In this document: one piece after another, positions 1 through 64,000 of the stretch
How the letters are laid out: each line of letters starts with the position of its first letter
Position numbering within the stretch: the stretch's first letter is position 1
Origin: a virus
Taxonomy: Duplodnaviria > Heunggongvirae > Uroviricota > Caudoviricetes
Reading direction: 5' to 3' (one strand)
Length of the DNA: 64,000 nucleotides
IMG/VR virus record: IMGVR_UViG_3300026078_000021
Location: 51,539-115,538 of that record
Translations under genes and position numbers: made by a program
Notes under the pieces: generated by a model
The model's database searches: none
Seen by the model: only the letters and a program-made list of their open reading frames with translations
What the model was told of the DNA's origin: nothing

Positions 1-520
1 CGTCCTGGACCCGCGCGCGCAGGTCACCCGTACGCTGGTCCACCAAGGCGTTGACGGCTACCTGCAAGGGGCCGTAGTCCTCCTGCGGCGCCGGGCGCGC
101 GGCGGCGCTGGCGGGCTGCTGTGGGGCCGGCGCGTCCTGCACGGGCGTGGCGCGCGGCGGCGCTGGCGGCGCGGCAGCCCTTGGCGCGCGCGGGTCGTTC
201 GCAGCGACCCAATACGTTGACGGCGAGTGGCCGCCACCGCGCTTGAGAACCACCGCGTACCCGAGCTTGACCATGCGCGGCTGAAGTTTGGTGTACTCCC
301 GGGACCGCTGCGCCTGGGACATGCGCGGCCACAGCACCTCGAACAGGGCGGTGATCGAACCTTCCCACGTGTAGCCGGGCAGGCCGCCTAGGTCGTGGCG
401 CGCGCCGCTGGAGGCCTCTTTGAGCATTTGCCGCCAGACGGCGAGCATCGCGGCGTCGTAGTCGACGCTCGGCAGGAAGGGGACGGCGGAACTCGCCTGG
501 GTTTCTACGGTGGGTGCCAT
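1..520 (-). CDS. hypothetical protein (N-terminal part; CDS runs off the window start)
   Basis: Manual translation of the minus strand from ATG at 520-518 gives a protein-like N-terminus (MAPTVETQASSAVPFLPSVDYDAAMLAVWRQMLKEASSG...) that stays open to position 1. It is absent from the ORF track because no stop lies inside the window. Confidence 0.45.
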   Translation of the reverse strand, partial: MAPTVETQASSAVPFLPSVDYDAAMLAVWRQMLKEASSGARHDLGGLPGYTWEGSITALFEVLWPRMSQAQRSREYTKLQPRMVKLGYAVVLKRGGGHSPSTYWVAANDPRAPRAAAPPAPPRATPVQDAPAPQQPASAAARPAPQEDYGPLQVAVNALVDQRTGDLRARVQD

Positions 521-558
521 GGCCGCATAGTATAGACACTCTTGACGCTTGGTAAATG

Positions 559-1137
559 TTAGCTGGCCCAGGCCGCGACGGCGTCCACGTCAAGCTGTGT
601 AATCCCTACTGAGGGCCTGACACCGTGAAGCAGCGTCGGCGCACCGCCGGCGGTGCGTTGCGCCGCCCACAGCAGGTCACCCGGTTCAAAATCATCGTCG
701 AACCACGCGAACGGACGACCGTTCGCGTACTGCTCGACCGCGTCGCGTTTCCAGATGCGACCCGGCGTCCGCTCGACGTATTGCGGCAGCGGCACCACCG
801 GCAAATCGGTCGGCAGTCCGATCGCCGGCGCGATCAACGTGTTGGCGAGATCCCCCCACGCTGTAGCCCACACCAGCTCGAACACGTCGGCGATGGCCAG
901 CAGCATCGGCCCGTGCGCGGCGCTGAGCCACACCCGCATGCCGTGCTCGCCCGCCACGCCCCAGCGCTGGACCGGCGGCTGATCCGGCGTCCATACCGTG
1001 ACCAGGCGGTAGGTGTCGTATCCGGCCGGGCGCCTGTGGGGTTTGGCCTCGTACGGGTTAAGGGGCCCGTCCACATCCAAAAGCAGCAATGGCTTGGCAC
1101 GGTTGTCGGTCATGTGTTCATCGTACAGAACGATCAA
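559..1137 (-). CDS. HAD-superfamily hydrolase/phosphatase-like protein
   Basis: 192-aa ORF. The N-terminal 'LLLLDVDGPLNPY' resembles HAD motif I (DxDG). No paralog seen elsewhere. Confidence 0.5.
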   Translation of the reverse strand: MIVLYDEHMTDNRAKPLLLLDVDGPLNPYEAKPHRRPAGYDTYRLVTVWTPDQPPVQRWGVAGEHGMRVWLSAAHGPMLLAIADVFELVWATAWGDLANTLIAPAIGLPTDLPVVPLPQYVERTPGRIWKRDAVEQYANGRPFAWFDDDFEPGDLLWAAQRTAGGAPTLLHGVRPSVGITQLDVDAVAAWAS

Positions 1138-1406
1138 CCGGTGAGTTCGGCCTCACCGAGCAGCAACGCCATGACCCACGACTCGGTGCCCTTAGCCGCC
1201 AACCGCGCGGCGCGGCGCACCCGCGTGAACTGCTCCGCAGTCAACCGCACCGTGATCATGATCGGGCCGATCTGCGCCTCGCTCAGGGTCAGGCCCTGGG
1301 CGTCAGCCTCGTCGGCTGCCTCGTCGATGTGCCGCATCGACTGCTGCACCAGGCCCCACACCTGGTTCAACAGGTCAGCCGCGAACTGATCGGGCGGCAC
1401 ACTCAC
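1134..1406 (-). CDS. hypothetical small protein
   Basis: 90-aa ORF whose stop overlaps the next gene; acidic and helical in character. Confidence 0.4.
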   Translation of the reverse strand: MSVPPDQFAADLLNQVWGLVQQSMRHIDEAADEADAQGLTLSEAQIGPIMITVRLTAEQFTRVRRAARLAAKGTESWVMALLLGEAELTG

Positions 1407-1579
1407 GCCGCGACGTCCTTGACCACGCTCTCGGCGGTCGCCTCGGCACCGCTCTGCACGTCCTCCGCCGCCTGCTGCACCTTCGGCTTCAGCTCGTCCA
1501 ACAACCGCTCCAACTCGTCGCCAGCCTCGTGGAACAGCTCACGGACACGGTCACCAAGGGTGTGAAAGATGTTCGTCAT
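1403..1579 (-). CDS. hypothetical small protein (58 aa)
   Basis: ATG at 1579-1577 gives MTNIFHTLGDRVRELFHEAGDELERLL.... The longer ORF-track version (1403..1798) runs into tRNA genes, so it was shortened. Confidence 0.4.
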   Translation of the reverse strand: MTNIFHTLGDRVRELFHEAGDELERLLDELKPKVQQAAEDVQSGAEATAESVVKDVAA

Positions 1580-1635
1580 GACGTGGAGTATCCACCAGTT
1601 GTGACGCGGTGAGCAACATGCCGGGCACGCGGAGG

Positions 1636-1721
1636 CGGAGAGTGCGGGAGTCGAACCCACCACCGGTGTCACCCGGCCACGCCCTTCCAAGACGCTCGGC
1701 CCGCCACATGCCGGACTCTCC
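1636..1721 (-). tRNA. tRNA-Ser(GGA), class II with long variable arm
   Basis: rc T-loop AGTCGAA; 7-bp acceptor GGAGAGT/ACTCTCC; anticodon stem GCGTC/GGCGT; loop TTGGAAG; 86 nt; discriminator G. Confidence 0.8.
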
Positions 1722-1725
1722 AGGG

Positions 1726-1812
1726 CGGTGGGTGGGAGAGTCGAACTCCCAACGGCTGTGACACCGCCACGGTTTTCGGGACCGCTTGACACGCTCAACT
1801 GTCGGACCCACC
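1726..1812 (-). tRNA. tRNA-Ser(CGA), class II; anticodon loop CCCGAAA has C at position 33
   Basis: Acceptor GGTGGGT/ACCCACC; T-arm GGGAG-TTCGACT-CTCCC; 87 nt; anticodon stem GCGGT/ACCGT. Confidence 0.65.
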
Positions 1813-1816
1813 CGAG

Positions 1817-1890
1817 CGGGGCTGACGGGACTTGAACCCGCGACCTTCACCTTGACAGGGTGACGAGCACTCCAACTGCTCCACAGTCCC
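1817..1890 (-). tRNA. tRNA-Asp(GTC)
   Basis: Anticodon arm TCACC-CTGTCAA-GGTGA; 74 nt; one A-C mismatch in the acceptor stem. Confidence 0.8.
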
Positions 1891-1894
1891 ACAG

Positions 1895-1977
1895 CGGAAG
1901 AGGACGGATTCGAACCGTCGGGACCGAAGCCCACCGGCTTAGCAGGCCGGCCCGATAGGCCACTCCGGCACACTTCC
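1895..1977 (-). tRNA. tRNA-Ser(GCT), class II
   Basis: Anticodon arm CCGGC-CTGCTAA-GCCGG; long variable arm; T-loop TTCGAAT; U-U mismatch at 6:67. Confidence 0.8.
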
Positions 1978-1981
1978 ACAG

Positions 1982-2052
1982 AACGGATGACGGGAGTCGA
2001 ACCCGCGCTGCCACCGTGGCAAGGTGACGTCCTACCGTTGGACCACATCCGC
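1982..2052 (-). tRNA. tRNA-Gly(GCC)
   Basis: 5' GCGGATG; loop TTGCCAC; discriminator U; 71 nt. Confidence 0.8.
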
Positions 2053-2065
2053 ACGTTACCGCTGG

Positions 2066-2138
2066 TTGCTCGGGCCGGGCTCGAACCGGCTGCCTCCGCC
2101 CTATGAGGGCGGCGCTCTACCAGTTGAGCTACCGAGCC
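2066..2138 (-). tRNA. tRNA-Met(CAT), elongator-type (or Ile2 after lysidine modification)
   Basis: Anticodon arm CCGCC-CTCATAG-GGCGG; D-arm GCTCAACTGGTAGAGC; G1-A72 mismatch. Confidence 0.75.
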
Positions 2139-2139
2139 G

Positions 2140-2213
2140 TGACGCTGGCGGGAGTCGAACCCGCACTGGCAGACACCTCAAGCCTGTCCCTCTGCCCATT
2201 GGGGTACAGCGTC
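2140..2213 (-). tRNA. tRNA with anticodon GAG (Leu, CUC/CUU) but a class I body (5-nt variable loop, 74 nt)
   Basis: Perfect 7-bp acceptor GACGCTG/CAGCGTC; anticodon arm CAGGC-TTGAGGT-GTCTG; variable CCAGT; A73. Paralogous to the next gene. Confidence 0.6.
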
Positions 2214-2217
2214 TCGG

Positions 2218-2289
2218 TGCCGCCCCGGGGAGTCGAACCCCGACTGGCTGCGACCTGAACGCAGTGCCTCTGCCATTGGGCTAGAGCGG
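2218..2289 (-). tRNA. tRNA with anticodon CAG (Leu, CUG) but a class I, tRNA-Gln-like body (72 nt)
   Basis: Anticodon arm CTGCG-TTCAGGT-CGCAG, a perfect 5-bp stem; variable CCAGT; D-arm GCCCAATGGCAGAGGCA resembles the Gln type; A73. Confidence 0.6.
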
Positions 2290-2305
2290 CAAGGTATTGA
2301 CAGCG

Positions 2306-2379
2306 CTCCCGAGCGAGGATTCGAACCTCGAAACCTTCGCGTCCAGAGCGCGACGTGCTGCCAGTTACACCACTCGGGA
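2306..2379 (-). tRNA. tRNA-Gln(CTG)
   Basis: U1-A72; anticodon arm TCGCG-CTCTGGA-CGCGA; G73. Confidence 0.8.
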
Positions 2380-2426
2380 AAGCTGGGGCGGTGCGCGCCC
2401 GGGATGGTCGACCAGACGCGCACCAG

Positions 2427-2500
2427 TCGGGAAGGAGGGATTTGAACCCCCAACGTCCTGGTCCCAAACCAGGCGCCCTGCCAAGTTGGGCCACATCCCG
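2427..2500 (-). tRNA. tRNA-Pro(TGG)
   Basis: 5' CGGGATG; anticodon arm CCTGG-TTTGGGA-CCAGG; T-loop TTCAAAT. Confidence 0.8.
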
Positions 2501-2566
2501 TGGCGGCCGGTCTTTCAACGCACGCGTGCCGGAGGTGTGCCCCGGCTTGGTTCCGGCCGAGCGTCG

Positions 2567-2640
2567 TGGCGGGGACAGGATTTGAACCTGCGACCTCCAG
2601 GTTATGAGCCTGGCGGGCTACCGAGCTGCCCTACCCCGCG
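2567..2640 (-). tRNA. tRNA-Met(CAT), initiator-like (5' CGCGGGG with unpaired 1:72; T-loop TTCAAAT)
   Basis: Anticodon arm CCAGG-CTCATAA-CCTGG; D-arm AGCTCGGTAGCC. Lacks the canonical GGG/CCC anticodon-stem signature, so initiator status is uncertain. Confidence 0.7.
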
Positions 2641-2701
2641 CCGAACTGGCGGCAACCAGTGGTTGTCAACCAGTGTTGCTGCTACTGTATCACGATCTTC
2701 G

Positions 2702-2775
2702 AGCCCCGTCGGGGAGTCGAACCCCGGGCCTGTCGCTTACGAGGCGACCGCTCTTGCCGGCTGAGCTAACAGGGC
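2702..2775 (-). tRNA. tRNA-Thr(CGT)
   Basis: Anticodon arm GTCGC-CTCGTAA-GCGAC; D-arm GCTCAGCCGGCAAGAGC. Confidence 0.8.
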
Positions 2776-2778
2776 CAG

Positions 2779-2850
2779 TGGAGCAGGAGGGATTTGAACC
2801 CTCAGCCGCTTGCTTGCAAGGCAAGTGCTCTGCCAGTTGAGCTACAGCCC
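2779..2850 (-). tRNA. tRNA-Ala(TGC)
   Basis: G3-U70 identity pair present; anticodon arm CTTGC-CTTGCAA-GCAAG. Confidence 0.8.
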
Positions 2851-2920
2851 CGGGGAAACGATCGTGCCCGGCACGACGATAGCCGCCGGCCGGGCACTGG
2901 TAAAGCCGATTGCTTAGCGG

Positions 2921-3244
2921 TTACGGCGAGATCGTGACGGTCTCCCCGGCGTGTATGCCGTTGCACTCGTACCAGCGGCGCATTTCGGCGCCCGCCTCGG
3001 AGTAGATGGAGGCGTGCGTGACGAGCCGGGTGGCCACCAGTTCCACGATGCGGTCGACGGTGGACTGCACGCCCTCGGCGGTGACGCGCGTGACGATCCG
3101 CACGCTTTCGCGTTGGCTGGCTTCGTGCTCGCCGCAGTGCAGGACGGCGTAGCCTTCGGTGGGTTCGTCAAAGCCCATACTTCTGTGTCTGGGCGCGAGT
3201 GCGGTAGAGGACATGGACGCCTCAGATGGAGGACTGGAAGCCAA
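2921..3244 (-). CDS. hypothetical protein
   Basis: 107-aa ORF; the real start may be the internal Met (MGFDEPTEGYAVLHCGEHE...). Confidence 0.35.
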   Translation of the reverse strand: MASSPPSEASMSSTALAPRHRSMGFDEPTEGYAVLHCGEHEASQRESVRIVTRVTAEGVQSTVDRIVELVATRLVTHASIYSEAGAEMRRWYECNGIHAGETVTISP

Positions 3245-3405
3245 CGGGCGCTTGGGCCCTTGCGTTCCGGCGCGCGTCGGCCTGCTGCCTCAAGGTCAAC
3301 GAACGGGTGTCGGGGATCGCGCTGGGTATGGATGTCTGGTCCACGACGGACTCCTCGTATCGGGGACGGGGGTTTGCGGGATTCGCTAGCCCCGCCACGG
3401 TACTA

Positions 3406-3630
3406 CTAATCCGTGTGTGCGGCCAGGGTTTCATCCTCGTCCTGGTCAACCGGTTGCGTATCCGCGACCGCGACGAAACCGAACGGGAACTTCACAGGTT
3501 GACGCACTACCATGTCGCGCAGCAACTGGCGCGCCGCGCGTTTCGCCTGGTGCAGCGTCTTTCGTGACGAGCCCTTGATATGCACATCCACCGCTTGCTC
3601 ACCGTTGGTCACGGTCAGGCGCACTAACAC
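3406..3630 (-). CDS. hypothetical small protein
   Basis: 74-aa ORF with an acidic C-terminus, directly downstream of the GNAT gene. Confidence 0.35.
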   Translation of the reverse strand: MLVRLTVTNGEQAVDVHIKGSSRKTLHQAKRAARQLLRDMVVRQPVKFPFGFVAVADTQPVDQDEDETLAAHTD

Positions 3631-4331
3631 AGCTCCTTGAGTTCACTGGTGCCCGCCGCCCCGAAGTGGCGGCGACACCCGGGTAGGCCCCGCACCTCGA
3701 TCTGGTCGCGAAGCCGCGTGCGGGGCGGCAGCGCCACGTAGGTGTCGCGGGTGAGGGTGTAGTGCAGTTCGAACGTAGGCCGGTCGCGCACCTGGCAGGC
3801 GTGTATGCCGGTCAACTCGTAGCCGAACCTGGCGTTGATGCGCCGCGAGGCCATGTTGTCGCGCAGCGCGACGGTGCGCGCCGCGTACGCGCCGAGCGCG
3901 ATGAACGCCAGGTGCAGCACGGCGGCGCGCATCTCGGTTCCGTAGCCCTGCCGCTGGTAGGGCAGGCCGAGCCAGGAACCGGTGCGTACGGTGCGCTGCT
4001 GCGCGAAGTCACGGGCCGCCAGGCTCTGGACGCCGATCACATCGCCCCAGGTGCCGCGCCGAAGCACGGTGAACTCGCAATCCCAGTCCTGCTCGCTCCA
4101 GGCGTCGCGTTTCTCCCACCACCAGTCCATGACGGCTTCGCCGCGCTGCGCGGGCCCGACGTCGGTCCAGGCGTTGGTGAACGGCTGCACGGCCGGGTCG
4201 TGGATGCCGTCTTCGGCGAGGCCGGCGAGGCGTAGCAGCCATCGCTCGTCGGTGGCGCGCAGTTCCAGGCGTGGTGTGCGTATACTCAGGCCGTTTAGAT
4301 CGTGGTACCGGCGTGTCGTTATCTCGTCCAC
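3624..4331 (-). CDS. GNAT-family N-acetyltransferase (RimL-like)
   Basis: 235 aa; 'WLGLPYQRQGYGTE' matches the Q/RxxGxG/A acetyl-CoA binding motif A. Confidence 0.65.
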   Translation of the reverse strand: MDEITTRRYHDLNGLSIRTPRLELRATDERWLLRLAGLAEDGIHDPAVQPFTNAWTDVGPAQRGEAVMDWWWEKRDAWSEQDWDCEFTVLRRGTWGDVIGVQSLAARDFAQQRTVRTGSWLGLPYQRQGYGTEMRAAVLHLAFIALGAYAARTVALRDNMASRRINARFGYELTGIHACQVRDRPTFELHYTLTRDTYVALPPRTRLRDQIEVRGLPGCRRHFGAAGTSELKELC

Positions 4332-4385
4332 ACCACGTGATACTACTAGTCGGACTCCCGCTGTTTCAGCGCATTAGGTCGAATC

Positions 4386-4904
4386 ATGGTACGAACACTA
4401 AAAAGCTGCGGGACACTCGCCGCGTACCGCCGGCACAAGCGCCGGCGGGAACTGGCGTGCGACGCCTGCGTGATGGCCAGCCGCCTCTACAACTGGGAGC
4501 GCGCGCACCCCGGCGTGCCCTACGCGCCGGCGCGCCACGGCATACCCGAACACGGCACGATGCCGGCCTACCGGCGCCACAAACGGTACGGCGAGACGGT
4601 CTGCGAGCCGTGCCGGCAGGAATGCGCCCGATACGTGCGCGAACGGCGCCACGTGCGCAAACAAGCGGCGCTCGCGCGCCGGCTCGCGCCCGGCGTCCTC
4701 GCGTGGATCTACGCCCAGCACGACGCCGACCAGCTCACGGACATCCTCGGGCTGCCGCGTCAGCTAAACGGGCCCGGGTCAGCCCCGCCGTCCTCGCCGA
4801 AACCGATGCCCAGCAGCCCGAGCGCGTGGTCCACCGCGTCGCACGCCCTCTCGTACGCCTCGTCGTCGCCGGTCGCGGCGGTGGCCTCAAGCAGCGCCTC
4901 GTAG
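4386..4904 (+). CDS. putative DNA-binding protein with a duplicated zinc-ribbon motif
   Basis: GTLAAYRRHKRRRELACDAC and GTMPAYRRHKRYGETVCEPCRQ are a tandem GT-x2-AYRRHKR-x-GE-x2-C-x2-C motif. The C-terminal ~50 aa are low complexity and overlap a convergent minus-strand ORF. Confidence 0.5.
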   Translation: MVRTLKSCGTLAAYRRHKRRRELACDACVMASRLYNWERAHPGVPYAPARHGIPEHGTMPAYRRHKRYGETVCEPCRQECARYVRERRHVRKQAALARRLAPGVLAWIYAQHDADQLTDILGLPRQLNGPGSAPPSSPKPMPSSPSAWSTASHALSYASSSPVAAVASSSAS

Positions 4905-4960
4905 GCGTCGACCAGGCGGCACACGTGCCGCACCGGCACCACACGCGTCGGGGTGATGGT
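4760..4960 (-). CDS. hypothetical acidic protein (start uncertain, non-ATG)
   Basis: Protein-like segment VDAYEALLEATAATGDDEAYERACDAVDHALGLLGIGFGEDGG. The ORF-track start at 5056 would overlap the tRNA at 4989-5062. Confidence 0.25.
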   Translation of the reverse strand, partial: TITPTRVVPVRHVCRLVDAYEALLEATAATGDDEAYERACDAVDHALGLLGIGFGEDGGADPGPFS

Positions 4961-4988
4961 GGGCGTGGTCTCGCTGCGGGCGTTCACG

Positions 4989-5062
4989 TAGGCGCGACAG
5001 GATTCGAACCTGCATGCCGAACGTTTTGAGCGTTCGAGGTCTACCGTTGCCGTCACGCGCCC
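4989..5062 (-). tRNA. tRNA with anticodon CAA (Leu, UUG) but a class I body and an aberrant D-arm
   Basis: Acceptor GGGCGCG/CGCGCCT (G1-U72); anticodon arm GAACG-CTCAAAA-CGTTC; 5-nt variable loop; T-loop TTCGAAT; A73. Confidence 0.5.
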
Positions 5063-5096
5063 GGATGTGAACGCCAGAGTACCAGCCGCTGGATTG

Positions 5097-5318
5097 TCAG
5101 TCGGTGGCCGGCTCGAACGTCACCAGGTAGTTGCCGCCGAGTTCGAACAGGTCGGCGACCTCGTTCTTGACGGTGAGCGAGAAGTCAAGCGCCGGGGTGT
5201 ACTTCGCCCACTGCTTATTGCGCCCGTCCTGGTAGTCAGGCAGGAACTTCAGGGTCGTCTCTCCGGACGCCACCATGTTCTTGCCGGTGTTCTTGACCTT
5301 GGCGGTGATCGCGCTCAT
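5097..5318 (-). CDS. hypothetical small protein
   Basis: Trimmed to the internal Met (MSAITAKVKNTGKNMVASGETTLKFLPDYQ...). Confidence 0.45.
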   Translation of the reverse strand: MSAITAKVKNTGKNMVASGETTLKFLPDYQDGRNKQWAKYTPALDFSLTVKNEVADLFELGGNYLVTFEPATD

Positions 5319-5393
5319 GCGCTTCCTTCGAATCGAGGGAGGGGTTCCCTCCCGCGCGGGCCCTCGAACCACGCGGGAGGGAAGTTCAGGGGT

Positions 5394-5798
5394 TTACTCG
5401 TCCCGGCCGTATGCCTGGTCGCGGGCGCGACGCAGGACACGGATGAGGTCGTTCAGTTCGCTGCGGCTGAAGACCATGGAGAAGGTCTCGCGCTCCTCTT
5501 CCAGCAGGTCGACGTCGCGCACGGCGTCGCGCTTGGCGAGGGCGTCTTCCAGGCGGGATACATACTCTTCCCATGGAACGTTCTTGCGCTCTACCAGGGA
5601 GACCTGCACATTGCCGGTGCGGTCATGTCCAGCGCCGGCCCAGCGCACGGAGAGCTGGGGCCACACGTCGGTGGTGATGGTGCACCCGGGGGGGCAGCCC
5701 TCACCGGGCAGGCAGTCGTGGTGCATTTGCTGCACCACGGGGAAGCCGATCAGTTCTTTGGGCATCACGCCACGCTCCATCACGGAGAGGTTGTGCAT
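5394..5798 (-). CDS. hypothetical protein
   Basis: 134-aa ORF; Cys/His-containing N-terminus and an acidic helical C-terminus. Confidence 0.45.
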   Translation of the reverse strand: MHNLSVMERGVMPKELIGFPVVQQMHHDCLPGEGCPPGCTITTDVWPQLSVRWAGAGHDRTGNVQVSLVERKNVPWEEYVSRLEDALAKRDAVRDVDLLEEERETFSMVFSRSELNDLIRVLRRARDQAYGRDE

Positions 5799-5815
5799 GT
5801 ACGACGGTTGTCGTA

Positions 5816-5886
5816 GAACGCCTGACGGGATTCGAACCCGTGTGCGCGGCTTTGCAGGCCGCCGCCTCGCCTCTCGGCCACAGGCG
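5816..5886 (-). tRNA. tRNA-Cys(GCA)
   Basis: Anticodon arm GCGGC-CTGCAAA-GCCGC; U73; 71 nt. Confidence 0.8.
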
Positions 5887-5889
5887 TAC

Positions 5890-5960
5890 GAGCTGATGAC
5901 CGGTGTCGAACCGGCGTGTCCCGCGTGGGAGGCGGACGCTCTGCCGTTGAGCTACATCAG
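5890..5960 (-). tRNA. tRNA-Gly(CCC)
   Basis: Anticodon arm TCCGC-CTCCCAC-GCGGG; T-loop TTCGACA; U73. Confidence 0.75.
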
Positions 5961-5961
5961 C

Positions 5962-6041
5962 GTGGCGCGTCTAGGAATCGAACCTAGCCAGCGGTGAGCG
6001 ACTGATTTACAGTCAGCCTGACGTCCCAGCGTCGGACGCGC
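5962..6041 (-). tRNA. tRNA-Tyr(GTA), class II
   Basis: Anticodon arm GCTGA-CTGTAAA-TCAGT; long variable arm; acceptor GGCGCGT/ACGCGCC; 80 nt. Confidence 0.75.
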
Positions 6042-6325
6042 CAAGGGTGGGACTACCCGTTGATGGTAGCGCCTTGGCGTCGTCGCAGGTTTTGTGGCAC
6101 GGCTTGCCGGTCAGCGGGTGGCGCAGCAGGGCGGTGCATCCGCAGTACACGCAGACACCCATGGTGCCGAAACGCGCGGCGGGGGCGTGGGACCAGTCGA
6201 CGGCGCCCCAGGGGGTGCGCCCGTTCTTCGCGAGCGCGGCGGTGGAGCGGCGTGGCGGCATGCGCGGTCCTGGTTGTTCTAGGACTGTGGATGCACGAGT
6301 CGCATCATGGGGATAGTACGGTGCT

Positions 6326-6589
6326 CTAAGCGGTAATGCAAGTGCTGGATAACGTGTGGTTGATTCGGCGGGGAAGGGACTGGAGTTTCTCCAGTTCGCT
6401 GGTGTGGTAAAGCCATGCGCCGGACTGCGGGTGCCGACTGTGCGGCTGGCAGTGGCGGCGGATGACGGATACGGCTCTGCGGTAGTAGAGGGACGCCGCC
6501 GCCCGGTCCATCAGTGCGTCGGCGTCTTGCAAGAGGATGACGATCACACGCGCCCCCTGGACTGCGACACGAGTCAAGGGGATGATCAC
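6326..6589 (-). CDS. hypothetical small protein
   Basis: 87-aa ORF in the gap between the tRNA array and the plus-strand GNAT gene. Confidence 0.25.
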   Translation of the reverse strand: MIIPLTRVAVQGARVIVILLQDADALMDRAAASLYYRRAVSVIRRHCQPHSRHPQSGAWLYHTSELEKLQSLPRRINHTLSSTCITA

Positions 6590-6855
6590 CCGGCACCGGG
6601 CTCTATGTCAACCGGTGAACTAGCAGGTCACATGGTAGGACCGGGTAAAAGGGTGCACGCCCGGCCTGTGCGGGGGCCGGGCGTGCGGGTGACGCGGATC
6701 GAGTCAGGACGATGAACGACCGCGTCAGCTCTGGGATAAGAACACCATACCCCTGCGCGGCATGGCGCGCGGGCGTTCCGGCGAATTCCTGCCAGGTTCC
6801 CGAAACCGCCCGCTCCGATATGATCGTCATACCGCCGTGTGGAGTGGAGGAACAG

Positions 6856-7479
6856 ATGGACGACGTCGACTGGGTGCACTTCGGCCCGGCCAACACCGAC
6901 CACGTCCACCAACTCATCGACATGACAGTGGCTTACCTCCTCGAAGGGTTCCAAGCCACCGGGAACGCACCGCTCGGCATGTCCATCGCCCCGCACCTCG
7001 TGACGCTGATGATCCGCCGTCGCGGGCGCGTCGTGGGGTTCTGCGCCGTCGAACTGAGCGGCGCCGTAGAACTGATCTATATCGTGCCGACGCAACGACG
7101 CCAGGGCATCGCCGGCACGGTACTCACCGGCCTACAGGACAGGTGTCCACGGCCCCTGAAACTGAAGAAGCCCCTCAGCCCCGCCATGCAGAGCCTCGCG
7201 CTCGCCCTGGGGATCGGCTCCGACGAACCGGACCCCCGCGAGGTGCACGAAAGCGAACAATACATAGAACACGTGCGCGCGCAAGTCGAGCGCAGGTGCC
7301 CGCACCGGCGCGGCAACCGCTCCCGGTTGTGCGAGCGGTGCTACCGCAAGTACATCACCGCGATCGTACAAGGGGTCGTGGTGTGCTGCGCGGGCCTGGC
7401 CATGGGATGCGGCCCCGAGGAGGCCGCGCGCCGGCTCGGCCTAAGCATTCCAGCGTGGGCCTTCACCGCACACGCGTGA
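6856..7479 (+). CDS. GNAT-family acetyltransferase with a Cys-rich C-terminal extension
   Basis: Shine-Dalgarno GGAGG 7 nt upstream of ATG 6856; 'RRRGRVVGFCAVELSGAVELIYIVPTQRRQGIAGTVL' matches GNAT motif A. The ORF-track upstream extension is unlikely to be real. Confidence 0.55.
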   Translation: MDDVDWVHFGPANTDHVHQLIDMTVAYLLEGFQATGNAPLGMSIAPHLVTLMIRRRGRVVGFCAVELSGAVELIYIVPTQRRQGIAGTVLTGLQDRCPRPLKLKKPLSPAMQSLALALGIGSDEPDPREVHESEQYIEHVRAQVERRCPHRRGNRSRLCERCYRKYITAIVQGVVVCCAGLAMGCGPEEAARRLGLSIPAWAFTAHA

Positions 7480-7634
7480 ATGGGCCACCGCGCCGCCGAT
7501 CGCCGCGCGCATACTGCGGTACACCGCGAAATGCGACACACACGAGACGGGCAGCGTATGCCGCCAGGCCCAATGCCCGCTGCCGCGCAACATGTACACC
7601 TCGATCTCGCTGGCGGGCTCCCGCTCCCCGCCGG

Positions 7635-8024
7635 TCACTTTCCCGTCACCTGCGCCAGAGACGCGGCCACGTCCCCGAGTTCACCATGCAGGCTCAGCAG
7701 TCGGCGCTGGGCCAGACGCATCTGATGCAGCGCGCGGTGCGCCTGGAGGCGCCCGGACGCGGCGGCGTGGGCGTCCACGTGCTCGACCGCGCCGGCCACC
7801 ATGTCGTCGAGTGTGATGTTCAGGGTCTGGCACAACACGGCCAAGACGTGCAGTGCCGGGCGTTGCACGCCGGCCTCGATGTTCGTGATCGAGGTGCGCG
7901 CCATGCCCACGAGCCGTGCCAGGGCGACCTGCGTCAAACCGGCTTGTTTGCGCATCGCGGCGATATCGCCGCCGAGCCGGATGTAGAACGCCTCGGTTTC
8001 GGTTGGGTCCATGGGTTTACTCAC
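7635..8024 (-). CDS. XRE-family HTH transcriptional regulator (Cro/CI-like)
   Basis: 'LTQVALARLVGMARTSITNIEAG' is a classic HTH_3 motif. Confidence 0.75.
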   Translation of the reverse strand: MSKPMDPTETEAFYIRLGGDIAAMRKQAGLTQVALARLVGMARTSITNIEAGVQRPALHVLAVLCQTLNITLDDMVAGAVEHVDAHAAASGRLQAHRALHQMRLAQRRLLSLHGELGDVAASLAQVTGK

Positions 8025-8415
8025 ACTCGTGTTCGTCGTCGAGGGGCGGGGTGTGCCGGCGTTCCCAAATCAACCGGTAGAGGCGGTCCCAGAACCGGTC
8101 GGACAGCGGCCTGTGTAACGGCTGCGGCGGCGGGGCAGGGGCGGGGGCCCAGCCGGTGATCGGCTGCGGCGCCGTCCCGGCCGGGTAGGGCTGGTTGCCG
8201 CCCCAATGGTCACGCACCCAGGGCTCACGGAAGTACACCGATGGGCACGGCGCCTTGTCGGTGTCGTAATCGCCGGTGTAGTTCATCCGCCAGCGGCGGC
8301 GCAGCTCCTGCCACGCCGGGTACAGGTCACAGTACTGACATGCCCCGGGCGCGTGCAGGATCGAGGCGTCGCAGTGCGGCGCGTAATACCCCGGGTCGCA
8401 GTCGTCGCAGGTCAC
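8017..8415 (-). CDS. hypothetical Cys-rich protein
   Basis: 132 aa; multiple CxxC/CDxYP motifs; overlaps the upstream gene stop. Confidence 0.45.
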   Translation of the reverse strand: MTCDDCDPGYYAPHCDASILHAPGACQYCDLYPAWQELRRRWRMNYTGDYDTDKAPCPSVYFREPWVRDHWGGNQPYPAGTAPQPITGWAPAPAPPPQPLHRPLSDRFWDRLYRLIWERRHTPPLDDEHECE

Positions 8416-8767
8416 GGCCGGTTCCGATCTTCCACAGGTGCGAGGTTGCGCCGTTCGCAGATCGTTGGGTAGTTGTCGCCGTCCAACCTGACCTCGCAGT
8501 CTCCGTCCGTGTACAGCAGGTTCACTGTGCCGAACCTGTTGTTGTGGTGCGCGAACTGCTGCGGTAATCCGACCAGTTGCACCCGGTCGCCGATCGCGAG
8601 TGCCGTCTGGCCCGTGCGTTGCGCGTCATAGGCGTTGAGGATGTCCGCGAGGCACTGGCGTACGGCGCCGCCTGGGGAGTGCACGCGCCCGGCCTGCTCG
8701 TCGAGGATCGCGACGAGCTTCGGCGGCAGGTTCTCCGACGTCCAGCAACTGCCGTTCGGGTCGTACG
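8412..8767 (-). CDS. hypothetical protein (GTG start)
   Basis: GTG at 8767 is preceded by GGAGG and overlaps the upstream stop (GTGA). Sequence VTYDPNGSCWTSENLPPKLVAILDEQ.... Confidence 0.45.
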
Positions 8768-9235
8768 TCACGTGACCTCCACCTCTGTTGTGTCTTTGAG
8801 CCGGATGCGGCAGCGCTGCCGGCGGCGGATGTGCATGAGCCACAGGTGCCGTGCGAACACCCCGTGCCGCACGTACCGCGCCGGGGCGCGGTGGCCGATC
8901 ATCCGGCAGGTCTTCTCGTCGTGCAGGCACACCGCGCAGAACCGGCACCGGCACAAGTGCCGGTCGCGCAGCCGGCCCCACATCTCAGGGTTCTCATCCG
9001 ACAGCACCCACTTGGCGACCTGCTCGCGCTCGTACGGGCTCGGACCCTCGCGAGTGCGGCGCCACTCCAGCTCGCCGCGCCGGTCCCCGCCCTGCGCGAA
9101 GCTGCTGAACGGCCGTACTTGGAGGCACCACCGGGGAGTGTGCACGATCACCCCGAGCGGGGCGCCGTACGCGTGGTGGTCCACGTCCCACCAGGAGGTG
9201 CAGAACGCGTGCACGGGTAGCAGCGGCAGTTTCAC
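8768..9235 (-). CDS. hypothetical Cys/His-rich protein
   Basis: 155 aa; 'HLCRCRFCAVCLHDEKTCRMIGH' is a zinc-binding cluster. Confidence 0.45.
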   Translation of the reverse strand: MKLPLLPVHAFCTSWWDVDHHAYGAPLGVIVHTPRWCLQVRPFSSFAQGGDRRGELEWRRTREGPSPYEREQVAKWVLSDENPEMWGRLRDRHLCRCRFCAVCLHDEKTCRMIGHRAPARYVRHGVFARHLWLMHIRRRQRCRIRLKDTTEVEVT

Positions 9236-9660
9236 GGCGCCTCGTCCACCGTGTCGGTGGTGGACGCGATGTTCTCCTGGTCCAGGTCGATGCCGCCGAG
9301 GAGCTGGTCGGCGCGGGCGAGCGCGGCCGGGTCGTCTTTGAACTCGGCGGCGAGCCGGTTGGTGATGTGCCGCCAGTACGCGACGCGTTCCAAGTCGGTG
9401 GACAGGGCGATACCAGCGTGCTGTGCGAAGTCTTCAAGGGTGATGTCCCACGCTTCGTGTTCGAACGTGGCGAGAATGTCTTCGGGCGGCGGCGGCCACG
9501 ACGCGTAGTCGCTGCCGACCCAGTGTTCGTCGCGGAAACGGACGAGGATGCCGTAGTCGTGGCGGAACCGCGCGTAGTAGTACTGGCCGTTGCCGTCCCA
9601 CAGGTCCCATTGGGACGGGCAGGCCATGGAGGTCTGGCGGGCTTTGACGATAGTGATCAT
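9232..9660 (-). CDS. hypothetical protein
   Basis: 142 aa; Trp/Tyr-rich; stop overlaps the next gene. Confidence 0.45.
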   Translation of the reverse strand: MITIVKARQTSMACPSQWDLWDGNGQYYYARFRHDYGILVRFRDEHWVGSDYASWPPPPEDILATFEHEAWDITLEDFAQHAGIALSTDLERVAYWRHITNRLAAEFKDDPAALARADQLLGGIDLDQENIASTTDTVDEAP

Positions 9661-9663
9661 GTG

Positions 9664-9978
9664 TTAGTCGATCGTGAGGAGGCGGATACCGAAGGCGTGG
9701 GCGTAGTGGCGTACGGTCCACAGACCGGTGACCCAGTCGGTGGGGATTCCGAGCGCGTTGATGATCCGCATGTCGCGAGGGCACATGGGGTAGCGGTGCC
9801 CGAGTTTGTCGCGCCACAGATACCAGGGCCAGAGGCGGCGGGTATCGTGCGGGTCGTAGCGGCGCCCCACCAGGTGCAGGCTGTCGCGCCACGGGACGGC
9901 GGGCAGCCAGCGTACGCCGGGGGTGTCGGGTGTGGCGACGCGCAGCAGGCTGCCGGCGGCGTCGTAAGGGGCTATCAC
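9664..9978 (-). CDS. hypothetical protein
   Basis: 104-aa Trp-rich ORF. Confidence 0.4.
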   Translation of the reverse strand: MIAPYDAAGSLLRVATPDTPGVRWLPAVPWRDSLHLVGRRYDPHDTRRLWPWYLWRDKLGHRYPMCPRDMRIINALGIPTDWVTGLWTVRHYAHAFGIRLLTID

Positions 9979-10107
9979 GCTTCATCCCGCATCGGTGGTG
10001 TAAAGGGCTTGTCGTCCCCCTCCCCTCCCCGGAGACGATCCCCCTCCCCACCCCAGTATAGTTTCGATTTGTAGTGCCCACATGTCAAGGCGTGTGCATA
10101 GTTGTGA

Positions 10108-10521
10108 TCAGGGGGTTGCTGTTTTGACGAGGGCCAGGTTCGCGCGGGGTGGCTCGTCGAGCGGGATGTGCAGGCTTGTGGCGATCGAGCGGGTGACCCC
10201 GCACGGATAGGGGGTGTAGCGGTGCGTGCCGTGCAGCAGCTCGTGCACGCACATGGGGCTGGAGCACACGATCGTGCTCTCGAACAGGGCCTCGTCAGGG
10301 CGGTGGTCGTCGACCTGGTCCAGCAACACCTGAGCGAGCAAGGCGGCGTCGATGTGCGAGCAAGCCAGGTAATAGCGGGCCTGCCCATAGGGGCCGCCGC
10401 CCTCGTCCCATGCGTCGTCGTCCGATGTCCAGCCGAGACGGCGAAGTTCCTCTTTGGCTTGCCGTCCACGGTCTATGTGCGCGCCGAGCGTTGTGCGTAG
10501 TTGCAGGTCGAGGGCGGTCAT
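10108..10521 (-). CDS. putative zinc metallopeptidase (HExxH motif)
   Basis: ATG at 10521 in an ATGA overlap with the upstream gene. 'CVHELLHGTHRY' is an HExxH zincin-like motif (MTALDLQLRTTLGAHIDRGRQAKEEL...). Confidence 0.45.
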   Translation of the reverse strand: MTALDLQLRTTLGAHIDRGRQAKEELRRLGWTSDDDAWDEGGGPYGQARYYLACSHIDAALLAQVLLDQVDDHRPDEALFESTIVCSSPMCVHELLHGTHRYTPYPCGVTRSIATSLHIPLDEPPRANLALVKTATP

Positions 10522-11021
10522 GACGCTTTCGCTACCGGTGCGGCGGCGAGAGGGCCGGGGCGGCGGTAGCCATGGAACGCGGCGGGGGCGTGGGGTAGTT
10601 TCACCAGATCGGGCAGGGTGTCCAGGTCGAAGAGGTCTTGCCCGTAGAGCCATTCGAGGAACGGTTCGAACAGGGGGCACACCAGGATGCGGTGCCTGCG
10701 CAGGTCGGCGGCGGCGAATCCGCCGGGCCGGAAGAACGCGCCCTCACCGGTGGCCAGGTCGAGCACCCAGAGGTGTTCCGGGCCCCAGCCACAGTACGCG
10801 GGCAGGGACACGATCTGGGGTTCCAGGGCGCTTGCGTGCGCCCACTCGCGGGTCAGACGCCCCAGCAGGAACTTGCCGTGATTAAACCCGTTGGTTGCCT
10901 CGACCAGTCTCGTTTTCACACGCACTCCTGACGCGAGGGCAGCCGTTCGGCTGCGCGGCGCAGCAGGCGCATGGTCGGCGCGGTGAGCACGGCGCGCGCG
11001 GCGCTCTCGCCCCAGAAACAC
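10518..11021 (-). CDS. hypothetical protein
   Basis: 167 aa; ATGA overlap with the downstream gene. Confidence 0.45.
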   Translation of the reverse strand: MFLGRERRARRAHRADHAPAAPRSRTAALASGVRVKTRLVEATNGFNHGKFLLGRLTREWAHASALEPQIVSLPAYCGWGPEHLWVLDLATGEGAFFRPGGFAAADLRRHRILVCPLFEPFLEWLYGQDLFDLDTLPDLVKLPHAPAAFHGYRRPGPLAAAPVAKAS

Positions 11022-11302
11022 GCGGCGTGCTCGCCGAAATCGATCTCGCCGGTGATCTCAGGGTCGCTACGGTTGTAGACATCGCAGCACACGAGTTCGT
11101 GGCGGATCTCGGCAGCCAAAAGCCGGGCGTGAGCGGGTAGGACGGCGGCGAGGACGGCGCGCATCGCGATCCGGTTCAGGCCACCGTGTGCGGGTTGTGC
11201 CTGCAACGCGAGGTCGAGCAGCGCGGGCGGTACTGAGCGGATGCTGTCCACGTAGCCGGTGACCGACTCGGCGTCGGCTTCGGGCGGGGTTGGCGCGGTC
11301 AT
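10916..11302 (-). CDS. hypothetical protein
   Basis: Trimmed to ATG 11302 (MTAPTPPEADAESVTGYVDSIRS...), which overlaps the upstream stop. Confidence 0.45.
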   Translation of the reverse strand: MTAPTPPEADAESVTGYVDSIRSVPPALLDLALQAQPAHGGLNRIAMRAVLAAVLPAHARLLAAEIRHELVCCDVYNRSDPEITGEIDFGEHAACFWGESAARAVLTAPTMRLLRRAAERLPSRQECV

Positions 11303-11736
11303 TCGTCGCGCTCCAGGGCCGGGATGCGCCGTCCGGCGGCGGTCAGTGCGCCGGCGGTGCGGGTGTGCAGCGAGTGCGGGAGTTTCACCGGCGCGTTGTC
11401 GTTGCGTGCCCATTGGTCGAGCCATTCGGCCAGCAGGTCGAGGTGGGAACCGAACGCGTGCTTGGATGCGGCGACGGTGAGCGGGGCGCTGCCGGCTTGT
11501 AGCGCGGTGTCGGCGCAGGCTTCGCGCTGCTGCCGGGCGTGGTCGCACACCTCGTGGTCGGTGCACACGGCCGGGGTGGTGGCCACGTGGGTGGCCACGT
11601 GCTCGGCGAAGCGGGCGAGCAGGGGGGCGAGGATCTCGCGGATCTGGCCTTCGTCGAGGTCGAAGCGTGGTTCGCCGAGGATCGTGTGGTCGTAGGCGGC
11701 CTGGACAATGGGGTCGGGGACCAGGTCGGGGATCAT
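11299..11736 (-). CDS. hypothetical protein
   Basis: 145 aa; acidic; His/Cys cluster (CTDHEVCDH). Confidence 0.45.
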   Translation of the reverse strand: MIPDLVPDPIVQAAYDHTILGEPRFDLDEGQIREILAPLLARFAEHVATHVATTPAVCTDHEVCDHARQQREACADTALQAGSAPLTVAASKHAFGSHLDLLAEWLDQWARNDNAPVKLPHSLHTRTAGALTAAGRRIPALERDE

Positions 11737-11978
11737 TGGGCGTACCTCCGGATGAGGGCTGCGTCGCGGCGGGTGCGGGCGCGGGAGCAGGGGCAGTTGC
11801 AGCCGTCTTGGCCGGCGGGTGGTGGTTGTGTCTCGACGTATTCGGCGATCATGTCGGCGTAGAGGGGTAGGACGACGGCGAGTGCGTCGCGTAGTCCGCC
11901 GCTTTCGAGTAGGTCGGGGATGGGGGCGGCGTCAGCGCCAGCTCGGACGAGGTGGGCGGGGACTTGGCCGGGGGTCAT
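11733..11978 (-). CDS. hypothetical small protein
   Basis: Trimmed to the internal Met (MTPGQVPAHLVRAGADAAPIPDLLESGG...). Confidence 0.4.
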   Translation of the reverse strand: MTPGQVPAHLVRAGADAAPIPDLLESGGLRDALAVVLPLYADMIAEYVETQPPPAGQDGCNCPCSRARTRRDAALIRRYAQ

Positions 11979-12684
11979 GGGTTCTCCGTGAGGGGCGGAG
12001 CCGGCAGAAGAGTGAACGTACGATAGCACGAATCGTGGTCCATGGGTTGCGACGCGGTGAAACATGGTGTTGACGTTGCAGAACGACCGCCCGGCGGCGG
12101 TGAACGAGCCGCTGACGAGCGCTGCGGGCACGGGAGCGTGACAAGTGGTTGTTCCACACGTTGCGTGCATGGTTGCGCCGCTGTTGGCAGGCCTTGTGCG
12201 CCAGGCGCAGGTTCGCGAAGCTGTACCCCTTGCGGCCGACGATGACAACACGCGAACGTGTCATCTGTTCGACGGCGTCGATGAGCTGGCCGCACAACCA
12301 GCACCTGTCCCCGTGCAGCTGTCGTAAAGCGTGGATGCCGTGGCGTTTGCGGGCGCTGACGCTGGTGATTCCCTCGCCGTGCGGCGCTGTCAATGGCGAG
12401 CCCTCAACGGGCCTGTAGCCAGCGTCATGGTTACAGCTTTGGTGCGCGAGGCCCAGGTTCGATGCGGCGTGGGCGCCGCCGAGGGCGCGGGGGACGATGT
12501 GTTCGCGGCTGGCTTGCGAGAGTTTGACGAGGCGCCCGCAACGGCAGCAGGTGAACGCGCACGCGATCCACAGTGCACGCAGCGCCTTGCTGGCGCTGGT
12601 GTCGTCGTCGAGCGCGGCGAGGAGGGCGGCCTGTAAGGCGGGGGTCGGCGGCGTCACAACGTCGATCATATAGTCATCGCACAC
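11932..12684 (-). CDS. HNH endonuclease, tandem HNH motifs
   Basis: 'CCRCGRLVKL...REHIVPRALGGAHAASNLGLAHQSCN' and 'CWLCGQLID...ANLRLAHKACQQRRNHA' are two HNH motifs. The Arg-rich C-terminal tail may belong to a different frame. Confidence 0.65.
   Translation of the reverse strand: MCDDYMIDVVTPPTPALQAALLAALDDDTSASKALRALWIACAFTCCRCGRLVKLSQASREHIVPRALGGAHAASNLGLAHQSCNHDAGYRPVEGSPLTAPHGEGITSVSARKRHGIHALRQLHGDRCWLCGQLIDAVEQMTRSRVVIVGRKGYSFANLRLAHKACQQRRNHARNVWNNHLSRSRARSARQRLVHRRRAVVLQRQHHVSPRRNPWTTIRAIVRSLFCRLRPSRRTHDPRPSPRPPRPSWR
12019..12032 (-). promoter_or_regulatory. class 2 intergenic motif AC(A/G)(G/A)TAGCAC(G/T)AA
   Basis: tacgatagcacgaa followed by atcgtg; upstream of the gene start at 11978. 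Confidence 0.35.
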
Positions 12685-12774
12685 AACGAAGCGCCCCTCC
12701 GGCTGGTCGGCGGTGGAGGGGCGCTTCAGGGGTGTAGTGGTCGATTCCCGGGGAAGGAACCGACCGGCGGGAGA

Positions 12775-12808
12775 ACAGTAACACGAAAATCGTGCCTTGT
12801 GTCAAGCG
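12775..12808 (-). promoter_or_regulatory. class 2 motif (acagtaacacgaaaatcgtg) adjacent to a class 1 variant (tgtgtcaagcgc)
   Basis: Both motifs lie in the 5' region of the HNH gene (start 12684). Confidence 0.35.
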
Positions 12809-13039
12809 CTCGGAGAAACAGGTGGCCCCCTGCCGGATTCCACCCGGAAGGGGGCCGTGTATGTGCCTTGGCGAGGCGGTCATACGGTAGCACGGGGCTC
12901 GGCGCGGCGCTCCTCCCGGCGCGTACGCGCCTGCCGCATCAGCCTGTTGATCCTGCGCTCGCTCGTCACCCCATACAGCGCCAGCAGGGCCGCCAGGTCC
13001 ACCTTTCCATGCGGCAATGTGACAGTAGCACTGTACGGG

Positions 13040-13255
13040 CTACTGTACGCCGCGCGCGACCCAATCCGCGATCTGCTCACCCGTCGGCTCCCACCACCAA
13101 GTCACCCCATGCGGGCACACCATCGGCTCAGCCGTATACGGCCCGATGACAAGCGGGGCCTGCGCGGACACCGTGACATCTACGTCCATCGCGGCCATAC
13201 GGCCCTTCACCGTGCGCCAGCACTCGCACGTCGGCTGGCCGAACGCGCCCCTCAT
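13040..13255 (-). CDS. hypothetical small protein
   Basis: 71-aa Trp/Cys-containing ORF. Confidence 0.35.
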   Translation of the reverse strand: MRGAFGQPTCECWRTVKGRMAAMDVDVTVSAQAPLVIGPYTAEPMVCPHGVTWWWEPTGEQIADWVARGVQ

Positions 13256-13629
13256 TCGCCTAGCTCCTGGTCCATGCGCGTCAACTCCTCGGCAGCGATA
13301 CGGCCGGCCTCGTCCTTCTCCCGCTGGTAGCGAAGGACGTCGGCCAGATCGAGACGTACGGTCACGTCGAGCAGACCGCTCTGCGCCGCGTGGGTGACGT
13401 ATTTGACGGACACGTTCAGGATCAGCGCGGCGTCCTCGATGGTGAGCTGGTCACCCATCCAGCTCCAATCGGTCGTCTCGGGGTGTGCCCAGTCGCGTAC
13501 GACGGCGCGGCAGGCGTCACAGAACCAGCCGTCGGTGCGTGCGCGCAGGGTCTGGCAACGTGGGTGCCACGCTTGATCGCCGCCGGCGCACCGCAGTTTG
13601 GAGACGGCGCGGTCCTGGTGGGCGTTCAT
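13252..13629 (-). CDS. excisionase/MerR-like HTH DNA-binding protein with an N-terminal Cys cluster
   Basis: 'MGDQLTIEDAALILNVSVKYVTHAAQSGLLDV' is an excisionase-type HTH. Trimmed to Met 13629. Confidence 0.5.
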   Translation of the reverse strand: MNAHQDRAVSKLRCAGGDQAWHPRCQTLRARTDGWFCDACRAVVRDWAHPETTDWSWMGDQLTIEDAALILNVSVKYVTHAAQSGLLDVTVRLDLADVLRYQREKDEAGRIAAEELTRMDQELGE

Positions 13630-13773
13630 GGAGCGGGTCTGGTCGAGGGTGAACGGCACGGTGACGCGGTCGAGCACGGTGGGCCTCCGGGCGGGAAGGA
13701 GAGAGCCCCGGCGGGTCGCGCGCCGGGGCTCTCCTTTGTGCAGCACGTCAGGCTACGCCTACGGCACACGGGA

Positions 13774-13787
13774 ACAGTAGCACTAAA
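13774..13787 (-). promoter_or_regulatory. class 2 motif acagtagcactaaa
   Basis: 30 nt upstream of ORF end 13746; nearest confident start is Met 13629. Confidence 0.4.
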
Positions 13788-14030
13788 GGGGAAGGCCCCG
13801 GGGGGCGATCCGGGGCCTTCCGTGTCTGTCTTGCAGGGTTGTGCACCTCACGCGGATGAGATCCGCGTGGGAATTACGACGATAGCACCAGAACAGTGGC
13901 GCGGCCAGTAGGAGAAAGGGGCTCCTCCCATGAGGACTAGGAGGAGCCCTACACCGACAGATACGCTCACGCGCATCCCCCACTCGGCGGCGCAGTGGTG
14001 TCGTGTCACCACGCACGCGTACAGTAGCAC

Positions 14031-14044
14031 GAAAGGCCGTTGTG
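14031..14044 (-). promoter_or_regulatory. class 2 motif acagtagcacgaaa
   Basis: Intergenic, just beyond the end of the EEP gene at 14050. Confidence 0.35.
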
Positions 14045-14049
14045 GCGGC

Positions 14050-14922
14050 TTAACGCCACTCGAACAGGCCACCGGGCTCGATCAGCGCCGTATCCAACCG
14101 CCACGCCACACCCGCGTGATCGCTCGCGCCCATCGGCGCATCCAGCGTCCAGTACCCGGTCACCGCCGAACGCAACGGCACCGTCACCCACCCCCCGTCG
14201 ATCCGATCGAACTCGCTCGTGTGTGTAAGTACACTGTGATCCTTCCTCGCGTTCGCGTACTCCCACGCGACGTCGCACCAACCGTTGTCCACGAACGCCT
14301 GCGCCACCGACCGATCCGCCACGGGCGACCACGTGCGTGCGGTACCCGGCAGCGCACGCGACCCCAAGTTGTATGGCAACTGCGTCGCCCAGTTCGGCGG
14401 CGGGTTATGCGGATTGGCCGGCGAGAAGTTCGTGTCACCGCCCAGCACCCCGTACGCGCCCCACCGGTACGGGTGCGTCGCCACATACTGCGCCTCGATC
14501 CGTGCCGCGTCCGCCGAATACGGCGTCAGCTTGTACGAACCCACCGCGAGCGGCAGCGGCAGACCGACGTCCCACGCCCCGATACTCCACCCGTGATAGC
14601 TACGGTCGGTGGTGTCCTCATGCAGGACCCCTATTCGGCCTTGGCCGAGCGGTTGCGGAAAGCCGACGGTCTGCTGCCGATACATGATGAGTGTCGCGAG
14701 CCCGGAACGGGAACGGCCGGGTCTCAGCGCCTCCAAACCCAGGTCGTCCTGCGCGCGTTTGATCAGATCCTCGTTTTCGGCCCAGCCTTTGCATTCGTTG
14801 AGCAGCACGAAGTCGTACGGCTCCGGGGTGCCTTCGGTGATGCGTTTGACGACCAGCGGCCAGGGGTCCGGCTCGCCGGGTTTCGGTGGCAGCAGGCTTT
14901 GGACGACAAAGGTCAGTTCCAT
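14050..14922 (-). CDS. endonuclease/exonuclease/phosphatase (EEP) family protein
   Basis: RBS GAAGGAG before ATG 14922. 'VLLNE', 'GGDTN' and 'SDHAGV' are the EEP catalytic motifs. Confidence 0.6.
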   Translation of the reverse strand: MELTFVVQSLLPPKPGEPDPWPLVVKRITEGTPEPYDFVLLNECKGWAENEDLIKRAQDDLGLEALRPGRSRSGLATLIMYRQQTVGFPQPLGQGRIGVLHEDTTDRSYHGWSIGAWDVGLPLPLAVGSYKLTPYSADAARIEAQYVATHPYRWGAYGVLGGDTNFSPANPHNPPPNWATQLPYNLGSRALPGTARTWSPVADRSVAQAFVDNGWCDVAWEYANARKDHSVLTHTSEFDRIDGGWVTVPLRSAVTGYWTLDAPMGASDHAGVAWRLDTALIEPGGLFEWR

Positions 14923-15099
14923 GGGTGCTCCTTCGGGGGTAAACGGGGCCGGCCCCTCCCGTATCTCAGACGGGAGGGGCCGGAGGGGTGGCCTGGTTCG
15001 GGTGCGCTTACCAAGCGCGGGCCACCCGGTTGGGGGCTCGGCGCGAGCCATCGCCAACGAAGTCAGACCATAACACTGATACGGGGGTGAGCGCCACAG

Positions 15100-15378
15100 T
15101 CACCCATCCGACACGGCACGCGCCGCTGCCTCAATGTCCGCAACCGCATCCAATATGAGCCCACGCGGGACAGCCACCATGACGCCACTGCCGTCGAGGT
15201 GATTGCCCTGCGGAACGTCCCCGGTCGGCACTAGGGCCTTCCCGACGAGCGCGATGCTGCCATCACTGAGCAGAAACACGTCAGGGCAGTTCATGTCGTT
15301 CGTGCTACCGCGCTGTGCCGGTGTCGTCCCCAGCCGGCGCACAATGCTTACCGCCGGGTCCTGGCCCGTCTCGCTCAT
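15100..15378 (-). CDS. hypothetical small protein
   Basis: GGAGGTGGGAGT sits before ATG 15378 (MSETGQDPAVSIVRRLG...). Confidence 0.45.
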   Translation of the reverse strand: MSETGQDPAVSIVRRLGTTPAQRGSTNDMNCPDVFLLSDGSIALVGKALVPTGDVPQGNHLDGSGVMVAVPRGLILDAVADIEAAARAVSDG

Positions 15379-15403
15379 ACTCCCACCTCCACGAAAGGAA
15401 CGG

Positions 15404-15607
15404 TCATGACGCCATGCGGGAGGTGTCGCGGAGCAACGCCTCCACGTCAGGCCGACCACTGGACATCAACTGCTGCACGCGCGGACCCGAAATACCCGCA
15501 AGGTGCCCGACCGCCCGCTGCGAGAAGCCCTCATCCGACAGCTTCCACGCCTCGTGGCGCCGCCACCGCGACACGAGCACAACCATCTCTTGCAGCGCGG
15601 CCTCCAT
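15404..15607 (-). CDS. small HTH DNA-binding protein (start uncertain, may extend upstream)
   Basis: 'LSDEGFSQRAVGHLAGISGPRVQQLM' is an HTH. The longer ORF-track N-terminus is Arg/Cys-rich and unlikely to be coding. Confidence 0.4.
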   Translation of the reverse strand: MEAALQEMVVLVSRWRRHEAWKLSDEGFSQRAVGHLAGISGPRVQQLMSSGRPDVEALLRDTSRMAS

Positions 15608-16353
15608 CTCGCAGTACTCGACGAACCGCCGTGTAGCCGAGTCCCGCGCCCGGATGCGCTGCAACTGCTGCGCGAAGCCTTCGTGAAGCGCGGTCGGCGG
15701 CTGCGCCACAGACGACCTCCATGAAACAGGGCTGCCCCTTCCCGCAAGAAGGGGCAGCGATCCTCGAAGCAGACCCAAGCAAGGTCGGTCACACCATAGC
15801 ATCATGCTCCGGGGGAGTGGCAGCCTCCGTAGATTGCCACTCGACCTGCTCCCAATGCCGCACAGACAACCCCCATGCGCCCTCAAGCACCTTAACCATG
15901 ATGCGCCACGCCTGCGCCTGCTCGCCGGGCGTCGGCAACGCCATGATCCGGCCGATCTCCAGGCCGAGCCGCCGCTGCATCCCCATCGGGTCCGGCGGAC
16001 CCAGTCCACGACGACGCCACAACCGGCCCGTCCCACTCGCCACGCGCCGACAACTCGCGCCAACGCGTGTGAAACCACTCCGAGTGAGCACGAGCAACAC
16101 CATCCACGACTGGCAGCGGAGAACCACAGAGACGACAGCGCACCATCACACCATACGCACACGGACGGTAAGCGCAACCCCCTGCGACACAACAAGGCCG
16201 GCCCTCGTTGGCGCGAGGGCCGGCCTTCCCGGTGCGTGCCGGTCAATGCCGCCCGGTCCATCCACCGCTGACACTACCGACTCGGCGACCCCGGCGGCGC
16301 CGAACCGGACGGCTGTCCGGCAACCCGGACAACACTAAACGCGAACCTCGTGG

Positions 16354-16845
16354 TCACTCGACGTCCAGCGCAGGAAACAAGCCCACCCCACACCCCAGAA
16401 CCGCAGCCCATATCAACAACCTCACCGGACGCGGATTGCCCTGACCCGACTCCCACCGCATCACCGACCACCGATGCACACCCACACGCCCGGCCAACGC
16501 GCTCTGCGAAACCTTCCCCCTCACCCCACACAACGCCACAGCCAACCGGCGCATCTCCCGGGCCTGAAACTCCAACGCGTACGGAACATCCGGCGCCAAC
16601 ACCTTGCCGCCCCGGGTGACCCGCACAACCAGGCCCACCTCACGCGCCCACAAGATCAAATGCTCCATCGTCGGTGCGTCGCGCCCCACCACCCAATCCA
16701 CCACCGTCCCCGGCGTAACCCCCAAACGCTCCGCCAACACGCGCTGCGTCCAACCAGCATCCTGTCGTGCCCGATCAAGCTGCCGCACCAACGCGAACAC
16801 ATCAGCGCGCGCCTGCGACTCCAGGCCCGGATCAAACCCCACCAC
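16354..16845 (-). CDS. XRE-family regulator with two HTH domains
   Basis: 'WTQRVLAERLGVTPGTVVDW' and 'VSQSALAGRVGVHRWSVMRWESG'. Confidence 0.7.
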   Translation of the reverse strand: MVGFDPGLESQARADVFALVRQLDRARQDAGWTQRVLAERLGVTPGTVVDWVVGRDAPTMEHLILWAREVGLVVRVTRGGKVLAPDVPYALEFQAREMRRLAVALCGVRGKVSQSALAGRVGVHRWSVMRWESGQGNPRPVRLLIWAAVLGCGVGLFPALDVE

Positions 16846-17407
16846 TCACCTCCGGCTTGACTACCGTCATCACGTACCAGCCCTTACCGTGCCGCGACTC
16901 GACAAGCCCCTGCGCCTCCAAAGCGAGCAACGCGCACCGAGCCGTATACGCCGAGACACCAAACCGCGCGGCGAGACCCGGCACGGTCGTCAGTCTCACA
17001 CCAGGGCCAAGCCCACGCTCCTGGATCTTCGCCGCCAACTCGGCGGCAATCTCCAGCGGACCGGGCGCGCTGCGCTCACTTGGCTGGCCCACATACCAGC
17101 CCCGCGTGGGCACCGAGTGGATCAAACCCTCCCCGGCGAGCTGCGAGAGCGCCTTACGCAGCGTGTTGCGTGAGGCACCGAAACGCGCCGACAGTTCAGC
17201 CTCGCTGCCGAGCTTCGCCGGCCCCGGGTGTGTCGGCTCGGTGGCGGCGACCTGTTCACGCAGCTTGCCTGCGATCTGCTGGAACGTGCAGCGGGGGCCG
17301 CGAGCACCCACATGTCCTCCTGTTGCGGTTACGGCCGGTGGGGTGGTGACGAGCCGCCGTGCCGGCGGGCGCGTACGCGGCGGACGAGACGGGAGATGGG
17401 ACACCAC
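16832..17407 (-). CDS. GntR-family regulator with two winged-HTH domains
   Basis: 'SARFGASRNTLRKALSQLAGEGLIHSVPTRGWYV' and 'AARFGVSAYTARCALLALEAQGLVESRHGKGWYV'. The N-terminal ~40 aa are probably not coding. Confidence 0.65.
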   Translation of the reverse strand: MVSHLPSRPPRTRPPARRLVTTPPAVTATGGHVGARGPRCTFQQIAGKLREQVAATEPTHPGPAKLGSEAELSARFGASRNTLRKALSQLAGEGLIHSVPTRGWYVGQPSERSAPGPLEIAAELAAKIQERGLGPGVRLTTVPGLAARFGVSAYTARCALLALEAQGLVESRHGKGWYVMTVVKPEVSGGV

Positions 17408-17468
17408 GAAGGCATACTCATACTAGAAGTATTACAGAGGGCTGCGATTACGCAACCACCCGCGACCC

Positions 17469-18119
17469 TCACGGCCGAAACACCCAATCGACCATCGGTG
17501 CCGACCCCCAGCACCCCCACCACGCCTGGCCGCGACCAGTGCGCACCGCCATCCTCCACAAGCAAAACTTCGCCGTACGATCACCCAACGCAGCCGCGCG
17601 CCCAAACGCCGACCACGCCAGCCCCGGCTTGCCCAGCACCATGTATGTCACACCCGCACCAAGCAGCGCCTCGCGGTCCTCGACGCGCGCCGCGACGGCC
17701 GCCACCAGGATCAGCGCCTCCTCGTGCGCGCCCTGCCGGTGCGCGATCTTCGCCAGCCTGCACAGCTCGCGCTCGTCACCGCGCTGCAATACCCGCGAAC
17801 GCCAAACAGCCGCGCGGCGCGTGTGCCCTAGCCGCTCCAGCACGGACACCAGTTGGTACGCGGCACGGGTGTTCCCGCGAACGGACGCGCGTTGTAGTCG
17901 CCATGCCAGGCACCAACTCGGCAACCGAAACCATCTAGTAACACGGATCACGGGGCGATGGTACAAGACGGCAATGGCAAAGTGGAGGCGACCCCGCTGC
18001 CCCGGCGAACGAGGCCGCCTCCACTGCGCCCGGCCCGACCGTGCCAACGGAGGAAGCCAAGCGAAAGAAGTCATACCATAGCTAAGAAGGTGGGGGATAG
18101 GCCCAACCCGCACGAGCAC
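17469..18119 (-). CDS. hypothetical protein with TPR-like helical repeats
   Basis: 216 aa; repeated A/L-rich helices. Confidence 0.35.
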   Translation of the reverse strand: MLVRVGPIPHLLSYGMTSFAWLPPLARSGRAQWRRPRSPGQRGRLHFAIAVLYHRPVIRVTRWFRLPSWCLAWRLQRASVRGNTRAAYQLVSVLERLGHTRRAAVWRSRVLQRGDERELCRLAKIAHRQGAHEEALILVAAVAARVEDREALLGAGVTYMVLGKPGLAWSAFGRAAALGDRTAKFCLWRMAVRTGRGQAWWGCWGSAPMVDWVFRP

Positions 18120-18121
18120 AC

Positions 18122-18604
18122 CTAACGACCGCCCGGCAAGTCGTACACAGTCACGTCCACGCCACCCTTGACCAAATTCGAGCGGATCAACGGCTCAACC
18201 CGGTCCCACGAACCCCCAGCCAACCCACACCCGATCCTCGGCATGTGCACCGACGCCCCCAGCTCGACCGCGACAAACGCCAGCAACCCCAGCGCCCGAT
18301 CAAGCGCCTCGTACCGCACCGCCGGAGCGCCCGGCCGACTATACCCATGCTGGCCGATCATGTTCGCCACCCGCACGTCGGGCTCGACACTCACAAGCCG
18401 CACCCCGCCCAACATGAAACCCGTATCTGCGCCAGCCCGGTACCACGACCGGTAGGCAGCCTCCGCTTCCGGCCAACGGTGCGAGAGTGCCGCCGCAAAC
18501 CCGCGACCCCAACCGCCGGCGTCGTTGCACACGTGCGCGATGATCTTGCTGCCGGAGCCGGCTGGTGCCGTGGCGTCACCGGCCATATAGGCGAGAGTGC
18601 TCAT
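18122..18604 (-). CDS. macro-domain (ADP-ribose binding/hydrolase) protein
   Basis: 'KIIAHVCNDAGGWGRGFAAAL' and 'VHMPRIGCGLAGGSWDRVEPLIR' are macro-domain motifs. Trimmed to Met 18604. Confidence 0.75.
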   Translation of the reverse strand: MSTLAYMAGDATAPAGSGSKIIAHVCNDAGGWGRGFAAALSHRWPEAEAAYRSWYRAGADTGFMLGGVRLVSVEPDVRVANMIGQHGYSRPGAPAVRYEALDRALGLLAFVAVELGASVHMPRIGCGLAGGSWDRVEPLIRSNLVKGGVDVTVYDLPGGR

Positions 18605-18698
18605 TCGGACAGTATGACAAGACGGCGCGGGGAGAAACGACGAACGGCCCCACGTGACGAGTGGGGCCGTTCGCCAGCAGGATCTCTTGGCAGAGACA

Positions 18699-18712
18699 CA
18701 CCGTAGCACTAA
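18699..18712 (-). promoter_or_regulatory. class 2 motif accgtagcactaat
   Basis: Lies between the RNB gene stop and the macro-domain gene start. Confidence 0.4.
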
Positions 18713-20521
18713 TCACTGTGTGTCGAGGTGCCCCATCAGCTCGGCCGCCGCCTGCGCCTTAGCCACCTTCTTTGAACCCCCGGACCCCCGGCCCTCCACC
18801 ACCACATCGCCCAACCGTGCCGTCAACACCGCGTCGAACACCAAACCAGCCGTACCAGCCCGAGCCATACCCGCAGTGACCTTCCACTCCACCTCACGCA
18901 GCCGCCCCGTCATCCGCGCATGGTTAAGCGCCTGCATCGGATTATCACAGGCCGCCGCGCCCGCACGGGGCGACTCCACCACCGACACAGTCGAATCAAC
19001 CAAATCACCCGACGGATCTGGGACACCAGCGAGCACCGCCAAAACACTCAGCGCCGCCTGCGCCTGCGCGGCCTTCTTAGTCGACGCCGATCGCGCCGCA
19101 CCCTGCACCAGCACGCCCGCCGCGTCACCGACACAGCCCGCTACGACGAACACCGGCGCATGCGACGGCCCAGCCGACTCATCCCGGTACACCGGCGGGT
19201 CCACACCGCGCGTCACCGCATGCATCGCCACCAGGCTCACCGCCCAGTCCACCCGCCGGCACACCTGAGCAAGACACGCCGCCTTCGCCGCCACCCACTC
19301 CGAGCCCGACGGCAAAAGCAGCAGGTGATACAGATCCCGCAACTCCAGCAGATCCGCGTCCGCACGTCGGCACACCTCCGCCAGAAACCCCGGTGACGCG
19401 ACGCCTTCCTTCGTGGCCCGCTTCACCAAAGCGAAGAACCGGCTAGCCGTCATCTTCGGATAGTCCGCGCCATGATCAAGAATCCCGCGCGCGATCTCGT
19501 GCGCCGCCACCCGCGCAGCCGCGCCGTCAGCTGCCTTCGCCTGCGCGATCACCACCGTCAACCGGTCACAGAACCCTGCCACCTGCTCCTGCGTGAACAA
19601 CGCCGGGCGCCCATCCAAATACGCCACCATGGCCTGCTGCGAAACCATGTCAGCAGCCCGACGCAAAGGGCTCGTCGCGTGACAGTACACCGCCGCACCC
19701 AGGCCATGATGCCCACGCGGAAACGCACCATACGTCGCCCGGCGCCCCGTCAACTCCGCGCGCCGCAACCACAACGCCAACTCATCCGGGTCCTCGCTCT
19801 CCAACGCCGCCGACAGATCCTCAAGATGCACAGCAGCAGGAGCCGCACCCGACGCGGCAACGTGATTACGGTAGATCACCGGCACATCGTTCTCCACCGC
19901 CCACGTCGCCACCGCCCGGTTCGCCGCGACCATGCACTCCTGCACGATCAGATGCCCGACGATGCGCGCCGGCTTCACCCGCACCAACGCACCGTCCTCA
20001 TCCACGAACACGCCACGCTGAAAATCGTAGAACGCGCTCGTCGCACCGAGCCGCGCACGAAACAGCGCCTCCGCAACCCCCCGCAACGCACACAACGACC
20101 CGTGATGCGGATCATCCGGGCGCCGCACAGCCTCCGCGACCTCATCGTGCGTGAGCGCCACCGCGTCCGCGAGCTTGCCCCGCGACACCAACGCCGGACC
20201 CGGCACAGCGCAGGCGTCCAACGGCATGCGCACCTCAATCACAGGACGCACCTCGCCCTGCGCCAACGTGCACGCGGCCTCAACGTCCGGCGGCAGCATC
20301 GTCTCCACCGCCGCGTGCCCCCGGTACCGTGACGCGCCCCGCGTGAACGCCAACTCGGTCAAACCCGGATCGGCAGTGATGGCGTCGGTCAGATCAGCGA
20401 CGTACACAGTCAGGGCGCGCGGACCATCGCTCGCGATTTCGAGGCGGATCGCGTCGTCACGGTCGCGCGTGCCCGCCCCGTCGATCATGTAGGCGACGGT
20501 GCCGCCCGTAGACATATCCAT
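18713..20521 (-). CDS. RNB-domain exoribonuclease (RNase II/R family) with C-terminal dsRBD-like repeats
   Basis: 602 aa; 'HHGLGAAVYCHATSPLRRAADMVSQQ' is the RNB active-site motif. Two C-terminal 'GSxKKxAxAxAAxxxL' dsRBM-like segments. Confidence 0.75.
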   Translation of the reverse strand: MDMSTGGTVAYMIDGAGTRDRDDAIRLEIASDGPRALTVYVADLTDAITADPGLTELAFTRGASRYRGHAAVETMLPPDVEAACTLAQGEVRPVIEVRMPLDACAVPGPALVSRGKLADAVALTHDEVAEAVRRPDDPHHGSLCALRGVAEALFRARLGATSAFYDFQRGVFVDEDGALVRVKPARIVGHLIVQECMVAANRAVATWAVENDVPVIYRNHVAASGAAPAAVHLEDLSAALESEDPDELALWLRRAELTGRRATYGAFPRGHHGLGAAVYCHATSPLRRAADMVSQQAMVAYLDGRPALFTQEQVAGFCDRLTVVIAQAKAADGAAARVAAHEIARGILDHGADYPKMTASRFFALVKRATKEGVASPGFLAEVCRRADADLLELRDLYHLLLLPSGSEWVAAKAACLAQVCRRVDWAVSLVAMHAVTRGVDPPVYRDESAGPSHAPVFVVAGCVGDAAGVLVQGAARSASTKKAAQAQAALSVLAVLAGVPDPSGDLVDSTVSVVESPRAGAAACDNPMQALNHARMTGRLREVEWKVTAGMARAGTAGLVFDAVLTARLGDVVVEGRGSGGSKKVAKAQAAAELMGHLDTQ

Positions 20522-20548
20522 GCGACCAGTATGACGAAGCGGGGCGTC

Positions 20549-21007
20549 TTAGCGAACCACAATCAGAGCGTCCACGCCACCCGCCACCAGCCCACACACC
20601 AAACCCACAAACAACATCGCCGGCCACGGCGGACCATACGCAGGCTGCAAATCACGCCGACCACGCAACCGGCTGTAGATCACCGCCCACTGCACGGTAG
20701 CGCCCATCACCACCCCCGCCATCACGCACGTCTGCACCGGCGACGCGAACACCCGGCCCACGACACCATCCAGCAGCGCCAACAACACACAGCCACGCGC
20801 CACCGTGCTCAACAACCGCGCGGCACGCTCATCCGGCTCGGGATCATACCGATTAGACACGCTGGTGATGCTACAACCAGCGCTGCGCTGCCCCCGGCCG
20901 ATCGTAATTTCATAGACGAATACAGTGAGCCCCCAACCACCACCGGAAAACGACACGACGAGCCCCGAAAAAGACACCCAGGGGAACCCCGCAAACCGGA
21001 CAATCAT
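20549..21007 (-). CDS. hypothetical integral membrane protein
   Basis: 152 aa with 3-4 hydrophobic helices; first gene downstream of the regulatory region. Confidence 0.4.
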   Translation of the reverse strand: MIVRFAGFPWVSFSGLVVSFSGGGWGLTVFVYEITIGRGQRSAGCSITSVSNRYDPEPDERAARLLSTVARGCVLLALLDGVVGRVFASPVQTCVMAGVVMGATVQWAVIYSRLRGRRDLQPAYGPPWPAMLFVGLVCGLVAGGVDALIVVR

Positions 21008-21079
21008 ATCGTAGCTGGAAAAGAGGGGTGAGGCGCAAGGAAGAGGGGGGCTGTGCGGTGCGCGGCACGACCATGATCA

Positions 21080-21130
21080 TTTACCCCCTGACTTGTCAGC
21101 GCGTTGACATGCAACAGCTGACACTGGCCT
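21080..21130 (-). promoter_or_regulatory. promoter-like TTGACA elements in the lower-GC leader region
   Basis: ttgacttgtcagcgcgTTGACAtgcaacagctgacact; strand assignment tentative. Confidence 0.3.
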
Positions 21131-21359
21131 GCTTCCTACACGGGTTGGACTAAGTCGTGAAGCCTCGTGACCTGCGAAGATCGTTCTAGCTGGCAGGGTG
21201 GACATACAAGATCACCATTCCCTAAGTGCGCAGGTGGCAGGGCACGGCAGCGTGTCAACTACATGTCTTGGTAGGCACACCATAATCACAGTTATGTGAG
21301 CGTGATATTCGGTATCCTCGCAGGTCAGAATTGTGTGATGAATTCAGCGTCATTCTCAC

Positions 21360-21780
21360 GCAATACTGAGGTATTCCAGTACAGCAAATTGGAATACCCC
21401 AGTATGGACAGCACACAAAACGGCACTGGAGTACCCCAGACTGACGTACTCCAGTCACAACACAGCACACTGAACTGAGGTACTCCAGTCCGCCGGCCCG
21501 CCCTAGGCAACACGGCGCAGCACCGAGCGCGGTCGCTGCCTACCTCATTTGCTGAGTCTTTCTCACTATCCCGGGTTGGTATTGTTTTCACCGCATCTTT
21601 TTGCCGTGTTATGTATGGGTATGCGGGAGGGTGACCCTCCTTTACTGGGGTACTCCAGTTAGGCGGGGGTGTCCGCTGCGTTATCAACATCTGGACACTC
21701 TGGTCTTGATTTGCTAGGCGGGGGTGTCTCTCGTCCGGTTTCGGCCGGCGGTCCCTACTGGGGTACTCCAGTCTCACCGT
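21360..21780. repeat. array of 7 copies of a 16-bp palindrome ACTGG(G/A)GTAC(T/C)CCAGT (operator/iteron-like)
   Basis: Copies near 21366, 21391, 21427, 21445, 21476, 21644 and 21758 (the last two identical). Adjacent copies form larger inverted repeats. Local GC is clearly lower than the flanks. Confidence 0.7.
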
Positions 21781-21884
21781 GTGCCCGTGCGGGCCCGCGT
21801 AGGGCCCGTGCGCGTGCCTGGGGATGCGAGCGGGCCCACCTACCCGTGTGGGTCGGTGGGCCCGTGTGGCGCGCCGTGTGTGGC

Positions 21885-22292
21885 TTAGTCGGTGGCGCGT
21901 ACGCGTCGCACTCTGTGCTGTGCGTAGGGGTGCGCGATGTTGTACTGGGCGCGGTCCCGTAGCGCGTCCGCGTGTCCCTCGTTAGTGTCCGGGTAGGCTG
22001 AGACTTCCTCCCATTCGAGGTCCGGGCCGTACTTTCCTTGAATGACCCATTCGTGGGTCGGTTTGTCGAGGTCGCCCGGTTCGGCCGGTCGCACGTGTCG
22101 TATCTGTCCGCGTGCGTTGAGGGTGAGCACAACGGGGCCCTGTCGGTTTTCGCTGTTTTCGATCATGTAGTTAACTTGTGCGCCTGGGATGGTTTCGAAC
22201 GTGCTGCCGTCGGTGCAGTGCACAGTGTGACGGAACGTTCCGGATTGGTGCCGTTCAACGTCTTTGATCGTTTTGACGGTTTCGCTCGCCAT
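21885..22292 (-). CDS. hypothetical protein
   Basis: 135 aa; conserved GGAAACGATCATG start context. Confidence 0.5.
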   Translation of the reverse strand: MASETVKTIKDVERHQSGTFRHTVHCTDGSTFETIPGAQVNYMIENSENRQGPVVLTLNARGQIRHVRPAEPGDLDKPTHEWVIQGKYGPDLEWEEVSAYPDTNEGHADALRDRAQYNIAHPYAQHRVRRVRATD

Positions 22293-22302
22293 GATCGTTT
22301 CC

Positions 22303-22506
22303 TTACTGTTCGGTTACGGTGAGGATCTTGTTACCTTCGGCCGTCGGGAAGTTGATACCGAAGCTTTCCCATGCTTCAGCGGCCCCGTGCGCGTGTACGG
22401 ATGCGCGTTGCTTGTTCCCGTCGGGCCGTTCGATCACTGCGACGTATTGGCGGTATCCTCCGCCGTTCGCGTCCGGACCTGGGTCGGTGGTAAACACGGA
22501 TTGCAT
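22303..22506 (-). CDS. hypothetical small protein
   Basis: 67 aa. Confidence 0.4.
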   Translation of the reverse strand: MQSVFTTDPGPDANGGGYRQYVAVIERPDGNKQRASVHAHGAAEAWESFGINFPTAEGNKILTVTEQ

Positions 22507-22521
22507 GGCTGGTCTCGCTTT

Positions 22522-22746
22522 CTAACCGGTTACGAACACTTGCCGTAGGTCGTGCCCGTTGTCGCTGGGGTATGTGCGTTCGAAGTGTGCGGCAGCGTCG
22601 CTCATGCTCTGTGCGAGTGTGCTCGGTTCGATGGTTTCGGTTCCGTTGTCTGTCTTGCGGTAGACGATGGCGCGGTAGTTCCGGAACGGTGGCGTTTCGT
22701 CGCGTTGTGCTGCCCGTGCGCGTAGCCGCTCGGCAGTGTCGCTCAT
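22522..22746 (-). CDS. hypothetical small protein
   Basis: 74 aa; GGAAACGATCATG start context. Confidence 0.4.
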   Translation of the reverse strand: MSDTAERLRARAAQRDETPPFRNYRAIVYRKTDNGTETIEPSTLAQSMSDAAAHFERTYPSDNGHDLRQVFVTG

Positions 22747-22759
22747 GATCGTTTCCGTT

Positions 22760-23170
22760 CTAGTTGATCTTGCCGGTTTCGGCGTAGTCGGCGTATGCGT
22801 CTGCGAGCGTGCGCCGTAGGTTGGGCCCCGTGTCGGTGGCCTCGGCGCGCTGGACCATGGCGCGGTATGCGTCTGCGAACGCGTACGGGTCGGGAGCGTC
22901 TGCCCGTAGTGGCTCGTCTAGCGCATCGCGTCTGCCCGTGGCGTATCCGAGTGCGATCATGCGTTCGCGGTAGTGCGGCTCAGTCTCGCTAGGGTCGGGC
23001 CGTTCGGTGCCGTCGGTTAGTGACTCTTGGTAGTTGCGTGCGATGAACCGCTCGATTGCGTCCGCCATGGCAACGCCAGCCTCGTATTCAGCATCGTTGC
23101 TTTCGAGTTCTAGCGCGTTGCACCAGTCTTTGAGCGCTTCCCGTAGTTCGGTGGCATCCGGTTTGGGCAT
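22760..23170 (-). CDS. hypothetical acidic protein
   Basis: Trimmed to Met 23170 with AGGAAACGATCATG context (MPKPDATELREALKDWCNALELE...). Confidence 0.45.
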   Translation of the reverse strand: MPKPDATELREALKDWCNALELESNDAEYEAGVAMADAIERFIARNYQESLTDGTERPDPSETEPHYRERMIALGYATGRRDALDEPLRADAPDPYAFADAYRAMVQRAEATDTGPNLRRTLADAYADYAETGKIN

Positions 23171-23214
23171 GATCGTTTCCTGTCTGTCGCTCCGTACGAT
23201 GACTGTATTACTGG

Positions 23215-23748
23215 TCAGTGTGTGCGGTAGCCGTACACGGTGCCGTCGCGGGTCACGGTGAACCGTGTGGCGTTGCTGTGCGCGGTTTGGGGGAGCGCGT
23301 GCGGGCCCGTCGGTGCGGTCGGCGTAGCCATTTGCCACCATGGCGCATCGTCACCCGTGTCGGTGCTTTGTGTGGCGTCCGGGGAGATCCACGCGTCCGG
23401 GTTACGGTGTGCCCACCATGGCGCGGCTTGCGGGCCCGTGTGCGCGTTCCGCGCGGTGCGGCTTGCGCGGTAGTGCGGGAGCGCGCGACGGTAGGCGTAG
23501 CGCGCTGCCAGGAAAGCCAGGTTTCCATAGCAGGTGAGTACGGCTAGCGCAGCGTGCAACATGACGCGCGCTGCCGTTGGGTGGGTTTCGCGGAAGGTGG
23601 GCCGTACGGTGACCAGTCCGGTAGTGGCTGCGTAGATGACGGTGTGACCAGCGGCGCGCGCGAGTTCGGCAGCCTCGTTACGTTCGGCGGTAGTGGTGAA
23701 CGTCAGGACGGTTTTACGGCCCGGTAGTTCATGCTTGCTCGTGATCAC
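23215..23748 (-). CDS. hypothetical protein
   Basis: 177 aa. Confidence 0.4.
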   Translation of the reverse strand: MITSKHELPGRKTVLTFTTTAERNEAAELARAAGHTVIYAATTGLVTVRPTFRETHPTAARVMLHAALAVLTCYGNLAFLAARYAYRRALPHYRASRTARNAHTGPQAAPWWAHRNPDAWISPDATQSTDTGDDAPWWQMATPTAPTGPHALPQTAHSNATRFTVTRDGTVYGYRTH

Positions 23749-23984
23749 TTCTGGGCTCCGTTCTGCTTGCGTGCGAAGTGAATTTCGATCATGACGAATG
23801 GCGTAGCGCTCAGGAGTATGACGATCACAACGGCTAGCGGGATCATCGCGCCGTCGGGTGCATCGCGGATGGCCGTTTCGGGTATGGCGATGATCATGCG
23901 AACGAGTGTGTCAATCGCCGTGAACACGGCGCGCGCGGCGGTTTCCACGATGCTCGCGAGTGTGGCGAGTATGGCGATGATCAT
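23745..23984 (-). CDS. small membrane protein (two TM helices)
   Basis: 79 aa, strongly hydrophobic (IIAILATLASIV...AVVIVILLSATPFVMI). Confidence 0.45.
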   Translation of the reverse strand: MIIAILATLASIVETAARAVFTAIDTLVRMIIAIPETAIRDAPDGAMIPLAVVIVILLSATPFVMIEIHFARKQNGAQK

Positions 23985-24063
23985 GGTTTGCTCCGGTCGG
24001 TTGGTTCGGTGGGAGTGTCCGCGCGCGCTACTTCGATGCTGTCCGCGCGGACTGGTGTGTGGG

Positions 24064-24528
24064 TTAGTACTGTCCGGACAGCTTGCTTAGAGCGGCAGCG
24101 CTTGCGCGTTGCAGCTTTGCGGGAACGCGCACACCAGCGGGGGTTAGTGAACCTTGGTACTGTCCGGTCAGTTGCATGGTCGCTTCGGTGGCAGCGTCGT
24201 CGATTGTCTTGTAACCGCCCGGGTATCGGGAGCCTGCGAACACCCACCGGTGGTCTCCGCCGACTTGGAAGAAACGCACGGTGGTCCCGTGTATGTCGCG
24301 TGTCTCGGCGGAATTGCGGGATGCGCGCGGAGGCATGCCGTTTGTGACGTGCCCGTTCGCGCACTTGACTTTGTGGTGCGCTCCGGACGGGACAAGTTCG
24401 GCGGTTTCTTCGGTTTCTTCGGAGCCGCACTGCGTGCACGCGAACGTCACGTTCGCGTATTGGTCGGCGTATGCAGCGTTGCGCGCGGCAAGTTCAGTGT
24501 TGTCGGTGCGGTCGAAGTAGAAGCGCAT
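24064..24528 (-). CDS. hypothetical protein with a zinc ribbon
   Basis: Trimmed to Met 24528 (MRFYFDRTDN...). CTQCG...KCANGH cysteine pairs. Confidence 0.45.
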   Translation of the reverse strand: MRFYFDRTDNTELAARNAAYADQYANVTFACTQCGSEETEETAELVPSGAHHKVKCANGHVTNGMPPRASRNSAETRDIHGTTVRFFQVGGDHRWVFAGSRYPGGYKTIDDAATEATMQLTGQYQGSLTPAGVRVPAKLQRASAAALSKLSGQY

Positions 24529-24587
24529 CGGAGTTCCGTTCTGTTGGGTTGGGCTGGCAGACAGAATCGTCTCGCGCGCACTCCACC

Positions 24588-24598
24588 GTGTCAAGCCT
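24588..24598 (-). promoter_or_regulatory. conserved promoter motif AGGCTTGACAC (class 1)
   Basis: Part of a 22-nt block conserved at 24578, 27326 and 29119; TTGACA -35-like on the minus strand upstream of the gene start at 24528. Confidence 0.5.
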
Positions 24599-24655
24599 AT
24601 GGAGCATGGCAAGTAGCGGGCCCATCCCCAAAACGGGCCCGCTACCGCCGGCGGA

Positions 24656-27277
24656 TCAACTCACATACGCGCGCGCGGCGCGCTCTACCTCGCTCTGCGC
24701 TGTCGAGTCGAACTCATCCGCGAACGCGCTCCACAGTTCGCCGTCGTCCGTTTCGTCATCCCGTGTCAGTCCCAAGTCACTCATGAGCGCATCCGTGTTG
24801 TAGTCGCCCGACCATTCACCCGTCGGTGCGTAGGGCATGGTGTCCATGATCACGGGGTCGCCGTTGTCGATACCGTCGATTACCTTCTGTGCGTGCTCGG
24901 CGCTGCCGAACTCATACCAGGTAGCGGCACTCTCACCCTTCTGTGCGCCGATCGTCCGGGCGATCATGAGCGCGCACTGCCACCGAACGGCACCTAGCGG
25001 CTTGCCAAGGTCGTTCGCCTTACCGCGCATCCGGTCACGGAACCGCTCTACTCCCGTTTGCGCTTCCGAGTAGCGGTTCCCGCACTGCGCCATGACTGCG
25101 TCAAGGTCGCGCGCCATGATCGCCCGATATAGCGCTTCGGTACCTGCGAACGTGCCCAGCTCGTCCGCGTACGCGTGGACGGGCCGTTCGGTGGCGCATT
25201 GCGCGTACGGCTTATCGTGTTCGGCGCACTCGCCAGTCTGGCGCGCGGCGTACTCGGCGTGCTCGGCAGCGTCCGCGATGAATCCCGCGATATGGAGAGC
25301 GGCGCGCGCAGCGTCGAAGTGCGCGGCAGCGCGGTAGTCGGTCCCTGCCGCTAGTACCTCGCGCGCCGAGTTGATCACGTAGTAACCCCAGCGTGTCTCA
25401 TCCGCTGATCCCGGGTGACGCGTGTTGCCGTTGGAGGTGTCGACGGTTTCGAGTGGCCACACGGCTAGGTCTACATGGAAGTTCACCCGGAAGATTGCGC
25501 GCGTGTCGGGAACGGCGACCGCGCGTGTGTGGGTGTCGACCTTACCCGCATAGGTCACATAGTACCGGGCGCAGCGCTTGCACACGGTGTCGAGTGACCA
25601 GGTTCCGTCCGGGTGTTCGATCATGATTAGCTCGGTTCCGAGTTGCTTGCCGTGCCCAACGGTGGCGCAGTGCTCCCCAGCATTCGCAGCGAACCATTCG
25701 GCCGTGTGCTCTGCGCGCGCGTCCGAGTCCTCAGCGTCAGCGTCCGCAGACCATGCGCGAACGGTGGCGTCCGTCGCAGGTTGCCCACCGCTTCCCGCGA
25801 GTAGTTCCCGTTCGAACGGGAGCAACGGCGCGCCGTTGTCCGGTTCGGTGGGTCCGTCCGGTTCGGCCGAAGTGCCGTCGGTACCGTCGGGGGTGTCGGT
25901 AGGCATGTGCTCGGTGCCCGTGCATCCACTACCGTCGCAGACACCCCCCGGGCAGTGCCATGCGGTTTCGAACACGATTCCGGAGCCGCTACCCGGGCAG
26001 TCCGGGCCACCGTTCGCGCCGCATTCGACGCAGTAGTTCTCCGTACGCGTGTCGGAAACCATGATCGTGATTCCACAGCATACGCAAGCCGCGTAACCCG
26101 ACGTGCTGACGGGCGCAGTCTCGGCGGGGGTGTCGGTGCTCTCCGACGTGCTGACGGGTGCAGCGTCCCCGGGCATGACGCGATTGAGCCGGTATCGATC
26201 GTGTCCTGCCATGCTGTACGGGACCGTGTCCCATCCGGAGCACGCGAGCGCGTCACGGATGGACTTGACGCGTTGCGGACTGAGTTCTTTGTGGCAGTGG
26301 AGGATCATCGTTGCGCCGTTTTCAATCAGCGTGACCCACACGTAACCGATGCTGCCGCGCGCGCCGATATCGTCGCTACTGGCGATGATCGCTAATACGG
26401 CCGGAATGCCACCCATACTCACGGTGCGCGTGCTAACGCCATTGACTAGGGTCGCATGCGGGAACGGGAAACCGGAGTTGATCAGTGCTGCGCGAACGGC
26501 AGCGTACCGGTTCGCTGCGTATTCGCTGTGCACGGTTGGATTCTTCCGGTAGGTTCCCGTTTCCCGGAAGTCATGCCATGCGGGCCCGTCGGTGCTCGCG
26601 ACGGTTGCCGTTTCATCGTCTGACACGGGGGTGAATGACTCGCGGAAGACACGGTGTGGGATGTGCGAGGTTTCCCCGTGTGTCTCACTGGTCAGGGCCA
26701 CGGCAGCGTCCGAGTGTCCCGTGACGTAGTAAAGGTCACGTGTGTTGGCGTTCCGGTACACGGTGGGGTGTCCGTTGCCGCAGCATCCGGCCCATGGGTT
26801 CCACGGGTGATGGAAGTACTCGCCAGTCCACGGGTCACGGATGCAACAGTCCGTCCGATCGTCCATGATTTCGGCGACCGTGTCCCAGTAGTTTTCGTCT
26901 ACCGAGTAGCACACCGTGTAAACGGTTCCGGGTGTCTCTTCACCTTCGAACGCGCGGCTCTGCGCGTAGTCATTGAGTGCGGCGCGAATCTTCCCGGCAA
27001 CGTTGCTCGCTTCCGGAAGGCGACCGCCGTACACGGCCACCCGGACGCGCGAACCATCCTGGGTCACGGTGCGCGTGTCGAGGTGGACGCGCGTTGTGTC
27101 TTCCGTGACGATCACAACGGTTTCGTGTTCGGCCACGGGAAAGTTTTCAGCGATCCAGTCCCCTTCGGTCGCGCGCTCCCATGCGCCGAGAAACTTGCGC
27201 GTTCCGGCAGCGTTGAGGGCCGGCAGTCCGCGCGCGTTGAGTGCCTGGCGGATGCCGTTGACGGTTGCGTTTCGCAT
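24656..27277 (-). CDS. large hypothetical protein (~870 aa) with several CxxC clusters
   Basis: Single long ORF trimmed to Met 27277 (MRNATVNGIRQALNARGLP...). No recognisable catalytic motif. Confidence 0.5.
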   Translation of the reverse strand: MRNATVNGIRQALNARGLPALNAAGTRKFLGAWERATEGDWIAENFPVAEHETVVIVTEDTTRVHLDTRTVTQDGSRVRVAVYGGRLPEASNVAGKIRAALNDYAQSRAFEGEETPGTVYTVCYSVDENYWDTVAEIMDDRTDCCIRDPWTGEYFHHPWNPWAGCCGNGHPTVYRNANTRDLYYVTGHSDAAVALTSETHGETSHIPHRVFRESFTPVSDDETATVASTDGPAWHDFRETGTYRKNPTVHSEYAANRYAAVRAALINSGFPFPHATLVNGVSTRTVSMGGIPAVLAIIASSDDIGARGSIGYVWVTLIENGATMILHCHKELSPQRVKSIRDALACSGWDTVPYSMAGHDRYRLNRVMPGDAAPVSTSESTDTPAETAPVSTSGYAACVCCGITIMVSDTRTENYCVECGANGGPDCPGSGSGIVFETAWHCPGGVCDGSGCTGTEHMPTDTPDGTDGTSAEPDGPTEPDNGAPLLPFERELLAGSGGQPATDATVRAWSADADAEDSDARAEHTAEWFAANAGEHCATVGHGKQLGTELIMIEHPDGTWSLDTVCKRCARYYVTYAGKVDTHTRAVAVPDTRAIFRVNFHVDLAVWPLETVDTSNGNTRHPGSADETRWGYYVINSAREVLAAGTDYRAAAHFDAARAALHIAGFIADAAEHAEYAARQTGECAEHDKPYAQCATERPVHAYADELGTFAGTEALYRAIMARDLDAVMAQCGNRYSEAQTGVERFRDRMRGKANDLGKPLGAVRWQCALMIARTIGAQKGESAATWYEFGSAEHAQKVIDGIDNGDPVIMDTMPYAPTGEWSGDYNTDALMSDLGLTRDDETDDGELWSAFADEFDSTAQSEVERAARAYVS

Positions 27278-27335
27278 GGTGTGGTCTCCGTTCGGTGGGT
27301 TGTGTACTGAGAGCAGCATTGCACAGCACTCCACC

Positions 27336-27346
27336 GTGTCAAGCCT
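27336..27346 (-). promoter_or_regulatory. conserved promoter motif AGGCTTGACAC (class 1)
   Basis: Same 22-nt block as at 24578; upstream of the large-gene start. Confidence 0.5.
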
Positions 27347-27378
27347 ATAGAGTGTGTGATGTTACCGAACCGTGATGT

Positions 27379-27624
27379 CTAGTCGCACGTGTTGCTGAAG
27401 AAACTCGGGTCACCTGGCGCGCCGTACAGCTCAAACCCGACGTTGTGGCACGGTCGACCGATCACGAAACCAGCGTTCAAACCCTGGTACGTGTGGACCG
27501 GCGGGAACACCCGCGCCACACTCGCAGCGCTCCCGCTTGTGACCGTACGCACCACCGAACTTGCCACCATGGCGAGCACTGCGAGCACTGCCACCGCGAA
27601 CACTGCGCTAACAACCTTGCCCAT
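27379..27624 (-). CDS. small secreted or membrane-anchored protein
   Basis: N-terminal signal/TM segment (VVSAVFAVAVLAVLAMVASS). Confidence 0.45.
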   Translation of the reverse strand: MGKVVSAVFAVAVLAVLAMVASSVVRTVTSGSAASVARVFPPVHTYQGLNAGFVIGRPCHNVGFELYGAPGDPSFFSNTCD

Positions 27625-27713
27625 GACTACCTACCTTCGTTGTGTGACTGCCAGTCAGCCACCCATTCCCGACTACCGACCGGAGCCGGTAGCCAGGCAA
27701 GGGTGTCCGCGCG

Positions 27714-28217
27714 TCAGTATGAGCTGTGCAACGCGCAACGCAGCGCGTCACGGTTCGCGCGCACCCGCCGGCCTATAGCGACCGTGTCAGCCGTAGTCGG
27801 ATGCGACCGGTACCGGTTGCCGTTCACGGCAAGGTACGTGCACATGTCACGGATCAGCGTGCGATCGTCCGCGTGTGACCAGCCGCGCGCGCCGTACCGG
27901 ATCGGCGCGTAACACCCGTTGCACAGATAGTCGGGCCGGTCTTCCGTGATCTTCCCGTCTGCGCCGAGTGTGAGCGTGCACGCTTCGACCATGGGATGCG
28001 CGATGGAATACCGCTTACCGTCGCACCATTCGCGTACGAAGATCGGATAGAGACGCATCACGCTGCCCGTGTACGGCGCGGCGGGTACGGTGCGCACGGG
28101 GACGAGCGGCTTGCCGGTCGCAGCGTCGATGCTGCCGAGTTCGATAAGCCGCGCGCTGCCCGTACGGATGCGCCGTTCAAACTCTCGGCGCGCGGTTTTG
28201 ACGTCAGGCGCGTACAT
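27714..28217 (-). CDS. hypothetical protein
   Basis: 167 aa. Confidence 0.45.
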   Translation of the reverse strand: MYAPDVKTARREFERRIRTGSARLIELGSIDAATGKPLVPVRTVPAAPYTGSVMRLYPIFVREWCDGKRYSIAHPMVEACTLTLGADGKITEDRPDYLCNGCYAPIRYGARGWSHADDRTLIRDMCTYLAVNGNRYRSHPTTADTVAIGRRVRANRDALRCALHSSY

Positions 28218-28356
28218 GTAGCCGTAACCGTCGTATCCGAGTGCGGACGGTTGGCCCGGCTCATTGGAAATGCAACACGGCGAACATTGCTGGCTCCGTT
28301 TCGTTTGACAACCGACCGGTTACCGCGTGTGCGAGACACACGGCCCGGACGCGTGA

Positions 28357-29073
28357 TCAGACGTGCGTGAGAACCGCGATTCCGTCCGGTCGGACGTACG
28401 CGTTCCATTCGTTCGGTGGCCAGTCGAATGAGTCGACGCAATCGGCGCAAAGGTTGTCACCTTCCCGCCAGTCGGAAGCCTGGGCGGTAATCCACACGTT
28501 GGCGAACCGGTCGCAGTTTGCGTCGTATGTTCCGGGGGTGAATACCTGCCCGTAACGGCCACAGTTCGCGCACAGTGTGTCGGTTGCGCCGTTGTGTGGA
28601 CAGGGCCCGTAGTGACCGTGGCATGCGTAGTGGCGCGCGTCGTTTCCCTGGAGCATTCCCCTTAGTCGCGCGTGATCTAGTTCGCGTGTGAGCGCGTCTG
28701 CGAGTGTGCGCGTGCGGACGGAAATACTGGGCCGTTCGTATGCGTGAACCTTGCTCCTATCGCGTCCCAACCGGTCGTATTCCGGCAGCGTGTAGGTCCG
28801 CGCGGGGATGGTCCAACCGTTCGCGTTGCGCACGGGTGACTCATGCTGTTTGTCGGTGCGCATGTTGGGCACACGGTGCGGTTCTGCGCCGAGTAGCAGA
28901 CCAGCGGCGCGCGCAGTGCGTAGCGCGTACGTGATGCGTTCCGCCAGTTTTTGGGTTGGCACGGTGAACAGTGCGCGTTCCGGTTCCACTGAGTTCAGCA
29001 TGCGGAACACGGTCGGGATGCGGCGGGCCCTGCCCGTGTCGTATGGGGTCCACCATTGGTAAAGGTCAGTCAT
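28357..29073 (-). CDS. hypothetical Cys-rich protein
   Basis: Trimmed to Met 29073 with GGAAACGATCATGA context (MTDLYQWWTPYDTG...). Confidence 0.45.
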   Translation of the reverse strand: MTDLYQWWTPYDTGRARRIPTVFRMLNSVEPERALFTVPTQKLAERITYALRTARAAGLLLGAEPHRVPNMRTDKQHESPVRNANGWTIPARTYTLPEYDRLGRDRSKVHAYERPSISVRTRTLADALTRELDHARLRGMLQGNDARHYACHGHYGPCPHNGATDTLCANCGRYGQVFTPGTYDANCDRFANVWITAQASDWREGDNLCADCVDSFDWPPNEWNAYVRPDGIAVLTHV

Positions 29074-29128
29074 GATCGTTTCCTGCCGGTCGGTGGGGTG
29101 TCCACCAATCATGTCGCTTTGCTCCACC

Positions 29129-29139
29129 GTGTCAAGCCT
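29129..29139 (-). promoter_or_regulatory. conserved promoter motif AGGCTTGACAC (class 1)
   Basis: Third copy of the 22-nt block; upstream of the gene start at 29073. Confidence 0.5.
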
Positions 29140-29750
29140 ATCCGGCAAAGGATCTCCGGACAGTCCACCTGGGCCGGTCGCTACCGGCCCGGATACCGCG
29201 CGCATACCCGCCGGCAGCGCCATACCTTGCCAGCTCACGCGTGCGGGCCCTATTCTCAGACCCTGGAAAGCGCACTCGGCAGGCAATACGCCGGTACTCG
29301 ACCGTTGACATACGGTGCTGAGTGCCAGTGTGTTGACTCGTGCGTGATCTTGGCCCGTGCGCTGATTCTCGCGCGCACGGGCCCGGGGCCACCCCCCCGC
29401 CGGCCCGCCGCGCGCCCGCACGTGGGGGAGAGGATCGGCCAGCCGGCGCGGTCGGGCGCATTGACCATGAAAGCGCTAACGGGCCGCGCACGCCGGCTAC
29501 GAAGGTGACGGCAGTGTGTGAGGCACGGGCGCGACCTCGGCGGGGGATGTGACACGCCGTTGCGCTAGGTGCGGCGGGAGTATCGCGGCACGTTGCCGAT
29601 GTAAGTGCGCGGAGCTGGGCCGGCGCGTGGGGGTGGCACCGGCACGGGCGGGTAAGCGAAAGCGTGCGCAGCGGTTCGGCCGGAGTGAACTAATAGCGTT
29701 TGTTCTTGTTAGCGTTTAGCGTTTCCTTCACAGCCGCGCGGTGTAATAGC

Positions 29751-29850
29751 TTTTTACCTTTCTACCATTATTTAAATAGCGAGCGCTAGCGCTAGCGCTA
29801 GGGCCCTTTTTTGGTTTTACTATTGCGCCCGTATGGGGTCCGTATGGGGG
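29751..29850. repeat. ~85-bp AT-rich element with an (AGCGCT)x3 palindrome + GGGCCC + T-run; copy 1 of 2
   Basis: atagctttttacct...aaatagcgagcgctagcgctagcgctagggcccttttttgg...attgcgcccgtatgg. About 90% identical to the copy at 38326-38406. Sharply AT-rich in a 70%-GC context. Could act as a bidirectional terminator-like hairpin. Confidence 0.65.
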
Positions 29851-29911
29851 TTCGCCCCCGGAAACGCCAGCGCCCCCGACCGGTGATGGTCGGGGGCGCT
29901 GCGTTGGACGG

Positions 29912-31579
29912 TCAGGCCATGCCGGCGTACCTCATCGGCATGTACTGCTCGGCGACCCTGCTTCGGCTCGTCTCGTCGTTGTCGGCAACCACCCACATGG
30001 GGGTGTCACGTGTGCCGGGCAACGGCAGCCCGATCAGGCATGTGTGCGTGGCGCCTAGCTCGCCGCGCTCCCACACCCCGCCGTCGTTGTCCACAAGCCG
30101 GGTGCCAGGGCACAGGTCGAACAGGTCGGCTACGTCGGTGAGGGGCTGGACGATGGCGGGGAACGTGATCTCGGTGCCGTCGGTAATCTCGTCGTTGTTC
30201 TCCGGGGCCGCGCCGCCGTCGGTCATGACGGTGCGGAACTCATATCCGGCGGCGTCTTTCAGCGTGAGGCCGGCTTGAAGCTCGCTCAGCTCCTCCATGC
30301 TGCCCACCTGTACGGCGGCGTCCTGCGTGAACAGGCCGGGGGTGATGATGGGGCGCGGTACCGTGTCGGTGCCGGGCGTGTGCAGCACGGCGTACGGGCC
30401 GCGTTCGGTGATCTCTGTCGGGTTGAGGCAGCGCCGGCCCGTGCCCGCTCGCCGTTCGGTGCACAGGGCGGGCTGTCCTTCGTGGGTGGTGCGCGTGAGG
30501 GCGCGCCCGTTGCGGTCGGCGAGGATAGTGCCGACGGGTAGTGCCCAGAGCTGTTGCGGGGTGGTCACCGTGTCGGTGGTGGGCGCGGTGGACAGCGGTG
30601 GCCTGTCTTCGCTCCACGGGCTGCGCTGGGGCTCGGTCAGGAGCGGCGCGCAGACGAGCGGCGTCAAGGGGAACGCGTCGCCCAGCGCAAGGTCATTGGC
30701 ACTGGCCGCGTGATGACCGTTGGTGCAGTACGCGCGCGTCTCGTCGTGCTCACGGCGGATGATCCACACTTCGCCGCGCCGGTCGAGCATCGCCTGGCCG
30801 TGCGGCTGCTGCCAGAACTGGCCCATGCTCGTGATGAGCGTGGCCGGGTCCGGACGGTCGGCGGTGGCTTGGCCGGGCAGGTAGATCGGGCGGAACGCGC
30901 CGGTACGCGGCGAGCCGTGGGGGCGGTAGGTGTGCAGGGTTCCGACGCATTCGAGCATGGGGCCGCGCATGTCGTCGCGCCGTAGCCACGCGTCGCCGCT
31001 GTGGTCGAGGAACACACTGCCGGGCGGGTACGCCCACAGGTCGGCCCATCCGATCGCCCTGTCCCCGGGTGTGGCGGGCAGTGAGACGACGGTGAGCGGG
31101 TCGGGTAACGGCTCCTGCGGGTCGTGCGGGGTGTACTCGTTGGCGGTGAGGGCGAGCCAGTTCATGGATTCGTGTCCCGCGAACGTCGAGGCAGCGGCGG
31201 GGATGCGCACGAGCGCGCGGCAGGCCCCGTTCACCAGTTGCCAGTCCGGGCGCACAACCCAGAACAGGGTTTCGGTCGGATCGCGCAGTACCGTCCAGTT
31301 CGGCAGGGCGGCGGCCTGGCCGAAAGTTTCGACGGTGATGGAGCGGGGCGCGCCGGCGGGTTCGTGGATGGTGACGAGCGGGTATTCTCCGGGGTCGAGT
31401 TCATCGAACATGGGGTCGCCCCACAGTGCGCCGCCTGATTCGGCGGCGAGCATGCGCATGGACAGCGCGGGTTTCGCGTCGGGGCCGGTGGTGCGCTTGT
31501 AGATCGCGCCGTCGGGGCTGGCGACGATGGTTCCGGGGGGCAGGGCGAAGAGTTCACTGGCGTTGTTGATCGTTTTCAT
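29912..31579 (-). CDS. hypothetical protein with five ~60-aa internal tandem repeats (LxxLPxGTxxxDxxGxxWxR)
   Basis: RBS AAAGG before ATG 31579. Repeats include ASELFALPPGTIVASPDGAIYKRT, QQLWALPVGTILADRNGRALTRTT and VADLFDLCPGTRLVDNDGGVWERG. Confidence 0.5.
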   Translation of the reverse strand: MKTINNASELFALPPGTIVASPDGAIYKRTTGPDAKPALSMRMLAAESGGALWGDPMFDELDPGEYPLVTIHEPAGAPRSITVETFGQAAALPNWTVLRDPTETLFWVVRPDWQLVNGACRALVRIPAAASTFAGHESMNWLALTANEYTPHDPQEPLPDPLTVVSLPATPGDRAIGWADLWAYPPGSVFLDHSGDAWLRRDDMRGPMLECVGTLHTYRPHGSPRTGAFRPIYLPGQATADRPDPATLITSMGQFWQQPHGQAMLDRRGEVWIIRREHDETRAYCTNGHHAASANDLALGDAFPLTPLVCAPLLTEPQRSPWSEDRPPLSTAPTTDTVTTPQQLWALPVGTILADRNGRALTRTTHEGQPALCTERRAGTGRRCLNPTEITERGPYAVLHTPGTDTVPRPIITPGLFTQDAAVQVGSMEELSELQAGLTLKDAAGYEFRTVMTDGGAAPENNDEITDGTEITFPAIVQPLTDVADLFDLCPGTRLVDNDGGVWERGELGATHTCLIGLPLPGTRDTPMWVVADNDETSRSRVAEQYMPMRYAGMA

Positions 31580-31926
31580 GATTGTGCCTTTCGGGTGCGG
31601 CGGCGGGGTTCGGTGTTTTGGGGTGGGGCCAGTTCGGGCCAGGCGGCGCGGACTTGGCGGATGCACCAGGTTTTGCGGTCTGGGTAGCCGCTGGGTTTCT
31701 GGGTTGGTTTGCCGTCGGCGACGGCGGGCCGGCCGTGGCAGCGCAACGCGGTGCGTATCAGGGTGCGTACGGTGTTGCCGTCGAGTGGTTGGCGTGAGCG
31801 CAGGATGAAATCGAGGTTCGTCGGCGGGTAGGTGAAGTGCAAGCCGTCCCACAGCAGCGCCGCTAGTTCCAGCTCGGTCATTTTCGGGTAGACGACGGTG
31901 ACATCTACGGTGGTGGGCGGCTCCAC
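31576..31926 (-). CDS. hypothetical protein
   Basis: 116 aa; ATGA overlap with the downstream gene. Confidence 0.4.
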   Translation of the reverse strand: MEPPTTVDVTVVYPKMTELELAALLWDGLHFTYPPTNLDFILRSRQPLDGNTVRTLIRTALRCHGRPAVADGKPTQKPSGYPDRKTWCIRQVRAAWPELAPPQNTEPRRRTRKAQS

Positions 31927-31935
31927 GGGGGTGTC

Positions 31936-32562
31936 CTAGCCGGGGATTCTGCTGAGGGCGTGCTCCGCTTGGAGTGCGGCGCGGGCGGCTTCGTGCGCGG
32001 CTTGGTCGGCGTGCCGGGTGGCCAGGTCGGCGAGTTTCGCGTAGTCCTCGGGTCTGTCGTCGGTTTGTAGGTGTGTGAGGGTACGGAACGCGTCGTATGC
32101 GGCGGCGGCGAAAACGGCGAGCTGTTCGGCGTCATGGGCGCGGGTGTGGGCGCTGGTCACGGGTGCAAGCGCGTCGTCTCGCTCTGCCGGGGCCAGTTTG
32201 CTCACGCGTTGCGCTGCGCTGCTCAGGTGGTGTGTTGCGGTGCGTAGAGCGGCGCGGGCCTGGTCGCAGTACTGCGTTGCGCAGGGCGGGAAACGCGGGT
32301 CATGGGGGTAGGTGCCGAACGGGCCGTAGGGTAATGCGCGGTCGGGTGGGGCGATGGCCAGGAGTACGGCATCCGCTCGGGGCCGGTGGACGGGTTCGAG
32401 GGATGCGCCCATGCCGGCGCCTTTTCTGAGCCACTGGTCGCCGTTGGCGTCGATGAGCCGGGTTCCGGGTGCGACGGCGCGAGCTTCGCTGTAGGTGCTG
32501 ACCACTGTGGGGTCCTTTCGCGAGTTGCGGCGGGCGTGTCGGCCTCTGATGGCGGCGGTCAT
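31936..32562 (-). CDS. hypothetical protein
   Basis: 208 aa. Confidence 0.4.
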   Translation of the reverse strand: MTAAIRGRHARRNSRKDPTVVSTYSEARAVAPGTRLIDANGDQWLRKGAGMGASLEPVHRPRADAVLLAIAPPDRALPYGPFGTYPHDPRFPPCATQYCDQARAALRTATHHLSSAAQRVSKLAPAERDDALAPVTSAHTRAHDAEQLAVFAAAAYDAFRTLTHLQTDDRPEDYAKLADLATRHADQAAHEAARAALQAEHALSRIPG

Positions 32563-33086
32563 GTGTTGGTAGCGGTGTCAGGGGCGGGTGGGCGTACCAT
32601 GTCGTTGATCGCTACCGCCCACGCGCAGTGGGTGACGACCGTGAGGTAATGGGTGCCGGGGGAGTTGTGCACGTACGTGGTTGCGGTCTCGCCGGTGCGG
32701 GTGGTGTAGGCGAGGGTTGCGCCGTCGCCGGGGCCGCCGTGTTCGGTGATGCGTAGCGCCTCGCCGGTGGGACACGTGTAGGTGTAGGTGAGTGACCAGT
32801 CGCCGTCGGTGGTGAAATCCGGGGTTTGGCCGTTGCTGTTGCCGTGCCAGGTGTTCGGTGCGCCGGTGGTAATCCCCGGGGGTGTTAGCGCGGTGTGGGG
32901 GGTGGTGACTTTGTAGATTCCGAGTACGGCGAGTATGGCGGCGGACGCGATGGCGGTAACGGTGAGGCGCCTGCGTCGGCGGGTTTGTGCTGCTTCTGCT
33001 CTCGATTCGGTCACGGTGTCCCTCGTGTTGTCGTGGTCTGATTCCCGGGAGGCCCGTACCACCTGTCTGCTACGCCACCGGCTCAT
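32559..33086 (-). CDS. membrane-anchored or secreted hypothetical protein
   Basis: TM segment (LTVTAIASAAILAVLGIY) after a basic N-terminus. Confidence 0.4.
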   Translation of the reverse strand: MSRWRSRQVVRASRESDHDNTRDTVTESRAEAAQTRRRRRLTVTAIASAAILAVLGIYKVTTPHTALTPPGITTGAPNTWHGNSNGQTPDFTTDGDWSLTYTYTCPTGEALRITEHGGPGDGATLAYTTRTGETATTYVHNSPGTHYLTVVTHCAWAVAINDMVRPPAPDTATNT

Positions 33087-33177
33087 GTCCGTCGCCGCTA
33101 TGTTCGCGGGTTCGACTTCACCGGTTCTCGTCCAGGCAGCTTTGGCGGTACGGGGGTCTCAGGGCGTCAGGCCGGGG

Positions 33178-33663
33178 TTACTCGCTGCCCTTGTAGCCGG
33201 TGGCCCAGGCGAGGAGCGTGGCGAGGTTGACGGCGTAGTGCGCGTCGCCTTGCATGAGGATGACGTGTAGTTCGGTTCGGATGCCGTAGCCGGGGTTGGG
33301 CCAGTGGCCGGCGTTGTCGAACGCGGTGCCCGCGACGATGGCGGTTACGTCCTGCTCGTCGGGCTCGTGCCAGTTGTCCCGGACACCGAACTGCCGGGCG
33401 ATCTTGATCAGGTGGGCGCGGTCGGTGATGCGCAGGGGTTCCCCGCTGGGCTGCGGGCCGGTGGAGATGGTGTGGGCGCTGGAGCGGACGGTGACCGTCT
33501 CGTCACACCGGAAGACGTCCACGAACAGTCGCCCGTCTTCGGTGGTGGCCAGGGTGAGCAGGCCGCCGCCGTTGGGGGAGTCGAACTCGAAGCGGGCTTC
33601 GTTCGCGGGGGCGTCGTTAGCGGTCTGGTGACGCTTGATGGTGGGGCGCTGGTATCGGGGCAT
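33178..33663 (-). CDS. hypothetical protein (paralog of 33697..34314)
   Basis: Shared segments NWHEPDEQD...AVNLATLLAWAT versus DWHEPDEPDE...AVNVADLLNWAT. Confidence 0.45.
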   Translation of the reverse strand: MPRYQRPTIKRHQTANDAPANEARFEFDSPNGGGLLTLATTEDGRLFVDVFRCDETVTVRSSAHTISTGPQPSGEPLRITDRAHLIKIARQFGVRDNWHEPDEQDVTAIVAGTAFDNAGHWPNPGYGIRTELHVILMQGDAHYAVNLATLLAWATGYKGSE

Positions 33664-33696
33664 GGCGTGTCCTTCCGGGCTCGGTGGGCGGGGCGG

Positions 33697-34314
33697 TCAG
33701 CGAGCGCCGGGGGCCGGGATCGCCCCGAACCTCGCCTCTAGGGTCTGTACGAGTCGGCTGGCGATCTCGTGGGCGGTGTCGGCGTCGGCGGCGGTGCGCC
33801 AGTCGGCGGCGAGTTGCCACAGTTCGCTCAGCGCGGGGGCGGGGCTGGTTGCCCAGTTCAGCAGGTCGGCGACGTTGACGGCCCAGTCGCCGTCGGGTTT
33901 GCCGGTGTCGGCGTCGCGGCGGTGCAGGGTGATGACGTATTCGCGGCCGTGCGTGCCGCATGCGTTGTCGAGGTGGTTGCCGCTGATGGTGGCGCTGATG
34001 CCGCGCTCGTCGGGTTCGTCGGGTTCGTGCCAGTCGCCGGCCTGAAGGTCCCTCGCGATGGCGGTCAGGTCGTCGCGGGACCACACGGGGTGGGGTTCGC
34101 CGGGCACGCGCAGGGGGCGGGCGCGCTCGGGGTTATGGCGGATCTCGACGTTTCCCTCGGTGCCGGTGACGTCGATGACGAGGGTTTCATCGTTGTCGCG
34201 GTCGGTGAGGGTCAGCAGGGTGTTGCCGTAGTTGCCTTCGGCTTTGAACTGGTGCAGGTGGGGCTGTGGGGCGTTGGAGGGGTTGTGCGGGTAGATCGCG
34301 GGGGCGATGCGCAT
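33697..34314 (-). CDS. hypothetical protein (paralog of 33178..33663)
   Basis: See the paralog entry. Confidence 0.45.
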   Translation of the reverse strand: MRIAPAIYPHNPSNAPQPHLHQFKAEGNYGNTLLTLTDRDNDETLVIDVTGTEGNVEIRHNPERARPLRVPGEPHPVWSRDDLTAIARDLQAGDWHEPDEPDERGISATISGNHLDNACGTHGREYVITLHRRDADTGKPDGDWAVNVADLLNWATSPAPALSELWQLAADWRTAADADTAHEIASRLVQTLEARFGAIPAPGAR

Positions 34315-34422
34315 GTGTGGGGCTCCGTTTCGGTGCGGGTGGCGGGCCCCGGTGTACTTCCGGTGTGGCCGGTGACGCGGCCGGGGCTTGCGACACAGCT
34401 AACTCTATCGCATCACTCAATC

Positions 34423-34433
34423 GTGTCAAGCCT
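34423..34433 (-). promoter_or_regulatory. promoter motif AGGCTTGACAC (class 1)
   Basis: caatcgtgtcaagcctgt; upstream of the gene start at 34314. Confidence 0.45.
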
Positions 34434-34443
34434 GTTGGGGTAG

Positions 34444-35544
34444 TTAGGCAGGCTTCGAAGTGCGCCAGTTCTCCAACAGCGCAGACCCGAGCGGGGTCAA
34501 CCGTGCCCGGCCCTCGTCCCCCGCCGTCACCCACCCGTTACGGGGAAGCGATTGCAACGTCTGCATACTCGGACGGTCACCCACCACCTCACCCACCGTC
34601 AGAAACACCCCGGCAGGGCTCAGGCGCACGTCGTTGCGCTCCACCCAGTCCAACGCGGCGTTTTGCCGCTCGCTGGCCTTCGTGCCCACAGCCCTTGGCG
34701 ACACCGCCGGTGTCGGCTCCGGTGCCACCGGCTCAGGCAGGGGCTCAGGCAGGGGCTCAGGCGCCGGAGCCGGTGCCGGCTGCTCGGCGACCACCGGCGC
34801 GGGCGCCAACACCGACGCCACCGCGTCCGCGTCCACCTCACCGAGCCCGATCCGCATGCGCAGCAGGGGCCCGGCCTTACGCCGCCAACCGCGCCCGGCC
34901 AGGTGCCGGGCGGTCGCGATAGCCGCCAGGCGCGTACGCTCCCGCGCCAACGCGCGCGGGTATGAGTTAACCTGCCACAGCACCATGCGGCGAAAGAGTA
35001 GGAACGTCGGCAGCGGGGAGAGCAGCCAGCGCCCGAGAGGGATCGGCTGGCGGCGCGTGTTGCCGCTCAACCCGACGTGCGTGCGCACCACGTGCCGCAT
35101 CAGCTCCACGAACACGACCCAGATCGCGGGCATCAGCACGTGCGCGACCTTGCCCGCCGGGTCGTGGCCGGCGGTGTAGTTGAGGTAGATGGTGCCGCCG
35201 GTCGCGCCGTACACGACCCACCGCGCGAGCGGGTGTGACATGTCCATTCTGGCCAGGATCAGGTCCACGCCGGAGAACACGAACACGGTCAGGTCAACCA
35301 CGATCGGCACCAGCAACGCCCACGCGCCGAACGCGGGGATCATCTCGTCGCGCACTGACCGAAACGACAGGGCCATACCGCCCAGGCCGATGAGCGCGGC
35401 CATGACGCCGATGATCACGGCCAGCGTGATCCATCCGGCGCTGAGGCGGTTCGCCGTCGGCTCCGGGTCGGCGGGCGGTGGTGGCGGGCGGTGGTGGCCG
35501 TTGGCGTGGGTTATCACCATCGGATCGAGCGTTGTCGTAGTCAT
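34444..35544 (-). CDS. integral membrane protein (4-5 TM helices) with a Pro/Ala-rich linker
   Basis: 366 aa; hydrophobic N-terminal half; a PEPLPEPLPEP repeat. Confidence 0.45.
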   Translation of the reverse strand: MTTTTLDPMVITHANGHHRPPPPPADPEPTANRLSAGWITLAVIIGVMAALIGLGGMALSFRSVRDEMIPAFGAWALLVPIVVDLTVFVFSGVDLILARMDMSHPLARWVVYGATGGTIYLNYTAGHDPAGKVAHVLMPAIWVVFVELMRHVVRTHVGLSGNTRRQPIPLGRWLLSPLPTFLLFRRMVLWQVNSYPRALARERTRLAAIATARHLAGRGWRRKAGPLLRMRIGLGEVDADAVASVLAPAPVVAEQPAPAPAPEPLPEPLPEPVAPEPTPAVSPRAVGTKASERQNAALDWVERNDVRLSPAGVFLTVGEVVGDRPSMQTLQSLPRNGWVTAGDEGRARLTPLGSALLENWRTSKPA

Positions 35545-36050
35545 GAGGCGGCCTTTCTAAGGCTCCAGGGGGTGGGCTGCTCGTTGTGGGTGGCCGGGGA
35601 CTCCAGGACGAGCCCGTGAGTGGTCACGTGCGGCTCGTAGCGGCCGAATTGCACGATGCCGGGGAACTGGCGGTCGACCCATAGCCGCGCGAGTTTGAGT
35701 GAGCGAAACACCGTGATCTGCTCCGGCTGCTCGGCGTGGTGCACCAGTAGCAGCCCGGCCGCCGGCGGGACGTCCAGCGCCGGCGCTACGGGGCCCGTCG
35801 CGATGATCATGCCGCTGATGATCTGCGGGGCGGGCACGGCGTAGTGTCGCTCACCGGAGGGGAACTCGTCGTCGAGGCGCGCGCTGGTGGCGGGCACGTC
35901 GACCAGCACGAAGTGATCGCCGTACCCGGCTGCCTGGCCGCCCGGCCGTGTGGTGAAGTACACGCTGCGGTCGTTCTCCCGGCTGATGAAACTTCCGGTA
36001 TGTCTGATCGCGGCGGCCTCGAATCTTTCGCACAGGTGCCAAAGCAGCAT
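35541..36050 (-). CDS. hypothetical protein
   Basis: 169 aa. Confidence 0.4.
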   Translation of the reverse strand: MLLWHLCERFEAAAIRHTGSFISRENDRSVYFTTRPGGQAAGYGDHFVLVDVPATSARLDDEFPSGERHYAVPAPQIISGMIIATGPVAPALDVPPAAGLLLVHHAEQPEQITVFRSLKLARLWVDRQFPGIVQFGRYEPHVTTHGLVLESPATHNEQPTPWSLRKAAS

Positions 36051-36197
36051 GGCGGGGCCCTTTCCCGGGTCGGTGGTGGGGTTCGTGCCAGGTGGCGTGT
36101 CCGGGAATCGAACCCGGTTCCCCTCGCATGCGGGCGGGGGTGTCTCCTGTCCAGGAATACGAACACGCCGGGGGCGGCCCGCCGGGGCCGCCGGGGG

Positions 36198-36797
36198 TCA
36201 GTCGTGGTAGGAGCGTTCGCCGGCGCGGTAGTAGCCGGTGTTGTTGAGCGGTGTGAGCGGCATGTGCAGGAAGCTGTCGGTCGGGTGCGGGACCGACATG
36301 CGGTATTCGGTGAACTTGCGGCCGGTCTCGTCCTCGCTCTCGACGCGCGCGAATGTGATCACGAACGCGCCGCGCGGGTCGTCGATGCTGATGGAGAAAC
36401 GCACCTCGTCCTGGCTGGCGTCGGTGGCCAGGCTGGCGGAGTTGACCCAGCCGAGCGGCGCAACGGTGGCGACGTGCGGGGCGGGCTTGTCCTCGCCGTT
36501 GAGTTCGCAACCGCCCTCGCCGTCCTCGTCGGTGGGGGTGTCGCAGTCCTCGCCGCACACGTGCGACTGGCCGTAGTTCTCGTTCTGGGGGCAACCAGAG
36601 GTGTCGTCTTTGTGGACGCCTTCGGCGTTTGTGCTGGCGCCGCATGCGGCGCACTGGTAGACGGTGGTGCCGTCGGTGAAGCTGACGTCGATGTCGATCT
36701 CTCCGGCGGCGTCGATGGCGTTCGATGAGACCTCGCTGGGGTCGATTTCCGCGAGGGCGACGTCGTTGATCTTGACGTCGGCGGCCACGTAGGTCAT
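36198..36797 (-). CDS. hypothetical acidic Cys-containing protein
   Basis: 199 aa. Confidence 0.4.
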   Translation of the reverse strand: MTYVAADVKINDVALAEIDPSEVSSNAIDAAGEIDIDVSFTDGTTVYQCAACGASTNAEGVHKDDTSGCPQNENYGQSHVCGEDCDTPTDEDGEGGCELNGEDKPAPHVATVAPLGWVNSASLATDASQDEVRFSISIDDPRGAFVITFARVESEDETGRKFTEYRMSVPHPTDSFLHMPLTPLNNTGYYRAGERSYHD

Positions 36798-37246
36798 GGG
36801 GTGTGCTCCGTTCGGTTGGGGTTGTTGACGGCAACATTAGTCCCCGCACTCAACTGTGTCAAGCCTGTAGAGTGGTCAGGGTCTAATACCGCCCCGACCT
36901 CGCCCGTAAGCTGTGCCACCGCCGGCGCGAGCCACCCCCGCACGCACTGAACCGTCATCGCTAGCGCCGCTTCCCCGAACTGATCCGCCAGCGAACGGGC
37001 CGGATCGTACGGCACGGCGAACCGCGACACCCGCGCGAACGTGAACTCAGTGAACGAATACACCGGCAACAGGTGAAGATCCACCCGGGGGTCACCCGAA
37101 GGCCACACCCATTCGGTGTCCACCTGCCACCGGTCGCTGTCATCGCCCACGAACCGCGCGTCTCCCGCCGGCCGGGCCGTCAACAGGTAACGCAGGTCCG
37201 CAAAGCTGCTCTCCAGCCACATACGCTCCAACACGGCGTGAAGCAT
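36794..37246 (-). CDS. hypothetical protein
   Basis: 150 aa. Confidence 0.4.
   Translation of the reverse strand: MLHAVLERMWLESSFADLRYLLTARPAGDARFVGDDSDRWQVDTEWVWPSGDPRVDLHLLPVYSFTEFTFARVSRFAVPYDPARSLADQFGEAALAMTVQCVRGWLAPAVAQLTGEVGAVLDPDHSTGLTQLSAGTNVAVNNPNRTEHTP
36856..36866 (-). promoter_or_regulatory. promoter motif AGGCTTGACAC (class 1)
   Basis: caactgtgtcaagcctgtag; upstream of the gene start at 36797. Confidence 0.45.
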
Positions 37247-37253
37247 CGCGGGG

Positions 37254-37802
37254 CTACTTGCCGGTAGTGAAGTCGACGCCGAACGCCTTCGGGCCGTAGT
37301 TGTCGACCAGGGCCTGACGGTGCTCGGCGCAGTTCAGCGAGCCGTCGGCGGCCGGCTTCTCGCAGTACTGGACGCTACCGGGGCCGCCGTAGACGGTCTG
37401 ATAGCTGCACTTGCCAGCGCGTACCAAGTCGCATTCATAGTCGTTGGCGAACCGCTCGGCGTTGCGGTTCATGAACGCGATGCGCTCCAGGCGCGGCCCG
37501 TCGCATTCGATGACCTCGCCGCCGGGCTCGGTGCAGTAGCCGACGACGCGTAGCGGGTGGTCGGCGGGGAAGGAGATCACGTCATCCTCGCCGCTGGTGG
37601 CGACGTGGAGCAGCACGGCGCCGGGCGCTCGGTAGGGTAGCTCGTCGTTCTCCAGCGGCAGGACGTAGGCGTACTCGTAGGTGTACAGGCCGCCGTCGGG
37701 GTCGTCTTTGTTGGCGGCGTAGGGGTCACCCCCCAGGTCGAGCACGAGCCCGGCGCGGATCTCGCGGGCGGGCAGGGTGAAGGCGGCGGGTTCGGTGGTC
37801 AT
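37254..37802 (-). CDS. hypothetical protein
   Basis: Trimmed to Met 37802 (MTTEPAAFTLPAREIRAG...). Confidence 0.45.
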   Translation of the reverse strand: MTTEPAAFTLPAREIRAGLVLDLGGDPYAANKDDPDGGLYTYEYAYVLPLENDELPYRAPGAVLLHVATSGEDDVISFPADHPLRVVGYCTEPGGEVIECDGPRLERIAFMNRNAERFANDYECDLVRAGKCSYQTVYGGPGSVQYCEKPAADGSLNCAEHRQALVDNYGPKAFGVDFTTGK

Positions 37803-37860
37803 GGTTGCGGTTCCTTCCGTGTGCCGTAGGATAGGTCCAACATTACTCCCGTACTCCATC

Positions 37861-37871
37861 GTGTCAAGCCT
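37861..37871 (-). promoter_or_regulatory. promoter motif AGGCTTGACAC (class 1)
   Basis: ccatcgtgtcaagcctctag; upstream of the gene start at 37802. Confidence 0.45.
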
Positions 37872-37911
37872 CTAGAGGGAGGCGGCCGACACGCCGACCA
37901 GGGGAACCGCC

Positions 37912-38325
37912 ATGGCAGAGCAAGACAACGCCCGTACATCGGCGAGCGAGCGAGCGCTGCCCGACCTCCCTGCGCCGGCGCGCGCCGGCACCGCTCAGGC
38001 ACCCGGCCGAGCCGGCGGGGAGATCGCCGCGCCCGCGACCAGGAAAGCGCTGCGTGACCTGGGCCCCGAGCAGCACGGGCGGCCCGTCGGCGGCGACCGG
38101 GACGGGCAGTGGGCCAAGCGCCGCTGCCAGGAAAGCCAAGGCCCCGCCGGGCCGACCCCCGAACCGCCGAACTGGAGCAACTGCATGCTCAACAGGGCGA
38201 TAGGGCCCAATGGTGGGCCGGTGCACATCCCGCCGGGCTGGCGCTGCCCGCTCTCCCCGTGCTGTGGCATGGGAAGCCTGATGGGTGTCCTGGAAGCCGT
38301 CGCGGGGGAAACCCGGCCCCAATAA
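37912..38325 (+). CDS. hypothetical protein (one of the few plus-strand genes)
   Basis: 137 aa; stop lies immediately before the AT-rich palindromic element. Confidence 0.35.
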   Translation: MAEQDNARTSASERALPDLPAPARAGTAQAPGRAGGEIAAPATRKALRDLGPEQHGRPVGGDRDGQWAKRRCQESQGPAGPTPEPPNWSNCMLNRAIGPNGGPVHIPPGWRCPLSPCCGMGSLMGVLEAVAGETRPQ

Positions 38326-38406
38326 ATAGCTTTTTACCTGGCTATTAATAGCGAGCGCTAGCGCTAGCGCTAGGGCCCTTTTTGATTTCAATATTGCGCC
38401 CGTATG
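38326..38406. repeat. ~85-bp AT-rich (AGCGCT)x3 palindromic element; copy 2 of 2
   Basis: aataaatagctttttacctggctattaatagcgagcgctagcgctagcgctagggccctttttgatttcaatattgcgcccgtatgg. Confidence 0.65.
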
Positions 38407-38427
38407 GCGTGTGCGCGGCGCGGCGCG

Positions 38428-38838
38428 CTACGAACGCGGCGGTGTGCTCACGAACTCCCCGTGCTGCTCGCAGAGCCCGATCACGCGCCCCTGGGTGCGC
38501 ACGATGCGCGAGGCGGGCGCCGTGCACGGGTACCAGGGCTTAACCGGGCACTGCACCAAGTCTGCGAACTGGCACGCGAGCCGTCTGCTGTGATCCAGGC
38601 TGCTCGCCCACAGCCGCATACGCGCCGGCCAGGTGGCCCCGGCGACCTCGGCGACCTTCGCGAGCGTGAAGAACGGCACGGTGAGCGGCCAGGTGACGCA
38701 CGCGAGCACGAGGCCGACGATGACAGCGGGCGTGGGCGTACCGGGGCCCGGTGCCCGGAGGGCGAGGTACACGGCGCGGGCCGTGAGCACGAGGGCGGTG
38801 GATGCCTCGCCGATGAGGTAGAGCGCTGCGACCGGCAT
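38428..38838 (-). CDS. hypothetical membrane protein
   Basis: 136 aa with two hydrophobic helices. Confidence 0.35.
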   Translation of the reverse strand: MPVAALYLIGEASTALVLTARAVYLALRAPGPGTPTPAVIVGLVLACVTWPLTVPFFTLAKVAEVAGATWPARMRLWASSLDHSRRLACQFADLVQCPVKPWYPCTAPASRIVRTQGRVIGLCEQHGEFVSTPPRS

Positions 38839-38896
38839 GCCGCCACCCTAGCCGAACAGCGTGGCGCGCGGGCATAAACACCCCAAGGCGCCCCCC

Positions 38897-39874
38897 TTAG
38901 CCGAGCGCCGCCGCGACCAGGTGCGCCGGGTCGCGCTCCAGGCGGCGCGCGGCCCGCTGGTAGCGGCGGGTGGTGCGCGGGTCGGCGTGTCCCATCGCGT
39001 CCTGTAGATCGTCGAGATCCGCGCCGCGCTCGGTCGCGATCGTGGCGAAGGTGTGGCGCAGCGCGTGCGGGGTCACGGCGGTGGGGTCGGGCAGCCCGGC
39101 CTCCTGTGCGAGGCGGCGCACGAGGCGGAACACCTCGCTTCGGTCGACGGCCTTGCCGCCGGAGGTGACGAACACCAGCCCTGTCAGGTCCTTGACACGT
39201 ACCCCGGCTTGTTTGGCGCGCGCCTTGAGGTACACGTCCAGTACGGTGCCGGTAGCGACGGGCACGGCGCGGGCGATCCTTTTGCCGCCCTTGCCGCGTA
39301 CGGTGACGGTGCGCATGCCCTTGGCGGTGCTGAATGCGTCGAGCGGGAGTTTGCACACCTCGCTGACTCGAATGCCCAGTTGCAGCATGAGGCGGACCAT
39401 GACGGCGTCGCGTAGGGCGTTGGGGGTTTCGCGCTGGTCGGCGTGCTCGATCAGGCGGCGGGCGGATGCCTCGTCGAGCCACGCGGTGGGGGAGTAGTCC
39501 CGGTCGACCTTGGGGCGTTGCGCGGCGGCGAACGGGTTGCGCTCGTGCTCGTCGCAGGCGATCAGGTGCCGGTACCAGGAGGAGACCGCCGCCATGCGCC
39601 GCGCGGCGCTGGCCTCGGACAGGGGCCGGGGGTTTGCGCGGGAGTCTTGGAGCCAGGCGCCGAACAGGTCGGCGTCGGGTTTGCGCGCGGTCAGCACGTG
39701 CACGCCGCGCTCGGCGCAGAACGCGCCCCAGGCGCGCAGGTCGCGGGCGTAGGCCTCGCGGGTGTTGGGGCGTTTGGTCAGCAGCCACGCGGCGGTGGCT
39801 TCGGCGATGGGGTCTTGGTCGCGGGTGTCGTAGGGGTGCAGGGCGGTGTTAGTGGTGGCGATGGTGGTGTTCAT
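38897..39874 (-). CDS. int: tyrosine-type site-specific recombinase/integrase (XerC/D-like)
   Basis: R...HxxR...Y catalytic residues: 'ALRDAVMVRLMLQLGIRVSE', 'HALRHTFAT', 'GHADPRTTRRY'. Confidence 0.85.
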   Translation of the reverse strand: MNTTIATTNTALHPYDTRDQDPIAEATAAWLLTKRPNTREAYARDLRAWGAFCAERGVHVLTARKPDADLFGAWLQDSRANPRPLSEASAARRMAAVSSWYRHLIACDEHERNPFAAAQRPKVDRDYSPTAWLDEASARRLIEHADQRETPNALRDAVMVRLMLQLGIRVSEVCKLPLDAFSTAKGMRTVTVRGKGGKRIARAVPVATGTVLDVYLKARAKQAGVRVKDLTGLVFVTSGGKAVDRSEVFRLVRRLAQEAGLPDPTAVTPHALRHTFATIATERGADLDDLQDAMGHADPRTTRRYQRAARRLERDPAHLVAAALG

Positions 39875-39916
39875 GGTGGGCTCCCCGGAAAACACAGTCA
39901 CGCGTCGCGCGCAACA

Positions 39917-39927
39917 GTGTCAAGCCT
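39917..39927 (-). promoter_or_regulatory. promoter motif AGGCTTGACAC (class 1)
   Basis: gcaacagtgtcaagcctacc; upstream of the integrase start. Confidence 0.45.
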
Positions 39928-40207
39928 ACCTTGTTCAGTGCCGCCTGCGCCAGAGGCACAGCCGACGGCCCCAGCAGGCCGAACGCCACCGCGAGCACGC
40001 CCGTCACCACCAGCCACGTCGCATTCGGCCCCAGGGGCGTGGGCACGAACGCGGCGAACACCAGTCCCCACGTCGTCGCCACGGCACCTGTGGCGAACGC
40101 GTAAACCCACGTCGCAAGATCAAAGAAACCGCGCATCACGCCTCCACCGGTACGACAATAAGACGTCTCAGCGTAGCGGGGCGCGGACCGGCGGCGCGGC
40201 GTATCGC

Positions 40208-40588
40208 CTACCCGCTGACGTACCAGCCTTTGCCGGTCACCGGGTAGAGCAGGCCCTCGCGCTCAAGGTCGTGCAGGACACGGCGCAACGTGGAACGCGT
40301 GACGTGCAACTGCGCCGCCCAGGCCAGTTCCGACGGCAACCTGGCGTGCGTGCCCTCAAGCGCGCGGGCCGCCGCCACCTGCTCGCGTACCTGCGCTTTG
40401 ATGCCCTCGGCGATTCTCACGAGTCCGCTCCGTCCGGCGCGGGCGCCCACACCACGGTCACGGGCCGGATCGCCTCCCACACCTCGCGGCTGGCCTCGTA
40501 CGCGCTGTCGAGTACCAGCCGGGTGTGGTGGCGTGCGCACTGCATGTACGGTCTGCGTTTGCGCGCCGGATTCAGTGCGATCTGCCAC
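40208..40588 (-). CDS. GntR-type winged-HTH regulator (start uncertain)
   Basis: 'LPSELAWAAQLHVTRSTLRRVLHDLEREGLLYPVTGKGWYV'. Confidence 0.55.
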   Translation of the reverse strand: MADRTESGAQTQTVHAVRTPPHPAGTRQRVRGQPRGVGGDPARDRGVGARAGRSGLVRIAEGIKAQVREQVAAARALEGTHARLPSELAWAAQLHVTRSTLRRVLHDLEREGLLYPVTGKGWYVSG

Positions 40589-40744
40589 GCCCGTTCGGCG
40601 TTGTCGCGCAGGATCGTGCCGGGCGGCAGCAGCGCGGCGGTGTCGATGTCGTGGTAGACGTCGTCGGGTTGCGGGACGATCAGGCCCGCCAGGCGGGTTT
40701 CCCCGGCGGTGGGCGGCTCGGCGTTCAGCGGCACGCGTGATCCT

Positions 40745-40906
40745 TCAGGTGTTCCAGACGCCCAGGATGGGGCGGTAGCAGCGGCGGCATTGCAGGCGCG
40801 GGCGCCCGTCGTCGGTGCCGATGCGCACGGGTTGGCATGACTCGCAGCGCTCGATCGGTGCCAGCGCTGTGAAGCGCACAAGTAGCGCGATGTCGAGCAT
40901 GGGCAT
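40745..40906 (-). CDS. small zinc-ribbon protein (53 aa)
   Basis: MPMLDIALLVRFTALAPIERCESCQPVRIGTDDGRPRLQCRRCYRPILGVWNT. Confidence 0.4.
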   Translation of the reverse strand: MPMLDIALLVRFTALAPIERCESCQPVRIGTDDGRPRLQCRRCYRPILGVWNT

Positions 40907-40968
40907 GGAAGTGTCCTTCCGGTGCATGCGTTGAGTGTGCCGCAACTTACTCTGCGTGCTGGCCTGTG

Positions 40969-41262
40969 TCAAGCAGTGCGGGCGACGCGGGCCGCGTGGT
41001 CGGCGGCGTTCGCGGCGCTTTTCGCCGCGCGGCACACGGGACACCGGCAGGCGTAGTTGGCGTAACCGCCCAGGCCGTGCGGGATCTGGTCCTGCGGCTG
41101 GTCGCGCTGTGCCTCTCTCCAGCGTGCGGTACGTTCGCTCTGCCACCGTTTACAGTCGCCGCATCGACACCTGGATTTCACGTAGCCGTGCCAGGTGCCG
41201 TGCCACTGCGCCGGGATGTCCGCCACGCGCCGAGCGTAGCAGTGCGCCACCGCGTCAAGCGC
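40969..41262 (-). CDS. zinc-ribbon DNA-binding-like protein sharing the G-x-W/Y-HGY-x-CRC-x2-C motif (start uncertain)
   Basis: 'HGTWHGYVKSRCRCGDCKRW' and 'HGLGGYANYACRCPVCRAA' resemble the motif in 4386..4904. Confidence 0.4.
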   Translation of the reverse strand, partial: ALDAVAHCYARRVADIPAQWHGTWHGYVKSRCRCGDCKRWQSERTARWREAQRDQPQDQIPHGLGGYANYACRCPVCRAAKSAANAADHAARVARTA

Positions 41263-41572
41263 GTCGCGGCGCGTCCCCCATCTGCGTCGTATGATATCTA
41301 CACACGTGTTCGAGCGCGGCGGCCAACGCCGCATCCCACGTCCGGTAGAACAACGGCAGCTCCGGCGGCTTAGGCCACGTGAGCACGTCATCCTCACCCG
41401 GGCAGTACAACCGCCACGTACCCAGCCGCTTACGGATACGCACCCGTGTCCCATCATGCTCGCGGGCGCTACCATGCCCCTCAGTATTACCGGACACGCT
41501 CCCTCTCCAGGAGGCCGATGTGGATACCCCGAGCCAACCCACCAAGCGCACACCGCTGCGCGAGATGAGCAC
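41255..41572 (-). CDS. hypothetical protein
   Basis: 105-aa ORF; the C-terminal half is protein-like. Confidence 0.35.
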   Translation of the reverse strand: MLISRSGVRLVGWLGVSTSASWRGSVSGNTEGHGSAREHDGTRVRIRKRLGTWRLYCPGEDDVLTWPKPPELPLFYRTWDAALAAALEHVCRYHTTQMGDAPRRA

Positions 41573-41712
41573 GAGCGCGACGCCGCTGCCCGCCCCCGCT
41601 TCGCCGACTGCTGGAGGCCGGGTCGCCCCAGCCGCCGGCCTTCAGCTCCTCGATCTAGCCCGCCGCGCTCGACCGAGCCCGGCCCCCGGTGCGGGACCGG
41701 GCCCTGGCCGCC

Positions 41713-43377
41713 TCACCCGTCCGCGCGCGCCTCCCAGGGCCAGCCGCAGGAGACACCCCGGTCCAGCAACGCCATGACCTGGAAACACTTGTCCGAGAAA
41801 CCGCCCAGCTCGAAGCGGCCCGTACGCGTGGAATCGATCTGCGTGTTCGCGTAGCCGGCCGTGTTCCAGGCGAACAGGTTGATGCCCGTCGGCACGATAT
41901 CCGAGAGGGTCTGGTTGTTGGACGCCGCGCGCCCCCACACCGCCGGGTAGTACGCCCACGAGCCCCTGCGCGCCGCCATCGTCTGCATGTCGGAGACGAC
42001 CACGATGCGGCGCAGCGGCGCACCCGAGCCCGTGTCCGGCGCGGCCTTCAGGACGGCGGCGACCGCCTCCAAAGCCTGCGTGCCGTGCCCGACCTCGCCG
42101 ACGCGGGCGCAGAACGCCTCCGTCTGCTTCAGGACACTGCCTCCCGCCGCCAGCTGGTGGTGGAAGAGGCCGTCGGCGAACCCGCACAGTGTCACATCGT
42201 TGCCCGCCGCCGCCAGCGCCACACCGAACAGCGCGCCGACGTCCACGTGCCGCACCACCGACTTACCCGACACCGGCTGCTGCATGGACGCGGAGGTGTC
42301 CACCAGGATCGCGGTGCGCCCCGGCAGCGATGGGATGTTCACGCAGGACAGGCGCAGCGCGATCTCCAGGGCGTGACCCCAGCGCAGAGAGGAGACCTGC
42401 CGGTACGCGGTGTAGAAACGGAACGGGAACTGGCGGGAGCGGCGGATGTCCTCCAGGTTTGTCAGCTTCGCGATCACCCGCTGCGCGGCGGCGTCGCTGA
42501 CCCCGGCCTCATCGAAATTACGCAGGTTACGCACCAGCGCCATCGCGCCCATCGACGGGATGATCGCCTCCCACGCCGCCTTGTCCATCGGGCCGAGACT
42601 GGAGAGCTGCTCCCAGGTCATGCCGGCCTTACGCAGCCGCTCTGGGTCGGCCAGGAAATAGGCGCGCCGGTCCTTCTCAGACATAACCATCGCGGCGCGG
42701 TACGCGCTCAGGGTCGGCAGGCGGTCCGTGACGCGCACCTGCTCGCGGTTCCAGCGCCGGTCGGCCAGGTAGTCGAACAGGTCGGCCTGCCACGGCCCGG
42801 CCGGGTACGGCTTAGCGAGGGCGACGGCGTCGATCTGCCGCCACAGCGAACCCACGCCGTCGTACTTGAGGGCGGCGCGCTCGTTGTACAGGCGGGTGAT
42901 CGCGTCGGCGACGCCGCGCTGCACCCCGCCGGGCAGCGAGCGGATGCCGGCGCGCGAACGCCAGTAGGCGATGAACTCGCACGGCTCGTCCGGGCGCGCC
43001 AGCGCGGAGTCGATCACCTTGCGGGTGGGGTGCGTCGCGGGCGCGGCGCCGGGCGCGCGGCGCGCCAGGGCGTATTCGGCTGCCGCGACGACGGACGCGG
43101 AGCGCATCCCGGCCTCGGTGCGCAGCCAGGGAATGAAAGCGGCCACCCAGTCCGGGTCGGTGCGCGCGACCGCACCGATCAGGCCACGGAAGCGCTGGTC
43201 GCGCTCGCCGGCCTTCTCGTAGAAGCTGTCCTCGCCGACCATGTTGGAGATGGCGAGCATGAACAGCTCGGAGCGCTCATCGCGCTTGTATGCCGTGTTG
43301 CCCTCATGGGTGAGGGCGGGGCCGGTGGTGGTGACCGGTCCGGTCACGCGCGGGCGAACGGAGGTGAACTTACCCAT
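41713..43377 (-). CDS. rsr: Ro60 orthologue (Rsr): TROVE domain plus C-terminal vWA/MIDAS domain
   Basis: 554 aa. TROVE-like N-terminal region and 'ILVDTSASM' (DxSxS MIDAS) in the C-terminal vWA domain. tRNA-like Y-RNA-type modules are immediately adjacent. Confidence 0.75.
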   Translation of the reverse strand: MGKFTSVRPRVTGPVTTTGPALTHEGNTAYKRDERSELFMLAISNMVGEDSFYEKAGERDQRFRGLIGAVARTDPDWVAAFIPWLRTEAGMRSASVVAAAEYALARRAPGAAPATHPTRKVIDSALARPDEPCEFIAYWRSRAGIRSLPGGVQRGVADAITRLYNERAALKYDGVGSLWRQIDAVALAKPYPAGPWQADLFDYLADRRWNREQVRVTDRLPTLSAYRAAMVMSEKDRRAYFLADPERLRKAGMTWEQLSSLGPMDKAAWEAIIPSMGAMALVRNLRNFDEAGVSDAAAQRVIAKLTNLEDIRRSRQFPFRFYTAYRQVSSLRWGHALEIALRLSCVNIPSLPGRTAILVDTSASMQQPVSGKSVVRHVDVGALFGVALAAAGNDVTLCGFADGLFHHQLAAGGSVLKQTEAFCARVGEVGHGTQALEAVAAVLKAAPDTGSGAPLRRIVVVSDMQTMAARRGSWAYYPAVWGRAASNNQTLSDIVPTGINLFAWNTAGYANTQIDSTRTGRFELGGFSDKCFQVMALLDRGVSCGWPWEARADG

Positions 43378-43399
43378 GGGTCGTCCTCGTGCAGGGGAA

Positions 43400-43540
43400 A
43401 CGATGGACGGGCCGACCCCGGTGCGCCTTCACGCGAGTGCCCATCGTCCTGGCTACGCTGCTCTACCGTTGAGCTACACGGCCGCGTGGCCGCGCATGGA
43501 TTCGAACCATGAACCAGCCGATTAACAGTCGGAAGTAGGC
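43400..43540 (-). ncRNA. Y-RNA-like ncRNA 1 (tRNA-like module at 43459-43533; retains a GUU anticodon stem-loop)
   Basis: Layout is D-arm (GCUCAACGGUAGAGC), acceptor 5' strand GGCCGUG, 4-nt loop, acceptor 3' strand CGCGGCC, T-arm CAUGG-UUCGAAU-CCAUG. The two halves of a tRNA-Asn-like sequence are permuted and the acceptor stem is closed by a loop. Confidence 0.5.
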
Positions 43541-43559
43541 CAGGGCTGCGCTTCGCGTG

Positions 43560-43700
43560 AAGGCGCTGTGGAGTTGTGCACAGGTTGGTTCGCGAGTGCC
43601 TAGGCGCGTAGGACACGTAGGCGCTCTATCCACTGAGCTACAAGGGCCACGTCGGGCCCCCGGCGGGATTCGAACCCGCGACCTCCCGCTCCCAAAGCGA
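43560..43700 (-). ncRNA. Y-RNA-like ncRNA 2 (tRNA-like module 43621-43679)
   Basis: D-arm GCUCAGUGGAUAGAGC, acceptor GCCCUUG/CGGGGGC closed by an 8-nt loop, T-arm GCGGG-UUCGAAU-CCCGC. Confidence 0.45.
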
Positions 43701-43759
43701 AGTAACCCACGCTATCGCTTCGCGAACCAACCTGTGTTCGGCCCGGCCGCGAGGCGACC

Positions 43760-43900
43760 GGTGACAACCGCACCATGAGAGACCGGCGAGTTCCAGCGAA
43801 CGAGGGGAGTGGAACTCTCATGCTCTACCAAATGAGCTATAAATGCGAAGTTAGTGCATTTAACTGGATTCGAACCGGTTACCTTGAGAAGGAACCCCGT
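43760..43900 (-). ncRNA. Y-RNA-like ncRNA 3 (tRNA-like module 43822-43880)
   Basis: D-arm GCUCAUUUGGUAGAGC, perfect 7-bp acceptor GCAUUUA/UAAAUGC closed by a 9-nt loop, T-arm ACCGG-UUCGAAU-CCAGU. Confidence 0.45.
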
Positions 43901-44033
43901 CCAGCGCTTCGCCGATCCATCACTATGCGGTTGTCAGGGTGCTGCGAGTGCCTGGTCACGGGGGTTTGGGCTCTCAATTCCCAAAGGATGGCTGAGAAGT
44001 ATCCCCCGCGTTCGCTTCGCGGCACCGCTCAAC

Positions 44034-44365
44034 CTACCCGCGAGCGCCACACCGTGCAAGCCTGTTGATTTGCTCATATGATAGCCCCGGCCGCGCGACG
44101 GCCCCCGCCACAGCCAGCGCACAGTCCGACCAGCCCGCCTCATAGCCCTGCCGGTACAACCCCTCGCCGTCCGTGAGGCCGTAGAGAAACAGGACGCTGA
44201 CGTTGCATGCCTGCGCGATCGCAAGCAGCTTGCCGGCGGGGGGCTCGTGCTGACCGCGCTCCCAGTTAGTCATCGTGGGGCTGCTCACGCCGACGCGCCG
44301 CGCCAGTTCCCGCTGACTGATGCCCGCCCCGCTTCGGGCGCGGGCGATGTTCCCACCCAGGCTCA
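44034..44365 (-). CDS. XRE-family HTH regulator (GTG start)
   Basis: 'ISQRELARRVGVSSPTMTNWERGQHEP'. Confidence 0.6.
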
Positions 44366-44602
44366 CGGCAGGACCACGTTGGGCACGGTGAACTCCTCGG
44401 CACCGCGCTCCAGCCACACCAGCAGCGAGAGCAGGCCGTCCGCGTCCGGGCAGCGCCCCTGTTTGATCCGCGTGATGGTGGAAGCGCTGACCCCGACCTG
44501 CGCGGCGACGTGTCTTAGCGTCACCCCTTGCTTGAACGCGCGCGCGAATATCGCGAGGAACAGCGCCTCGGTATCAAGACGATGAGTCGCCAACGTGCTC
44601 AT
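44363..44602 (-). CDS. XRE-family HTH regulator
   Basis: 'VTLRHVAAQVGVSASTITRIKQGR'; 79 aa. Confidence 0.6.
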   Translation of the reverse strand: MSTLATHRLDTEALFLAIFARAFKQGVTLRHVAAQVGVSASTITRIKQGRCPDADGLLSLLVWLERGAEEFTVPNVVLP

Positions 44603-44825
44603 ACGATAGCATCCATGCTGTTCGGCGCCACCGGCAGCAACATCGACTCCCAGTAGCCGATCAGCTCACGCAGCCGCTCCTGGAACGCCGGCTCACCACT
44701 GCGCGCCAGGATGTACCGCTCCACCGCCTCGCGGATGATCTGCGCCATAGGGCGGCCCTCCGCAAGCGCGAACGCCTCCAGCCGCGCGTACAAATGCCCG
44801 TCCAGGCGCACCGTGAGCACATGCA
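44599..44825 (-). CDS. ribbon-helix-helix (CopG/Arc-like) DNA-binding protein
   Basis: Met 44825; 'MHVLTVRLDGHLYARLEAFALAEGRPMAQIIREAVERYI'. Confidence 0.55.
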
Positions 44826-44944
44826 TGCGGGTCACGCGTTCCTCCCGGGAAACAGGGGCGGCCGAGCGCGACTTATATCCATTCGCGCCCGGCCTTGTAT
44901 GGGTCATTTTTCAAGTAACCGTTCACCCATGAACATCACGCCGA

Positions 44945-45045
44945 CGGCGTTTAAGGACAGGAATGAGGCTGAAAACGCGACGAGCTACCGACTGCTCCAC
45001 CCCGCCACGAAAGAGGCGGGGCCAGGGCTCGAACCTGGGACCTTC
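44945..45045 (-). ncRNA. Y-RNA-like ncRNA 4 (tRNA-like module 44979-45038)
   Basis: D-arm GAGCAGUCGGUAGCUC, acceptor GGCGGGG/CCCCGCC closed by an 8-nt loop, T-arm CCAGG-UUCGAGC-CCUGG. Confidence 0.45.
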
Positions 45046-45099
45046 GCGACATGACCTGTCCGGTCGATTCGGCGTGCGGTGCTGCTGCTGAGACCTAGA

Positions 45100-45200
45100 G
45101 CGAAACGCTGACCGGCCTGCCTTTCGGGCTGCCTCTACCAGTTGGGCTACCTCCGCACGCGTGCGGGGGGCAGGATTCGAACCTGCACTGATCGGCCTGA
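45100..45200 (-). ncRNA. Y-RNA-like ncRNA 5 (tRNA-like module 45131-45186)
   Basis: Degenerate D-arm GCCCAACUGGUAGAGG, acceptor GCGGAGG/CCCCCGC closed by a 6-nt loop, T-arm GCAGG-UUCGAAU-CCUGC. Confidence 0.4.
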
Positions 45201-45275
45201 CGTGAACGCTGAGCATGAGTCTCAAGCTTGCGCCCTGCGGGCGCGTCCCGGCGCTCAAACCGGGAGTCTAGGGGT

Positions 45276-46019
45276 TTACGCCAGCAGATAGGCCAGCAGC
45301 CGCTCGCCGACCTGCTGGTTCTCCACGCTCTGCGCGTTGGCCTGCTCGCGCGCGTACTTGACAGCTTTGAGCAGCTTCTCGCAGCGCCCCGTCAGTTCGC
45401 GCACCCGCGTGGCCGGCAGCGCGCCGGAGGAGCGCACCGCGCTCCACTCGCCGACCACTGTGTCCTCGTAGTACACCTCGACCTGCGCCGGGTGCTTCTC
45501 GGTCGCCTCGGCCTTGACGTGGTTGCGCGGCACCTTGCGGGTACGGAAGGTCACGGCGGGCGCGGTGCGGCTCACACCGAAGTCGTACGGGTCGGCCTGC
45601 CACTCGTAGGCCGGGTCCAGCGTGGGCAGCTTGCGCAGCACGGTCTCAAGGTCGGTGAGCTGCTTGTGCAGGAACAGCAGGTAACCGACCGGGGCGTCTT
45701 TGACCAGCACCTCGCCGTCCACGACGACGTCGGCTTTGACCAGGGTGTTGCCCCACTCGCGGGTGGCCTCGACGTCGAAGAGTTCGACCAGGCGTGCTCG
45801 CGCGTCGCCCAGCGCCTCTTCCACGCGCAGTTGTACACGGGTGGACTCAGGCGGCAGTTGTTCGCCGTTCTCGTCGTCGCGGCGGGTGTAAACCCGGTGC
45901 AGGCCGTCGAGCTTGGTGTTGCTGGTGCGCTGAATCTCGTGGTAGAGGTCGGTCAACTCCCGGCCGACGCGGTTTTTCAGGCTGCGCTCATGCGCAACGA
46001 CTTGACATAGCTGCGGCAT
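45276..46019 (-). CDS. hypothetical protein
   Basis: 247-aa ORF with good coding character. Confidence 0.5.
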   Translation of the reverse strand: MPQLCQVVAHERSLKNRVGRELTDLYHEIQRTSNTKLDGLHRVYTRRDDENGEQLPPESTRVQLRVEEALGDARARLVELFDVEATREWGNTLVKADVVVDGEVLVKDAPVGYLLFLHKQLTDLETVLRKLPTLDPAYEWQADPYDFGVSRTAPAVTFRTRKVPRNHVKAEATEKHPAQVEVYYEDTVVGEWSAVRSSGALPATRVRELTGRCEKLLKAVKYAREQANAQSVENQQVGERLLAYLLA

Positions 46020-46161
46020 GCGTGTTCTCCCGCTGATTCGCTGTGTGTTCCACGAACGTAGCCACGGCGCGCAACGGTGTCAAATCATTGGGATTATCGT
46101 CGTTTTCTACGCCGCCAAGGCTCCAGCCAACACCCCGGGCCATAACGGTCGGATCATAGCA

Positions 46162-46449
46162 TCACAGGGTGCCGGCGTCGCCGCCCCGCGCAACGCAACG
46201 CACGACCGTGCGCCCGTCGTGCCCGTGAATCGCCTCCACGTCCCCAAGGTTTGCGTACCAGCACGACGAGGCGGTGTTCGTCGCCCAACGCAACGCCACC
46301 CACCCATCCGGCATCACCGCACCCCACGCCACCACACCCGTGCCCGACACCCCCGTCACATCCTCCAGGCGCACCAGATCGAACAGGCACCGCCGCTGCG
46401 CGCTCACCGCGCCGCACACCGCAACCACACCCCCAACACCTTGATACAA
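46162..46449 (-). CDS. hypothetical small protein
   Basis: 95 aa; protein-like (LFDLVRLEDVTGVSGTGVVAWGAVMPDGWVALRW...). Confidence 0.3.
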   Translation of the reverse strand: MYQGVGGVVAVCGAVSAQRRCLFDLVRLEDVTGVSGTGVVAWGAVMPDGWVALRWATNTASSCWYANLGDVEAIHGHDGRTVVRCVARGGDAGTL

Positions 46450-46636
46450 CGCACACCGTCGAGCGCGTCACACCGCCAGCACGTCGGCCCCGCGTCCTGC
46501 CGCGCCCACGTCCCATCGCTCATGTCCATCCCGCACAAAGCGCGGTCATCATCCCGGCAACACACCCGGTGCACCACGTCCCCGACCTGGTCCCCACCCA
46601 CCGGCGACGGCGAGCGGGCCGGCGCGCATTCAAGGC

Positions 46637-47146
46637 TCACCCGTCCCCCTGCGCTTCCGGGAAACCCCCCGACCCCGAGATCAACCCCCACAGCGACAGT
46701 TCCGTGGCATTGAGCCGACCCGACAGGGCCTTCTCACGCAACTGCGCGAAGCTCAAGCCCAGGTCAGCGAGGGCCGCGCGCGCCATCCTGCGCAGCGCTT
46801 TCATCGCCTTGCTGTCCATCGCGTTGCTGTAGCCACCCCCGGCACTCGGCACGGCCACCCGCGTGATCGGCATCAACACCTGGTGATCCGAACGCCGGTC
46901 ACGCGGCTGGACCGTGACCCACAGCCGGTAACGCGCCTCGTGCGGCTCCAGGCAATACAGGTGCACGTGCCCCGAGAACACCCCGTCCGCGCCCTTGCGC
47001 ATCCGCTGCATGTCCCGCACGAACCAATCCCCGCCCACCGCCGCCAGCTTCGCGGCGGCCAGCGTCGGATGCGATTTGAACTCGCGGCGCCGCGACGGGA
47101 TGCGCGTCGCGAACGGCGGGATGGGAGCGGCTTGGATCAGATCCAT
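46637..47146 (-). CDS. hypothetical protein
   Basis: 169 aa. Confidence 0.4.
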   Translation of the reverse strand: MDLIQAAPIPPFATRIPSRRREFKSHPTLAAAKLAAVGGDWFVRDMQRMRKGADGVFSGHVHLYCLEPHEARYRLWVTVQPRDRRSDHQVLMPITRVAVPSAGGGYSNAMDSKAMKALRRMARAALADLGLSFAQLREKALSGRLNATELSLWGLISGSGGFPEAQGDG

Positions 47147-47203
47147 AACAACAGCCTTCTACTTTGGCTTGACACGCGTGATCCCCCTGTTGGAAACGGC
47201 ATG

Positions 47204-48235
47204 TTATACGGTTGACGCGTAACGCGCCAGCAACACGCGCAGCGCGTACGCCGCCTGCATCGGCACCACCGCGTTGCCCAGCGCCGCGAACTGCGCGTTG
47301 CGCGGCACCCCCGCCACCCCGGTCACCCAGCCCTCGGGCAGGCCCATCATCCACTCCACGAACACCGTACTCAGCCGCCGACCCCCGTCGACCGGCTCCG
47401 GCGCCGCGCGCCCCAGGATCAGCTCCCATCGGCGCACGGCGGCCTCGAACTCACGCCAACGAGGAGGAATTCCACCTGGTCCGCCAGCGTCGGCCCGTGC
47501 CCACCCGCCCGGCGTTTGTCCGGGTGCTGGGAGCCGCCGTTGATCGCCAGTTGCGCCGTCGGCGTCACGAACAAGCGCGGAGATACGTGTCCTGAGATCA
47601 GCCCCCCCCCCCCTCCGTGCTCGCCGCTGCCGTTCGCGTCCGTCGTGCGCGGGGTCGGCAGCAGAGGGCCAGGCGAGGACGAAGATGCGGGCGCGCTGGT
47701 GCGGCGCGCCGACGTCGCTGGCGCGTACACACGTCCATTCCGCATCGAACCCGAGGTCGGCCAGGTCCCCGAGTACAGCGCCGAGTGCCCGCAAAGCGAC
47801 GGCGTCGCGTCCGTCTCCCATGCACCACGGGCAGTGTTCCACGTCGCTGTGGGCTCGCACACTTGTCAATGACCTTACGTTCTCGATGAATACGAGGGAT
47901 GGGCGAAGTTCACCGATCGCCCGCGCGACATGGGACCACACTCCCGAGCGGGTACCCGGCATCAGCCCGACCCGGCGTCCGGCCAGGGAGATGTCCTGGC
48001 AGGGGAACCCGGCGGCGATGATGTCAACGCTTTGCACGCCAGCATAGTCGAGGGTTGTGATGTCCCCATGGTTCGGCACGCCCGGGTGGTGGTGTGCGAG
48101 GATCTGCGCGGCGTACTGCTGTTTGGTTTTCGGCTCGAACTGCGCGTGCCACACCGGTTCGCACCCGATCACCTCGGACAGCGCCATGCCCAGCGCTCCC
48201 ACCCCGGCGCACAGCTCACCCAGCGTCAGCGTCAC
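47204..48235 (-). CDS. DNA (cytosine-5)-methyltransferase; possibly frameshifted or phase-variable in the target-recognition region
   Basis: Motifs I (LCAGVGALGMAL), IV (GFPCQDIS), VI (ENV), VIII (QRARIFVLAW), X (GNAVVP) and a C-terminal EWMMGLPEGW. A poly-C(12) tract lies at 47602-47613. An overlapping frame (47419..47862) encodes LLPTPRTTD...TPTAQ segments. Confidence 0.75.
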   Translation of the reverse strand: MTLTLGELCAGVGALGMALSEVIGCEPVWHAQFEPKTKQQYAAQILAHHHPGVPNHGDITTLDYAGVQSVDIIAAGFPCQDISLAGRRVGLMPGTRSGVWSHVARAIGELRPSLVFIENVRSLTSVRAHSDVEHCPWCMGDGRDAVALRALGAVLGDLADLGFDAEWTCVRASDVGAPHQRARIFVLAWPSAADPAHDGRERQRRARRGGGADLRTRISALVRDADGATGDQRRLPAPGQTPGGWARADAGGPGGIPPRWREFEAAVRRWELILGRAAPEPVDGGRRLSTVFVEWMMGLPEGWVTGVAGVPRNAQFAALGNAVVPMQAAYALRVLLARYASTV

Positions 48236-48608
48236 GCCGTGCCTTCCGCGCCTGTCCGTAGAGTTCGATCAGGTTGCGCCGGGCCGCTTCGCGTGCCGAC
48301 ACCCGCTGCGGGTCGGCCCACCACGCGCTGCCCACCCCGTGCCGTTCGCAGTGCGGATTCCATTCGCGCGCACCGCTGTCCTTCTCGCCGAGCATGACGT
48401 GCCCGCACTGGCAGTCGTCGCTCACGGCATCCCCTCCACGCTCGGCGTCACGCCGCCACCGCCGCGACTCGACCTTCCGACGATGGCGCGGGTCGTTGCC
48501 GCCTCCGCCGCCGCAATCGATCCCCGCGTGGCGGTGGCAGCCAGGGCACTGGATGTAGTAGCGGCCCGCCATGCGCTCCCGGGCGTCGCTGCTACGCGAC
48601 TTGGCCAT
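48216..48608 (-). CDS. hypothetical zinc-binding protein
   Basis: Met 48608; CPGCHRH...CQCGH...HCERH cluster. Confidence 0.4.
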   Translation of the reverse strand: MAKSRSSDARERMAGRYYIQCPGCHRHAGIDCGGGGGNDPRHRRKVESRRWRRDAERGGDAVSDDCQCGHVMLGEKDSGAREWNPHCERHGVGSAWWADPQRVSAREAARRNLIELYGQARKARRDADAG

Positions 48609-48906
48609 CACAACCTCCGAACATTCCGCCCACCTGGGGGTGACAGGTGAAGTTGCAGCGCTGCGACCCGGACACGTGGCAGTCCCCGTTACAGCCATGC
48701 TCGCAATCCCATTCCTCTTCGGCGTCGGGATTGACCGGGTAGTCCGGTGGCGGCTGCGTGCTGTGCCGGTTCCACCGCGCGTCGACCCCGACCTGGCGCA
48801 TGACCCCCGGGGTCAGCAGTCTGACGGCGTCGCCGTTGCGTTTGTGCTTGTGCGGTTTGCACAGCGCGCAACCCTTCCAGCGCGTGTGCGGTGACTGTTT
48901 GACCAT
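48592..48906 (-). CDS. hypothetical Cys-rich protein
   Basis: 104 aa with 10 Cys. Confidence 0.4.
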   Translation of the reverse strand: MVKQSPHTRWKGCALCKPHKHKRNGDAVRLLTPGVMRQVGVDARWNRHSTQPPPDYPVNPDAEEEWDCEHGCNGDCHVSGSQRCNFTCHPQVGGMFGGCDGQVA

Positions 48907-48929
48907 ACCCCTCCGATCCGCACAGGGCC

Positions 48930-49580
48930 CTACCCCATGCCCGCCTGGCGCACCCGCATCGGGATGCTGGCGTCTTTAGCCATGCGTATACACCCTCGTG
49001 TGCCCGGGGATGCGCCGCGCACCCAGGCCAGCATCATGTCCGCCCCGAGATCCACCATCCGCTGGTTGCGCAGCGGCCCCGCCTTGTTGCCCAGCGCGTC
49101 CCACTCGTCTGGTGTCACGGGGTGGGGTTCCTCCAGCACGTTCTCGCGGTGCTGCCGGCACCACATGTGCACGACCCGGTCAGCGCCGCGCCGGGCGCTG
49201 CCGTGCACCACGATCAGTCCTTCCGGGTGGCGTGAGAGCAGGGCGTCGAGGTCGGCGAAGACCGTGCGGGCGTCGATCCATTCGCGCGAGCCCGAGCACA
49301 GTACCCGGTAGCGGGGGTAGCGGGCGTGCTGGAGACGGTTGATCAGGTCGTACCACGCTTCGGCCGGGCTCCAGCCGCGCCCGATCGCACGCGGATAGGC
49401 GGCCAGTTCGTCGGGGTCGGCGAGCAGTTCCGCGACGCGGTCGGGGTGTTCCTTCAGCGCCACGTACGGTTCGCTGCCAGCGTTGCCGGGCGGCTCGGTG
49501 GCGACGATCGTGAGCGGGTAGATCGCGGGCAGGGTGCGTGACGCGTAGCGCGGCGGCTCACCCGTCATCGCCGTCGGCAC
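48930..49580 (-). CDS. SLOG/DprA-like Rossmann-fold protein (DUF2493-like)
   Basis: 'RVLCSGSREWIDARTVFADLDALLSRHPEGLIVVHGSARRGADRVV...GPLRNQRM' pattern. Confidence 0.45.
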   Translation of the reverse strand: MPTAMTGEPPRYASRTLPAIYPLTIVATEPPGNAGSEPYVALKEHPDRVAELLADPDELAAYPRAIGRGWSPAEAWYDLINRLQHARYPRYRVLCSGSREWIDARTVFADLDALLSRHPEGLIVVHGSARRGADRVVHMWCRQHRENVLEEPHPVTPDEWDALGNKAGPLRNQRMVDLGADMMLAWVRGASPGTRGCIRMAKDASIPMRVRQAGMG

Positions 49581-50142
49581 GGTCGCGCCGTCGCGTGCGC
49601 ATCGCCGCGTGGAAGGCGTCGTCCTCCTCGTCCTGCGCGGCGGCCAGCGCGGCGTAACCGTCGCCCTGATCGGCGGCCTGCTTGTCGTCTAGGCGCGTCA
49701 TGCGCTGTTGGCACAGAGTCAGGTAGTGCTCGACTTGTTCGGTGTGCGCGGCCAGGGCCGCCGGTACGTCCTCCAGCGCATCCTCCAGTGTGGCGTAGAC
49801 GATGCCGGCCCAGTGCGGTGCCCAGTTGCCCTCGCCGTCGCGCTCGCCGTTCCACGCGACGTTCGCCTGTCCGTGGATGCGCCAGGTGCCGTCGCGGCGT
49901 TTGCGGACGCGCAGCGCCAGCTCCCATTCCATCTTGCGTGCGTCGTCGGTGAAAACCTCCTGCCATTTGGGCAGGTTCGCCGGCAGGTAGGACAGTTCGG
50001 TGGCGTGACTGAGCAGTTCTTCGGCTCGTTTCAGCTCGTTGACTCCCTCGTCGAGGGCGGCCAGGAACGCGTCGCCGTCGAGCTGTAGGACGCCGTTCTC
50101 ATTGCGTGTGAGCATGTACCACCCCGGGTGTGTGATCGTCAC
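49558..50142 (-). CDS. hypothetical protein
   Basis: 194 aa, acidic. Confidence 0.45.
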   Translation of the reverse strand: MTITHPGWYMLTRNENGVLQLDGDAFLAALDEGVNELKRAEELLSHATELSYLPANLPKWQEVFTDDARKMEWELALRVRKRRDGTWRIHGQANVAWNGERDGEGNWAPHWAGIVYATLEDALEDVPAALAAHTEQVEHYLTLCQQRMTRLDDKQAADQGDGYAALAAAQDEEDDAFHAAMRTRRRDRADGDDG

Positions 50143-50692
50143 AGTGTTGACGGTCGTTACCGTAGTACGTGTGGACCTTGGCGGCCAGGGCGATCACGGC
50201 GGCCTCGTAGCTGGTGGCGCGCACCGTCAGCAGCGTGTCACGCCGCACGCCCTCCGAGGGCTCGCACTGCCTGGGCCACTCGTGCTCCCCGGCCTCCAGC
50301 ATCACCCACGTGGCCCCGCCGCGCCGGTACACGCTGGTCCCGACGCAGCGTTGCACTCCCATCGCGTGCTCCAGGTAGCGCTCATGCAGCCGTGTGGCCG
50401 CCGGCTGCCCCGCGCCGTAGAAGAAGTAGAACATCGGGTGCTCGTTGAGGTAGTGGTAAGCGTTGTGGAAATCCTGCGGCGCCGCTTCGAACGCGCGCAC
50501 GCTCTCGTGCCACTCCTCCAGGCGCACCGCCTGGCATTGGGCGTAGAGGCTTTTCCAGTCCGAGCCGGGGGCCACCAGGTCGTCCGGGGTGCCGATCAGG
50601 AACTCGAACTTCAGGTTCCACTCAGGTTGCGGGTCGGGGTTGTCGCACGCCAGCGGCGGCAGGTTCACCGGTTTACACGTCAGTGGTGGCAT
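50099..50692 (-). CDS. hypothetical protein
   Basis: 197 aa. Confidence 0.45.
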   Translation of the reverse strand: MPPLTCKPVNLPPLACDNPDPQPEWNLKFEFLIGTPDDLVAPGSDWKSLYAQCQAVRLEEWHESVRAFEAAPQDFHNAYHYLNEHPMFYFFYGAGQPAATRLHERYLEHAMGVQRCVGTSVYRRGGATWVMLEAGEHEWPRQCEPSEGVRRDTLLTVRATSYEAAVIALAAKVHTYYGNDRQHCDDHTPGVVHAHTQ

Positions 50693-51125
50693 GTAGCCGT
50701 TCCCCCCAGTGCGCCTGGCCGAAGACCGTCAGGTCGAACAGGGCGCGCATGCGCTCGCCGCGCAGCGCGGCGGGCAGGTTCCAGAACATCTGGCCCAGGG
50801 TGCGTTCGTCGTCGTTGAGGTACGCGGCCAGCGCGCTGGCCGCCCACCATGCCGGGTCCTGCTGCCCGTCGGCGGTGGGGCGCGCGCACCAGCGTGCGCC
50901 GCTCGGCGCCGCCCCGAGTGCGGCGCGGGCCTTCTCCCCGGCGCACACCGTGAGCGCGGACGCGGCGCACACGGTGGGGTGGCGTCCGGCGGCCAGCACC
51001 GATGCGAGGATGTGCGCGCCGCCGAGCGGGTCGCCCCGGTAGGCGGCGGCGACCGCTGAGAGCGTGGCGCTGGTCCACACTGTGATCCGTGTCGCGCCGA
51101 GCGCCGATTGCCCGTCAGGCGGCAT
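50673..51125 (-). CDS. hypothetical protein
   Basis: 150 aa. Confidence 0.4.
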   Translation of the reverse strand: MPPDGQSALGATRITVWTSATLSAVAAAYRGDPLGGAHILASVLAAGRHPTVCAASALTVCAGEKARAALGAAPSGARWCARPTADGQQDPAWWAASALAAYLNDDERTLGQMFWNLPAALRGERMRALFDLTVFGQAHWGERLHATTDV

Positions 51126-51318
51126 GCGCGCTCACCTCCAGTCCGTCGGCGATGGCGCGCAGGGTCGCGCACGGCAGGCTCTCGCGGCACACCCGGCAGG
51201 CGCCCTCGTCCCCGTCGTGCAGTTGGGTCAGGGGGCCGACCACGCCCCACAGCCGGGTGTCGTGGGGGCGCAGTTCGGCGGCGGCGCGGCGCAGCACGGT
51301 GTGCAGCATGCTAGGCAT
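51115..51318 (-). CDS. hypothetical small protein
   Basis: 67 aa with a CRVCRESLPC motif. Confidence 0.3.
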   Translation of the reverse strand: MPSMLHTVLRRAAAELRPHDTRLWGVVGPLTQLHDGDEGACRVCRESLPCATLRAIADGLEVSAHAA

Positions 51319-51673
51319 CGGCGCTCCGGGTGTAGGCGGCGGCGGCGTCGTTGAGCTGGGTGCATTTGCTGTTGGCGGTGGCCAGGGCGATCGCCAGTTC
51401 GCCCTCCCAGTCGGCGGCGTCGCGCGGGATCGCGGCGTGCGGGATGCGCATGATCTGCCGTTCGCCGCCGTCCGGGTGTATCCACGTCTTCACCAGGACG
51501 ATGCGCAGGTCCCCGGCGAGTTCATCGCCTTCGCTCTCCTCGCGCACGTGCCAGCGCGCGGCGCGCTGCGCCTGGGAGACGGCGCGGCTCAGTTTCACCG
51601 TGTTGCGGTGGATCAGGGTGCCGACGAACAGCAGCAGGAACGCGATGCCGGCGAAGACGAACAGGATGTCCAT
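51311..51673 (-). CDS. membrane-anchored hypothetical protein
   Basis: N-terminal TM segment (ILFVFAGIAFLLLFVGTLI). Confidence 0.4.
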   Translation of the reverse strand: MDILFVFAGIAFLLLFVGTLIHRNTVKLSRAVSQAQRAARWHVREESEGDELAGDLRIVLVKTWIHPDGGERQIMRIPHAAIPRDAADWEGELAIALATANSKCTQLNDAAAAYTRSADA

Positions 51674-51679
51674 GGGCCC

Positions 51680-52666
51680 CTATTTCGCTGCGATCGCCAG
51701 GCCGCCGGAGCCGCCGAGCGAGAGGGTGGTGATGTTGCCCGGGAGCGCTTTGAGTTCGTCGATGATCGCGCAGGACGGGCAGGCGTTGTAGCCCTGCTGT
51801 TTCGCCTGGTTGGCTTGCGCCTGGGCCTGGGCCTGGGCGACTTCGGCCTGGGCTTCGGAGACCTTCGCGTAGGCGGCCTGCGCGGCGTTGATCGCGTCTT
51901 GGACGTTGCCGGGCGGGTCGGCGTGGGTGAAGGTGAAGTGCACGCCGGTCAGGTAGCCGCCGCCGAGCTGCGCGGTGATGTCCGCCGGCAGGGTGTTGTT
52001 GATGGCCTGCTGGATGGCGGTGTAGTTGCCGTTGGTGTTGGGGTGCCCGGCCGCGATCGCGGCGACCTGGCTGGGGTCCTTGACCAGGGCGCAGCCGGCG
52101 TCCAGCTGCGCGCAGGTGACGGTGGCCACCTGCTGGCGCAGGTCGTTCTCCAGCACCGGGCGGATCATGGTGTTGACGAACGCGTTCCAGCCGTCCGCGC
52201 CGTCGTAGGCGTGGTAGGCGTGCCCGTCCCAGGTGTACTCGCGGGTGCCGAACTTGTCGTCGAACTTCCCGAGCGTGGGGTGGTCGAGGTCCAGCTGGTA
52301 GTAGAGGGTGCCTTGGATCTGCATCTGCACCCCGTCGCTGGTGGAGGTGGCGATCGTGTCGAAGCCGAGTTTGCCGCCGTTGCCCGGGTCGGCGGTGATC
52401 GAGTAGTCCTGTTGTTGCGCGGGGTAGACGTGCTCGGTGGAGTACAGGCCGGTGAAGGAGACACGGCTGGCCGGGTCGAGGAAGCCGCGCACGTTGCTGT
52501 CGGAGAACACTCCGCCGTTGCGCACGACGGCGATGTGCCCGGCGTCCACGTTGTTCCACGCGGACATGAACGGGATGACGACGACGATCAGCAGGATCAG
52601 GCCGATGACGGCGCCGGCGAGGCAGCCGAAGGCTTTGGCGGGGGAGACCTGTGTGGAGCTGGTCAT
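51680..52666 (-). CDS. SPFH/band-7 (prohibitin/HflK-like) domain membrane protein
   Basis: Met 52666 followed by a TM helix; 'AGHIAVVRNGGVFSD' is an SPFH-core-like segment; Ala/Gln-rich coiled-coil tail. Confidence 0.55.
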   Translation of the reverse strand: MTSSTQVSPAKAFGCLAGAVIGLILLIVVVIPFMSAWNNVDAGHIAVVRNGGVFSDSNVRGFLDPASRVSFTGLYSTEHVYPAQQQDYSITADPGNGGKLGFDTIATSTSDGVQMQIQGTLYYQLDLDHPTLGKFDDKFGTREYTWDGHAYHAYDGADGWNAFVNTMIRPVLENDLRQQVATVTCAQLDAGCALVKDPSQVAAIAAGHPNTNGNYTAIQQAINNTLPADITAQLGGGYLTGVHFTFTHADPPGNVQDAINAAQAAYAKVSEAQAEVAQAQAQAQANQAKQQGYNACPSCAIIDELKALPGNITTLSLGGSGGLAIAAK

Positions 52667-53178
52667 GGTGAGGGCGCGTCCTTGGTCCATGAGGGTGGGA
52701 GGGTGCCGATCGGCCCGGCGTGGCGTGAGTTGGCGTGCATGCACGCGACCGCGTAGAAGCGGCCCCATTTCTCACGTGTGCTGTGCCCGTCGTAGGTCGC
52801 GCCGCGCGGCGCGACCACGCTCGCGATCGGTCCGGTGAACAGGTCCAGGTCGCGTTCGTGGATGTGGAAGCTGACCTGGCCGGCGGGGGAGACCGGCAGC
52901 TCCAGGATCAGTACCTGGTAGCCGGGGGTGGCCTGGTCCTGTGCCCACCAGGCGGGGTATTGGGTGGCGAGTAACGCCAGCAGCCGGGCGCGGTCGCGGT
53001 AGGCCAGGTCGCGTTCCTTGCGCGCGGTCAGCGTGCGTGCGTCGGCGTCGCCGAGCGCGACGGCGACCTGCTCGGTGAACAAGGTGTTGACTTTCCGCAT
53101 GAACACGGGTGTATTCAGCGCGGCGTCGAGTGCGTCAACCATGTCGCGTACGAGTTGCTGGGTGGGCGGTGCGGCCAT
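52663..53178 (-). CDS. hypothetical protein
   Basis: 171 aa. Confidence 0.45.
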   Translation of the reverse strand: MAAPPTQQLVRDMVDALDAALNTPVFMRKVNTLFTEQVAVALGDADARTLTARKERDLAYRDRARLLALLATQYPAWWAQDQATPGYQVLILELPVSPAGQVSFHIHERDLDLFTGPIASVVAPRGATYDGHSTREKWGRFYAVACMHANSRHAGPIGTLPPSWTKDAPSP

Positions 53179-53185
53179 GGTTCTC

Positions 53186-53401
53186 CTAGAAGGGCACGGC
53201 CGGTGAGGCGGCGGCGGTGCAGTCCACGTCGGTGCAGGTCAGGGCGACTAGCCGGGCACCGCGCTGGTGCAGCACGATCGCGGCCATGGCGTCGCGCCCA
53301 CAGCGTGGGCACAGGGCGCCGGGCAGCCAGCCGGTTTCCGGGTCCGGGTGTATCAACGTGTTTGTTGGTGGCCAGAGGATGGCCGGTCCAGGGTAGGGCA
53401 C
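53186..53401 (-). CDS. hypothetical small zinc-ribbon protein
   Basis: 71 aa; CPRCG...CTDVDC. Confidence 0.35.
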   Translation of the reverse strand: MPYPGPAILWPPTNTLIHPDPETGWLPGALCPRCGRDAMAAIVLHQRGARLVALTCTDVDCTAAASPAVPF

Positions 53402-53635
53402 GGGGGCTCCCGCGAAGGGGAAAATGTGTGGCCCAACTCTAGCGTGTCAATGCCAGATGTCAACTGCCGCCTATGGCCGGCAGCCCCCGTTCGCGGGCGA
53501 TGCGCGCGATGGTGGCACGCGCGTTCTTCACCGCTTTACTCTCTCCTGGCCGGTCAGGCAGTGCGAAGAGGAGAACACCGCCGTAGCGCACCTGCCAGCG
53601 GTTGCCGCGCAGTGTGACGTTGTAACCGGCGGCTA

Positions 53636-54113
53636 TCAACTCTTTGACGAGTTTTCGGATAAGTTCGTTGCGTATCTTGGCGGCGCCCACCCCTGGGCCT
53701 CCTCTGCCGTGTCCCACCACCTGTGCGCCGACGGCGCCCGATCGGTGATATATAGCACGACCCGGCGGCTGCCGCCAGAAACCACGCCGCCGGCGGTGAA
53801 AGTCAGGGATAGGAGGTGCTGCGCGTCGTCGTCGCGCAGCACCCCGCTGTCCACCAGCGCCCCGTCCACCAGCGCCTTCGCGGTCGGCGACCAGTTGGCC
53901 GGATCGAAACGGCGGCGGGTGACCGGATACACCACCAGCGCCGCCCACACCCGCTCACACGCCGGCACACCCTGACGACGCGCCTGCCAGCGCCCCCACT
54001 CGCGCAGCGCCAGCACATGCCGTCGGCGCACCGCCCAGTGCATACGCTGGTTGTCGGTCAGCAGCGTCAGGTTCGCGGGCACCACCAGCGCCCACACCAC
54101 AGGCCCACCTCCG
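53636..54113 (-). CDS. rusA: RusA-family Holliday-junction resolvase (start uncertain)
   Basis: 'DPANWSPTAKALVDGALVDSGVLRDDDAQHL' matches the RusA D-x-dN...K...D...DD motif. Confidence 0.5.
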
Positions 54114-54128
54114 GGCCCATGATCCCAC

Positions 54129-54479
54129 CTAATCCATACCTTGACTCTCGGTGCCGGCCAGATCGCGCAGCAGCATGGAGAGGCGGTGATACGCCCGCGA
54201 GTGCAGCGGCACCGCGCAGTGCGCGTCACGCAAGACGTCGAGCACCGCGTCCCACCGCTCGCGCGGCACCACCACCGCGTGCGCGCCGCCGATCAGCGCG
54301 CTGGCGGCCTGCGCGCGCCGGTGCACGCCCAGGCTGCGGTAGGCCGCGCTCAGGGTGCTCTTGACGGTGTGGGGTGAGACCTGCGCCGCGAGCGCGATCT
54401 GCGCGTCGGTCAGGCCGCGCGCCGCGAGCGTGACGAACTCGCGCTGACGGCGCGTCAATGGCTTTACATCTTCGTGCAT
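54129..54479 (-). CDS. LuxR/GerE-type HTH regulator
   Basis: 'LTRRQREFVTLAARGLTDAQIALAAQVSPHTVKSTLSAAYRSLGV'. Confidence 0.7.
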   Translation of the reverse strand: MHEDVKPLTRRQREFVTLAARGLTDAQIALAAQVSPHTVKSTLSAAYRSLGVHRRAQAASALIGGAHAVVVPRERWDAVLDVLRDAHCAVPLHSRAYHRLSMLLRDLAGTESQGMD

Positions 54480-54575
54480 GGCGGAGAAATCAGGCCCCCC
54501 TAGGCTGGAATGTCCCCCCTGGCCCGGTGCACGCGGGTACGCACGTGCCGTCAGAACAGAGGGGACGCGCGCAGT

Positions 54576-54947
54576 CTACCCCAACGCCACCCGCGTGCGC
54601 GCCGCCGCCGCGCGCCACGCCGCCTCCACGCTCAGCGGGATACGCCCCCGCGCCGCGACCGGGTGACCGTTCTCCCGCGCCCACGCGCGGATGGCCGCCA
54701 ACTCCTCGCGCCGCGCCGCCGAGGCCGCGCCGCGCCGCCTGCCCGGCGCCGCCGCGCCCAGGCTCCTGCGCGCGGGCAGGCGGCGCCCGTGCTGCTCCAG
54801 CACGGCGAACTGTTCACGGAACGGACGCCAGTTGCGCTCCGACAGGTCGATCTCCACCGTGCGCCCGTCCACGGTGACCGTGTGCCGCGCCGCCGCCTCA
54901 CCGCCGTCGATGTCGTCGGTGAAACGCACGATCATGGTGTCAGCCAT
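54576..54947 (-). CDS. lsr2: Lsr2-like nucleoid-associated protein
   Basis: Met 54947; 'IVRFTDDIDGGEAAARHTVTVDGRTVEIDLSERN' in the N-domain and 'AIRAWARENGHPVAARGRIP' in the C-domain. Confidence 0.8.
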   Translation of the reverse strand: MADTMIVRFTDDIDGGEAAARHTVTVDGRTVEIDLSERNWRPFREQFAVLEQHGRRLPARRSLGAAAPGRRRGAASAARREELAAIRAWARENGHPVAARGRIPLSVEAAWRAAAARTRVALG

Positions 54948-54987
54948 ATCCGCTCCTTTCCGTAAAACCAGTGAAGAAACCCGGGTG

Positions 54988-55650
54988 CTACTGCGCGCCG
55001 CTCGCGGCACGCAACAGCGACGCCAGCTTGATCCAATCCGTTCGCGGCCACCGCGTCCGGCACCCCCGGCACTCGATCACGTCCACATAGGGGTGCGCGT
55101 ACAGCGCGGTGGCGCACACGTAGCCGTCGGTGGCCACCGTCGGGCACAACCCCACCCGGCGCGTGTCACTGGGCCCCTCCACCTGCGCCCGGCACTGCGC
55201 CACCAACTCGTGCACGTCCTGCGCGAAGCGGCCTGGCTCGCTGGCACCGTCGGCCGCCCACGGCCAGTTCACCGCCAAAAACTGCGCGCAGCCAGCCACG
55301 GTCTGCTGCGCGCTGCCGCGAAACGGCGCCCACGACCACCCCAGCTCCTCGCGCCACACCTGCTCCCACCCCCACAGTGCGCTGGCCATGCCGCCCCACG
55401 CGCGCAGGCTCAGCGGTTCGACCCGCACGTTCAGTTGCCCGAACCTGCTGGAGCGCACCCGCTCGCCCGCGCCGGCGGCCCCGGGCGCCACCACCTGGCC
55501 CAGGCGCTCGTACCAGGTCGGCAGCGAGGCGATCAGCGTTCCCACCCGCTCGCGACAGCCCCGGCACACCCGCGCCCTGCTCCCGCGCCGGCACACCCAA
55601 CACGCGGCCTGCTGCTCGTACTCCAGTTGCGGGCCCTGCGTCTGCGCCAC
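54988..55650 (-). CDS. hypothetical Cys-rich protein
   Basis: 220 aa; CWVCRR...CRGCRER and C-terminal CRGCRTRW. Confidence 0.45.
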   Translation of the reverse strand: MAQTQGPQLEYEQQAACWVCRRGSRARVCRGCRERVGTLIASLPTWYERLGQVVAPGAAGAGERVRSSRFGQLNVRVEPLSLRAWGGMASALWGWEQVWREELGWSWAPFRGSAQQTVAGCAQFLAVNWPWAADGASEPGRFAQDVHELVAQCRAQVEGPSDTRRVGLCPTVATDGYVCATALYAHPYVDVIECRGCRTRWPRTDWIKLASLLRAASGAQ

Positions 55651-55674
55651 CGCGCCTCCCCAGCATGAACGTGT

Positions 55675-57168
55675 CTACAAACTGGACTCCTGCCGCATGT
55701 ACGCCCCGGCGCGGCGCAGCAGGTCGTCGAGCGCCGGAAGATCACTGGAACCGGTGTAGGTGACGCCGAACTCACTCTCACGCCGCCCGCAGAACCGGTC
55801 GAGGTAGTACCTCTCCCCGCCGAACTCCTCCAGCCGGCCCAGGATGCGCAGGAACGCCAGCACCTCCTTCGGGCGCGAGAGCACCGGAGCGGCGGCGATC
55901 ACCAGGGTAACCCCGCCGCGCGAGGCTGTCAGCGGCCCGAGCCGCGTGAGGGCCGGCAGTACCTTGGCTTGCGCCAGGCGCGCGCGCGTCTCATCGACGA
56001 CCAGATCGGTGGGCGCCCACTCCGCCAGCTCGTCGACCAGCTCCGGCTTCGCCCTCAGCTCATCGAACCCGATCAGTTCGTGGTGCGCGGTGCCGCCGCT
56101 GTACGGGGCGTGCGGTAGCGCTTTGGCGGCGATCGTGTAGTGGTGCAGTGACTCGGGTGCGCACAGCACCAGTACGCGCGGCGGGCAGGTGCGCGGGCGC
56201 AGTCGCACCGCCTCCATGGCCTCGGCCGCGCGCGGCACGCCGGGTGTGGCGCACAGCAGCACGCTGCGGTTGCGCAGGATGAACTCCACCGCCGCGTGCG
56301 CGGCGACGCTCAGCCCCGGGGCGAGCCCCGGCACGCTCGCGCTGGGGGTCGACGCGAGGGACTGGGTTTCGTTCCACGCCGCGAGCGAGGCCGCTTGCTG
56401 CGCCTCGTGCTCAAGGTCCGGGTGGAAGATCAGGCCCCAGCGCTGGGCGAACGCCGTGACGGCGGCCAGTTGCCCGGCGGGCACCAGCCAACTGTCGCGC
56501 GCGATCTTGTCGTAATGGCGCCCGGGGATCGCCTTGATCCCGTCCAGGGCGGCGCGGCTGAAGGGGAAACGCACGCGCAGGCTCGCGCCGGCGTCCGCAC
56601 TGGTGATGTCCGCGTCCCGTTCCAGCGCCGTGTCGGTGGTGCGCGCGGTGGTGGCGGTCAGGGCGAGCACGTCGGGGTGCGCCGTGATGCCGTGCCGGCG
56701 GCACACCTCGATCACCTCCACGGCGCTGGCGGTGGGGAACAGCGTCACCCCGTTGCGTTCTTTGAACGTCTTGAGGAACCGGTGGCCGGGGATGCGCTGC
56801 AACTGTGCGACCAGGCGCGGGTGGTAGGAGGGGGTGGAGATCAGGATGACGCGGCTGGTGCCCTCCCGTTCCAGGATGACCTCGCACTCGGCGGCGAAAC
56901 GCTGGTTGCGCTGCCACAGCGCCCGGTTGCGCTGGACGCGTTCGGCGGCGGCGGCCACGGTCTCGGCGTCCTCGGGTTCGGGCAGGTTGGTCGCGGGTGG
57001 CAGCAGCGCGCGGTGGTGGTCGGCGAGGAAGGCGGCCACCGCGCGGCAGTCCTCGTCCCACAGTTCCGCCGGCAGCTGGGCGAGGTATTCCACCAGGGGA
57101 CGTTCGCCCGCTGCCAGGTCGGCTGCGCGAGCGCCCAGGGCGCGCAGCGCGTCGCACAGCTGGTTCAC
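55675..57168 (-). CDS. SNF2/helicase-like protein (degenerate; lacks an obvious Walker A)
   Basis: 497 aa; 'LVVDE' (motif II-like) and 'TLVIAAAPV' (motif III-like). Confidence 0.35.
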   Translation of the reverse strand: MNQLCDALRALGARAADLAAGERPLVEYLAQLPAELWDEDCRAVAAFLADHHRALLPPATNLPEPEDAETVAAAAERVQRNRALWQRNQRFAAECEVILEREGTSRVILISTPSYHPRLVAQLQRIPGHRFLKTFKERNGVTLFPTASAVEVIEVCRRHGITAHPDVLALTATTARTTDTALERDADITSADAGASLRVRFPFSRAALDGIKAIPGRHYDKIARDSWLVPAGQLAAVTAFAQRWGLIFHPDLEHEAQQAASLAAWNETQSLASTPSASVPGLAPGLSVAAHAAVEFILRNRSVLLCATPGVPRAAEAMEAVRLRPRTCPPRVLVLCAPESLHHYTIAAKALPHAPYSGGTAHHELIGFDELRAKPELVDELAEWAPTDLVVDETRARLAQAKVLPALTRLGPLTASRGGVTLVIAAAPVLSRPKEVLAFLRILGRLEEFGGERYYLDRFCGRRESEFGVTYTGSSDLPALDDLLRRAGAYMRQESSL

Positions 57169-57443
57169 GGTTGGTTGACGGCGTTGCGCAGCACGGCGCT
57201 GGGGTGGAAGCGGGGGCGGCGGCGCGCGGTGACTTCCATGCTCTTGCCGGTGCGCGGGTTTTTCGCGGTGCGCGCAGGCACGTCCAGGGTGGAAAACACC
57301 CCGAAAGAGACCAGTTTGACCTCCTCGCCTGCCTTCAGCGCGGCGGTGATGGCCTCCACCAGGCCCTTGTACACGCGCGCGACCAGTTCCGGCTCAAGGT
57401 CCAGGGCGCCCGCGACATGTTGCGTGAGAGACGACTTATTCAT
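57165..57443 (-). CDS. HU/IHF-family histone-like DNA-binding protein
   Basis: 'VSFGVFSTLDVPARTAKNPRTGKSMEVTARRRPRFHPSAVLRNAV' is the HU beta-arm signature. Confidence 0.85.
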   Translation of the reverse strand: MNKSSLTQHVAGALDLEPELVARVYKGLVEAITAALKAGEEVKLVSFGVFSTLDVPARTAKNPRTGKSMEVTARRRPRFHPSAVLRNAVNQP

Positions 57444-57473
57444 GCCATGAGATGCTAATGACGGCTGTGTTGC

Positions 57474-57484
57474 ATGTCAAGCCT
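57474..57484 (-). promoter_or_regulatory. promoter motif AGGCTTGACAT (class 1 variant)
   Basis: tgcatgtcaagcctgccc; 30 nt upstream of the HU start. Confidence 0.45.
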
Positions 57485-57508
57485 GCCCAGGTTCCGTCAT
57501 CCACACCT

Positions 57509-58326
57509 TTACTCTCTCGCAGTGAAACGCAGCGACCAGGAATCCCCGCGCGTACGCGACCAGCGCACATACCGCGAGCCAACCTTCACCACCGCGTCCG
57601 CCTCCGGGCGCAAACCGTCGAGCACGCCACGCAAATGCTCCTCCCGTTCGCGCAGTTTCTTCATGTCTTGACGTACTTCGAACAGTTCCTGCGCCGCGTC
57701 GGCGGCGTCCTGCCCCTCCGCCAGCAGCACCGAACGCGGATCACGCGCCGGCACGTGCCCGCGCCAGCACACCCCGCCGTCCGCCCCGCCGAACGGGCAG
57801 CCCCGGCACCACGCCGAATCCGGCGCATAGTCACGCGGCAGCATCGACAGCGGAGTGTCGCGCACTTGGGTGAGCCAGTCCACCGCGTCGCGCACGTCGC
57901 TGGCCGCGAACGGCCAGCCCACGCTGTACTCCGCGCCGCTATCACGCACCAGGTAGTCGATGCGCAGCCTTTTGACCGCCGTGCCCTGAAGCAGCAGCGC
58001 CGCGCCGTAGAGGGAGACCTGCCAGCGCTGCTGCTGCGACGGCCCGTGCACCTTCACGTGCTCGCACCAGTGCGCGGAGGTGGTCTTCACATCCACCACC
58101 GTGCACGTGTCCGACTCGTAGCGGTCCAGGTGCCCGAGCAGCCCGGCGAAACGCACCTCCCGCTCGATCAGGTCTCCCTCGCCGGCGACCAGGCGCATCC
58201 CGGCCGCGACCGCCTCGTGGATCGCGGTGCCCATCACCGCCGTCACGGAGCCGACCCGGTTGACCGGCTCGGTCCCGGCGAGTTTGTATCCGGCGCGCCG
58301 CCGGCAGCCGCCCACCTCGCTCATGC
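57509..58326 (-). CDS. PD-(D/E)xK exonuclease (RecE/YqaJ/Cas4-like) with a C-terminal Cys cluster
   Basis: 'TAIHEA', 'VVDVKTTS' (D-x-K) and 'CRGCPFGGADGGVCWRG'. Met 58326; lies immediately downstream of RecT. Confidence 0.55.
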
Positions 58327-58398
58327 CCAGCTCCCGCTGCCGGGAGCGGGCGCGCTGCTGGTCGGCCAGCAGCAGAAGCTCGCTGGTCGTGGGCACCT

Positions 58399-59100
58399 CT
58401 ACTCCCAGACCGCGTCGGCGCTGTCCTCGTGCGCCTTCTCCAGGCCCTCGTCGGCGAGCGTGGCGGCGATGGACTGCACCTGCGCGAGGATCTCTTCGGG
58501 TTTGGCCTCGATCGGCGCGGTGACCTGTTCGGCGGTGAGCACGGCGGGGGCCTCGTCCTCGAACTCGTCGCCCTCGGCGTAGAAACCCATGGCCACCTCG
58601 GGGCACAGGAACCGGGCGGCGTTGCTCACGGCGCGCGCCAGCAGCATGCGTTTGGGGTGGGAGACCCACACGTCTTTGCCGGTGAGTTTGGCTTTGCGGG
58701 CCTCTTCGATGCTGAAAGACTCGCGGTGGCTCTCGCCGCTGTCCCCGCGCGTGAGTTCCACGGTGCAGCTGGATTCGGTGTGCTCCAGCACTCTGGCGCG
58801 GTGTCCGGCGCGGCGCAGCAGTGCCAGCCAGGTCTGCGCGGCCAGGGTGGGGCGCCCGTTGACGATGTAGATGCCCTGGATGGCCTGCATGGGGGCCAGG
58901 CCGACTTCCTGGCCGTACAGGATGATCGCCAGGGCGTCGGAGGGTTTGCCACGCAGGGAGGCCGGCAGTACGGAGGCCATCGCGAGGGCCTGGCTCAGGC
59001 GGAACGCCTCGTCCAGGCCGCGTAGCGGCACGCCCACGTTGACGGGCGTGCGGGCCTGCGCGGGAGCGCGCACGGCAACGTCGGTGGTCGGTGTGGTCAT
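58399..59100 (-). CDS. recT: RecT-family single-strand annealing protein
   Basis: 'LPASLRGKPSDALAIILYGQEVGLAPMQAIQGIYIVNGRPTLAAQTWLALLRRAG' is RecT-core-like. Confidence 0.7.
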   Translation of the reverse strand: MTTPTTDVAVRAPAQARTPVNVGVPLRGLDEAFRLSQALAMASVLPASLRGKPSDALAIILYGQEVGLAPMQAIQGIYIVNGRPTLAAQTWLALLRRAGHRARVLEHTESSCTVELTRGDSGESHRESFSIEEARKAKLTGKDVWVSHPKRMLLARAVSNAARFLCPEVAMGFYAEGDEFEDEAPAVLTAEQVTAPIEAKPEEILAQVQSIAATLADEGLEKAHEDSADAVWE

Positions 59101-59199
59101 GCATTGATGGTTTCACCGACCACCGACATATATAAGGTGGCTTACATTGGTGTTATCGTGTGGCTGCCTGCTTCGGTGCCGGGTTGAGCACCGCCGACA

Positions 59200-60084
59200 T
59201 CAGGCCGCCAGGCCGAACATCACCCGGTGCATCCGCTCCCACTGCTGCGCCGGCACGTCCGCGAGAGTGCGCGCGGTCACGCCAGCCGCCTGCGTGTAGC
59301 CCTCCAGCAGCATGCGCAACACCTCCACGCCCCGCATGCCGAGCGCGCCCGTGCTACCGCCCACCAGCGGTGCGATCACGTCGAACGCGACGGCGAAGTT
59401 GCCGGCGAGGTAGTGCTCCATCGCGTCGGCGAGAGTGCGAAGCAGCTGGCTCCAGGGCTGGCTGGCGGTGCTCGCCGCCTCGTGGCGCACCTGTGCGATC
59501 CACGCGCCGGTGGGGTAGTGGGTGAAGGCAGCCATGGCCTGCGGCAGCTCCTCCAGGAGGGTGCCGGCCGCGCCGCCCCCGGCCCGCGCCTTCAGGGCGT
59601 GGGCGCCGGTGCGCAGCCATACCGCCGCGCGCGTCTGGAAATCCAGCCCGTCGCGCGCCTGGTTCAGGTGCGGCGCGAGCGCGAGCAGCTCCTGGCGCTG
59701 CTGGTCCTCCGACATGTCGTTGAGGTAGATCGCCAGGGAGCGCACCGAGGGGTCGATGTGCGGGGCCTTATCGGTCCAGGACGCCCCGTCGTGCAGGAAC
59801 GAGGTGACCTCCACCAGGCAGCCGCCCTGCGTCGGGACGCGGCCGGGCCCGGGGCGCAGGCGCGGGCGGAACTGCTCGCCCGTGCCTGCTCCGAGCATGT
59901 GCGCCGGCATGTACCCGGCACCGTACACCGCCTTGGGTACGGAGGTGGAGGAGCCGACGGAGACGGCGCCGAAGTAGTAGGCGGGCTGGGGTGGCGAAAC
60001 CTGGAAGGTCAGGTTTCCCGCGTACAGGACGTCGTTCGTGCTGAGGGCGTTGAGGTTGAAGTAGGCGGGGACAGGCGAGGGCAT
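59200..60084 (-). CDS. hypothetical protein
   Basis: RBS GAAGGGA before ATG 60084 (MPSPVPAYFNLNALSTND...). Confidence 0.5.
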   Translation of the reverse strand: MPSPVPAYFNLNALSTNDVLYAGNLTFQVSPPQPAYYFGAVSVGSSTSVPKAVYGAGYMPAHMLGAGTGEQFRPRLRPGPGRVPTQGGCLVEVTSFLHDGASWTDKAPHIDPSVRSLAIYLNDMSEDQQRQELLALAPHLNQARDGLDFQTRAAVWLRTGAHALKARAGGGAAGTLLEELPQAMAAFTHYPTGAWIAQVRHEAASTASQPWSQLLRTLADAMEHYLAGNFAVAFDVIAPLVGGSTGALGMRGVEVLRMLLEGYTQAAGVTARTLADVPAQQWERMHRVMFGLAA

Positions 60085-60193
60085 GGTTATCCCTTCAGCG
60101 AGGGGTGTCAATGCATGAGTAGTGCACGATAACACGGAAGACTTCACCTGGCGAAACACACGTATATACGCGCCTTGCATACGCATGCGGCGG

Positions 60194-60265
60194 TACCTCC
60201 GACGGGACTCGAACCCGTTCCTCCACGTTGAAAGGGTGGTGACCTACCCATAGTGCGACGGAGGC
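60194..60265 (-). tRNA. tRNA-Glu(TTC)
   Basis: Loop CTTTCAA; acceptor GCCTCCG/CGGAGGT; C-C mismatch at 31:39. Confidence 0.7.
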
Positions 60266-60277
60266 ATGCGGGATGCG

Positions 60278-60351
60278 TGGCGCCAGCGGGGCTCGAACCC
60301 GTCACTACCGACTTGAGAGACCGGCGGTCTGCCGACTTAACCTATGGCGCC
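60278..60351 (-). tRNA. tRNA-Glu(CTC)
   Basis: Anticodon arm CCGGT-CTCTCAA-GTCGG; perfect acceptor GGCGCCA/TGGCGCC. Confidence 0.7.
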
Positions 60352-60352
60352 G

Positions 60353-60425
60353 TGCCCCCTGCCGGTCTCGAACCGGCGACCCGCGCATTAAGAGTGCGCT
60401 GCTCTACCCGCTGAGCTAAAGGGGC
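60353..60425 (-). tRNA. tRNA-Lys(CTT)
   Basis: Anticodon arm GCGCA-CTCTTAA-TGCGC. Confidence 0.8.
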
Positions 60426-60435
60426 GTACCACGGG

Positions 60436-60507
60436 TGGGACCGGTGGGACTCGAACCCACAACCTACGGATTAAAAGTCCGCTACTCTGCCATTGAGTTA
60501 CGATCCC
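60436..60507 (-). tRNA. tRNA-Lys(TTT)
   Basis: Anticodon arm GCGGA-CTTTTAA-TCCGT. Confidence 0.8.
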
Positions 60508-60560
60508 GCGATCAGGCTACTGCACCGGCTCTGCCGACGCCGCCGTTTTGTCCTTTGCCG

Positions 60561-60633
60561 TGGCCCCGGACGGAGTCGAACCGCCGACCTCTCCCTTTTC
60601 AGGGGAACGCTCTACCGGCTGAGCTACAAGGCC
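60561..60633 (-). tRNA. tRNA-Phe(GAA)
   Basis: Anticodon arm TTCCC-CTGAAAA-GGGAG; D-arm GCTCAGCCGGTAGAGC. Confidence 0.8.
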
Positions 60634-60636
60634 ATC

Positions 60637-60660
60637 GCGTCGCACCGGCCGGTGCGACGC
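60637..60660. terminator. perfect 24-bp palindrome GCGTCGCACCGG/CCGGTGCGACGC (hairpin; possible terminator)
   Basis: Perfect inverted repeat with no flanking T-run, so function is uncertain. Confidence 0.3.
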
Positions 60661-60884
60661 GGTACTCAGATAGACGAGTTGAACAGGGCCTCATCGGGTT
60701 TGGGCCGCGTGTCGCCCGCGAGGTCACCCAGCGTGGCCCTGCTCACATCCGGCACCCGGGAAGACAAGTTCGTGTCCATGCCGAATCACCAGCCTCTCTC
60801 TTACCTCGCGCAGCGGATGGTCGGTGAGGGCAGAGGCCTGCCCCCTGCCCGAACGATAGCATTCGTCGTATCGCACCGCGCGTG

Positions 60885-60957
60885 CACGCCCACGAGGATT
60901 CGAACCTCGAACCGCCCGGGTTGGAGCCGGGTGCTCTGCCAGTTGAGCTATAGGCGC
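60885..60957 (-). tRNA. tRNA-Trp(CCA)
   Basis: Anticodon arm CCCGG-CTCCAAC-CCGGG; G73. Confidence 0.8.
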
Positions 60958-60996
60958 CCGCCTGTCCACCGCGCCGACGCTCGACACGGTGCCTGT

Positions 60997-61069
60997 CGCT
61001 CTCCCGGCAGGACTCGAACCTGCGACCCTCGCATTAACAGTGCGGTGCTCTGCCCACTGAGCTACGGAA
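60997..61069 (-). tRNA. tRNA-Asn(GTT)
   Basis: U1-A72; loop CTGTTAA; G73. Confidence 0.75.
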
Positions 61070-61125
61070 GACCGGCGCCAGGCGCATGGGGTGCCTGGCG
61101 TGGCGGGGCACGCGCGGCACCTGCG

Positions 61126-61198
61126 TCGTCCCGGACGGTCTCGAACCGCCCACCTCCGGCGTGTCGTGCCGGCGCTCTCCCGACTGAGCTACGGGACG
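61126..61198 (-). tRNA. tRNA-Val(GAC); anticodon loop ACGACAC has C at position 33
   Basis: Perfect acceptor CGTCCCG/CGGGACG; anticodon stem CCGGC/GCCGG. Confidence 0.65.
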
Positions 61199-61210
61199 TG
61201 CATCGCGTGG

Positions 61211-61284
61211 TCGGCCCGGCAGGGTTTGAACCTGCGACCTCCCCGGTGTGGGCGGGGCGCTCTCCCGAACTGAGCTACAAGCCG
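61211..61284 (-). tRNA. tRNA-Val(CAC); anticodon loop CCCACAC has C at position 33
   Basis: Anticodon stem CCCCG/CGGGG; T-loop TTCAAAC. Confidence 0.65.
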
Positions 61285-61294
61285 TCGTTATGCG

Positions 61295-61368
61295 TTGGCC
61301 TCCCGGGATTTGAACCCGGAACCTCCCGGTTATCAGCCGGGTGCTCCGACCGCTTGAGCTAGAGACCA
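61295..61368 (-). tRNA. tRNA-Ile(GAT)
   Basis: Anticodon arm CCCGG-CTGATAA-CCGGG. Confidence 0.8.
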
Positions 61369-61417
61369 TCAACCAGATGACGAGCACCATGGTAACCGAC
61401 GTACACGAGTGTATCGA

Positions 61418-61466
61418 GGGGAAGGCGCGGCGCAGGATGCGGACCGCCGCGCCTTCCGTTTCTCAT
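61418..61466 (+). terminator. 13-bp GC-rich inverted repeat followed by GTTTCT (rho-independent terminator-like)
   Basis: GGAAGGCGCGGCG caggatgcggac CGCCGCGCCTTCC gtttctc. Confidence 0.3.
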
Positions 61467-61530
61467 CCCATCCGAACCAGGCGAGAGCGCGCCCGGCGCA
61501 CGCGGGTTACCAGCCCGCGCGGTTCCTGCG

Positions 61531-61602
61531 CCGGGATTCGAACCCGGACGCGACGCTTCGGGGGCGCCTGCTCTATCCGTTGAGCTACGCAGGAGGAGAA
61601 CA
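61531..61602 (-). tRNA. tRNA-Arg(CCG); anticodon loop CCCCGAA has C at position 33
   Basis: Perfect acceptor TCCTGCG/CGCAGGA; anticodon stem GGCGC/GCGTC. Confidence 0.65.
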
Positions 61603-61648
61603 AGGTGCAGCCGGGCCGCAAGCGGCGACACCACAGGAAGGAGGCTGG

Positions 61649-61721
61649 GCCCGGCGCCGTGCCTCCAACCGGATTCGAACCGGTGACCCGCGCATTATAA
61701 CGGCGCCGCTCTACCTGCTGA
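61649..61721 (-). tRNA. tRNA with anticodon TAT (Ile, AUA); 4-bp anticodon stem with a C-U mismatch
   Basis: Anticodon arm GCGCC-GTTATAA-TGCGC; acceptor GCCTCTA/TGGAGGC. Confidence 0.5.
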
Positions 61722-61723
61722 GC

Positions 61724-61760
61724 TATAGAGGCTCGTTCTGCTGCCCCTCGTCCCGTGCGG
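61724..61760. terminator. 12-bp perfect inverted repeat TTCTGCTGCCCC...GGGGCAGCAGAA (hairpin)
   Basis: Stem-loop between two tRNA genes; no T-run. Confidence 0.25.
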
Positions 61761-61838
61761 GGCAGCAGAACTGGGCGGCACGACGGCGCGCAAGGGCAGC
61801 GCCCGCGCACCGAACACGCCGGTCCCGAGCCCCTGGCA

Positions 61839-61910
61839 GGAATCGAACCTGCACGTGCGGCTCCGTAAACCGCTGCTCTGTCCGTTGAGCTACAAGGGCG
61901 TAATACAGGG
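61839..61910 (-). tRNA. tRNA-Arg(ACG)
   Basis: Anticodon arm GCGGT-TTACGGA-GCCGC; U73. Confidence 0.8.
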
Positions 61911-62024
61911 TGCCGTCCGCCCGCGCCGGCTGTGGGGGAGGGCGCAGTGCGGGCGGACGGCGGATTCAGCCATCGTCACTCGCCGAACCCTTGGCCTTCA
62001 CACTATGGACGCCGCTTCACTCTG

Positions 62025-62465
62025 TCAAGCCTTTGTGGGTTTCGGTTCCTGTTGGCGGTGCACCAGCAGCAGTACCCAGTGCGCCTGGAACTCCCGGCCG
62101 AAGCCGTGCTCGTTCAGGCACGCGCAGAAATCCCCGCCGCATGCGCGGTGCAGCGCGTCGGCCAGCGCCGTGTATGTGGAGCCCCAGGCGTGGGCGACCT
62201 GCCCGAGCACGCACCGGCGCGGGTCGCCCTGGTCCAAGAGCCCGAGCTGCACCAGCCACGGCCACGACGCGTCACGCGCCCCAAGCCACGCCTCGCCGGC
62301 GCGCACCTGCGGGGCCACCTCCAGCGCCGACGCGGTGGACCAGGGCGGCGCGACCAGACCGTTAGGCTCCGGCAGCGGCCAGGCGGTGTGTCCACTCCTC
62401 GCGCAGTCGCGCGAAGTACTCCCGCTCCTGTACTGCCGAGCACTGGCGCGGCGCAGTGAAACCAT
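62025..62465 (-). CDS. hypothetical protein (paralog of 62362..62775; start uncertain)
   Basis: Shared 'RCVLGQ(V/I)A' core. Confidence 0.35.
   Translation of the reverse strand: MVSLRRASARQYRSGSTSRDCARSGHTAWPLPEPNGLVAPPWSTASALEVAPQVRAGEAWLGARDASWPWLVQLGLLDQGDPRRCVLGQVAHAWGSTYTALADALHRACGGDFCACLNEHGFGREFQAHWVLLLVHRQQEPKPTKA
62032..62042 (-). promoter_or_regulatory. promoter motif AGGCTTGACAG (class 1 variant)
   Basis: cactctgtcaagcctttgtg; lies upstream (on the minus strand) of the tRNA array. Confidence 0.4.
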
Positions 62466-62775
62466 GGCTCACCTCGAACTCGTCGTCATCCCAACTGGCG
62501 CTCACGCCGATACTGCCGAGCATGTTGATCGCGGCGTTCTCGCCCGCGAAGCCCTTGGACAAGGCGATCTGGCCGAGCACGCAGCGCTCGTTGTCGTCCA
62601 TGGCCAGGGTGGTGGGGTCGACGGTGGTGCGCCAGTTCGGGTCGAGAGTCGGCAGCCACGTCTCACCTTCCTTGACCCGGGCGGGAATGTTGGCGAGTGC
62701 GTCTTGGAACGCGGCGGTGTCCAGCATGGCGAGGGCTCCTCGTTGACACGGTGGAGGACGGGGGAACCCGGTCAT
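62362..62775 (-). CDS. hypothetical protein (paralog)
   Basis: 137 aa. Confidence 0.4.
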   Translation of the reverse strand: MTGFPRPPPCQRGALAMLDTAAFQDALANIPARVKEGETWLPTLDPNWRTTVDPTTLAMDDNERCVLGQIALSKGFAGENAAINMLGSIGVSASWDDDEFEVSHGFTAPRQCSAVQEREYFARLREEWTHRLAAAGA

Positions 62776-63116
62776 CCTAGCGTGCCGTACCCGACCCGCT
62801 GCACATAAAGGTATGGATATCCGCTGCGGGCACGCGTCAAGCGCACGGTGAACAGGTTCATCCCCATGACCGTCTCGGCGTAGGCGCTGATCGCGTCCAT
62901 CGCCGCCTCCTCACGCGCCGCCTGATCGAGGTTTTCGCCCGCGAGCAGGAACGGCAGCCAGTGCGAGACCAGCACGGTCAGCGGGCTGTGGGTGGCCTCG
63001 ACCAGGAAACCGGGGCCGGAGACGAGCATCGTCTCCCCGTAGCACACCGGCTCATGGCCCGCGCCGACCAGCGCGTTGCGCACCTGCGCGACGGTGACGG
63101 CGAGTTCCTCACGCAT
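62772..63116 (-). CDS. hypothetical protein
   Basis: 114 aa. Confidence 0.4.
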   Translation of the reverse strand: MREELAVTVAQVRNALVGAGHEPVCYGETMLVSGPGFLVEATHSPLTVLVSHWLPFLLAGENLDQAAREEAAMDAISAYAETVMGMNLFTVRLTRARSGYPYLYVQRVGYGTLG

Positions 63117-63176
63117 CGGGCGCTCCCCGCTCCCGTTTCCACTGCCGGTAGGCGGCCACCAAACAGTTCACCGCTC

Positions 63177-63914
63177 TCACGCGTCCGGGATGAGGTTCGC
63201 GGTTTCCTGGTACATGCCGGAGCAGTTGGAGGTCCCGAACTTGTGTTTGCCGATGCTGTTATCCGAGCGCATCTTCTCGAAGTTCCCACAGTAGGAGCAC
63301 ACTCCCATCGGGATGCGCCGGGGGTGCTGGCGGCGCTGCGCCGCGTAGGAGGGCACCGGCGTCTCGCGGTGCTCGCTCACCTCGAAGGGACGCTGCGGTT
63401 TGGCGCCGGCGCCGGGCCGCTTGCCGGGTTTGGCAGCCGCCGGGGCGGCGGCGGGCACGGGTACCGTCGCCGGTGGCGAGGCTGGGGCGGCGGCCACCGC
63501 CACCAGGGCGCGTTCGGCGCGGGGGCGGCGCGGCCTGGGGTGCTGGCGCGAGGGCGGCGCGGGCGCGTGGGTCTGGCGCGAGGGCGGCGCGAGGCGCACG
63601 GGCGGCAGCGGGCCGTCCGGCAGCGGCACGGGCGCGGGGGCCACGGGCGGCAGCGGCACGAAGAACTCGCCGAACTCGTTGACGAGCGCTGTCAAGTCCT
63701 TGACGGTGCGTCCCACCATGAGGTTGCGCACCCGGCCGCACGTGCAGGTGAGGTGCGCGGCGGCGCGTGCGGCGAACGCGTCTGCGTGGCTGAATTCGAC
63801 GGCAGTGCTCAGCCCGTGGTCTATGCCGCATTCGCGCAAATGTTCAACCCGGTTTTGGTCGGAGGTGATGCCGGTGACGGCGAGCCAGTTGCGGGTGACG
63901 TCACCGGTGATCAT
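63177..63914 (-). CDS. hypothetical protein with a Pro-rich linker and a C-terminal Cys cluster
   Basis: 245 aa; C-terminal 'CSYCGNFEKMRSDNSIGKHKFGTSNCSG'. Confidence 0.45.
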   Translation of the reverse strand: MITGDVTRNWLAVTGITSDQNRVEHLRECGIDHGLSTAVEFSHADAFAARAAAHLTCTCGRVRNLMVGRTVKDLTALVNEFGEFFVPLPPVAPAPVPLPDGPLPPVRLAPPSRQTHAPAPPSRQHPRPRRPRAERALVAVAAAPASPPATVPVPAAAPAAAKPGKRPGAGAKPQRPFEVSEHRETPVPSYAAQRRQHPRRIPMGVCSYCGNFEKMRSDNSIGKHKFGTSNCSGMYQETANLIPDA

Positions 63915-64000
63915 GGGGGGCCTCCTGGGACGTGGGGGCGGGGTGCTGGAGGTGTCGAGCGACGAATCGGTGTATCACGGAATGGTTTTCGTTCGGTCTC

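What the first reader, a model, noticed from the sequence alone, without database searches (positions are those of the whole stretch)
2140..5062. Three class-I-shaped tRNAs carrying leucine anticodons (GAG, CAG, CAA)
tRNAs at 2140-2213 and 2218-2289 are paralogs with a tRNA-Gln-like D-arm and 5-nt variable loops. The one at 4989-5062 is similar. All three fold with perfect or near-perfect acceptor and anticodon stems, a 5-nt variable loop and A73, yet their anticodons decode Leu codons. Bacterial tRNA-Leu is otherwise class II with a long variable arm. All Ser and Tyr tRNAs in this same array do have long arms, so the folding procedure is internally consistent. No canonical long-arm tRNA-Leu is present in the window. 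This could be a novel compact tRNA-Leu, or anticodon-swapped tRNAs that mistranslate, as described for tRNA-ProA in Streptomyces.
Basis: seen in the sequence. Interest (0 to 1): 0.7.

Follow-up and report, generated by a model that had tools for sequence, protein, structure and literature searches.

The report
Compact short-armed leucine tRNAs, known kind
The three short leucine tRNAs are real, but they belong to a widespread family of compact tRNA-Leu genes found in many phages, plasmids and Streptomyces chromosomes, one of which is known to be charged with leucine, so they are ordinary decoders and not a new class or a mistranslation device.

Summary
ARAGORN and Rfam find three 73-74 nt class I cloverleaves on the minus strand, with anticodons GAG, CAG and CAA, 5-nt variable loops and A73. 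The window holds no long-armed tRNA-Leu.

- These tRNAs are not novel. A D-arm-only pattern, with the anticodon left free, found 99 tRNAs in IMG/VR. All 99 are class I and all carry Leu anticodons.
- The same architecture appears in at least 215 isolated-phage records annotated as tRNA-Leu, in a Nonomuraea plasmid tRNA array, and in the chromosomal tRNA-Leu(CAA) of Streptomyces and Kitasatospora.
- The S. coelicolor member of that chromosomal tRNA has been shown to be leucylated (Fan et al. 2019).
- The D arm is Leu-like, not Gln-like. It has a 3-bp stem, N13·A22, A14, A20a and A15:U48, plus A73. This is the published E. coli LeuRS identity set, which needs neither the long arm nor the anticodon.
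- A covariance model built from the family raises the score of only these three tRNAs over the general tRNA model (+32, +25, +18 bits). The 24 others that could be compared all lose 3-33 bits.
- The three anticodons read 95% of the Leu codons in the element.

Mistranslation is not supported. The CAA copy is divergent and less certain. Verdict: a new member of a known kind, of low-to-moderate interest.

The parts
2140..2213 (-). Compact (class I) tRNA-Leu, anticodon GAG. It has U8 A9, a 3-bp D stem CCC/GGG with C13·A22, D loop AAUGGGCAG, variable loop CCAGU (so A15:U48) and A73. No CCA is encoded.
   Evidence: ARAGORN. Rfam RF00005 gives 50.3 bits, with the alignment. The family model R1 gives 75.1 bits, 24.8 bits above the general tRNA model.
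2218..2290 (-). Compact (class I) tRNA-Leu, anticodon CAG. It has U8 A9, D stem GCC/GGC with C13·A22, D loop AAUGGCAG, variable loop CCAGU and A73. It lies 4 nt upstream of the GAG tRNA.
   Evidence: ARAGORN. Rfam gives 48.6 bits. R1 gives 80.3 bits, the top hit in the window, 31.7 bits above the general model. Its D arm is identical to that of IMG/VR L116 and differs by one base from Streptomyces L161.
4989..5062 (-). Divergent compact tRNA-Leu, anticodon CAA, standing alone between protein genes. It has U8 G9, D-arm core GGC-AACGGUAG-ACC with a bulged C or a mismatch, variable loop GGCAU, G1·U72 and A73.
   Evidence: ARAGORN. Rfam gives 35.7 bits. R1 gives 53.8 bits, 18.1 bits above the general model but not above several other tRNAs in absolute score. 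The nearest D arm found is in IMG/VR L033 tRNA-Leu(caa/cag). An exact-pattern search found nothing in IMG/VR or the JGI metagenomes.
1634..2851 (-). First block of the tRNA array, 13 closely spaced tRNAs: Ser x3, Asp, Gly, Met x2, Leu x2, Gln, Pro, Thr, Ala. It contains the GAG and CAG tRNAs.
   Evidence: ARAGORN; Rfam.
5816..6042 (-). Small tRNA block (Cys, Gly, Tyr). The Tyr tRNA has a long variable arm.
   Evidence: ARAGORN; Rfam.
60192..61899 (-). Second large tRNA block, 13 tRNAs: Glu x2, Lys x2, Phe, Trp, Asn, Val x2, Ile x2, Arg x2. With the other blocks the array covers 19 amino acids; His is missing.
   Evidence: ARAGORN; Rfam.

Best explanation
The three genes are leucine-accepting tRNAs of the compact (type I, short-variable-loop) form. 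They belong to a roughly 30-tRNA array on a high-GC mobile element, most likely a large actinobacterial phage.

Proposed mechanism:
1. The tRNAs are transcribed with their neighbours, and CCA is added by the host.
2. The host LeuRS charges them with leucine. It recognises the D/T-loop hinge and the acceptor end, not the anticodon or the variable arm.
3. They then read CUC/CUU (GAG), CUG (CAG) and UUG (CAA), which make up 95% of the element's Leu codons.

Shown here: the fold, the anticodon register, membership of a large covarying family that carries only Leu anticodons, the presence of the published LeuRS identity nucleotides, and the match to codon usage.

Inferred: actual leucylation (by analogy with the homologous S. 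coelicolor tRNA), expression, and the reason the compact form is preferred.

The GAG and CAG copies are typical family members. The CAA copy belongs to a rarer sub-type with a weak D stem, and its function is less certain.
For: Fold and register.

Family membership:
- The pattern CCCAA-N(1-3)-GGCAGAGG-N8-T, with the anticodon unconstrained, hit 99 ARAGORN tRNAs in IMG/VR. All 99 have Leu anticodons (UAA 54, UAG 21, CAA 14, CAG 5, GAG 4, AAG 1). All are 73-78 nt, from contigs of 32-70% GC.
- An alignment of 143 family members, none from the window, supports the class I cloverleaf. 98.1% of cells are paired and 20 of 21 pairs show changes on both sides; structures slid by 1-3 columns pair in only 34-47% of cells. 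The 15:48 tertiary pair covaries as A:U (111) and G:C (28).
- The family covariance model scores CAG 80.3, GAG 75.1 and CAA 53.8 bits. Against Rfam's general tRNA model that is +31.7, +24.8 and +18.1 bits. Each of the 24 other tRNAs that could be compared loses 3-33 bits.

Identity elements:
- The combination of a 3-bp D stem with N13·A22, A14, A15:U48 and A73 occurs in 119/181 compact Leu tRNAs and 21/28 class II Leu tRNAs from the same loci. Among about 740 tRNAs of other isotypes it occurs 8 times.
- These are the E. coli LeuRS determinants: A73, A15-U48, G18G19 and A20a. The long arm and the anticodon are dispensable, and truncated tRNA-Leu lacking both remains active (PMC9976931).

Biochemical precedent:
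- The type I tRNA-Leu(CAA) of S. coelicolor has variable loop ACAGC. ScoLeuRS leucylates it with Km 0.16 uM and kcat 1.0 per second (PMC6614811).
- The Streptomyces/Kitasatospora chromosomal genes found have the same architecture as the window's tRNAs (GCCCCGG UA GCC C AGCGGnAG A GGC ... ACAGC ... A73).

Functional equivalence with class II: in related cluster C mycobacteriophages the same array slots hold either a class II or a compact tRNA-Leu with nearly identical anticodon arms. Bonray has cag at 86 nt and caa at 75 nt; Myrna has cag at 76 nt and caa at 83 nt. The variable regions are TGTCCGTAGGACGT and TGTGT.

Decoding need: Leu codons in 57 predicted genes are CUG 54%, CUC 28% and UUG 9%. 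The array covers 19 amino acids, and Leu is supplied only by these three genes.
Against: - No aminoacylation or expression data exist for these tRNAs or for any phage member of the family.
- Fan et al. report that E. coli LeuRS and one Streptomyces LeuRS do not charge the S. coelicolor type I tRNA. Charging therefore depends on the host enzyme, and the host of this element is unknown.
- The IMG/VR family set was selected by its D arm, so the D-arm part of the model score is partly circular for GAG and CAG. The variable loop, A73, the 15:48 pair and the anticodon were not selected.
- The CAA tRNA has a weak D stem and an ambiguous A14 register. Its absolute R1 score (rank 10) is no better than that of several non-Leu tRNAs, and no close relative was found.
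- tRNAscan-SE isotype models were not available.
Confidence: 0.85

Rival explanations
1. The tRNAs are anticodon-swapped mistranslators. On this view their bodies belong to another isotype, such as Gln, they have acquired Leu anticodons, and they insert the wrong amino acid at Leu codons, as tRNA-ProX does in Streptomyces.
For: Only superficial evidence. The class I shape is unusual for a bacterial tRNA-Leu. The D loop (AAUGGCAG) resembles that of the neighbouring tRNA-Gln (AACUGGCA).
Against: - In IMG/VR this body type carries only Leu anticodons (99 of 99, six different anticodons).
- The tRNAs have A73 with G1-C72 or G1·U72, not the U1-A72 with G73 of the window's tRNA-Gln.
- They are only 50-59% identical to that tRNA-Gln, against 74-77% to other compact Leu tRNAs.
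- They carry the LeuRS identity set.
- The largest ORFs gave no synthetase-like Pfam or PHROG hit.
- The three anticodons read 95% of the element's own Leu codons, so mistranslation would affect its whole proteome.
- The homologous S. coelicolor tRNA accepts leucine (PMC6614811).
Confidence: 0.03
2. One or more of the three, chiefly the isolated CAA copy, is a decaying or non-functional tRNA pseudogene, or a tRNA-like element with a job other than translation.
For: - The CAA tRNA has the lowest Rfam score in the array (35.7 bits).
- Its D stem has a mismatch or a bulge.
- It sits alone between protein genes.
- No related copy was found by pattern search in IMG/VR or the JGI metagenomes.
- The window does contain tRNA-like non-tRNAs next to the Ro60 gene.
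Against: - Its acceptor, anticodon and T arms are intact, and U33, G53, U54, U55, C56, A58, C61 and A73 are all present.
- It is the only reader of UUG (9% of Leu codons) in the array.
- It gains 18 bits with the compact-Leu model while every non-Leu tRNA loses score.
- A similar D arm (GGC-AAC(A)GGUAG-ACC) occurs in two compact Leu tRNAs of another high-GC viral contig, L033.
- GAG and CAG have no defects at all.
Confidence: 0.1
3. The main value of the compact form is to replace host tRNAs under attack, not to supply codons. On this view a tRNA-Leu without the long arm, and with altered anticodon-loop flanks, escapes host tRNA-targeting toxins or defence nucleases. This could hold alongside the best explanation, because it concerns why the compact form was selected.
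For: - tRNA arrays on mycobacterial mobile elements and phages have been proposed to act against host defences (PMC10264068; PMC12803027).
- The compact form recurs in phages of very different hosts, and in several phages it sits beside a class II copy.
Against: [quoted passage not shown]
- Nothing in the window links the tRNAs to a defence or counter-defence gene.
- Streptomyces keeps a compact tRNA-Leu(CAA) as an apparently essential chromosomal gene (PMC6614811), which needs no defence rationale.
Confidence: 0.2

Closest known systems
Type I tRNA-Leu(CAA) of Streptomyces coelicolor (Fan et al., NAR 2019, PMC6614811)
   Same: Both are class I cloverleaves with a 5-nt variable loop (ACAGC in S. 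coelicolor, CCAGU here). Both have U8 A9, a GCC/GGC 3-bp D stem with C13·A22, a D loop of the form A14 N15 .. GG N AG, A73, and no need for a long arm. The Streptomyces genes retrieved are 67-73% identical to the window's CAG tRNA.
   Different: The Streptomyces gene is chromosomal, single-copy, occurs only as the CAA isoacceptor, and has a G15:C48 tertiary pair. The window's copies sit on a mobile tRNA array, cover three anticodons, replace all class II Leu tRNAs within the array, and have A15:U48. Only the Streptomyces tRNA has been tested biochemically.
Compact tRNA-Leu genes annotated in isolated phages, such as cluster C mycobacteriophages Bonray and Myrna, Gordonia phage Nedarya, Streptomyces phage GiJojo, Salmonella phage SB18, cyanophage P-RSM6, Enterococcus phage 113 and Pseudomonas phage ZC03
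   Same: They have the same D-arm signature, a variable loop of the NNAGU type, A15:U48, A73 and a length of 73-77 nt. They are annotated as tRNA-Leu. The GAG tRNA here is 77% identical to Myrna's tRNA-Leu(gag).
   Different: Most isolated phages carry one compact copy, usually UAA, UAG or CAA, often beside a class II copy. Here all three Leu tRNAs are compact. This is also seen in some IMG/VR contigs (L012, L033, L092, L096, L109).
tRNA array units of actinobacterial mobile elements (Morgado and Vicente 2018, PMC5966550; Behra et al. 2019, PMC6582537; Yano et al. 2026, PMC12803027)
   Same: Both are dense arrays of about 30 tRNAs covering 19-20 amino acids on phages, plasmids or genomic islands. 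The tRNA bodies differ from the chromosomal ones. A cluster-encoded tRNA-Leu with a short variable loop is explicitly noted in PMC6582537. The Nonomuraea plasmid array (L007) has compact Leu(aag) and Leu(cag).
   Different: This element has no near relative in the phage or plasmid collections searched. Its array is split into three blocks.
Animal mitochondrial tRNA-Leu (class I)
   Same: It has a short variable loop, A73 and leucine acceptance.
   Different: It belongs to an unrelated lineage with reduced D/T-loop interactions. ScoLeuRS does not charge human mitochondrial tRNA-Leu(UUR) (PMC6614811). The window's tRNAs keep the full G18G19/U55C56 elbow.
tRNA-ProX/ProRSx deliberate mistranslation system of Streptomyces
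   Same: The only shared point is that anticodon and expected tRNA shape appear not to match.
   Different: In that system the tRNA body keeps Pro identity and a dedicated synthetase paralogue is encoded nearby. Here the body carries Leu identity elements and no synthetase was seen.

Membership tests
Compact (type I) bacterial/phage tRNA-Leu | Class I cloverleaf with a short (about 5-nt) variable loop | tested here: met
   ARAGORN cloverleaves and Rfam alignments give variable loops CCAGU, CCAGU and GGCAU. In the family, the loop is 5 nt in 101 of 123 unique IMG/VR members and in 45 of 46 genome members.
Compact (type I) bacterial/phage tRNA-Leu | Leu anticodon (NAG or YAA) at positions 34-36 in a 7-nt loop, with U33 and a purine at 37 | tested here: met
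   The loops are UUGAGGU, UUCAGGU and CUCAAAA. All 99 of 99 IMG/VR tRNAs with this D arm carry Leu anticodons.
Compact (type I) bacterial/phage tRNA-Leu | Leu-type D arm: U8, a 3-bp D stem, an N13·A22 mismatch, A14, G18G19 and A20a | tested here: met
   GAG and CAG have UA-CCC/GCC-C-AAU(G)GGCAG-A-GGG/GGC. For CAA the feature is met only in the Rfam register, which has a bulged C, so that copy is inconclusive on its own.
Compact (type I) bacterial/phage tRNA-Leu | A 15:48 tertiary pair of A:U (phage type) or G:C (Streptomyces type), plus discriminator A73 | tested here: met
   All three have A15:U48 and A73. In the family, 15:48 is A:U in 111 and G:C in 28 of 143 sequences. A73 occurs in 116 of 123 IMG/VR members and 45 of 46 genome members.
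Compact (type I) bacterial/phage tRNA-Leu | Scores better with a family-specific covariance model than with the general tRNA model | tested here: met
   R1 minus RF00005 is +31.7 (CAG), +24.8 (GAG) and +18.1 (CAA) bits. Each of the 24 other tRNAs that could be compared scores -3 to -33. Caveat: most training sequences were selected by their D arm.
Compact (type I) bacterial/phage tRNA-Leu | Leucylated by the host LeuRS | not testable with these tools
   This has been shown only for the S. coelicolor homologue (PMC6614811). The host of this element is unknown.
Canonical class II bacterial tRNA-Leu | Long variable arm (more than 10 nt, forming a stem-loop) | tested here: not met
   The variable regions are 5 nt in both ARAGORN and the covariance-model alignments. 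The Ser and Tyr tRNAs of the same array do have long arms.
Canonical class II bacterial tRNA-Leu | LeuRS identity set: A73, A14, A15-U48, G18G19 and A20a | tested here: met
   The set is present, as listed above. The same combination occurs in 21 of 28 class II Leu tRNAs from the fetched phage loci. The identity set is taken from PMC9976931.
Anticodon-swapped mistranslating tRNAs (tRNA-ProX type) | tRNA body carrying the identity elements of a different amino acid from the one its anticodon specifies | tested here: not met
   The body carries Leu identity elements. It lacks the U1-A72 with G73 of the window's tRNA-Gln. It has no G3·U70; positions 3-70 are C-G, C-G and G-C.
Anticodon-swapped mistranslating tRNAs (tRNA-ProX type) | A dedicated synthetase paralogue encoded nearby | tested here: inconclusive
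   Twenty ORFs, including the largest ones, gave no synthetase hit in PHROGs, and the ten largest gave none in Pfam. Not every ORF was scanned, and only 64 kb of the element is visible.
tRNA array unit of actinobacterial mobile elements | A dense cluster of 20 or more tRNA genes covering nearly all amino acids, in a mobile-element context | tested here: met
   ARAGORN tRNAs, 30 of them credible, in three blocks covering 19 amino acids. The window also has a tyrosine integrase. Related proteins lie on 111-134 kb IMG/VR viral contigs, one of which carries 47 tRNAs.

The most novel reading that the evidence does not exclude
The compact tRNA-Leu may be a single, horizontally spreading, mobile-element-borne lineage and not an oddity of Streptomyces. 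On this reading phages of many phyla keep it because a tRNA-Leu without the long arm, but with A73, A15:U48 and the D-loop determinants, is still charged by most bacterial LeuRS enzymes. At the same time it would escape host factors (toxins, defence tRNases, modification or processing dependencies) that act on class II tRNAs. The essential chromosomal type I tRNA-Leu(CAA) of Streptomyces and Kitasatospora would then be a captured phage gene, not an ancestral relic as Fan et al. suggested. The window would be one example in which a phage has converted its whole Leu set to this form.
Probability: 0.15. Interest if true: 0.6.

Novelty: new member of a known kind. Interest (0 to 1): 0.25.

Why it matters
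For this window it matters little. The tRNAs should be annotated as tRNA-Leu, not flagged as isotype mismatches or recoding devices.

The wider pattern seen along the way may interest tRNA specialists.
- A class I tRNA-Leu scaffold occurs with all six Leu anticodons in phages whose contigs range from 32% to 70% GC.
- It keeps the E. coli-type LeuRS identity set.
- Its 15:48 pair covaries between the phage form (A:U) and the Streptomyces form (G:C).
- In related mycobacteriophages it swaps with class II copies at equivalent array positions.

In the literature I could search, only the Streptomyces case has been studied biochemically. The phage family offers natural test substrates for two questions: how LeuRS copes without the long arm, and why mobile elements prefer the compact form.

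Tried and rejected
Searches for relatives of the element:
- Megablast of 1600-6100 against INPHARED phages gave no match.
- tblastn of the 497-aa and 892-aa ORFs against phages gave no match, so the element has no close isolated relative.
- A look-up of the Ro60 protein showed only metagenomic sources.
- Synteny through the neighbouring gene 5394-5798 found relatives on IMG/VR contigs, but none keeps the CAA tRNA. The closest, L248, shares only that gene.

Searches for relatives of the CAA tRNA:
- blastn against phages gave nothing.
- The exact pattern GGCAACGGTAGACC-N7-CTCAAAA gave nothing in IMG/VR or the JGI metagenomes. Conservation of that copy could therefore not be tested.

Tests that did not work:
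- A simple D-loop sequence motif (AA-N-GGNAGA) proved not to be Leu-specific. It also matches the standard GCUC...GAGC D arm of many class I tRNAs. I replaced it with a pairing-aware feature set.
- A slipped anticodon register (for example UGA) was considered and rejected, because the flanking stem then fails to pair and both programs agree on GAG.

Literature:
- Searches for an explicit description of the phage compact tRNA-Leu family found only the Streptomyces paper and a remark about a mycobacterial tRNA cluster.
- One search was badly framed and gave nothing useful.

Not done: tRNAscan-SE isotype models were not available, and host identification was not pursued.

Full report
OBSERVATION

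ARAGORN finds 31 tRNA genes in the window, all on the minus strand. Three carry Leu anticodons: 2139-2213 (GAG), 2216-2290 (CAG) and 4988-5062 (CAA). Each is 75 nt including trailing bases.

The drawn cloverleaves show 7-bp acceptor stems, 3-bp D stems, 5-bp anticodon and T stems, 5-nt variable loops and A73. Rfam's general tRNA model matches all three above its gathering score of 29 bits: 50.3, 48.6 and 35.7 bits. Its alignments place GAG, CAG and CAA at positions 34-36 after U33.

There is no alternative loop register and no hidden long arm. The window contains no class II tRNA-Leu, while its Ser (84-89 nt) and Tyr (81 nt) tRNAs do have long arms.

CONTEXT

The window is 62-71% GC and almost all its genes are on the minus strand. 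Recognisable genes include:
- a tyrosine integrase at 38897-39901;
- a Ro60/TROVE protein at 41713-43377;
- an RNB plus dsRBD nuclease at 18713-20521;
- a DUF2637 protein.

It has no near match among isolated phages. Its Ro60 protein is recorded only on metagenomic contigs. Homologues of its proteins lie on IMG/VR viral contigs of 111-134 kb, one of which carries 47 tRNAs.

The tRNAs form three blocks (1634-2851, 5816-6042, 60192-61899), plus the isolated CAA gene. Together they cover 19 amino acids; His is missing. This is a 'tRNA array unit' of the kind described on actinobacterial phages, plasmids and islands (PMC5966550, PMC12803027). It most probably sits on a large actinophage.

WHAT THE THREE tRNAs ARE

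A sensitive blastn search with the GAG and CAG pair hit tRNA genes already annotated as tRNA-Leu in cluster C mycobacteriophages and in Gordonia phage Nedarya. Reading those loci gave these lengths:
- Bonray: Leu(cag) 86 nt, Leu(gag) 74 nt, Leu(caa) 75 nt.
- Myrna: Leu(cag) 76 nt, Leu(gag) 74 nt, Leu(caa) 83 nt.
- Nedarya: Leu(cag) 75 nt.

A Nonomuraea linear plasmid carries a 35-tRNA array with compact Leu(aag) and Leu(cag) beside a class II Leu(caa).

The compact genes share a signature:
- U8 A9;
- a 3-bp D stem NCC/GGN with C13·A22;
- a D loop of the form AA-N(1-3)-GGCAG;
- a variable loop mostly of the form NNAGU;
- A73.

I scanned IMG/VR with the D arm alone and left the anticodon free. 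Ninety-nine of the matches are ARAGORN tRNAs. All 99 are 73-78 nt and all carry Leu anticodons: UAA 54, UAG 21, CAA 14, CAG 5, GAG 4, AAG 1. Their contigs range from 32% to 70% GC. The remaining loci are non-tRNA chance matches, apart from two or three that look like interrupted copies. Several viral contigs carry three to five compact Leu isoacceptors (L012, L033, L092, L096, L109). An all-compact Leu set is therefore not unique to this window.

A low-GC family member used as a blastn query matched 215 isolated-phage records. Their hosts include Streptomyces, Mycobacterium, Erwinia, Salmonella, Enterococcus, Bacillus, Pseudomonas, Vibrio, Lactobacillus, Aeromonas and cyanobacteria. The five records I opened all have annotated tRNA-Leu genes of 74-77 nt.

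BIOCHEMICAL PRECEDENT

Fan et al. (NAR 2019, PMC6614811) studied S. coelicolor. They showed that it has one type I tRNA-Leu(CAA) with variable loop A44-C45-A46-G47-C48, alongside four class II Leu tRNAs. Its single LeuRS leucylates both types; for the type I tRNA the Km is 0.16 uM and kcat is 1.0 per second. A 5-nt variable loop and the U8:A14 pair matter for charging. The leucine-specific domain of LeuRS is what allows type I charging.

I searched the GTDB representative genomes with a pattern built only from the anticodon, that variable loop and the T loop. One hundred of the 120 hits are 74-77 nt tRNA-Leu(CAA) genes. Nearly all come from Streptomyces and Kitasatospora. The commonest is GCCCCGG-UA-GCC-C-AGCGGUAG-A-GGC-C-AUGGA-UUCAAAA-CCCAU-ACAGC-GUCGG-UUCGAAU-CCGAC-UCGGGGC-A.

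This is the same architecture as the window's tRNAs, and these genes are 67-73% identical to the CAG copy. The difference is that position 15 is G and position 48 is C. A short-variable-loop tRNA-Leu in a mycobacterial tRNA cluster has also been noted (PMC6582537).

STRUCTURE AND IDENTITY

An alignment of 143 compact Leu tRNAs, none from the window, supports the class I cloverleaf.
- 98.1% of cells form standard pairs, against 34-47% when partners are slid by 1-3 columns.
- 20 of 21 pairs show changes on both sides.
- The 15:48 tertiary pair covaries as A:U (111) and G:C (28).

The D arm is not Gln-like. It matches the class II tRNA-Leu genes in the same phage contigs (UG-GCG-G-AAyyGGCAG-A-CGC), and it differs from the window's own tRNA-Gln, which has a 4-bp D stem, U1-A72 and G73.

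I counted one combination of features across isotypes: a 3-bp D stem with N13·A22, A14, A15:U48 and A73. It occurs in:
- 119 of 181 compact Leu tRNAs (most of the rest are the G15:C48 Streptomyces type);
- 21 of 28 class II Leu tRNAs;
- 8 of about 740 tRNAs of other isotypes.

These are the published E. coli LeuRS determinants: A73, A15-U48, G18G19 and A20a. The anticodon and the long arm are dispensable, and truncated tRNA-Leu lacking both remains active (PMC9976931).

A covariance model built from the family scores the window's CAG tRNA at 80.3 bits, GAG at 75.1 and CAA at 53.8. Compared with the Rfam general model these are gains of 31.7, 24.8 and 18.1 bits. Each of the 24 other tRNAs that could be compared loses 3-33 bits. 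One caveat applies: most training sequences were chosen by their D arm.

FUNCTION

In 57 predicted genes, Leu codons are CUG 54%, CUC 28%, UUG 9%, CUU 4%, CUA 4% and UUA 1%. The three anticodons therefore read 95% of the Leu codons and match their order of use.

In the related mycobacteriophages Bonray and Myrna, the same array slots hold either a class II or a compact tRNA-Leu with nearly identical anticodon arms. In the CAA slot the variable regions differ by a clean removal of the hairpin: TGTCCGTAGGACGT against TGTGT. This argues that the two forms are interchangeable in vivo.

The best explanation is that these are ordinary Leu-accepting tRNAs in the compact form, charged by the host LeuRS. 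The steps that remain inferred are leucylation, expression and the selective reason for compactness.

THE CAA COPY

The CAA copy differs from the other two in several ways.
- It has U8 G9.
- Its D-arm core is GGC-AACGGUAG-ACC, with the stem polarity reversed and either a bulged C (Rfam register) or a C·C mismatch (ARAGORN register).
- Its variable loop is GGCAU.
- It has a G1·U72 pair.
- It lies apart from the array.

Its closest D arm among the sequences fetched is in two compact Leu tRNAs of another high-GC viral contig, L033. That suggests a second, rarer compact sub-type and not random decay. I found no close relatives, however, so its conservation is untested. I put its functionality at about 0.6, against about 0.9 for the other two.

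RIVALS

Mistranslation by anticodon-swapped tRNAs is contradicted by several results:
- this tRNA body is linked exclusively to Leu anticodons;
- it carries Leu identity elements;
- it lacks the acceptor features of tRNA-Gln;
- mistranslation would hit 95% of the element's own Leu codons;
- the Streptomyces homologue accepts leucine.

Pseudogene status is conceivable only for CAA. An anti-defence rationale for the compact shape is compatible with the main explanation, but nothing here supports it.

NOVELTY AND VERDICT

The genes are new sequences of a known kind. Type I tRNA-Leu has been characterised biochemically in Streptomyces, noted in mycobacterial tRNA clusters, and annotated as tRNA-Leu in hundreds of phage genomes. 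The finding should be scored low.

I did not find the breadth and coherence of the phage family described in the literature I could search. That is the only part with some wider interest.

Noticed in passing
window 41713-45240, minus strand: The Ro60/TROVE gene at 41713-43377 is followed by four sub-threshold Rfam YrlA (Y RNA-like) matches, at 43457-43518, 43620-43686, 43791-43914 and 44951-45062 (28-38 bits; gathering score 69). The family model R1 also gives weak tRNA-like hits at 43404-43541 and 45086-45238. This looks like a phage-borne Ro60 with several divergent Y RNA-like genes.
   Followed up: partly
window 43654-43727, minus strand: ARAGORN's second 'tRNA-Pro(tgg)' does not reach the Rfam tRNA gathering score; no tRNA is reported between 7000 and 60000. 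It overlaps a YrlA match. It is probably the tRNA-like module of a Y RNA and not a tRNA.
   Followed up: partly
L001 2441-2676 (Bonray) and L002 2357-2650 (Myrna): In these related cluster C mycobacteriophages the same array slots switch between class II and compact tRNA-Leu, with nearly identical anticodon arms. The cag slot is 86 nt in Bonray and 76 nt in Myrna; the caa slot is 75 nt and 83 nt. The long arm has therefore been lost or gained recently and more than once.
   Followed up: partly
L066 and L123 (perhaps also L055), IMG/VR loci: The 5' half of a compact tRNA-Leu, with the family D arm and anticodon stem, runs into non-tRNA sequence right after U33. These may be intron-containing tRNA-Leu(UAA) genes in phage contigs.
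   Followed up: no
window 18713-20521, minus strand: A 602-aa protein has an RNB (RNase II/R) domain and a double-stranded RNA-binding motif. Together with Ro60 it suggests an RNA-processing or RNA-quality-control module on the element.
   Followed up: no
window, whole tRNA set: The array lacks tRNA-His. It includes tRNA-Ile(UAU) at 61659-61732 and two CAU tRNAs, at 2063-2138 and 2566-2640. None of the three Leu genes encodes a full CCA end.
   Followed up: no
L002 3217-3288 (Myrna) and L258 4420-4493: ARAGORN calls tRNAs with anticodon CUA ('tRNA-Pyl') in two phage tRNA arrays. These may be amber-suppressor-like tRNAs.
   Followed up: no
L178 (Planctomycetota MAG) and L222, genome-contig loci: These loci hold tRNA arrays of 34 and 31 genes that carry compact tRNA-Leu. 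One is outside the Actinobacteria. In L178 compact and class II Leu tRNAs sit side by side.
   Followed up: no

Follow-up and report, generated by a model that had tools for sequence, protein, structure and literature searches.

Seven related 16-bp sites in a gene-free spacer of an uncultivated high-GC soil phage (an actinophage with a genome of ~115 kb) are interpreted, with moderate confidence, as putative operators for a two-headed, GntR-type winged-helix (wHTH) regulator of the 7-kb gene block downstream, the regulator itself being probably encoded in that block. An earlier note on this DNA had proposed that the sites are an array of operators bound by a dimeric repressor. The operator part of that proposal is indeed the best-supported reading, the support being indirect and consisting of the enrichment of the sites, their confinement to non-coding DNA, their half-site geometry, the non-compensatory variation among them, and the presence of candidate regulators downstream. 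From these sequence features we infer protein binding to the sites as well as the identity of the binder, the sense of the regulation (repression or activation), and the position of the promoter. The array is probably an ordinary gene switch, i.e. a conventional regulatory region and not a new class of element. In total, ~84 kb of the phage genome was examined, namely the window (the whole 64,000-nt stretch of DNA that was analysed, the coordinates of which are used throughout) and 20 kb of flanking sequence. The features concerned are listed in Table 1.

Table 1. Features of the spacer, the seven sites, and the downstream gene block (positions in the window).
Feature	Position	Strand	Description
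Gene-free spacer	21008-21884		877 bases, between two minus-strand gene blocks
Lowest-GC stretch	21240-21360		Immediately downstream of s1 with respect to transcription; GC 0.47-0.48
TTGACAC box	21252-21258	minus	Matches the phage-wide promoter family TTGACACGGTGGAGTGC at 14 of 17 positions; poor -10, CACCTG
s1	21365-21380	plus	ACTGAGGT then ATTCCAGT; loose half first, strict half second on the plus strand
s2	21388-21403	minus	ATTGGAATACCCCAGT on the plus strand; inverted with respect to s1
s3	21425-21440	minus	ACTGGAGTACCCCAGA on the plus strand; inverted; one base common to s3 and s4
s4	21440-21455	plus	ACTGACGT then ACTCCAGT
s5	21474-21489	plus	ACTGAGGT then ACTCCAGT
s6	21644-21659	plus	Exact ACTGGGGTACTCCAGT; distal, 170 bp from s5
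s7	21757-21772	plus	Exact ACTGGGGTACTCCAGT; distal, 113 bp from s6, beside the upstream terminator hairpins
Direct repeat, copy 1	21660-21673	plus	14 nt, TAGGCGGGGGTGTC; abuts s6
Direct repeat, copy 2	21715-21728	plus	14 nt, TAGGCGGGGGTGTC
Second, smaller hairpin	21790-21807		
Strong GC-rich hairpin	21831-21864	minus	21 nt past the stop codon of the gene for a 135-aa protein; -31.2 kcal/mol, z = -5.1; U-tract absent
Downstream unit	14050-21007	minus	Ten genes
Tandem GntR protein	16832-17311	minus	159 aa; fusion of two GntR winged-helix domains; first candidate for the binder
Tandem XRE protein	16354-16842	minus	162 aa; HTH_3 (XRE) stretch present twice; next candidate for the binder
Terminator-like hairpins	13919-13949, 13790-13821, 13700-13734	minus	12-14 bp stems; close the unit

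The seven-site array and its non-coding spacer

The spacer represents both the biggest non-coding gap and the lowest-GC large gap of the window. A coding GC3 signal was found in none of its reading frames, and the sole long ORF across the repeats (21325-21777, minus strand) displayed GC1, GC2, and GC3 values of 0.56, 0.52, and 0.58, respectively. Similarly, no gene was called within the spacer in three of four assemblies, and a search of the region against Rfam matched no family. The earlier description of a region with no convincing ORF between two minus-strand gene blocks thus stands. The sharp drop in GC content was confirmed too, as the spacer had a GC content of 0.58 overall versus 0.66-0.70 in its surroundings, with a trough of 0.47-0.48 (Table 1). 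On its upstream side, the strong hairpin that follows the gene for the 135-aa protein, an orphan in a homologue search, is probably the terminator of the upstream unit. The array is hence located after a terminator hairpin and ahead of a gene block that ends in three terminators.

Sites were called with zero to two mismatches to ACTGGGGTACTCCAGT, counting the better-matching strand. The resulting motif, ACTGGrGTACyCCAGT, occurred seven times within 408 bp (21365-21772). Enrichment relative to shuffled sequence, a check put forward earlier, was evident, since 12 strand matches were observed versus 0.16 expected and none of 100 shuffles reached 12. No copies of the motif were found outside the array in the remainder of the window or the 20 kb of flanking genome (~84 kb in total), nor were half-sites enriched outside it. 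As had been claimed, some of the sites are arranged as larger inverted repeats, one formed by s1 and s2 (with 16-bp arms at 21363-21378 and 21390-21405) and another by s3 and s5. The centres of the five proximal sites are 23, 37, 15, and 34 bp apart, and helical phasing is absent. The count of seven near-identical palindromes given in the earlier note was right as to number, but exact copies are limited to s6 and s7 and the sites are pseudo-palindromes. Indeed, each of them consists of a strict half, ACTGGA(G/A)T, and a looser half, (A/T)CTG(G/A)(G/C)GT. Throughout the seven sites, position 11 is T and position 6 is G or C, so that these two are never complementary and true palindromy is lacking. 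T-6, G-5, and T-1 are invariant across all 14 half-sites, the TGG/CCA half-site elements are 6 bp apart within the 16-bp dyad, and the site centre is always GGTACT or GGTATT. If the halves were randomly dealt, a strict half would be paired with a loose one in all seven sites with a calculated chance of 128/3432 (0.04). This asymmetry fits a putative binder with two non-identical heads; it could also have been inherited from one duplicated ancestral site. Restriction or methylation of the GTAC core was considered and rejected, as this tetramer shows no avoidance (232 occurrences observed versus ~190 expected).

Promoter signals around the array were weak. The earlier note had reported several TTGACA promoter boxes, of which two exact hexamers were retrieved in the spacer (21104, plus strand, and 21253, minus strand), neither of them with a -10 partner. 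A consensus scan of positions 20400-22500 yielded no complete sigma-70-type promoter, leaving the claim of promoters weakly supported, and the best matches in a looser scan were 4/6 plus 4/6. The only -35/-10 pairs found, both weak, are located in the lowest-GC stretch, namely GTGAGA-18-CACAAT on the minus strand and GTGATA-18-CAGAAT on the plus strand. The TTGACAC box sits in the same stretch, 107 bp downstream of the array. In addition, a TGGAGT element is present in the spacer of six conserved promoters. A link between this element and the array may be considered as a post hoc lead, and it remains weak given the lack of half-site enrichment elsewhere.

The downstream gene block and its candidate regulators

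The gene block downstream of the array encodes, among others, a 152-aa hydrophobic protein, an exoribonuclease with RNB and dsRBD domains (the second gene), the tandem GntR protein, the tandem XRE protein, and a 160-aa protein that belongs to a PHROG family annotated as 'phosphatase' and has a sub-threshold match to Pfam Macro. Its genes have in common a bias of G over C and T over A at 4-fold sites that is absent from the genes on either side. Two of the three hairpins that close the block (13919-13949 and 13790-13821) are followed by short CUUU-type U-runs. The common bias at synonymous sites and the flanking terminators are consistent with a single predicted transcription unit spanning 14050-21007.

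The most likely binder would be the 159-aa tandem GntR protein or, failing that, the neighbouring XRE protein with its two HTH stretches. The best match of the 159-aa protein among solved structures was YvoA/NagR (8e-9), the nearest solved relative of its N-terminal domain; DasR was matched as well. An AF2 model contained two wHTH domains (pLDDT of 77), with an inter-domain geometry that is unreliable (pTM of 0.45), and a Foldseek search with this model retrieved the DNA-binding domains of YvoA, DasR, and AraR. The tandem architecture is conserved in eight aligned homologues, and 121 cluster representatives were found at E<=1e-10, many of them spanning both domains. The GntR proteins of the phage (70, 142, and 159 aa) possess no UTRA domain; the 70-aa one is encoded at 40208-40420 and the 142-aa one immediately outside the window. 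Counting against a GntR binder, the NagR residues that recognise the G bases are conserved only in part. None of the four phage GntR domains has Arg38, domain 2 of the tandem protein lacks Arg48 too, and conservation of Arg48 and Gly69 is limited to some of the domains. The motif was not found near the other two GntR genes, located elsewhere in the genome, which leaves the array as the sole candidate operator region for the operon-encoded regulators. The earlier suggestion that GntR and XRE proteins are the regulators was thus reasonable, the TGG-N6-CCA geometry specifically fitting GntR/HutC operators.

Since the candidate binder is encoded in the unit that it would control, an autoregulatory circuit is proposed. 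One head of the regulator would read the strict half of each site and the other head the looser half. Occupancy would be cooperative, possibly with looping, and would involve the five proximal sites (within 125 bp) as well as the distal pair of perfect sites located 170 and 283 bp farther upstream. Through this occupancy, the regulator would adjust the output of a weak promoter that lies in the low-GC stretch immediately past s1, and it could also stop read-through from the upstream unit. A more elaborate proposal, which can be advanced only tentatively, is that a single-chain GntR pseudo-dimer reads asymmetric 16-bp operators in a seven-site array with distal looping and autoregulates an operon for RNA metabolism (RNB+dsRBD exoribonuclease and phosphatase-family PHROG). 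If true, a function would thereby be assigned for the first time to a widespread but uncharacterised tandem or multi-GntR wHTH architecture. The operator model itself, if right, would provide a testable protein-site pair for a tandem winged-helix GntR family that lacks a described function, exemplify how the fusion of DNA-binding domains lets operators drift from strict symmetry, and show where an unusual phage operon for RNA metabolism is controlled.

Known operators and alternative readings

Among known systems, the sites resemble the GntR/HutC dre operators of Streptomyces DasR and Bacillus NagR/YvoA, which are also 16-bp dyads with arms of the type A(C/G)TGG...CCA(G/C)T and G-G half-sites six bp apart. 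Moreover, the arms of the array, ACTGG...CCAGT, are identical to those of the Streptomyces DasR dre consensus. A DasR- or NagR-like GntR/HutC repressor of the actinomycete host may therefore bind ACTGG-N6-CCAGT in the phage, tying the operon to host nutrients or titrating the factor; if so, the array would couple phage expression to host nutrient sensing. This is unlikely, even though the arms and the 6-bp half-site separation match and the full set of NagR reading residues is kept by no phage GntR domain. In the crystal structure of NagR bound to DNA, the GTGG/CCAC half-sites are six nucleotides apart, base-specific contacts are limited to G-7, G-5, and G-4, and the central six bases are touched through the backbone only (PMC4333415). 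Natural GntR/HutC dre sites are imperfect palindromes (PMC4333415). However, the centre of the array sites (GGTACT or GGTATT) differs from the TCTAGA core of dre, in the case of GGTACT at five of six positions, and is itself conserved, and sites of a symmetric host homodimer would not be expected to show a constant strict/loose asymmetry. The array comprises seven sites in 408 bp, whereas dre sites occur once or twice per promoter. Furthermore, the dre binder is a HutC homodimer with a UTRA domain, unlike the phage candidates, which are devoid of UTRA and one of which is a single chain with two winged helices. Hence, the half-site geometry of dre was found but a HutC-type binder with Arg38, Arg48, and Gly69 was not. 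A scan of GTDB for a two-site pattern, by which single host sites are not covered, gave just two chance-level matches in 185,579 species genomes.

The putative operators were also compared with phage regulatory regions. The Streptomyces phage phiC31 repressor recognises 17-bp conserved inverted repeats. As in the multiple operators of temperate phages (lambda OL/OR, phiC31), the array has several dyad sites of graded quality for, putatively, one phage regulator, and the distal sites could cooperate. Unlike lambda-type regions, it has no divergent repressor/cro pair, both neighbours are co-directional, and no recognisable -35/-10 is overlapped; the phiC31 repeats, in contrast, are spread over many promoters. 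The idea of an immunity or lysogeny switch put forward earlier is hence unsupported, the integrase and CI-like XRE genes being located at 39-45 kb. The repressor of cluster A mycobacteriophages is one polypeptide with two DNA-binding domains that recognises an asymmetric site and can stop an elongating polymerase (PMC9283540), which provides an actinophage precedent for a single-chain, two-domain reading of an asymmetric site. However, it combines an HTH with an unrelated second domain, whereas the domains of the phage candidate are homologous. Also, its stoperators are fully asymmetric, dispersed genome-wide, and in one orientation, whereas the array sites are pseudo-palindromic, confined to the 408 bp of one spacer, and inverted in two of seven cases.

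An iteron-type origin had been offered earlier as an alternative, in which the sites would be bound by an initiator and the 47%-GC stretch would be the unwinding element, possibly of a second, plasmid-type origin. The location of clustered dyad sites beside the lowest-GC 120 bp and in the largest non-coding gap of the window agrees with this, low GC being shared by promoter regions, and the lambda origin also has four to five dyad repeats beside a low-GC stretch. In addition, GC-skew analysis, as suggested earlier, placed the cumulative minimum at ~21 kb, with the skew at 4-fold sites flipping exactly there. However, the skew reverts at 13.7-14.0 kb, no mirror image of the flip is seen in the plus-strand genes at 64-74 kb, and RNB homologues elsewhere are neutral in skew. 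The flip, confined to 14.0-21.0 kb, is therefore a property of one 7-kb gene block, and GC skew was rejected as origin evidence, as no genome-scale switch was found. Lambda iterons are, moreover, regularly spaced within the initiator gene, unlike the irregular, unphased sites of the array. In this phage, a lambda-like arrangement is found ~44 kb from the array, at ~65.0-65.1 kb, where the gene for an O-like initiator, located ahead of a DnaC-like loader, contains a cluster of repeats, both direct and palindromic, along with a dip in GC. With no initiator, helicase, or primase gene in 14-32 kb (Pfam, PHROGs), an origin at the array is improbable.

It is very unlikely that the repeats act as RNA or single strands, i.e. 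as long leader or antisense hairpins that would serve for attenuation, for processing, or as a substrate of the dsRBD-containing RNase. Folding energies are -23 kcal/mol for the s1/s2 pair and -37 kcal/mol for the s3-s5 stretch, and the z-scores of the full 461 nt are -4.8 for one strand and -5.6 for the other. In addition, the weak promoter candidate on the plus strand points into the array, and the unit's second gene encodes the RNB+dsRBD nuclease. However, any inverted copies of a palindrome fold alike on both strands, so these z-scores do not discriminate and whole-region folding was discarded as uninformative. Single-site hairpins are weak (-6 to -7.5 kcal/mol), and the differences between sites are not compensatory but break pairs, preserving five to seven of eight Watson-Crick pairs and placing an A-C mismatch in five of the seven sites of the sense transcript. 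Covariation had no homologous sequences to draw on, and Rfam gave no match. Highly improbable as well is a centromere-like or packaging site that loads an adaptor of the ParB, ParR, or TubR type or a small terminase. Multiple repeats in one non-coding stretch are the usual anatomy of centromeres, TubR-type adaptors are winged-helix proteins, and the differing end points of three assemblies imply a circular or circularly permuted genome. However, no family match to ParA, ParM, TubZ, ParB, or terminase was found in the ~84 kb examined of ~115 kb, and the flanking genes encode orphans and an RNase.

Relatives of the array and of its candidate binder

Searches for relatives of the putative operators retrieved the same phage only. 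Blastn of the region against the INPHARED phages, in near and distant modes, gave no hits, and the exact 16-mer had 17 single, chance-level matches in IMG/VR. Searches for loci in IMG/VR seeded with the RNB and 135-aa proteins gave nothing either, and look-ups of exact proteins led to the same phage alone (at least 99% identity). As all array-carrying contigs represent this phage (at least 99% identity), comparative support for the operators was not obtained. The two-site pattern had no matches in IMG/VR and 39 in metagenomes, all of the latter being low-GC tandem or minisatellite repeats, of which two seem to be eukaryotic. In the literature, a search with the motif brought up PCR primers only.

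RNB homologues of 47-71% identity were found at six loci of other large phages, and the spacer and motif were absent from all six, including those of phages with an RNB protein of 63-71% identity. Likewise, no comparable array was present at the loci of tandem-GntR homologues, which occur in integrative (conjugative) elements of Nonomuraea and Streptomyces and in the phage-plasmid ZL12. Repeats of an 11-mer, CTGACAGAACC, in a Streptomyces element turned out to be unrelated. The array may thus be of value as an entry point to an otherwise orphan phage lineage. The genome of this phage also encodes 31 tRNAs and a Ro60-like protein.

Repeat array and surrounding spacer

The presence of seven 16-bp sites (s1-s7) is real and highly non-random. 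A scan for the motif ACTGGGGTACTCCAGT on both strands, allowing three mismatches at most, returned 12 strand hits at seven places versus 0.16 expected, a number reached by no shuffle, and neither the remainder of the window nor 20 kb of the genome next to it contained a further copy. The gap containing the sites (21008-21884, 877 bp) is the largest of the window, with a GC content (0.58) tied for the lowest among the gaps and a trough of 0.47 at 21240-21360. None of its frames displayed the coding pattern GC3>GC1>GC2, a 150-codon ORF over the repeats being flat (GC1/2/3 of 0.56/0.52/0.58), and no Rfam family matched the spacer. Given the enrichment, the size and GC content of the gap, and the lack of a coding frame or Rfam match, the core of an earlier note, namely a repeat-bearing, low-GC region of about 850 bp without a convincing ORF, is correct.

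The same note had described near-identical palindromes; the seven sites stand, the palindrome does not. Once all sites are turned the same way and aligned, every one of the seven has T at position 11, while position 6, opposite it in the dyad, holds G (six sites) or C (one site); these two positions are never complementary, and the 16-mer hence falls short of a true palindrome. Every site consists of one strict half, A(C/T)TGGA(G/A)T, and one looser half, (A/T)CTG(G/A)(G/C)GT, a pairing that random dealing of seven A-type and seven non-A-type halves would yield in all sites with a probability of 128/3432 (0.04). A caveat to this figure is that the copies may descend from one asymmetric ancestor. 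None of the 14 half-sites departs from T-6, G-5, and T-1, and six bp separate the TGG/CCA elements. As the orientations along the plus strand are + - - + + + +, s1/s2 and s3/s5 form larger inverted repeats, as noted earlier. An exact 14-nt direct repeat, TAGGCGGGGGTGTC, occurs between the two distal sites (copies at 21660-21673 and 21715-21728); including copies elsewhere with one or two mismatches, six were counted versus 0.97 expected. The genome does not avoid GTAC (232 observed versus about 190 expected), and restriction or methylation of this core was therefore rejected. Nearly the same 16-mer occurs as head-to-tail minisatellites in two metagenome contigs (TACTGGGGTACTCCAG and CCTGGGGTACCCCAGT, three copies each; L074, 1815-1866, and L077, 85-137), but these contigs are unrelated and apparently eukaryotic, and the likeness was judged a coincidence.

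The several TTGACA boxes claimed previously amount to two exact hexamers, one per strand; this hexamer is over-represented across the window (35 versus 15.5 expected), and a consensus scan retrieved no complete sigma-70-type promoter in the array region. The minus-strand box (21258-21252) shares 14 of 17 bases with a promoter family found at six places, consisting of ctaTAGGCTTGACACgGTGGAGTgc, a spacer of 16-17 nt, a TAnnnT-like -10 element, a leader of about 45 nt, and ATG. Its -10 position reads CACCTG, which makes it doubtful as a promoter. The conserved spacer of the six cassettes also includes the strict half-site, TGGAGT.

Coordinates of the features in and around the array
Feature	Position	Strand	Remarks
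Site starts s1-s7	21365, 21388, 21425, 21440, 21474, 21644, 21757		
135-aa gene	21885-22292		upstream neighbour of spacer; orphan
Hairpin after 135-aa gene	21831-21864		-31.2 kcal/mol, z = -5.1
Second hairpin	21790-21807		array starts 18 bp further on
Small hydrophobic protein			unit gene product
RNB+dsRBD nuclease			unit gene product; exoribonuclease recognised in window
160-aa protein			unit gene product; phrog_335 ('phosphatase' annotation), 8.5e-34; sole Pfam hit Macro, below threshold
159-aa protein	16832-17311	minus	unit gene product; two GntR winged-helix stretches
162-aa protein	16354-16842	minus	unit gene product; two HTH_3 stretches
Three terminator-like hairpins	13700-13949		short CUUU-type U-runs after first two
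Six near-identical promoter-plus-leader cassettes	24578-24604, 27326-27352, 29119-29145, 34413-34439, 36846-36872, 37851-37877	minus	family places 24594, 27342, 29135, 34429, 36862, 37867
RNA-centred gene set	1634-6042, 43654-43727, 60192-61899; 41713-43377; 18122-20521		
6.6-kb region	39009-45645		recombinase 3' end, 70-aa GntR, Ro60-like gene, tRNA-Pro, RHH, two XRE genes
TROVE/Ro60-like protein, tyrosine recombinase, C5 methyltransferase, DUF2637 protein			recognised in window
RecT, PD-(D/E)XK nuclease, HU, Lsr2, LuxR-type protein			recognised in window
WhiB, O-like initiator, DnaC-like loader			just past right end of window

Downstream unit and candidate regulators

The spacer heads a discrete 7-kb unit, as indicated by the hairpins upstream, the tight packing of ten minus-strand genes (21007 to 14050), the three hairpins closing the unit, and a common bias at 4-fold degenerate sites. 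Indeed, all ten genes show G>C (+0.20 to +0.62) and T>A (-0.30 to -0.91), the genes on both flanks have the opposite bias, and in other phages the homologues of RNB are neutral. The bias of the unit could be an operon-specific mutational one or could mark a mosaic module. The tandem GntR and tandem HTH_3 genes of the unit are adjacent and overlapping, each product being one DNA-binding domain doubled.

The operator array proposed earlier is retained with a slight inclination in its favour, the most likely role being that of an array bound by a two-headed winged-helix regulator of the downstream unit. Regulators encoded in the unit are natural candidates because of their proximity to the array. 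Within the operator reading, the tandem GntR protein specifically is the leading, though tentative, choice of binder, and a host DasR-type factor is improbable. Among solved structures, YvoA/NagR (8e-9) gave the best match to the N-terminal domain of the 159-aa protein, DasR being matched as well. An AlphaFold model (eight homologues) contains two winged-helix domains (pLDDT 77), the arrangement of which relative to each other is unreliable (pTM 0.45); their Foldseek matches were the DNA-binding domains of YvoA, DasR, and AraR as well as the winged helices that SelB carries in tandem. The array shares its arms, ACTGG...CCAGT, with the dre consensus of Streptomyces DasR. A crystal structure of the NagR DNA-binding domains bound to GTGGTCTAGACCAC has six nucleotides between the half-sites GTGG/CCAC, a separation shared with the array; only G-7, G-5, and G-4 are contacted base-specifically, central bases being reached via the backbone alone, and natural NagR sites are imperfect palindromes (PMC4333415). 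The lack of Arg38 in all four phage GntR domains and of Arg48 in domain 2 of the tandem protein argues against a simple transfer of the NagR code. Two non-identical heads on one protein would account for the fixed strict/loose asymmetry of the sites. A precedent among actinophages is the cluster A repressor, a monomer reading an asymmetric site through two domains (PMC9283540). It is this consistent half-site asymmetry, together with single-chain two-domain regulators in one operon, that merits experiments. The phage has two further GntR genes, encoding 70 aa (40208-40420) and 142 aa (beside replication genes), neither with a motif copy nearby.

The main limitation of this evaluation is that all comparative searches were negative, the array being seen only in near-identical copies of the same phage. 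In phages whose RNB protein is 63-71% identical, the genes upstream of RNB are closely packed and the motif is absent. A two-site pattern matched nothing in IMG/VR; in metagenomes it picked up unrelated tandem repeats of low GC, and in 185,579 species genomes it gave two hits attributed to chance. The tandem GntR protein has numerous homologues (121 cluster representatives at E<=1e-10), of which some contain three to five winged helices. In Nonomuraea and Streptomyces, the homologues belong to integrative conjugative elements and have HD and NUDIX genes as neighbours, with no comparable array seen near them.

Origin and RNA-level readings

The iteron-type origin suggested alternatively in the earlier note is probably not what the array represents. 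The cumulative GC skew does reach its minimum near 21 kb, but the 4-fold-site sign change reverts at 13.7-14.0 kb and no mirror-image bias occurs in the plus-strand genes at 64-74 kb; given also the neutral RNB homologues, the skew is a property of one gene block and not of replication arms. Moreover, site spacing (23, 37, 15, 34, 170, and 113 bp) lacks helical phasing, and no gene for a replication protein was recognised within 14-32 kb. Most telling is the lambda arrangement present elsewhere in the genome. A 299-aa gene past the right end has an N-terminal domain falling in PHROGs 'replication initiation O-like' families (5e-14, 3e-9) and is followed by the gene for a DnaC-like loader (8e-40). 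Inside it, around 64997-65141 in window numbering (8774-8918 of locus L023), are two palindromes, one of 23 bp, ACTGGTACGAAATGCGTACCAGT, and a perfect one of 16 bp, TCCGTACTAGTACGGA, as well as four direct copies of GTAcGGAATyCGrA; GC drops locally to 0.57 there, and an A-rich stretch comes next. Judging from these elements, this region, about 1 kb past the right end, is the probable lytic origin, its repeat cluster within an O-like initiator gene sharing the 'ori inside O' layout of lambda. A further origin of plasmid type at 21 kb may exist, but nothing calls for it. As to a partition or packaging role of the array, families of ParA, ParB, ParM, ParR, TubZ, or terminase were encountered in no gene of the approximately 84 kb examined.

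Action of the sites as RNA is argued against too. Folding of the whole region gave z-scores of -4.8 and -5.6 on the two strands, values that do not discriminate, since inverted copies of a near-palindrome fold well automatically. Taken one by one, sites give weak hairpins (-6.3 and -7.5 kcal/mol), and the differences among sites break pairs rather than compensate them, leaving 5-7 Watson-Crick pairs of eight and an A-C mismatch in five of the seven sites of the sense transcript.

Phage genome and possibly variable regions

The window (GC 65-72%), with almost all genes on the minus strand and 31 tRNA genes, was found by exact-protein look-ups on soil metagenome contigs of 109-115.5 kb. These are 99-100% identical to each other and differ in end points, indicating that the genome of about 115 kb is circular or circularly permuted. 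No nucleotide relatives were found among 50,697 deposited phages, and the source is treated as an uncultivated actinophage. Its RNA-centred gene set comprises tRNA arrays, the TROVE/Ro60-like and RNB+dsRBD proteins, and the 160-aa PHROG-'phosphatase' protein; no Y-RNA or tmRNA exceeded the Rfam thresholds in the window.

A stretch of 865 bp (22303-23168) with three small genes (67, 74, and 136 aa) occurs in the window and one ENA assembly and is missing from the JGI 3300010396 and ERZ27256653 contigs, representing a presence/absence polymorphism directly upstream of the 135-aa gene. The 6.6-kb region is a separate contig in the assembly of one sample. It harbours tRNA-like 3'-end fragments (43485-43512, 43623-43647, 43822-43846, and 45160-45187) and could represent a cassette, inserted or variable, that retains att-like remnants. 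Finally, a 57-nt repeat (29755-29811 and 38327-38383; 86% identical) contains a perfect (GCGCTA)3 palindrome between an A-run and a T-run; with each copy directly past the stop codon of a minus-strand gene, these repeats look like a conserved bidirectional terminator.
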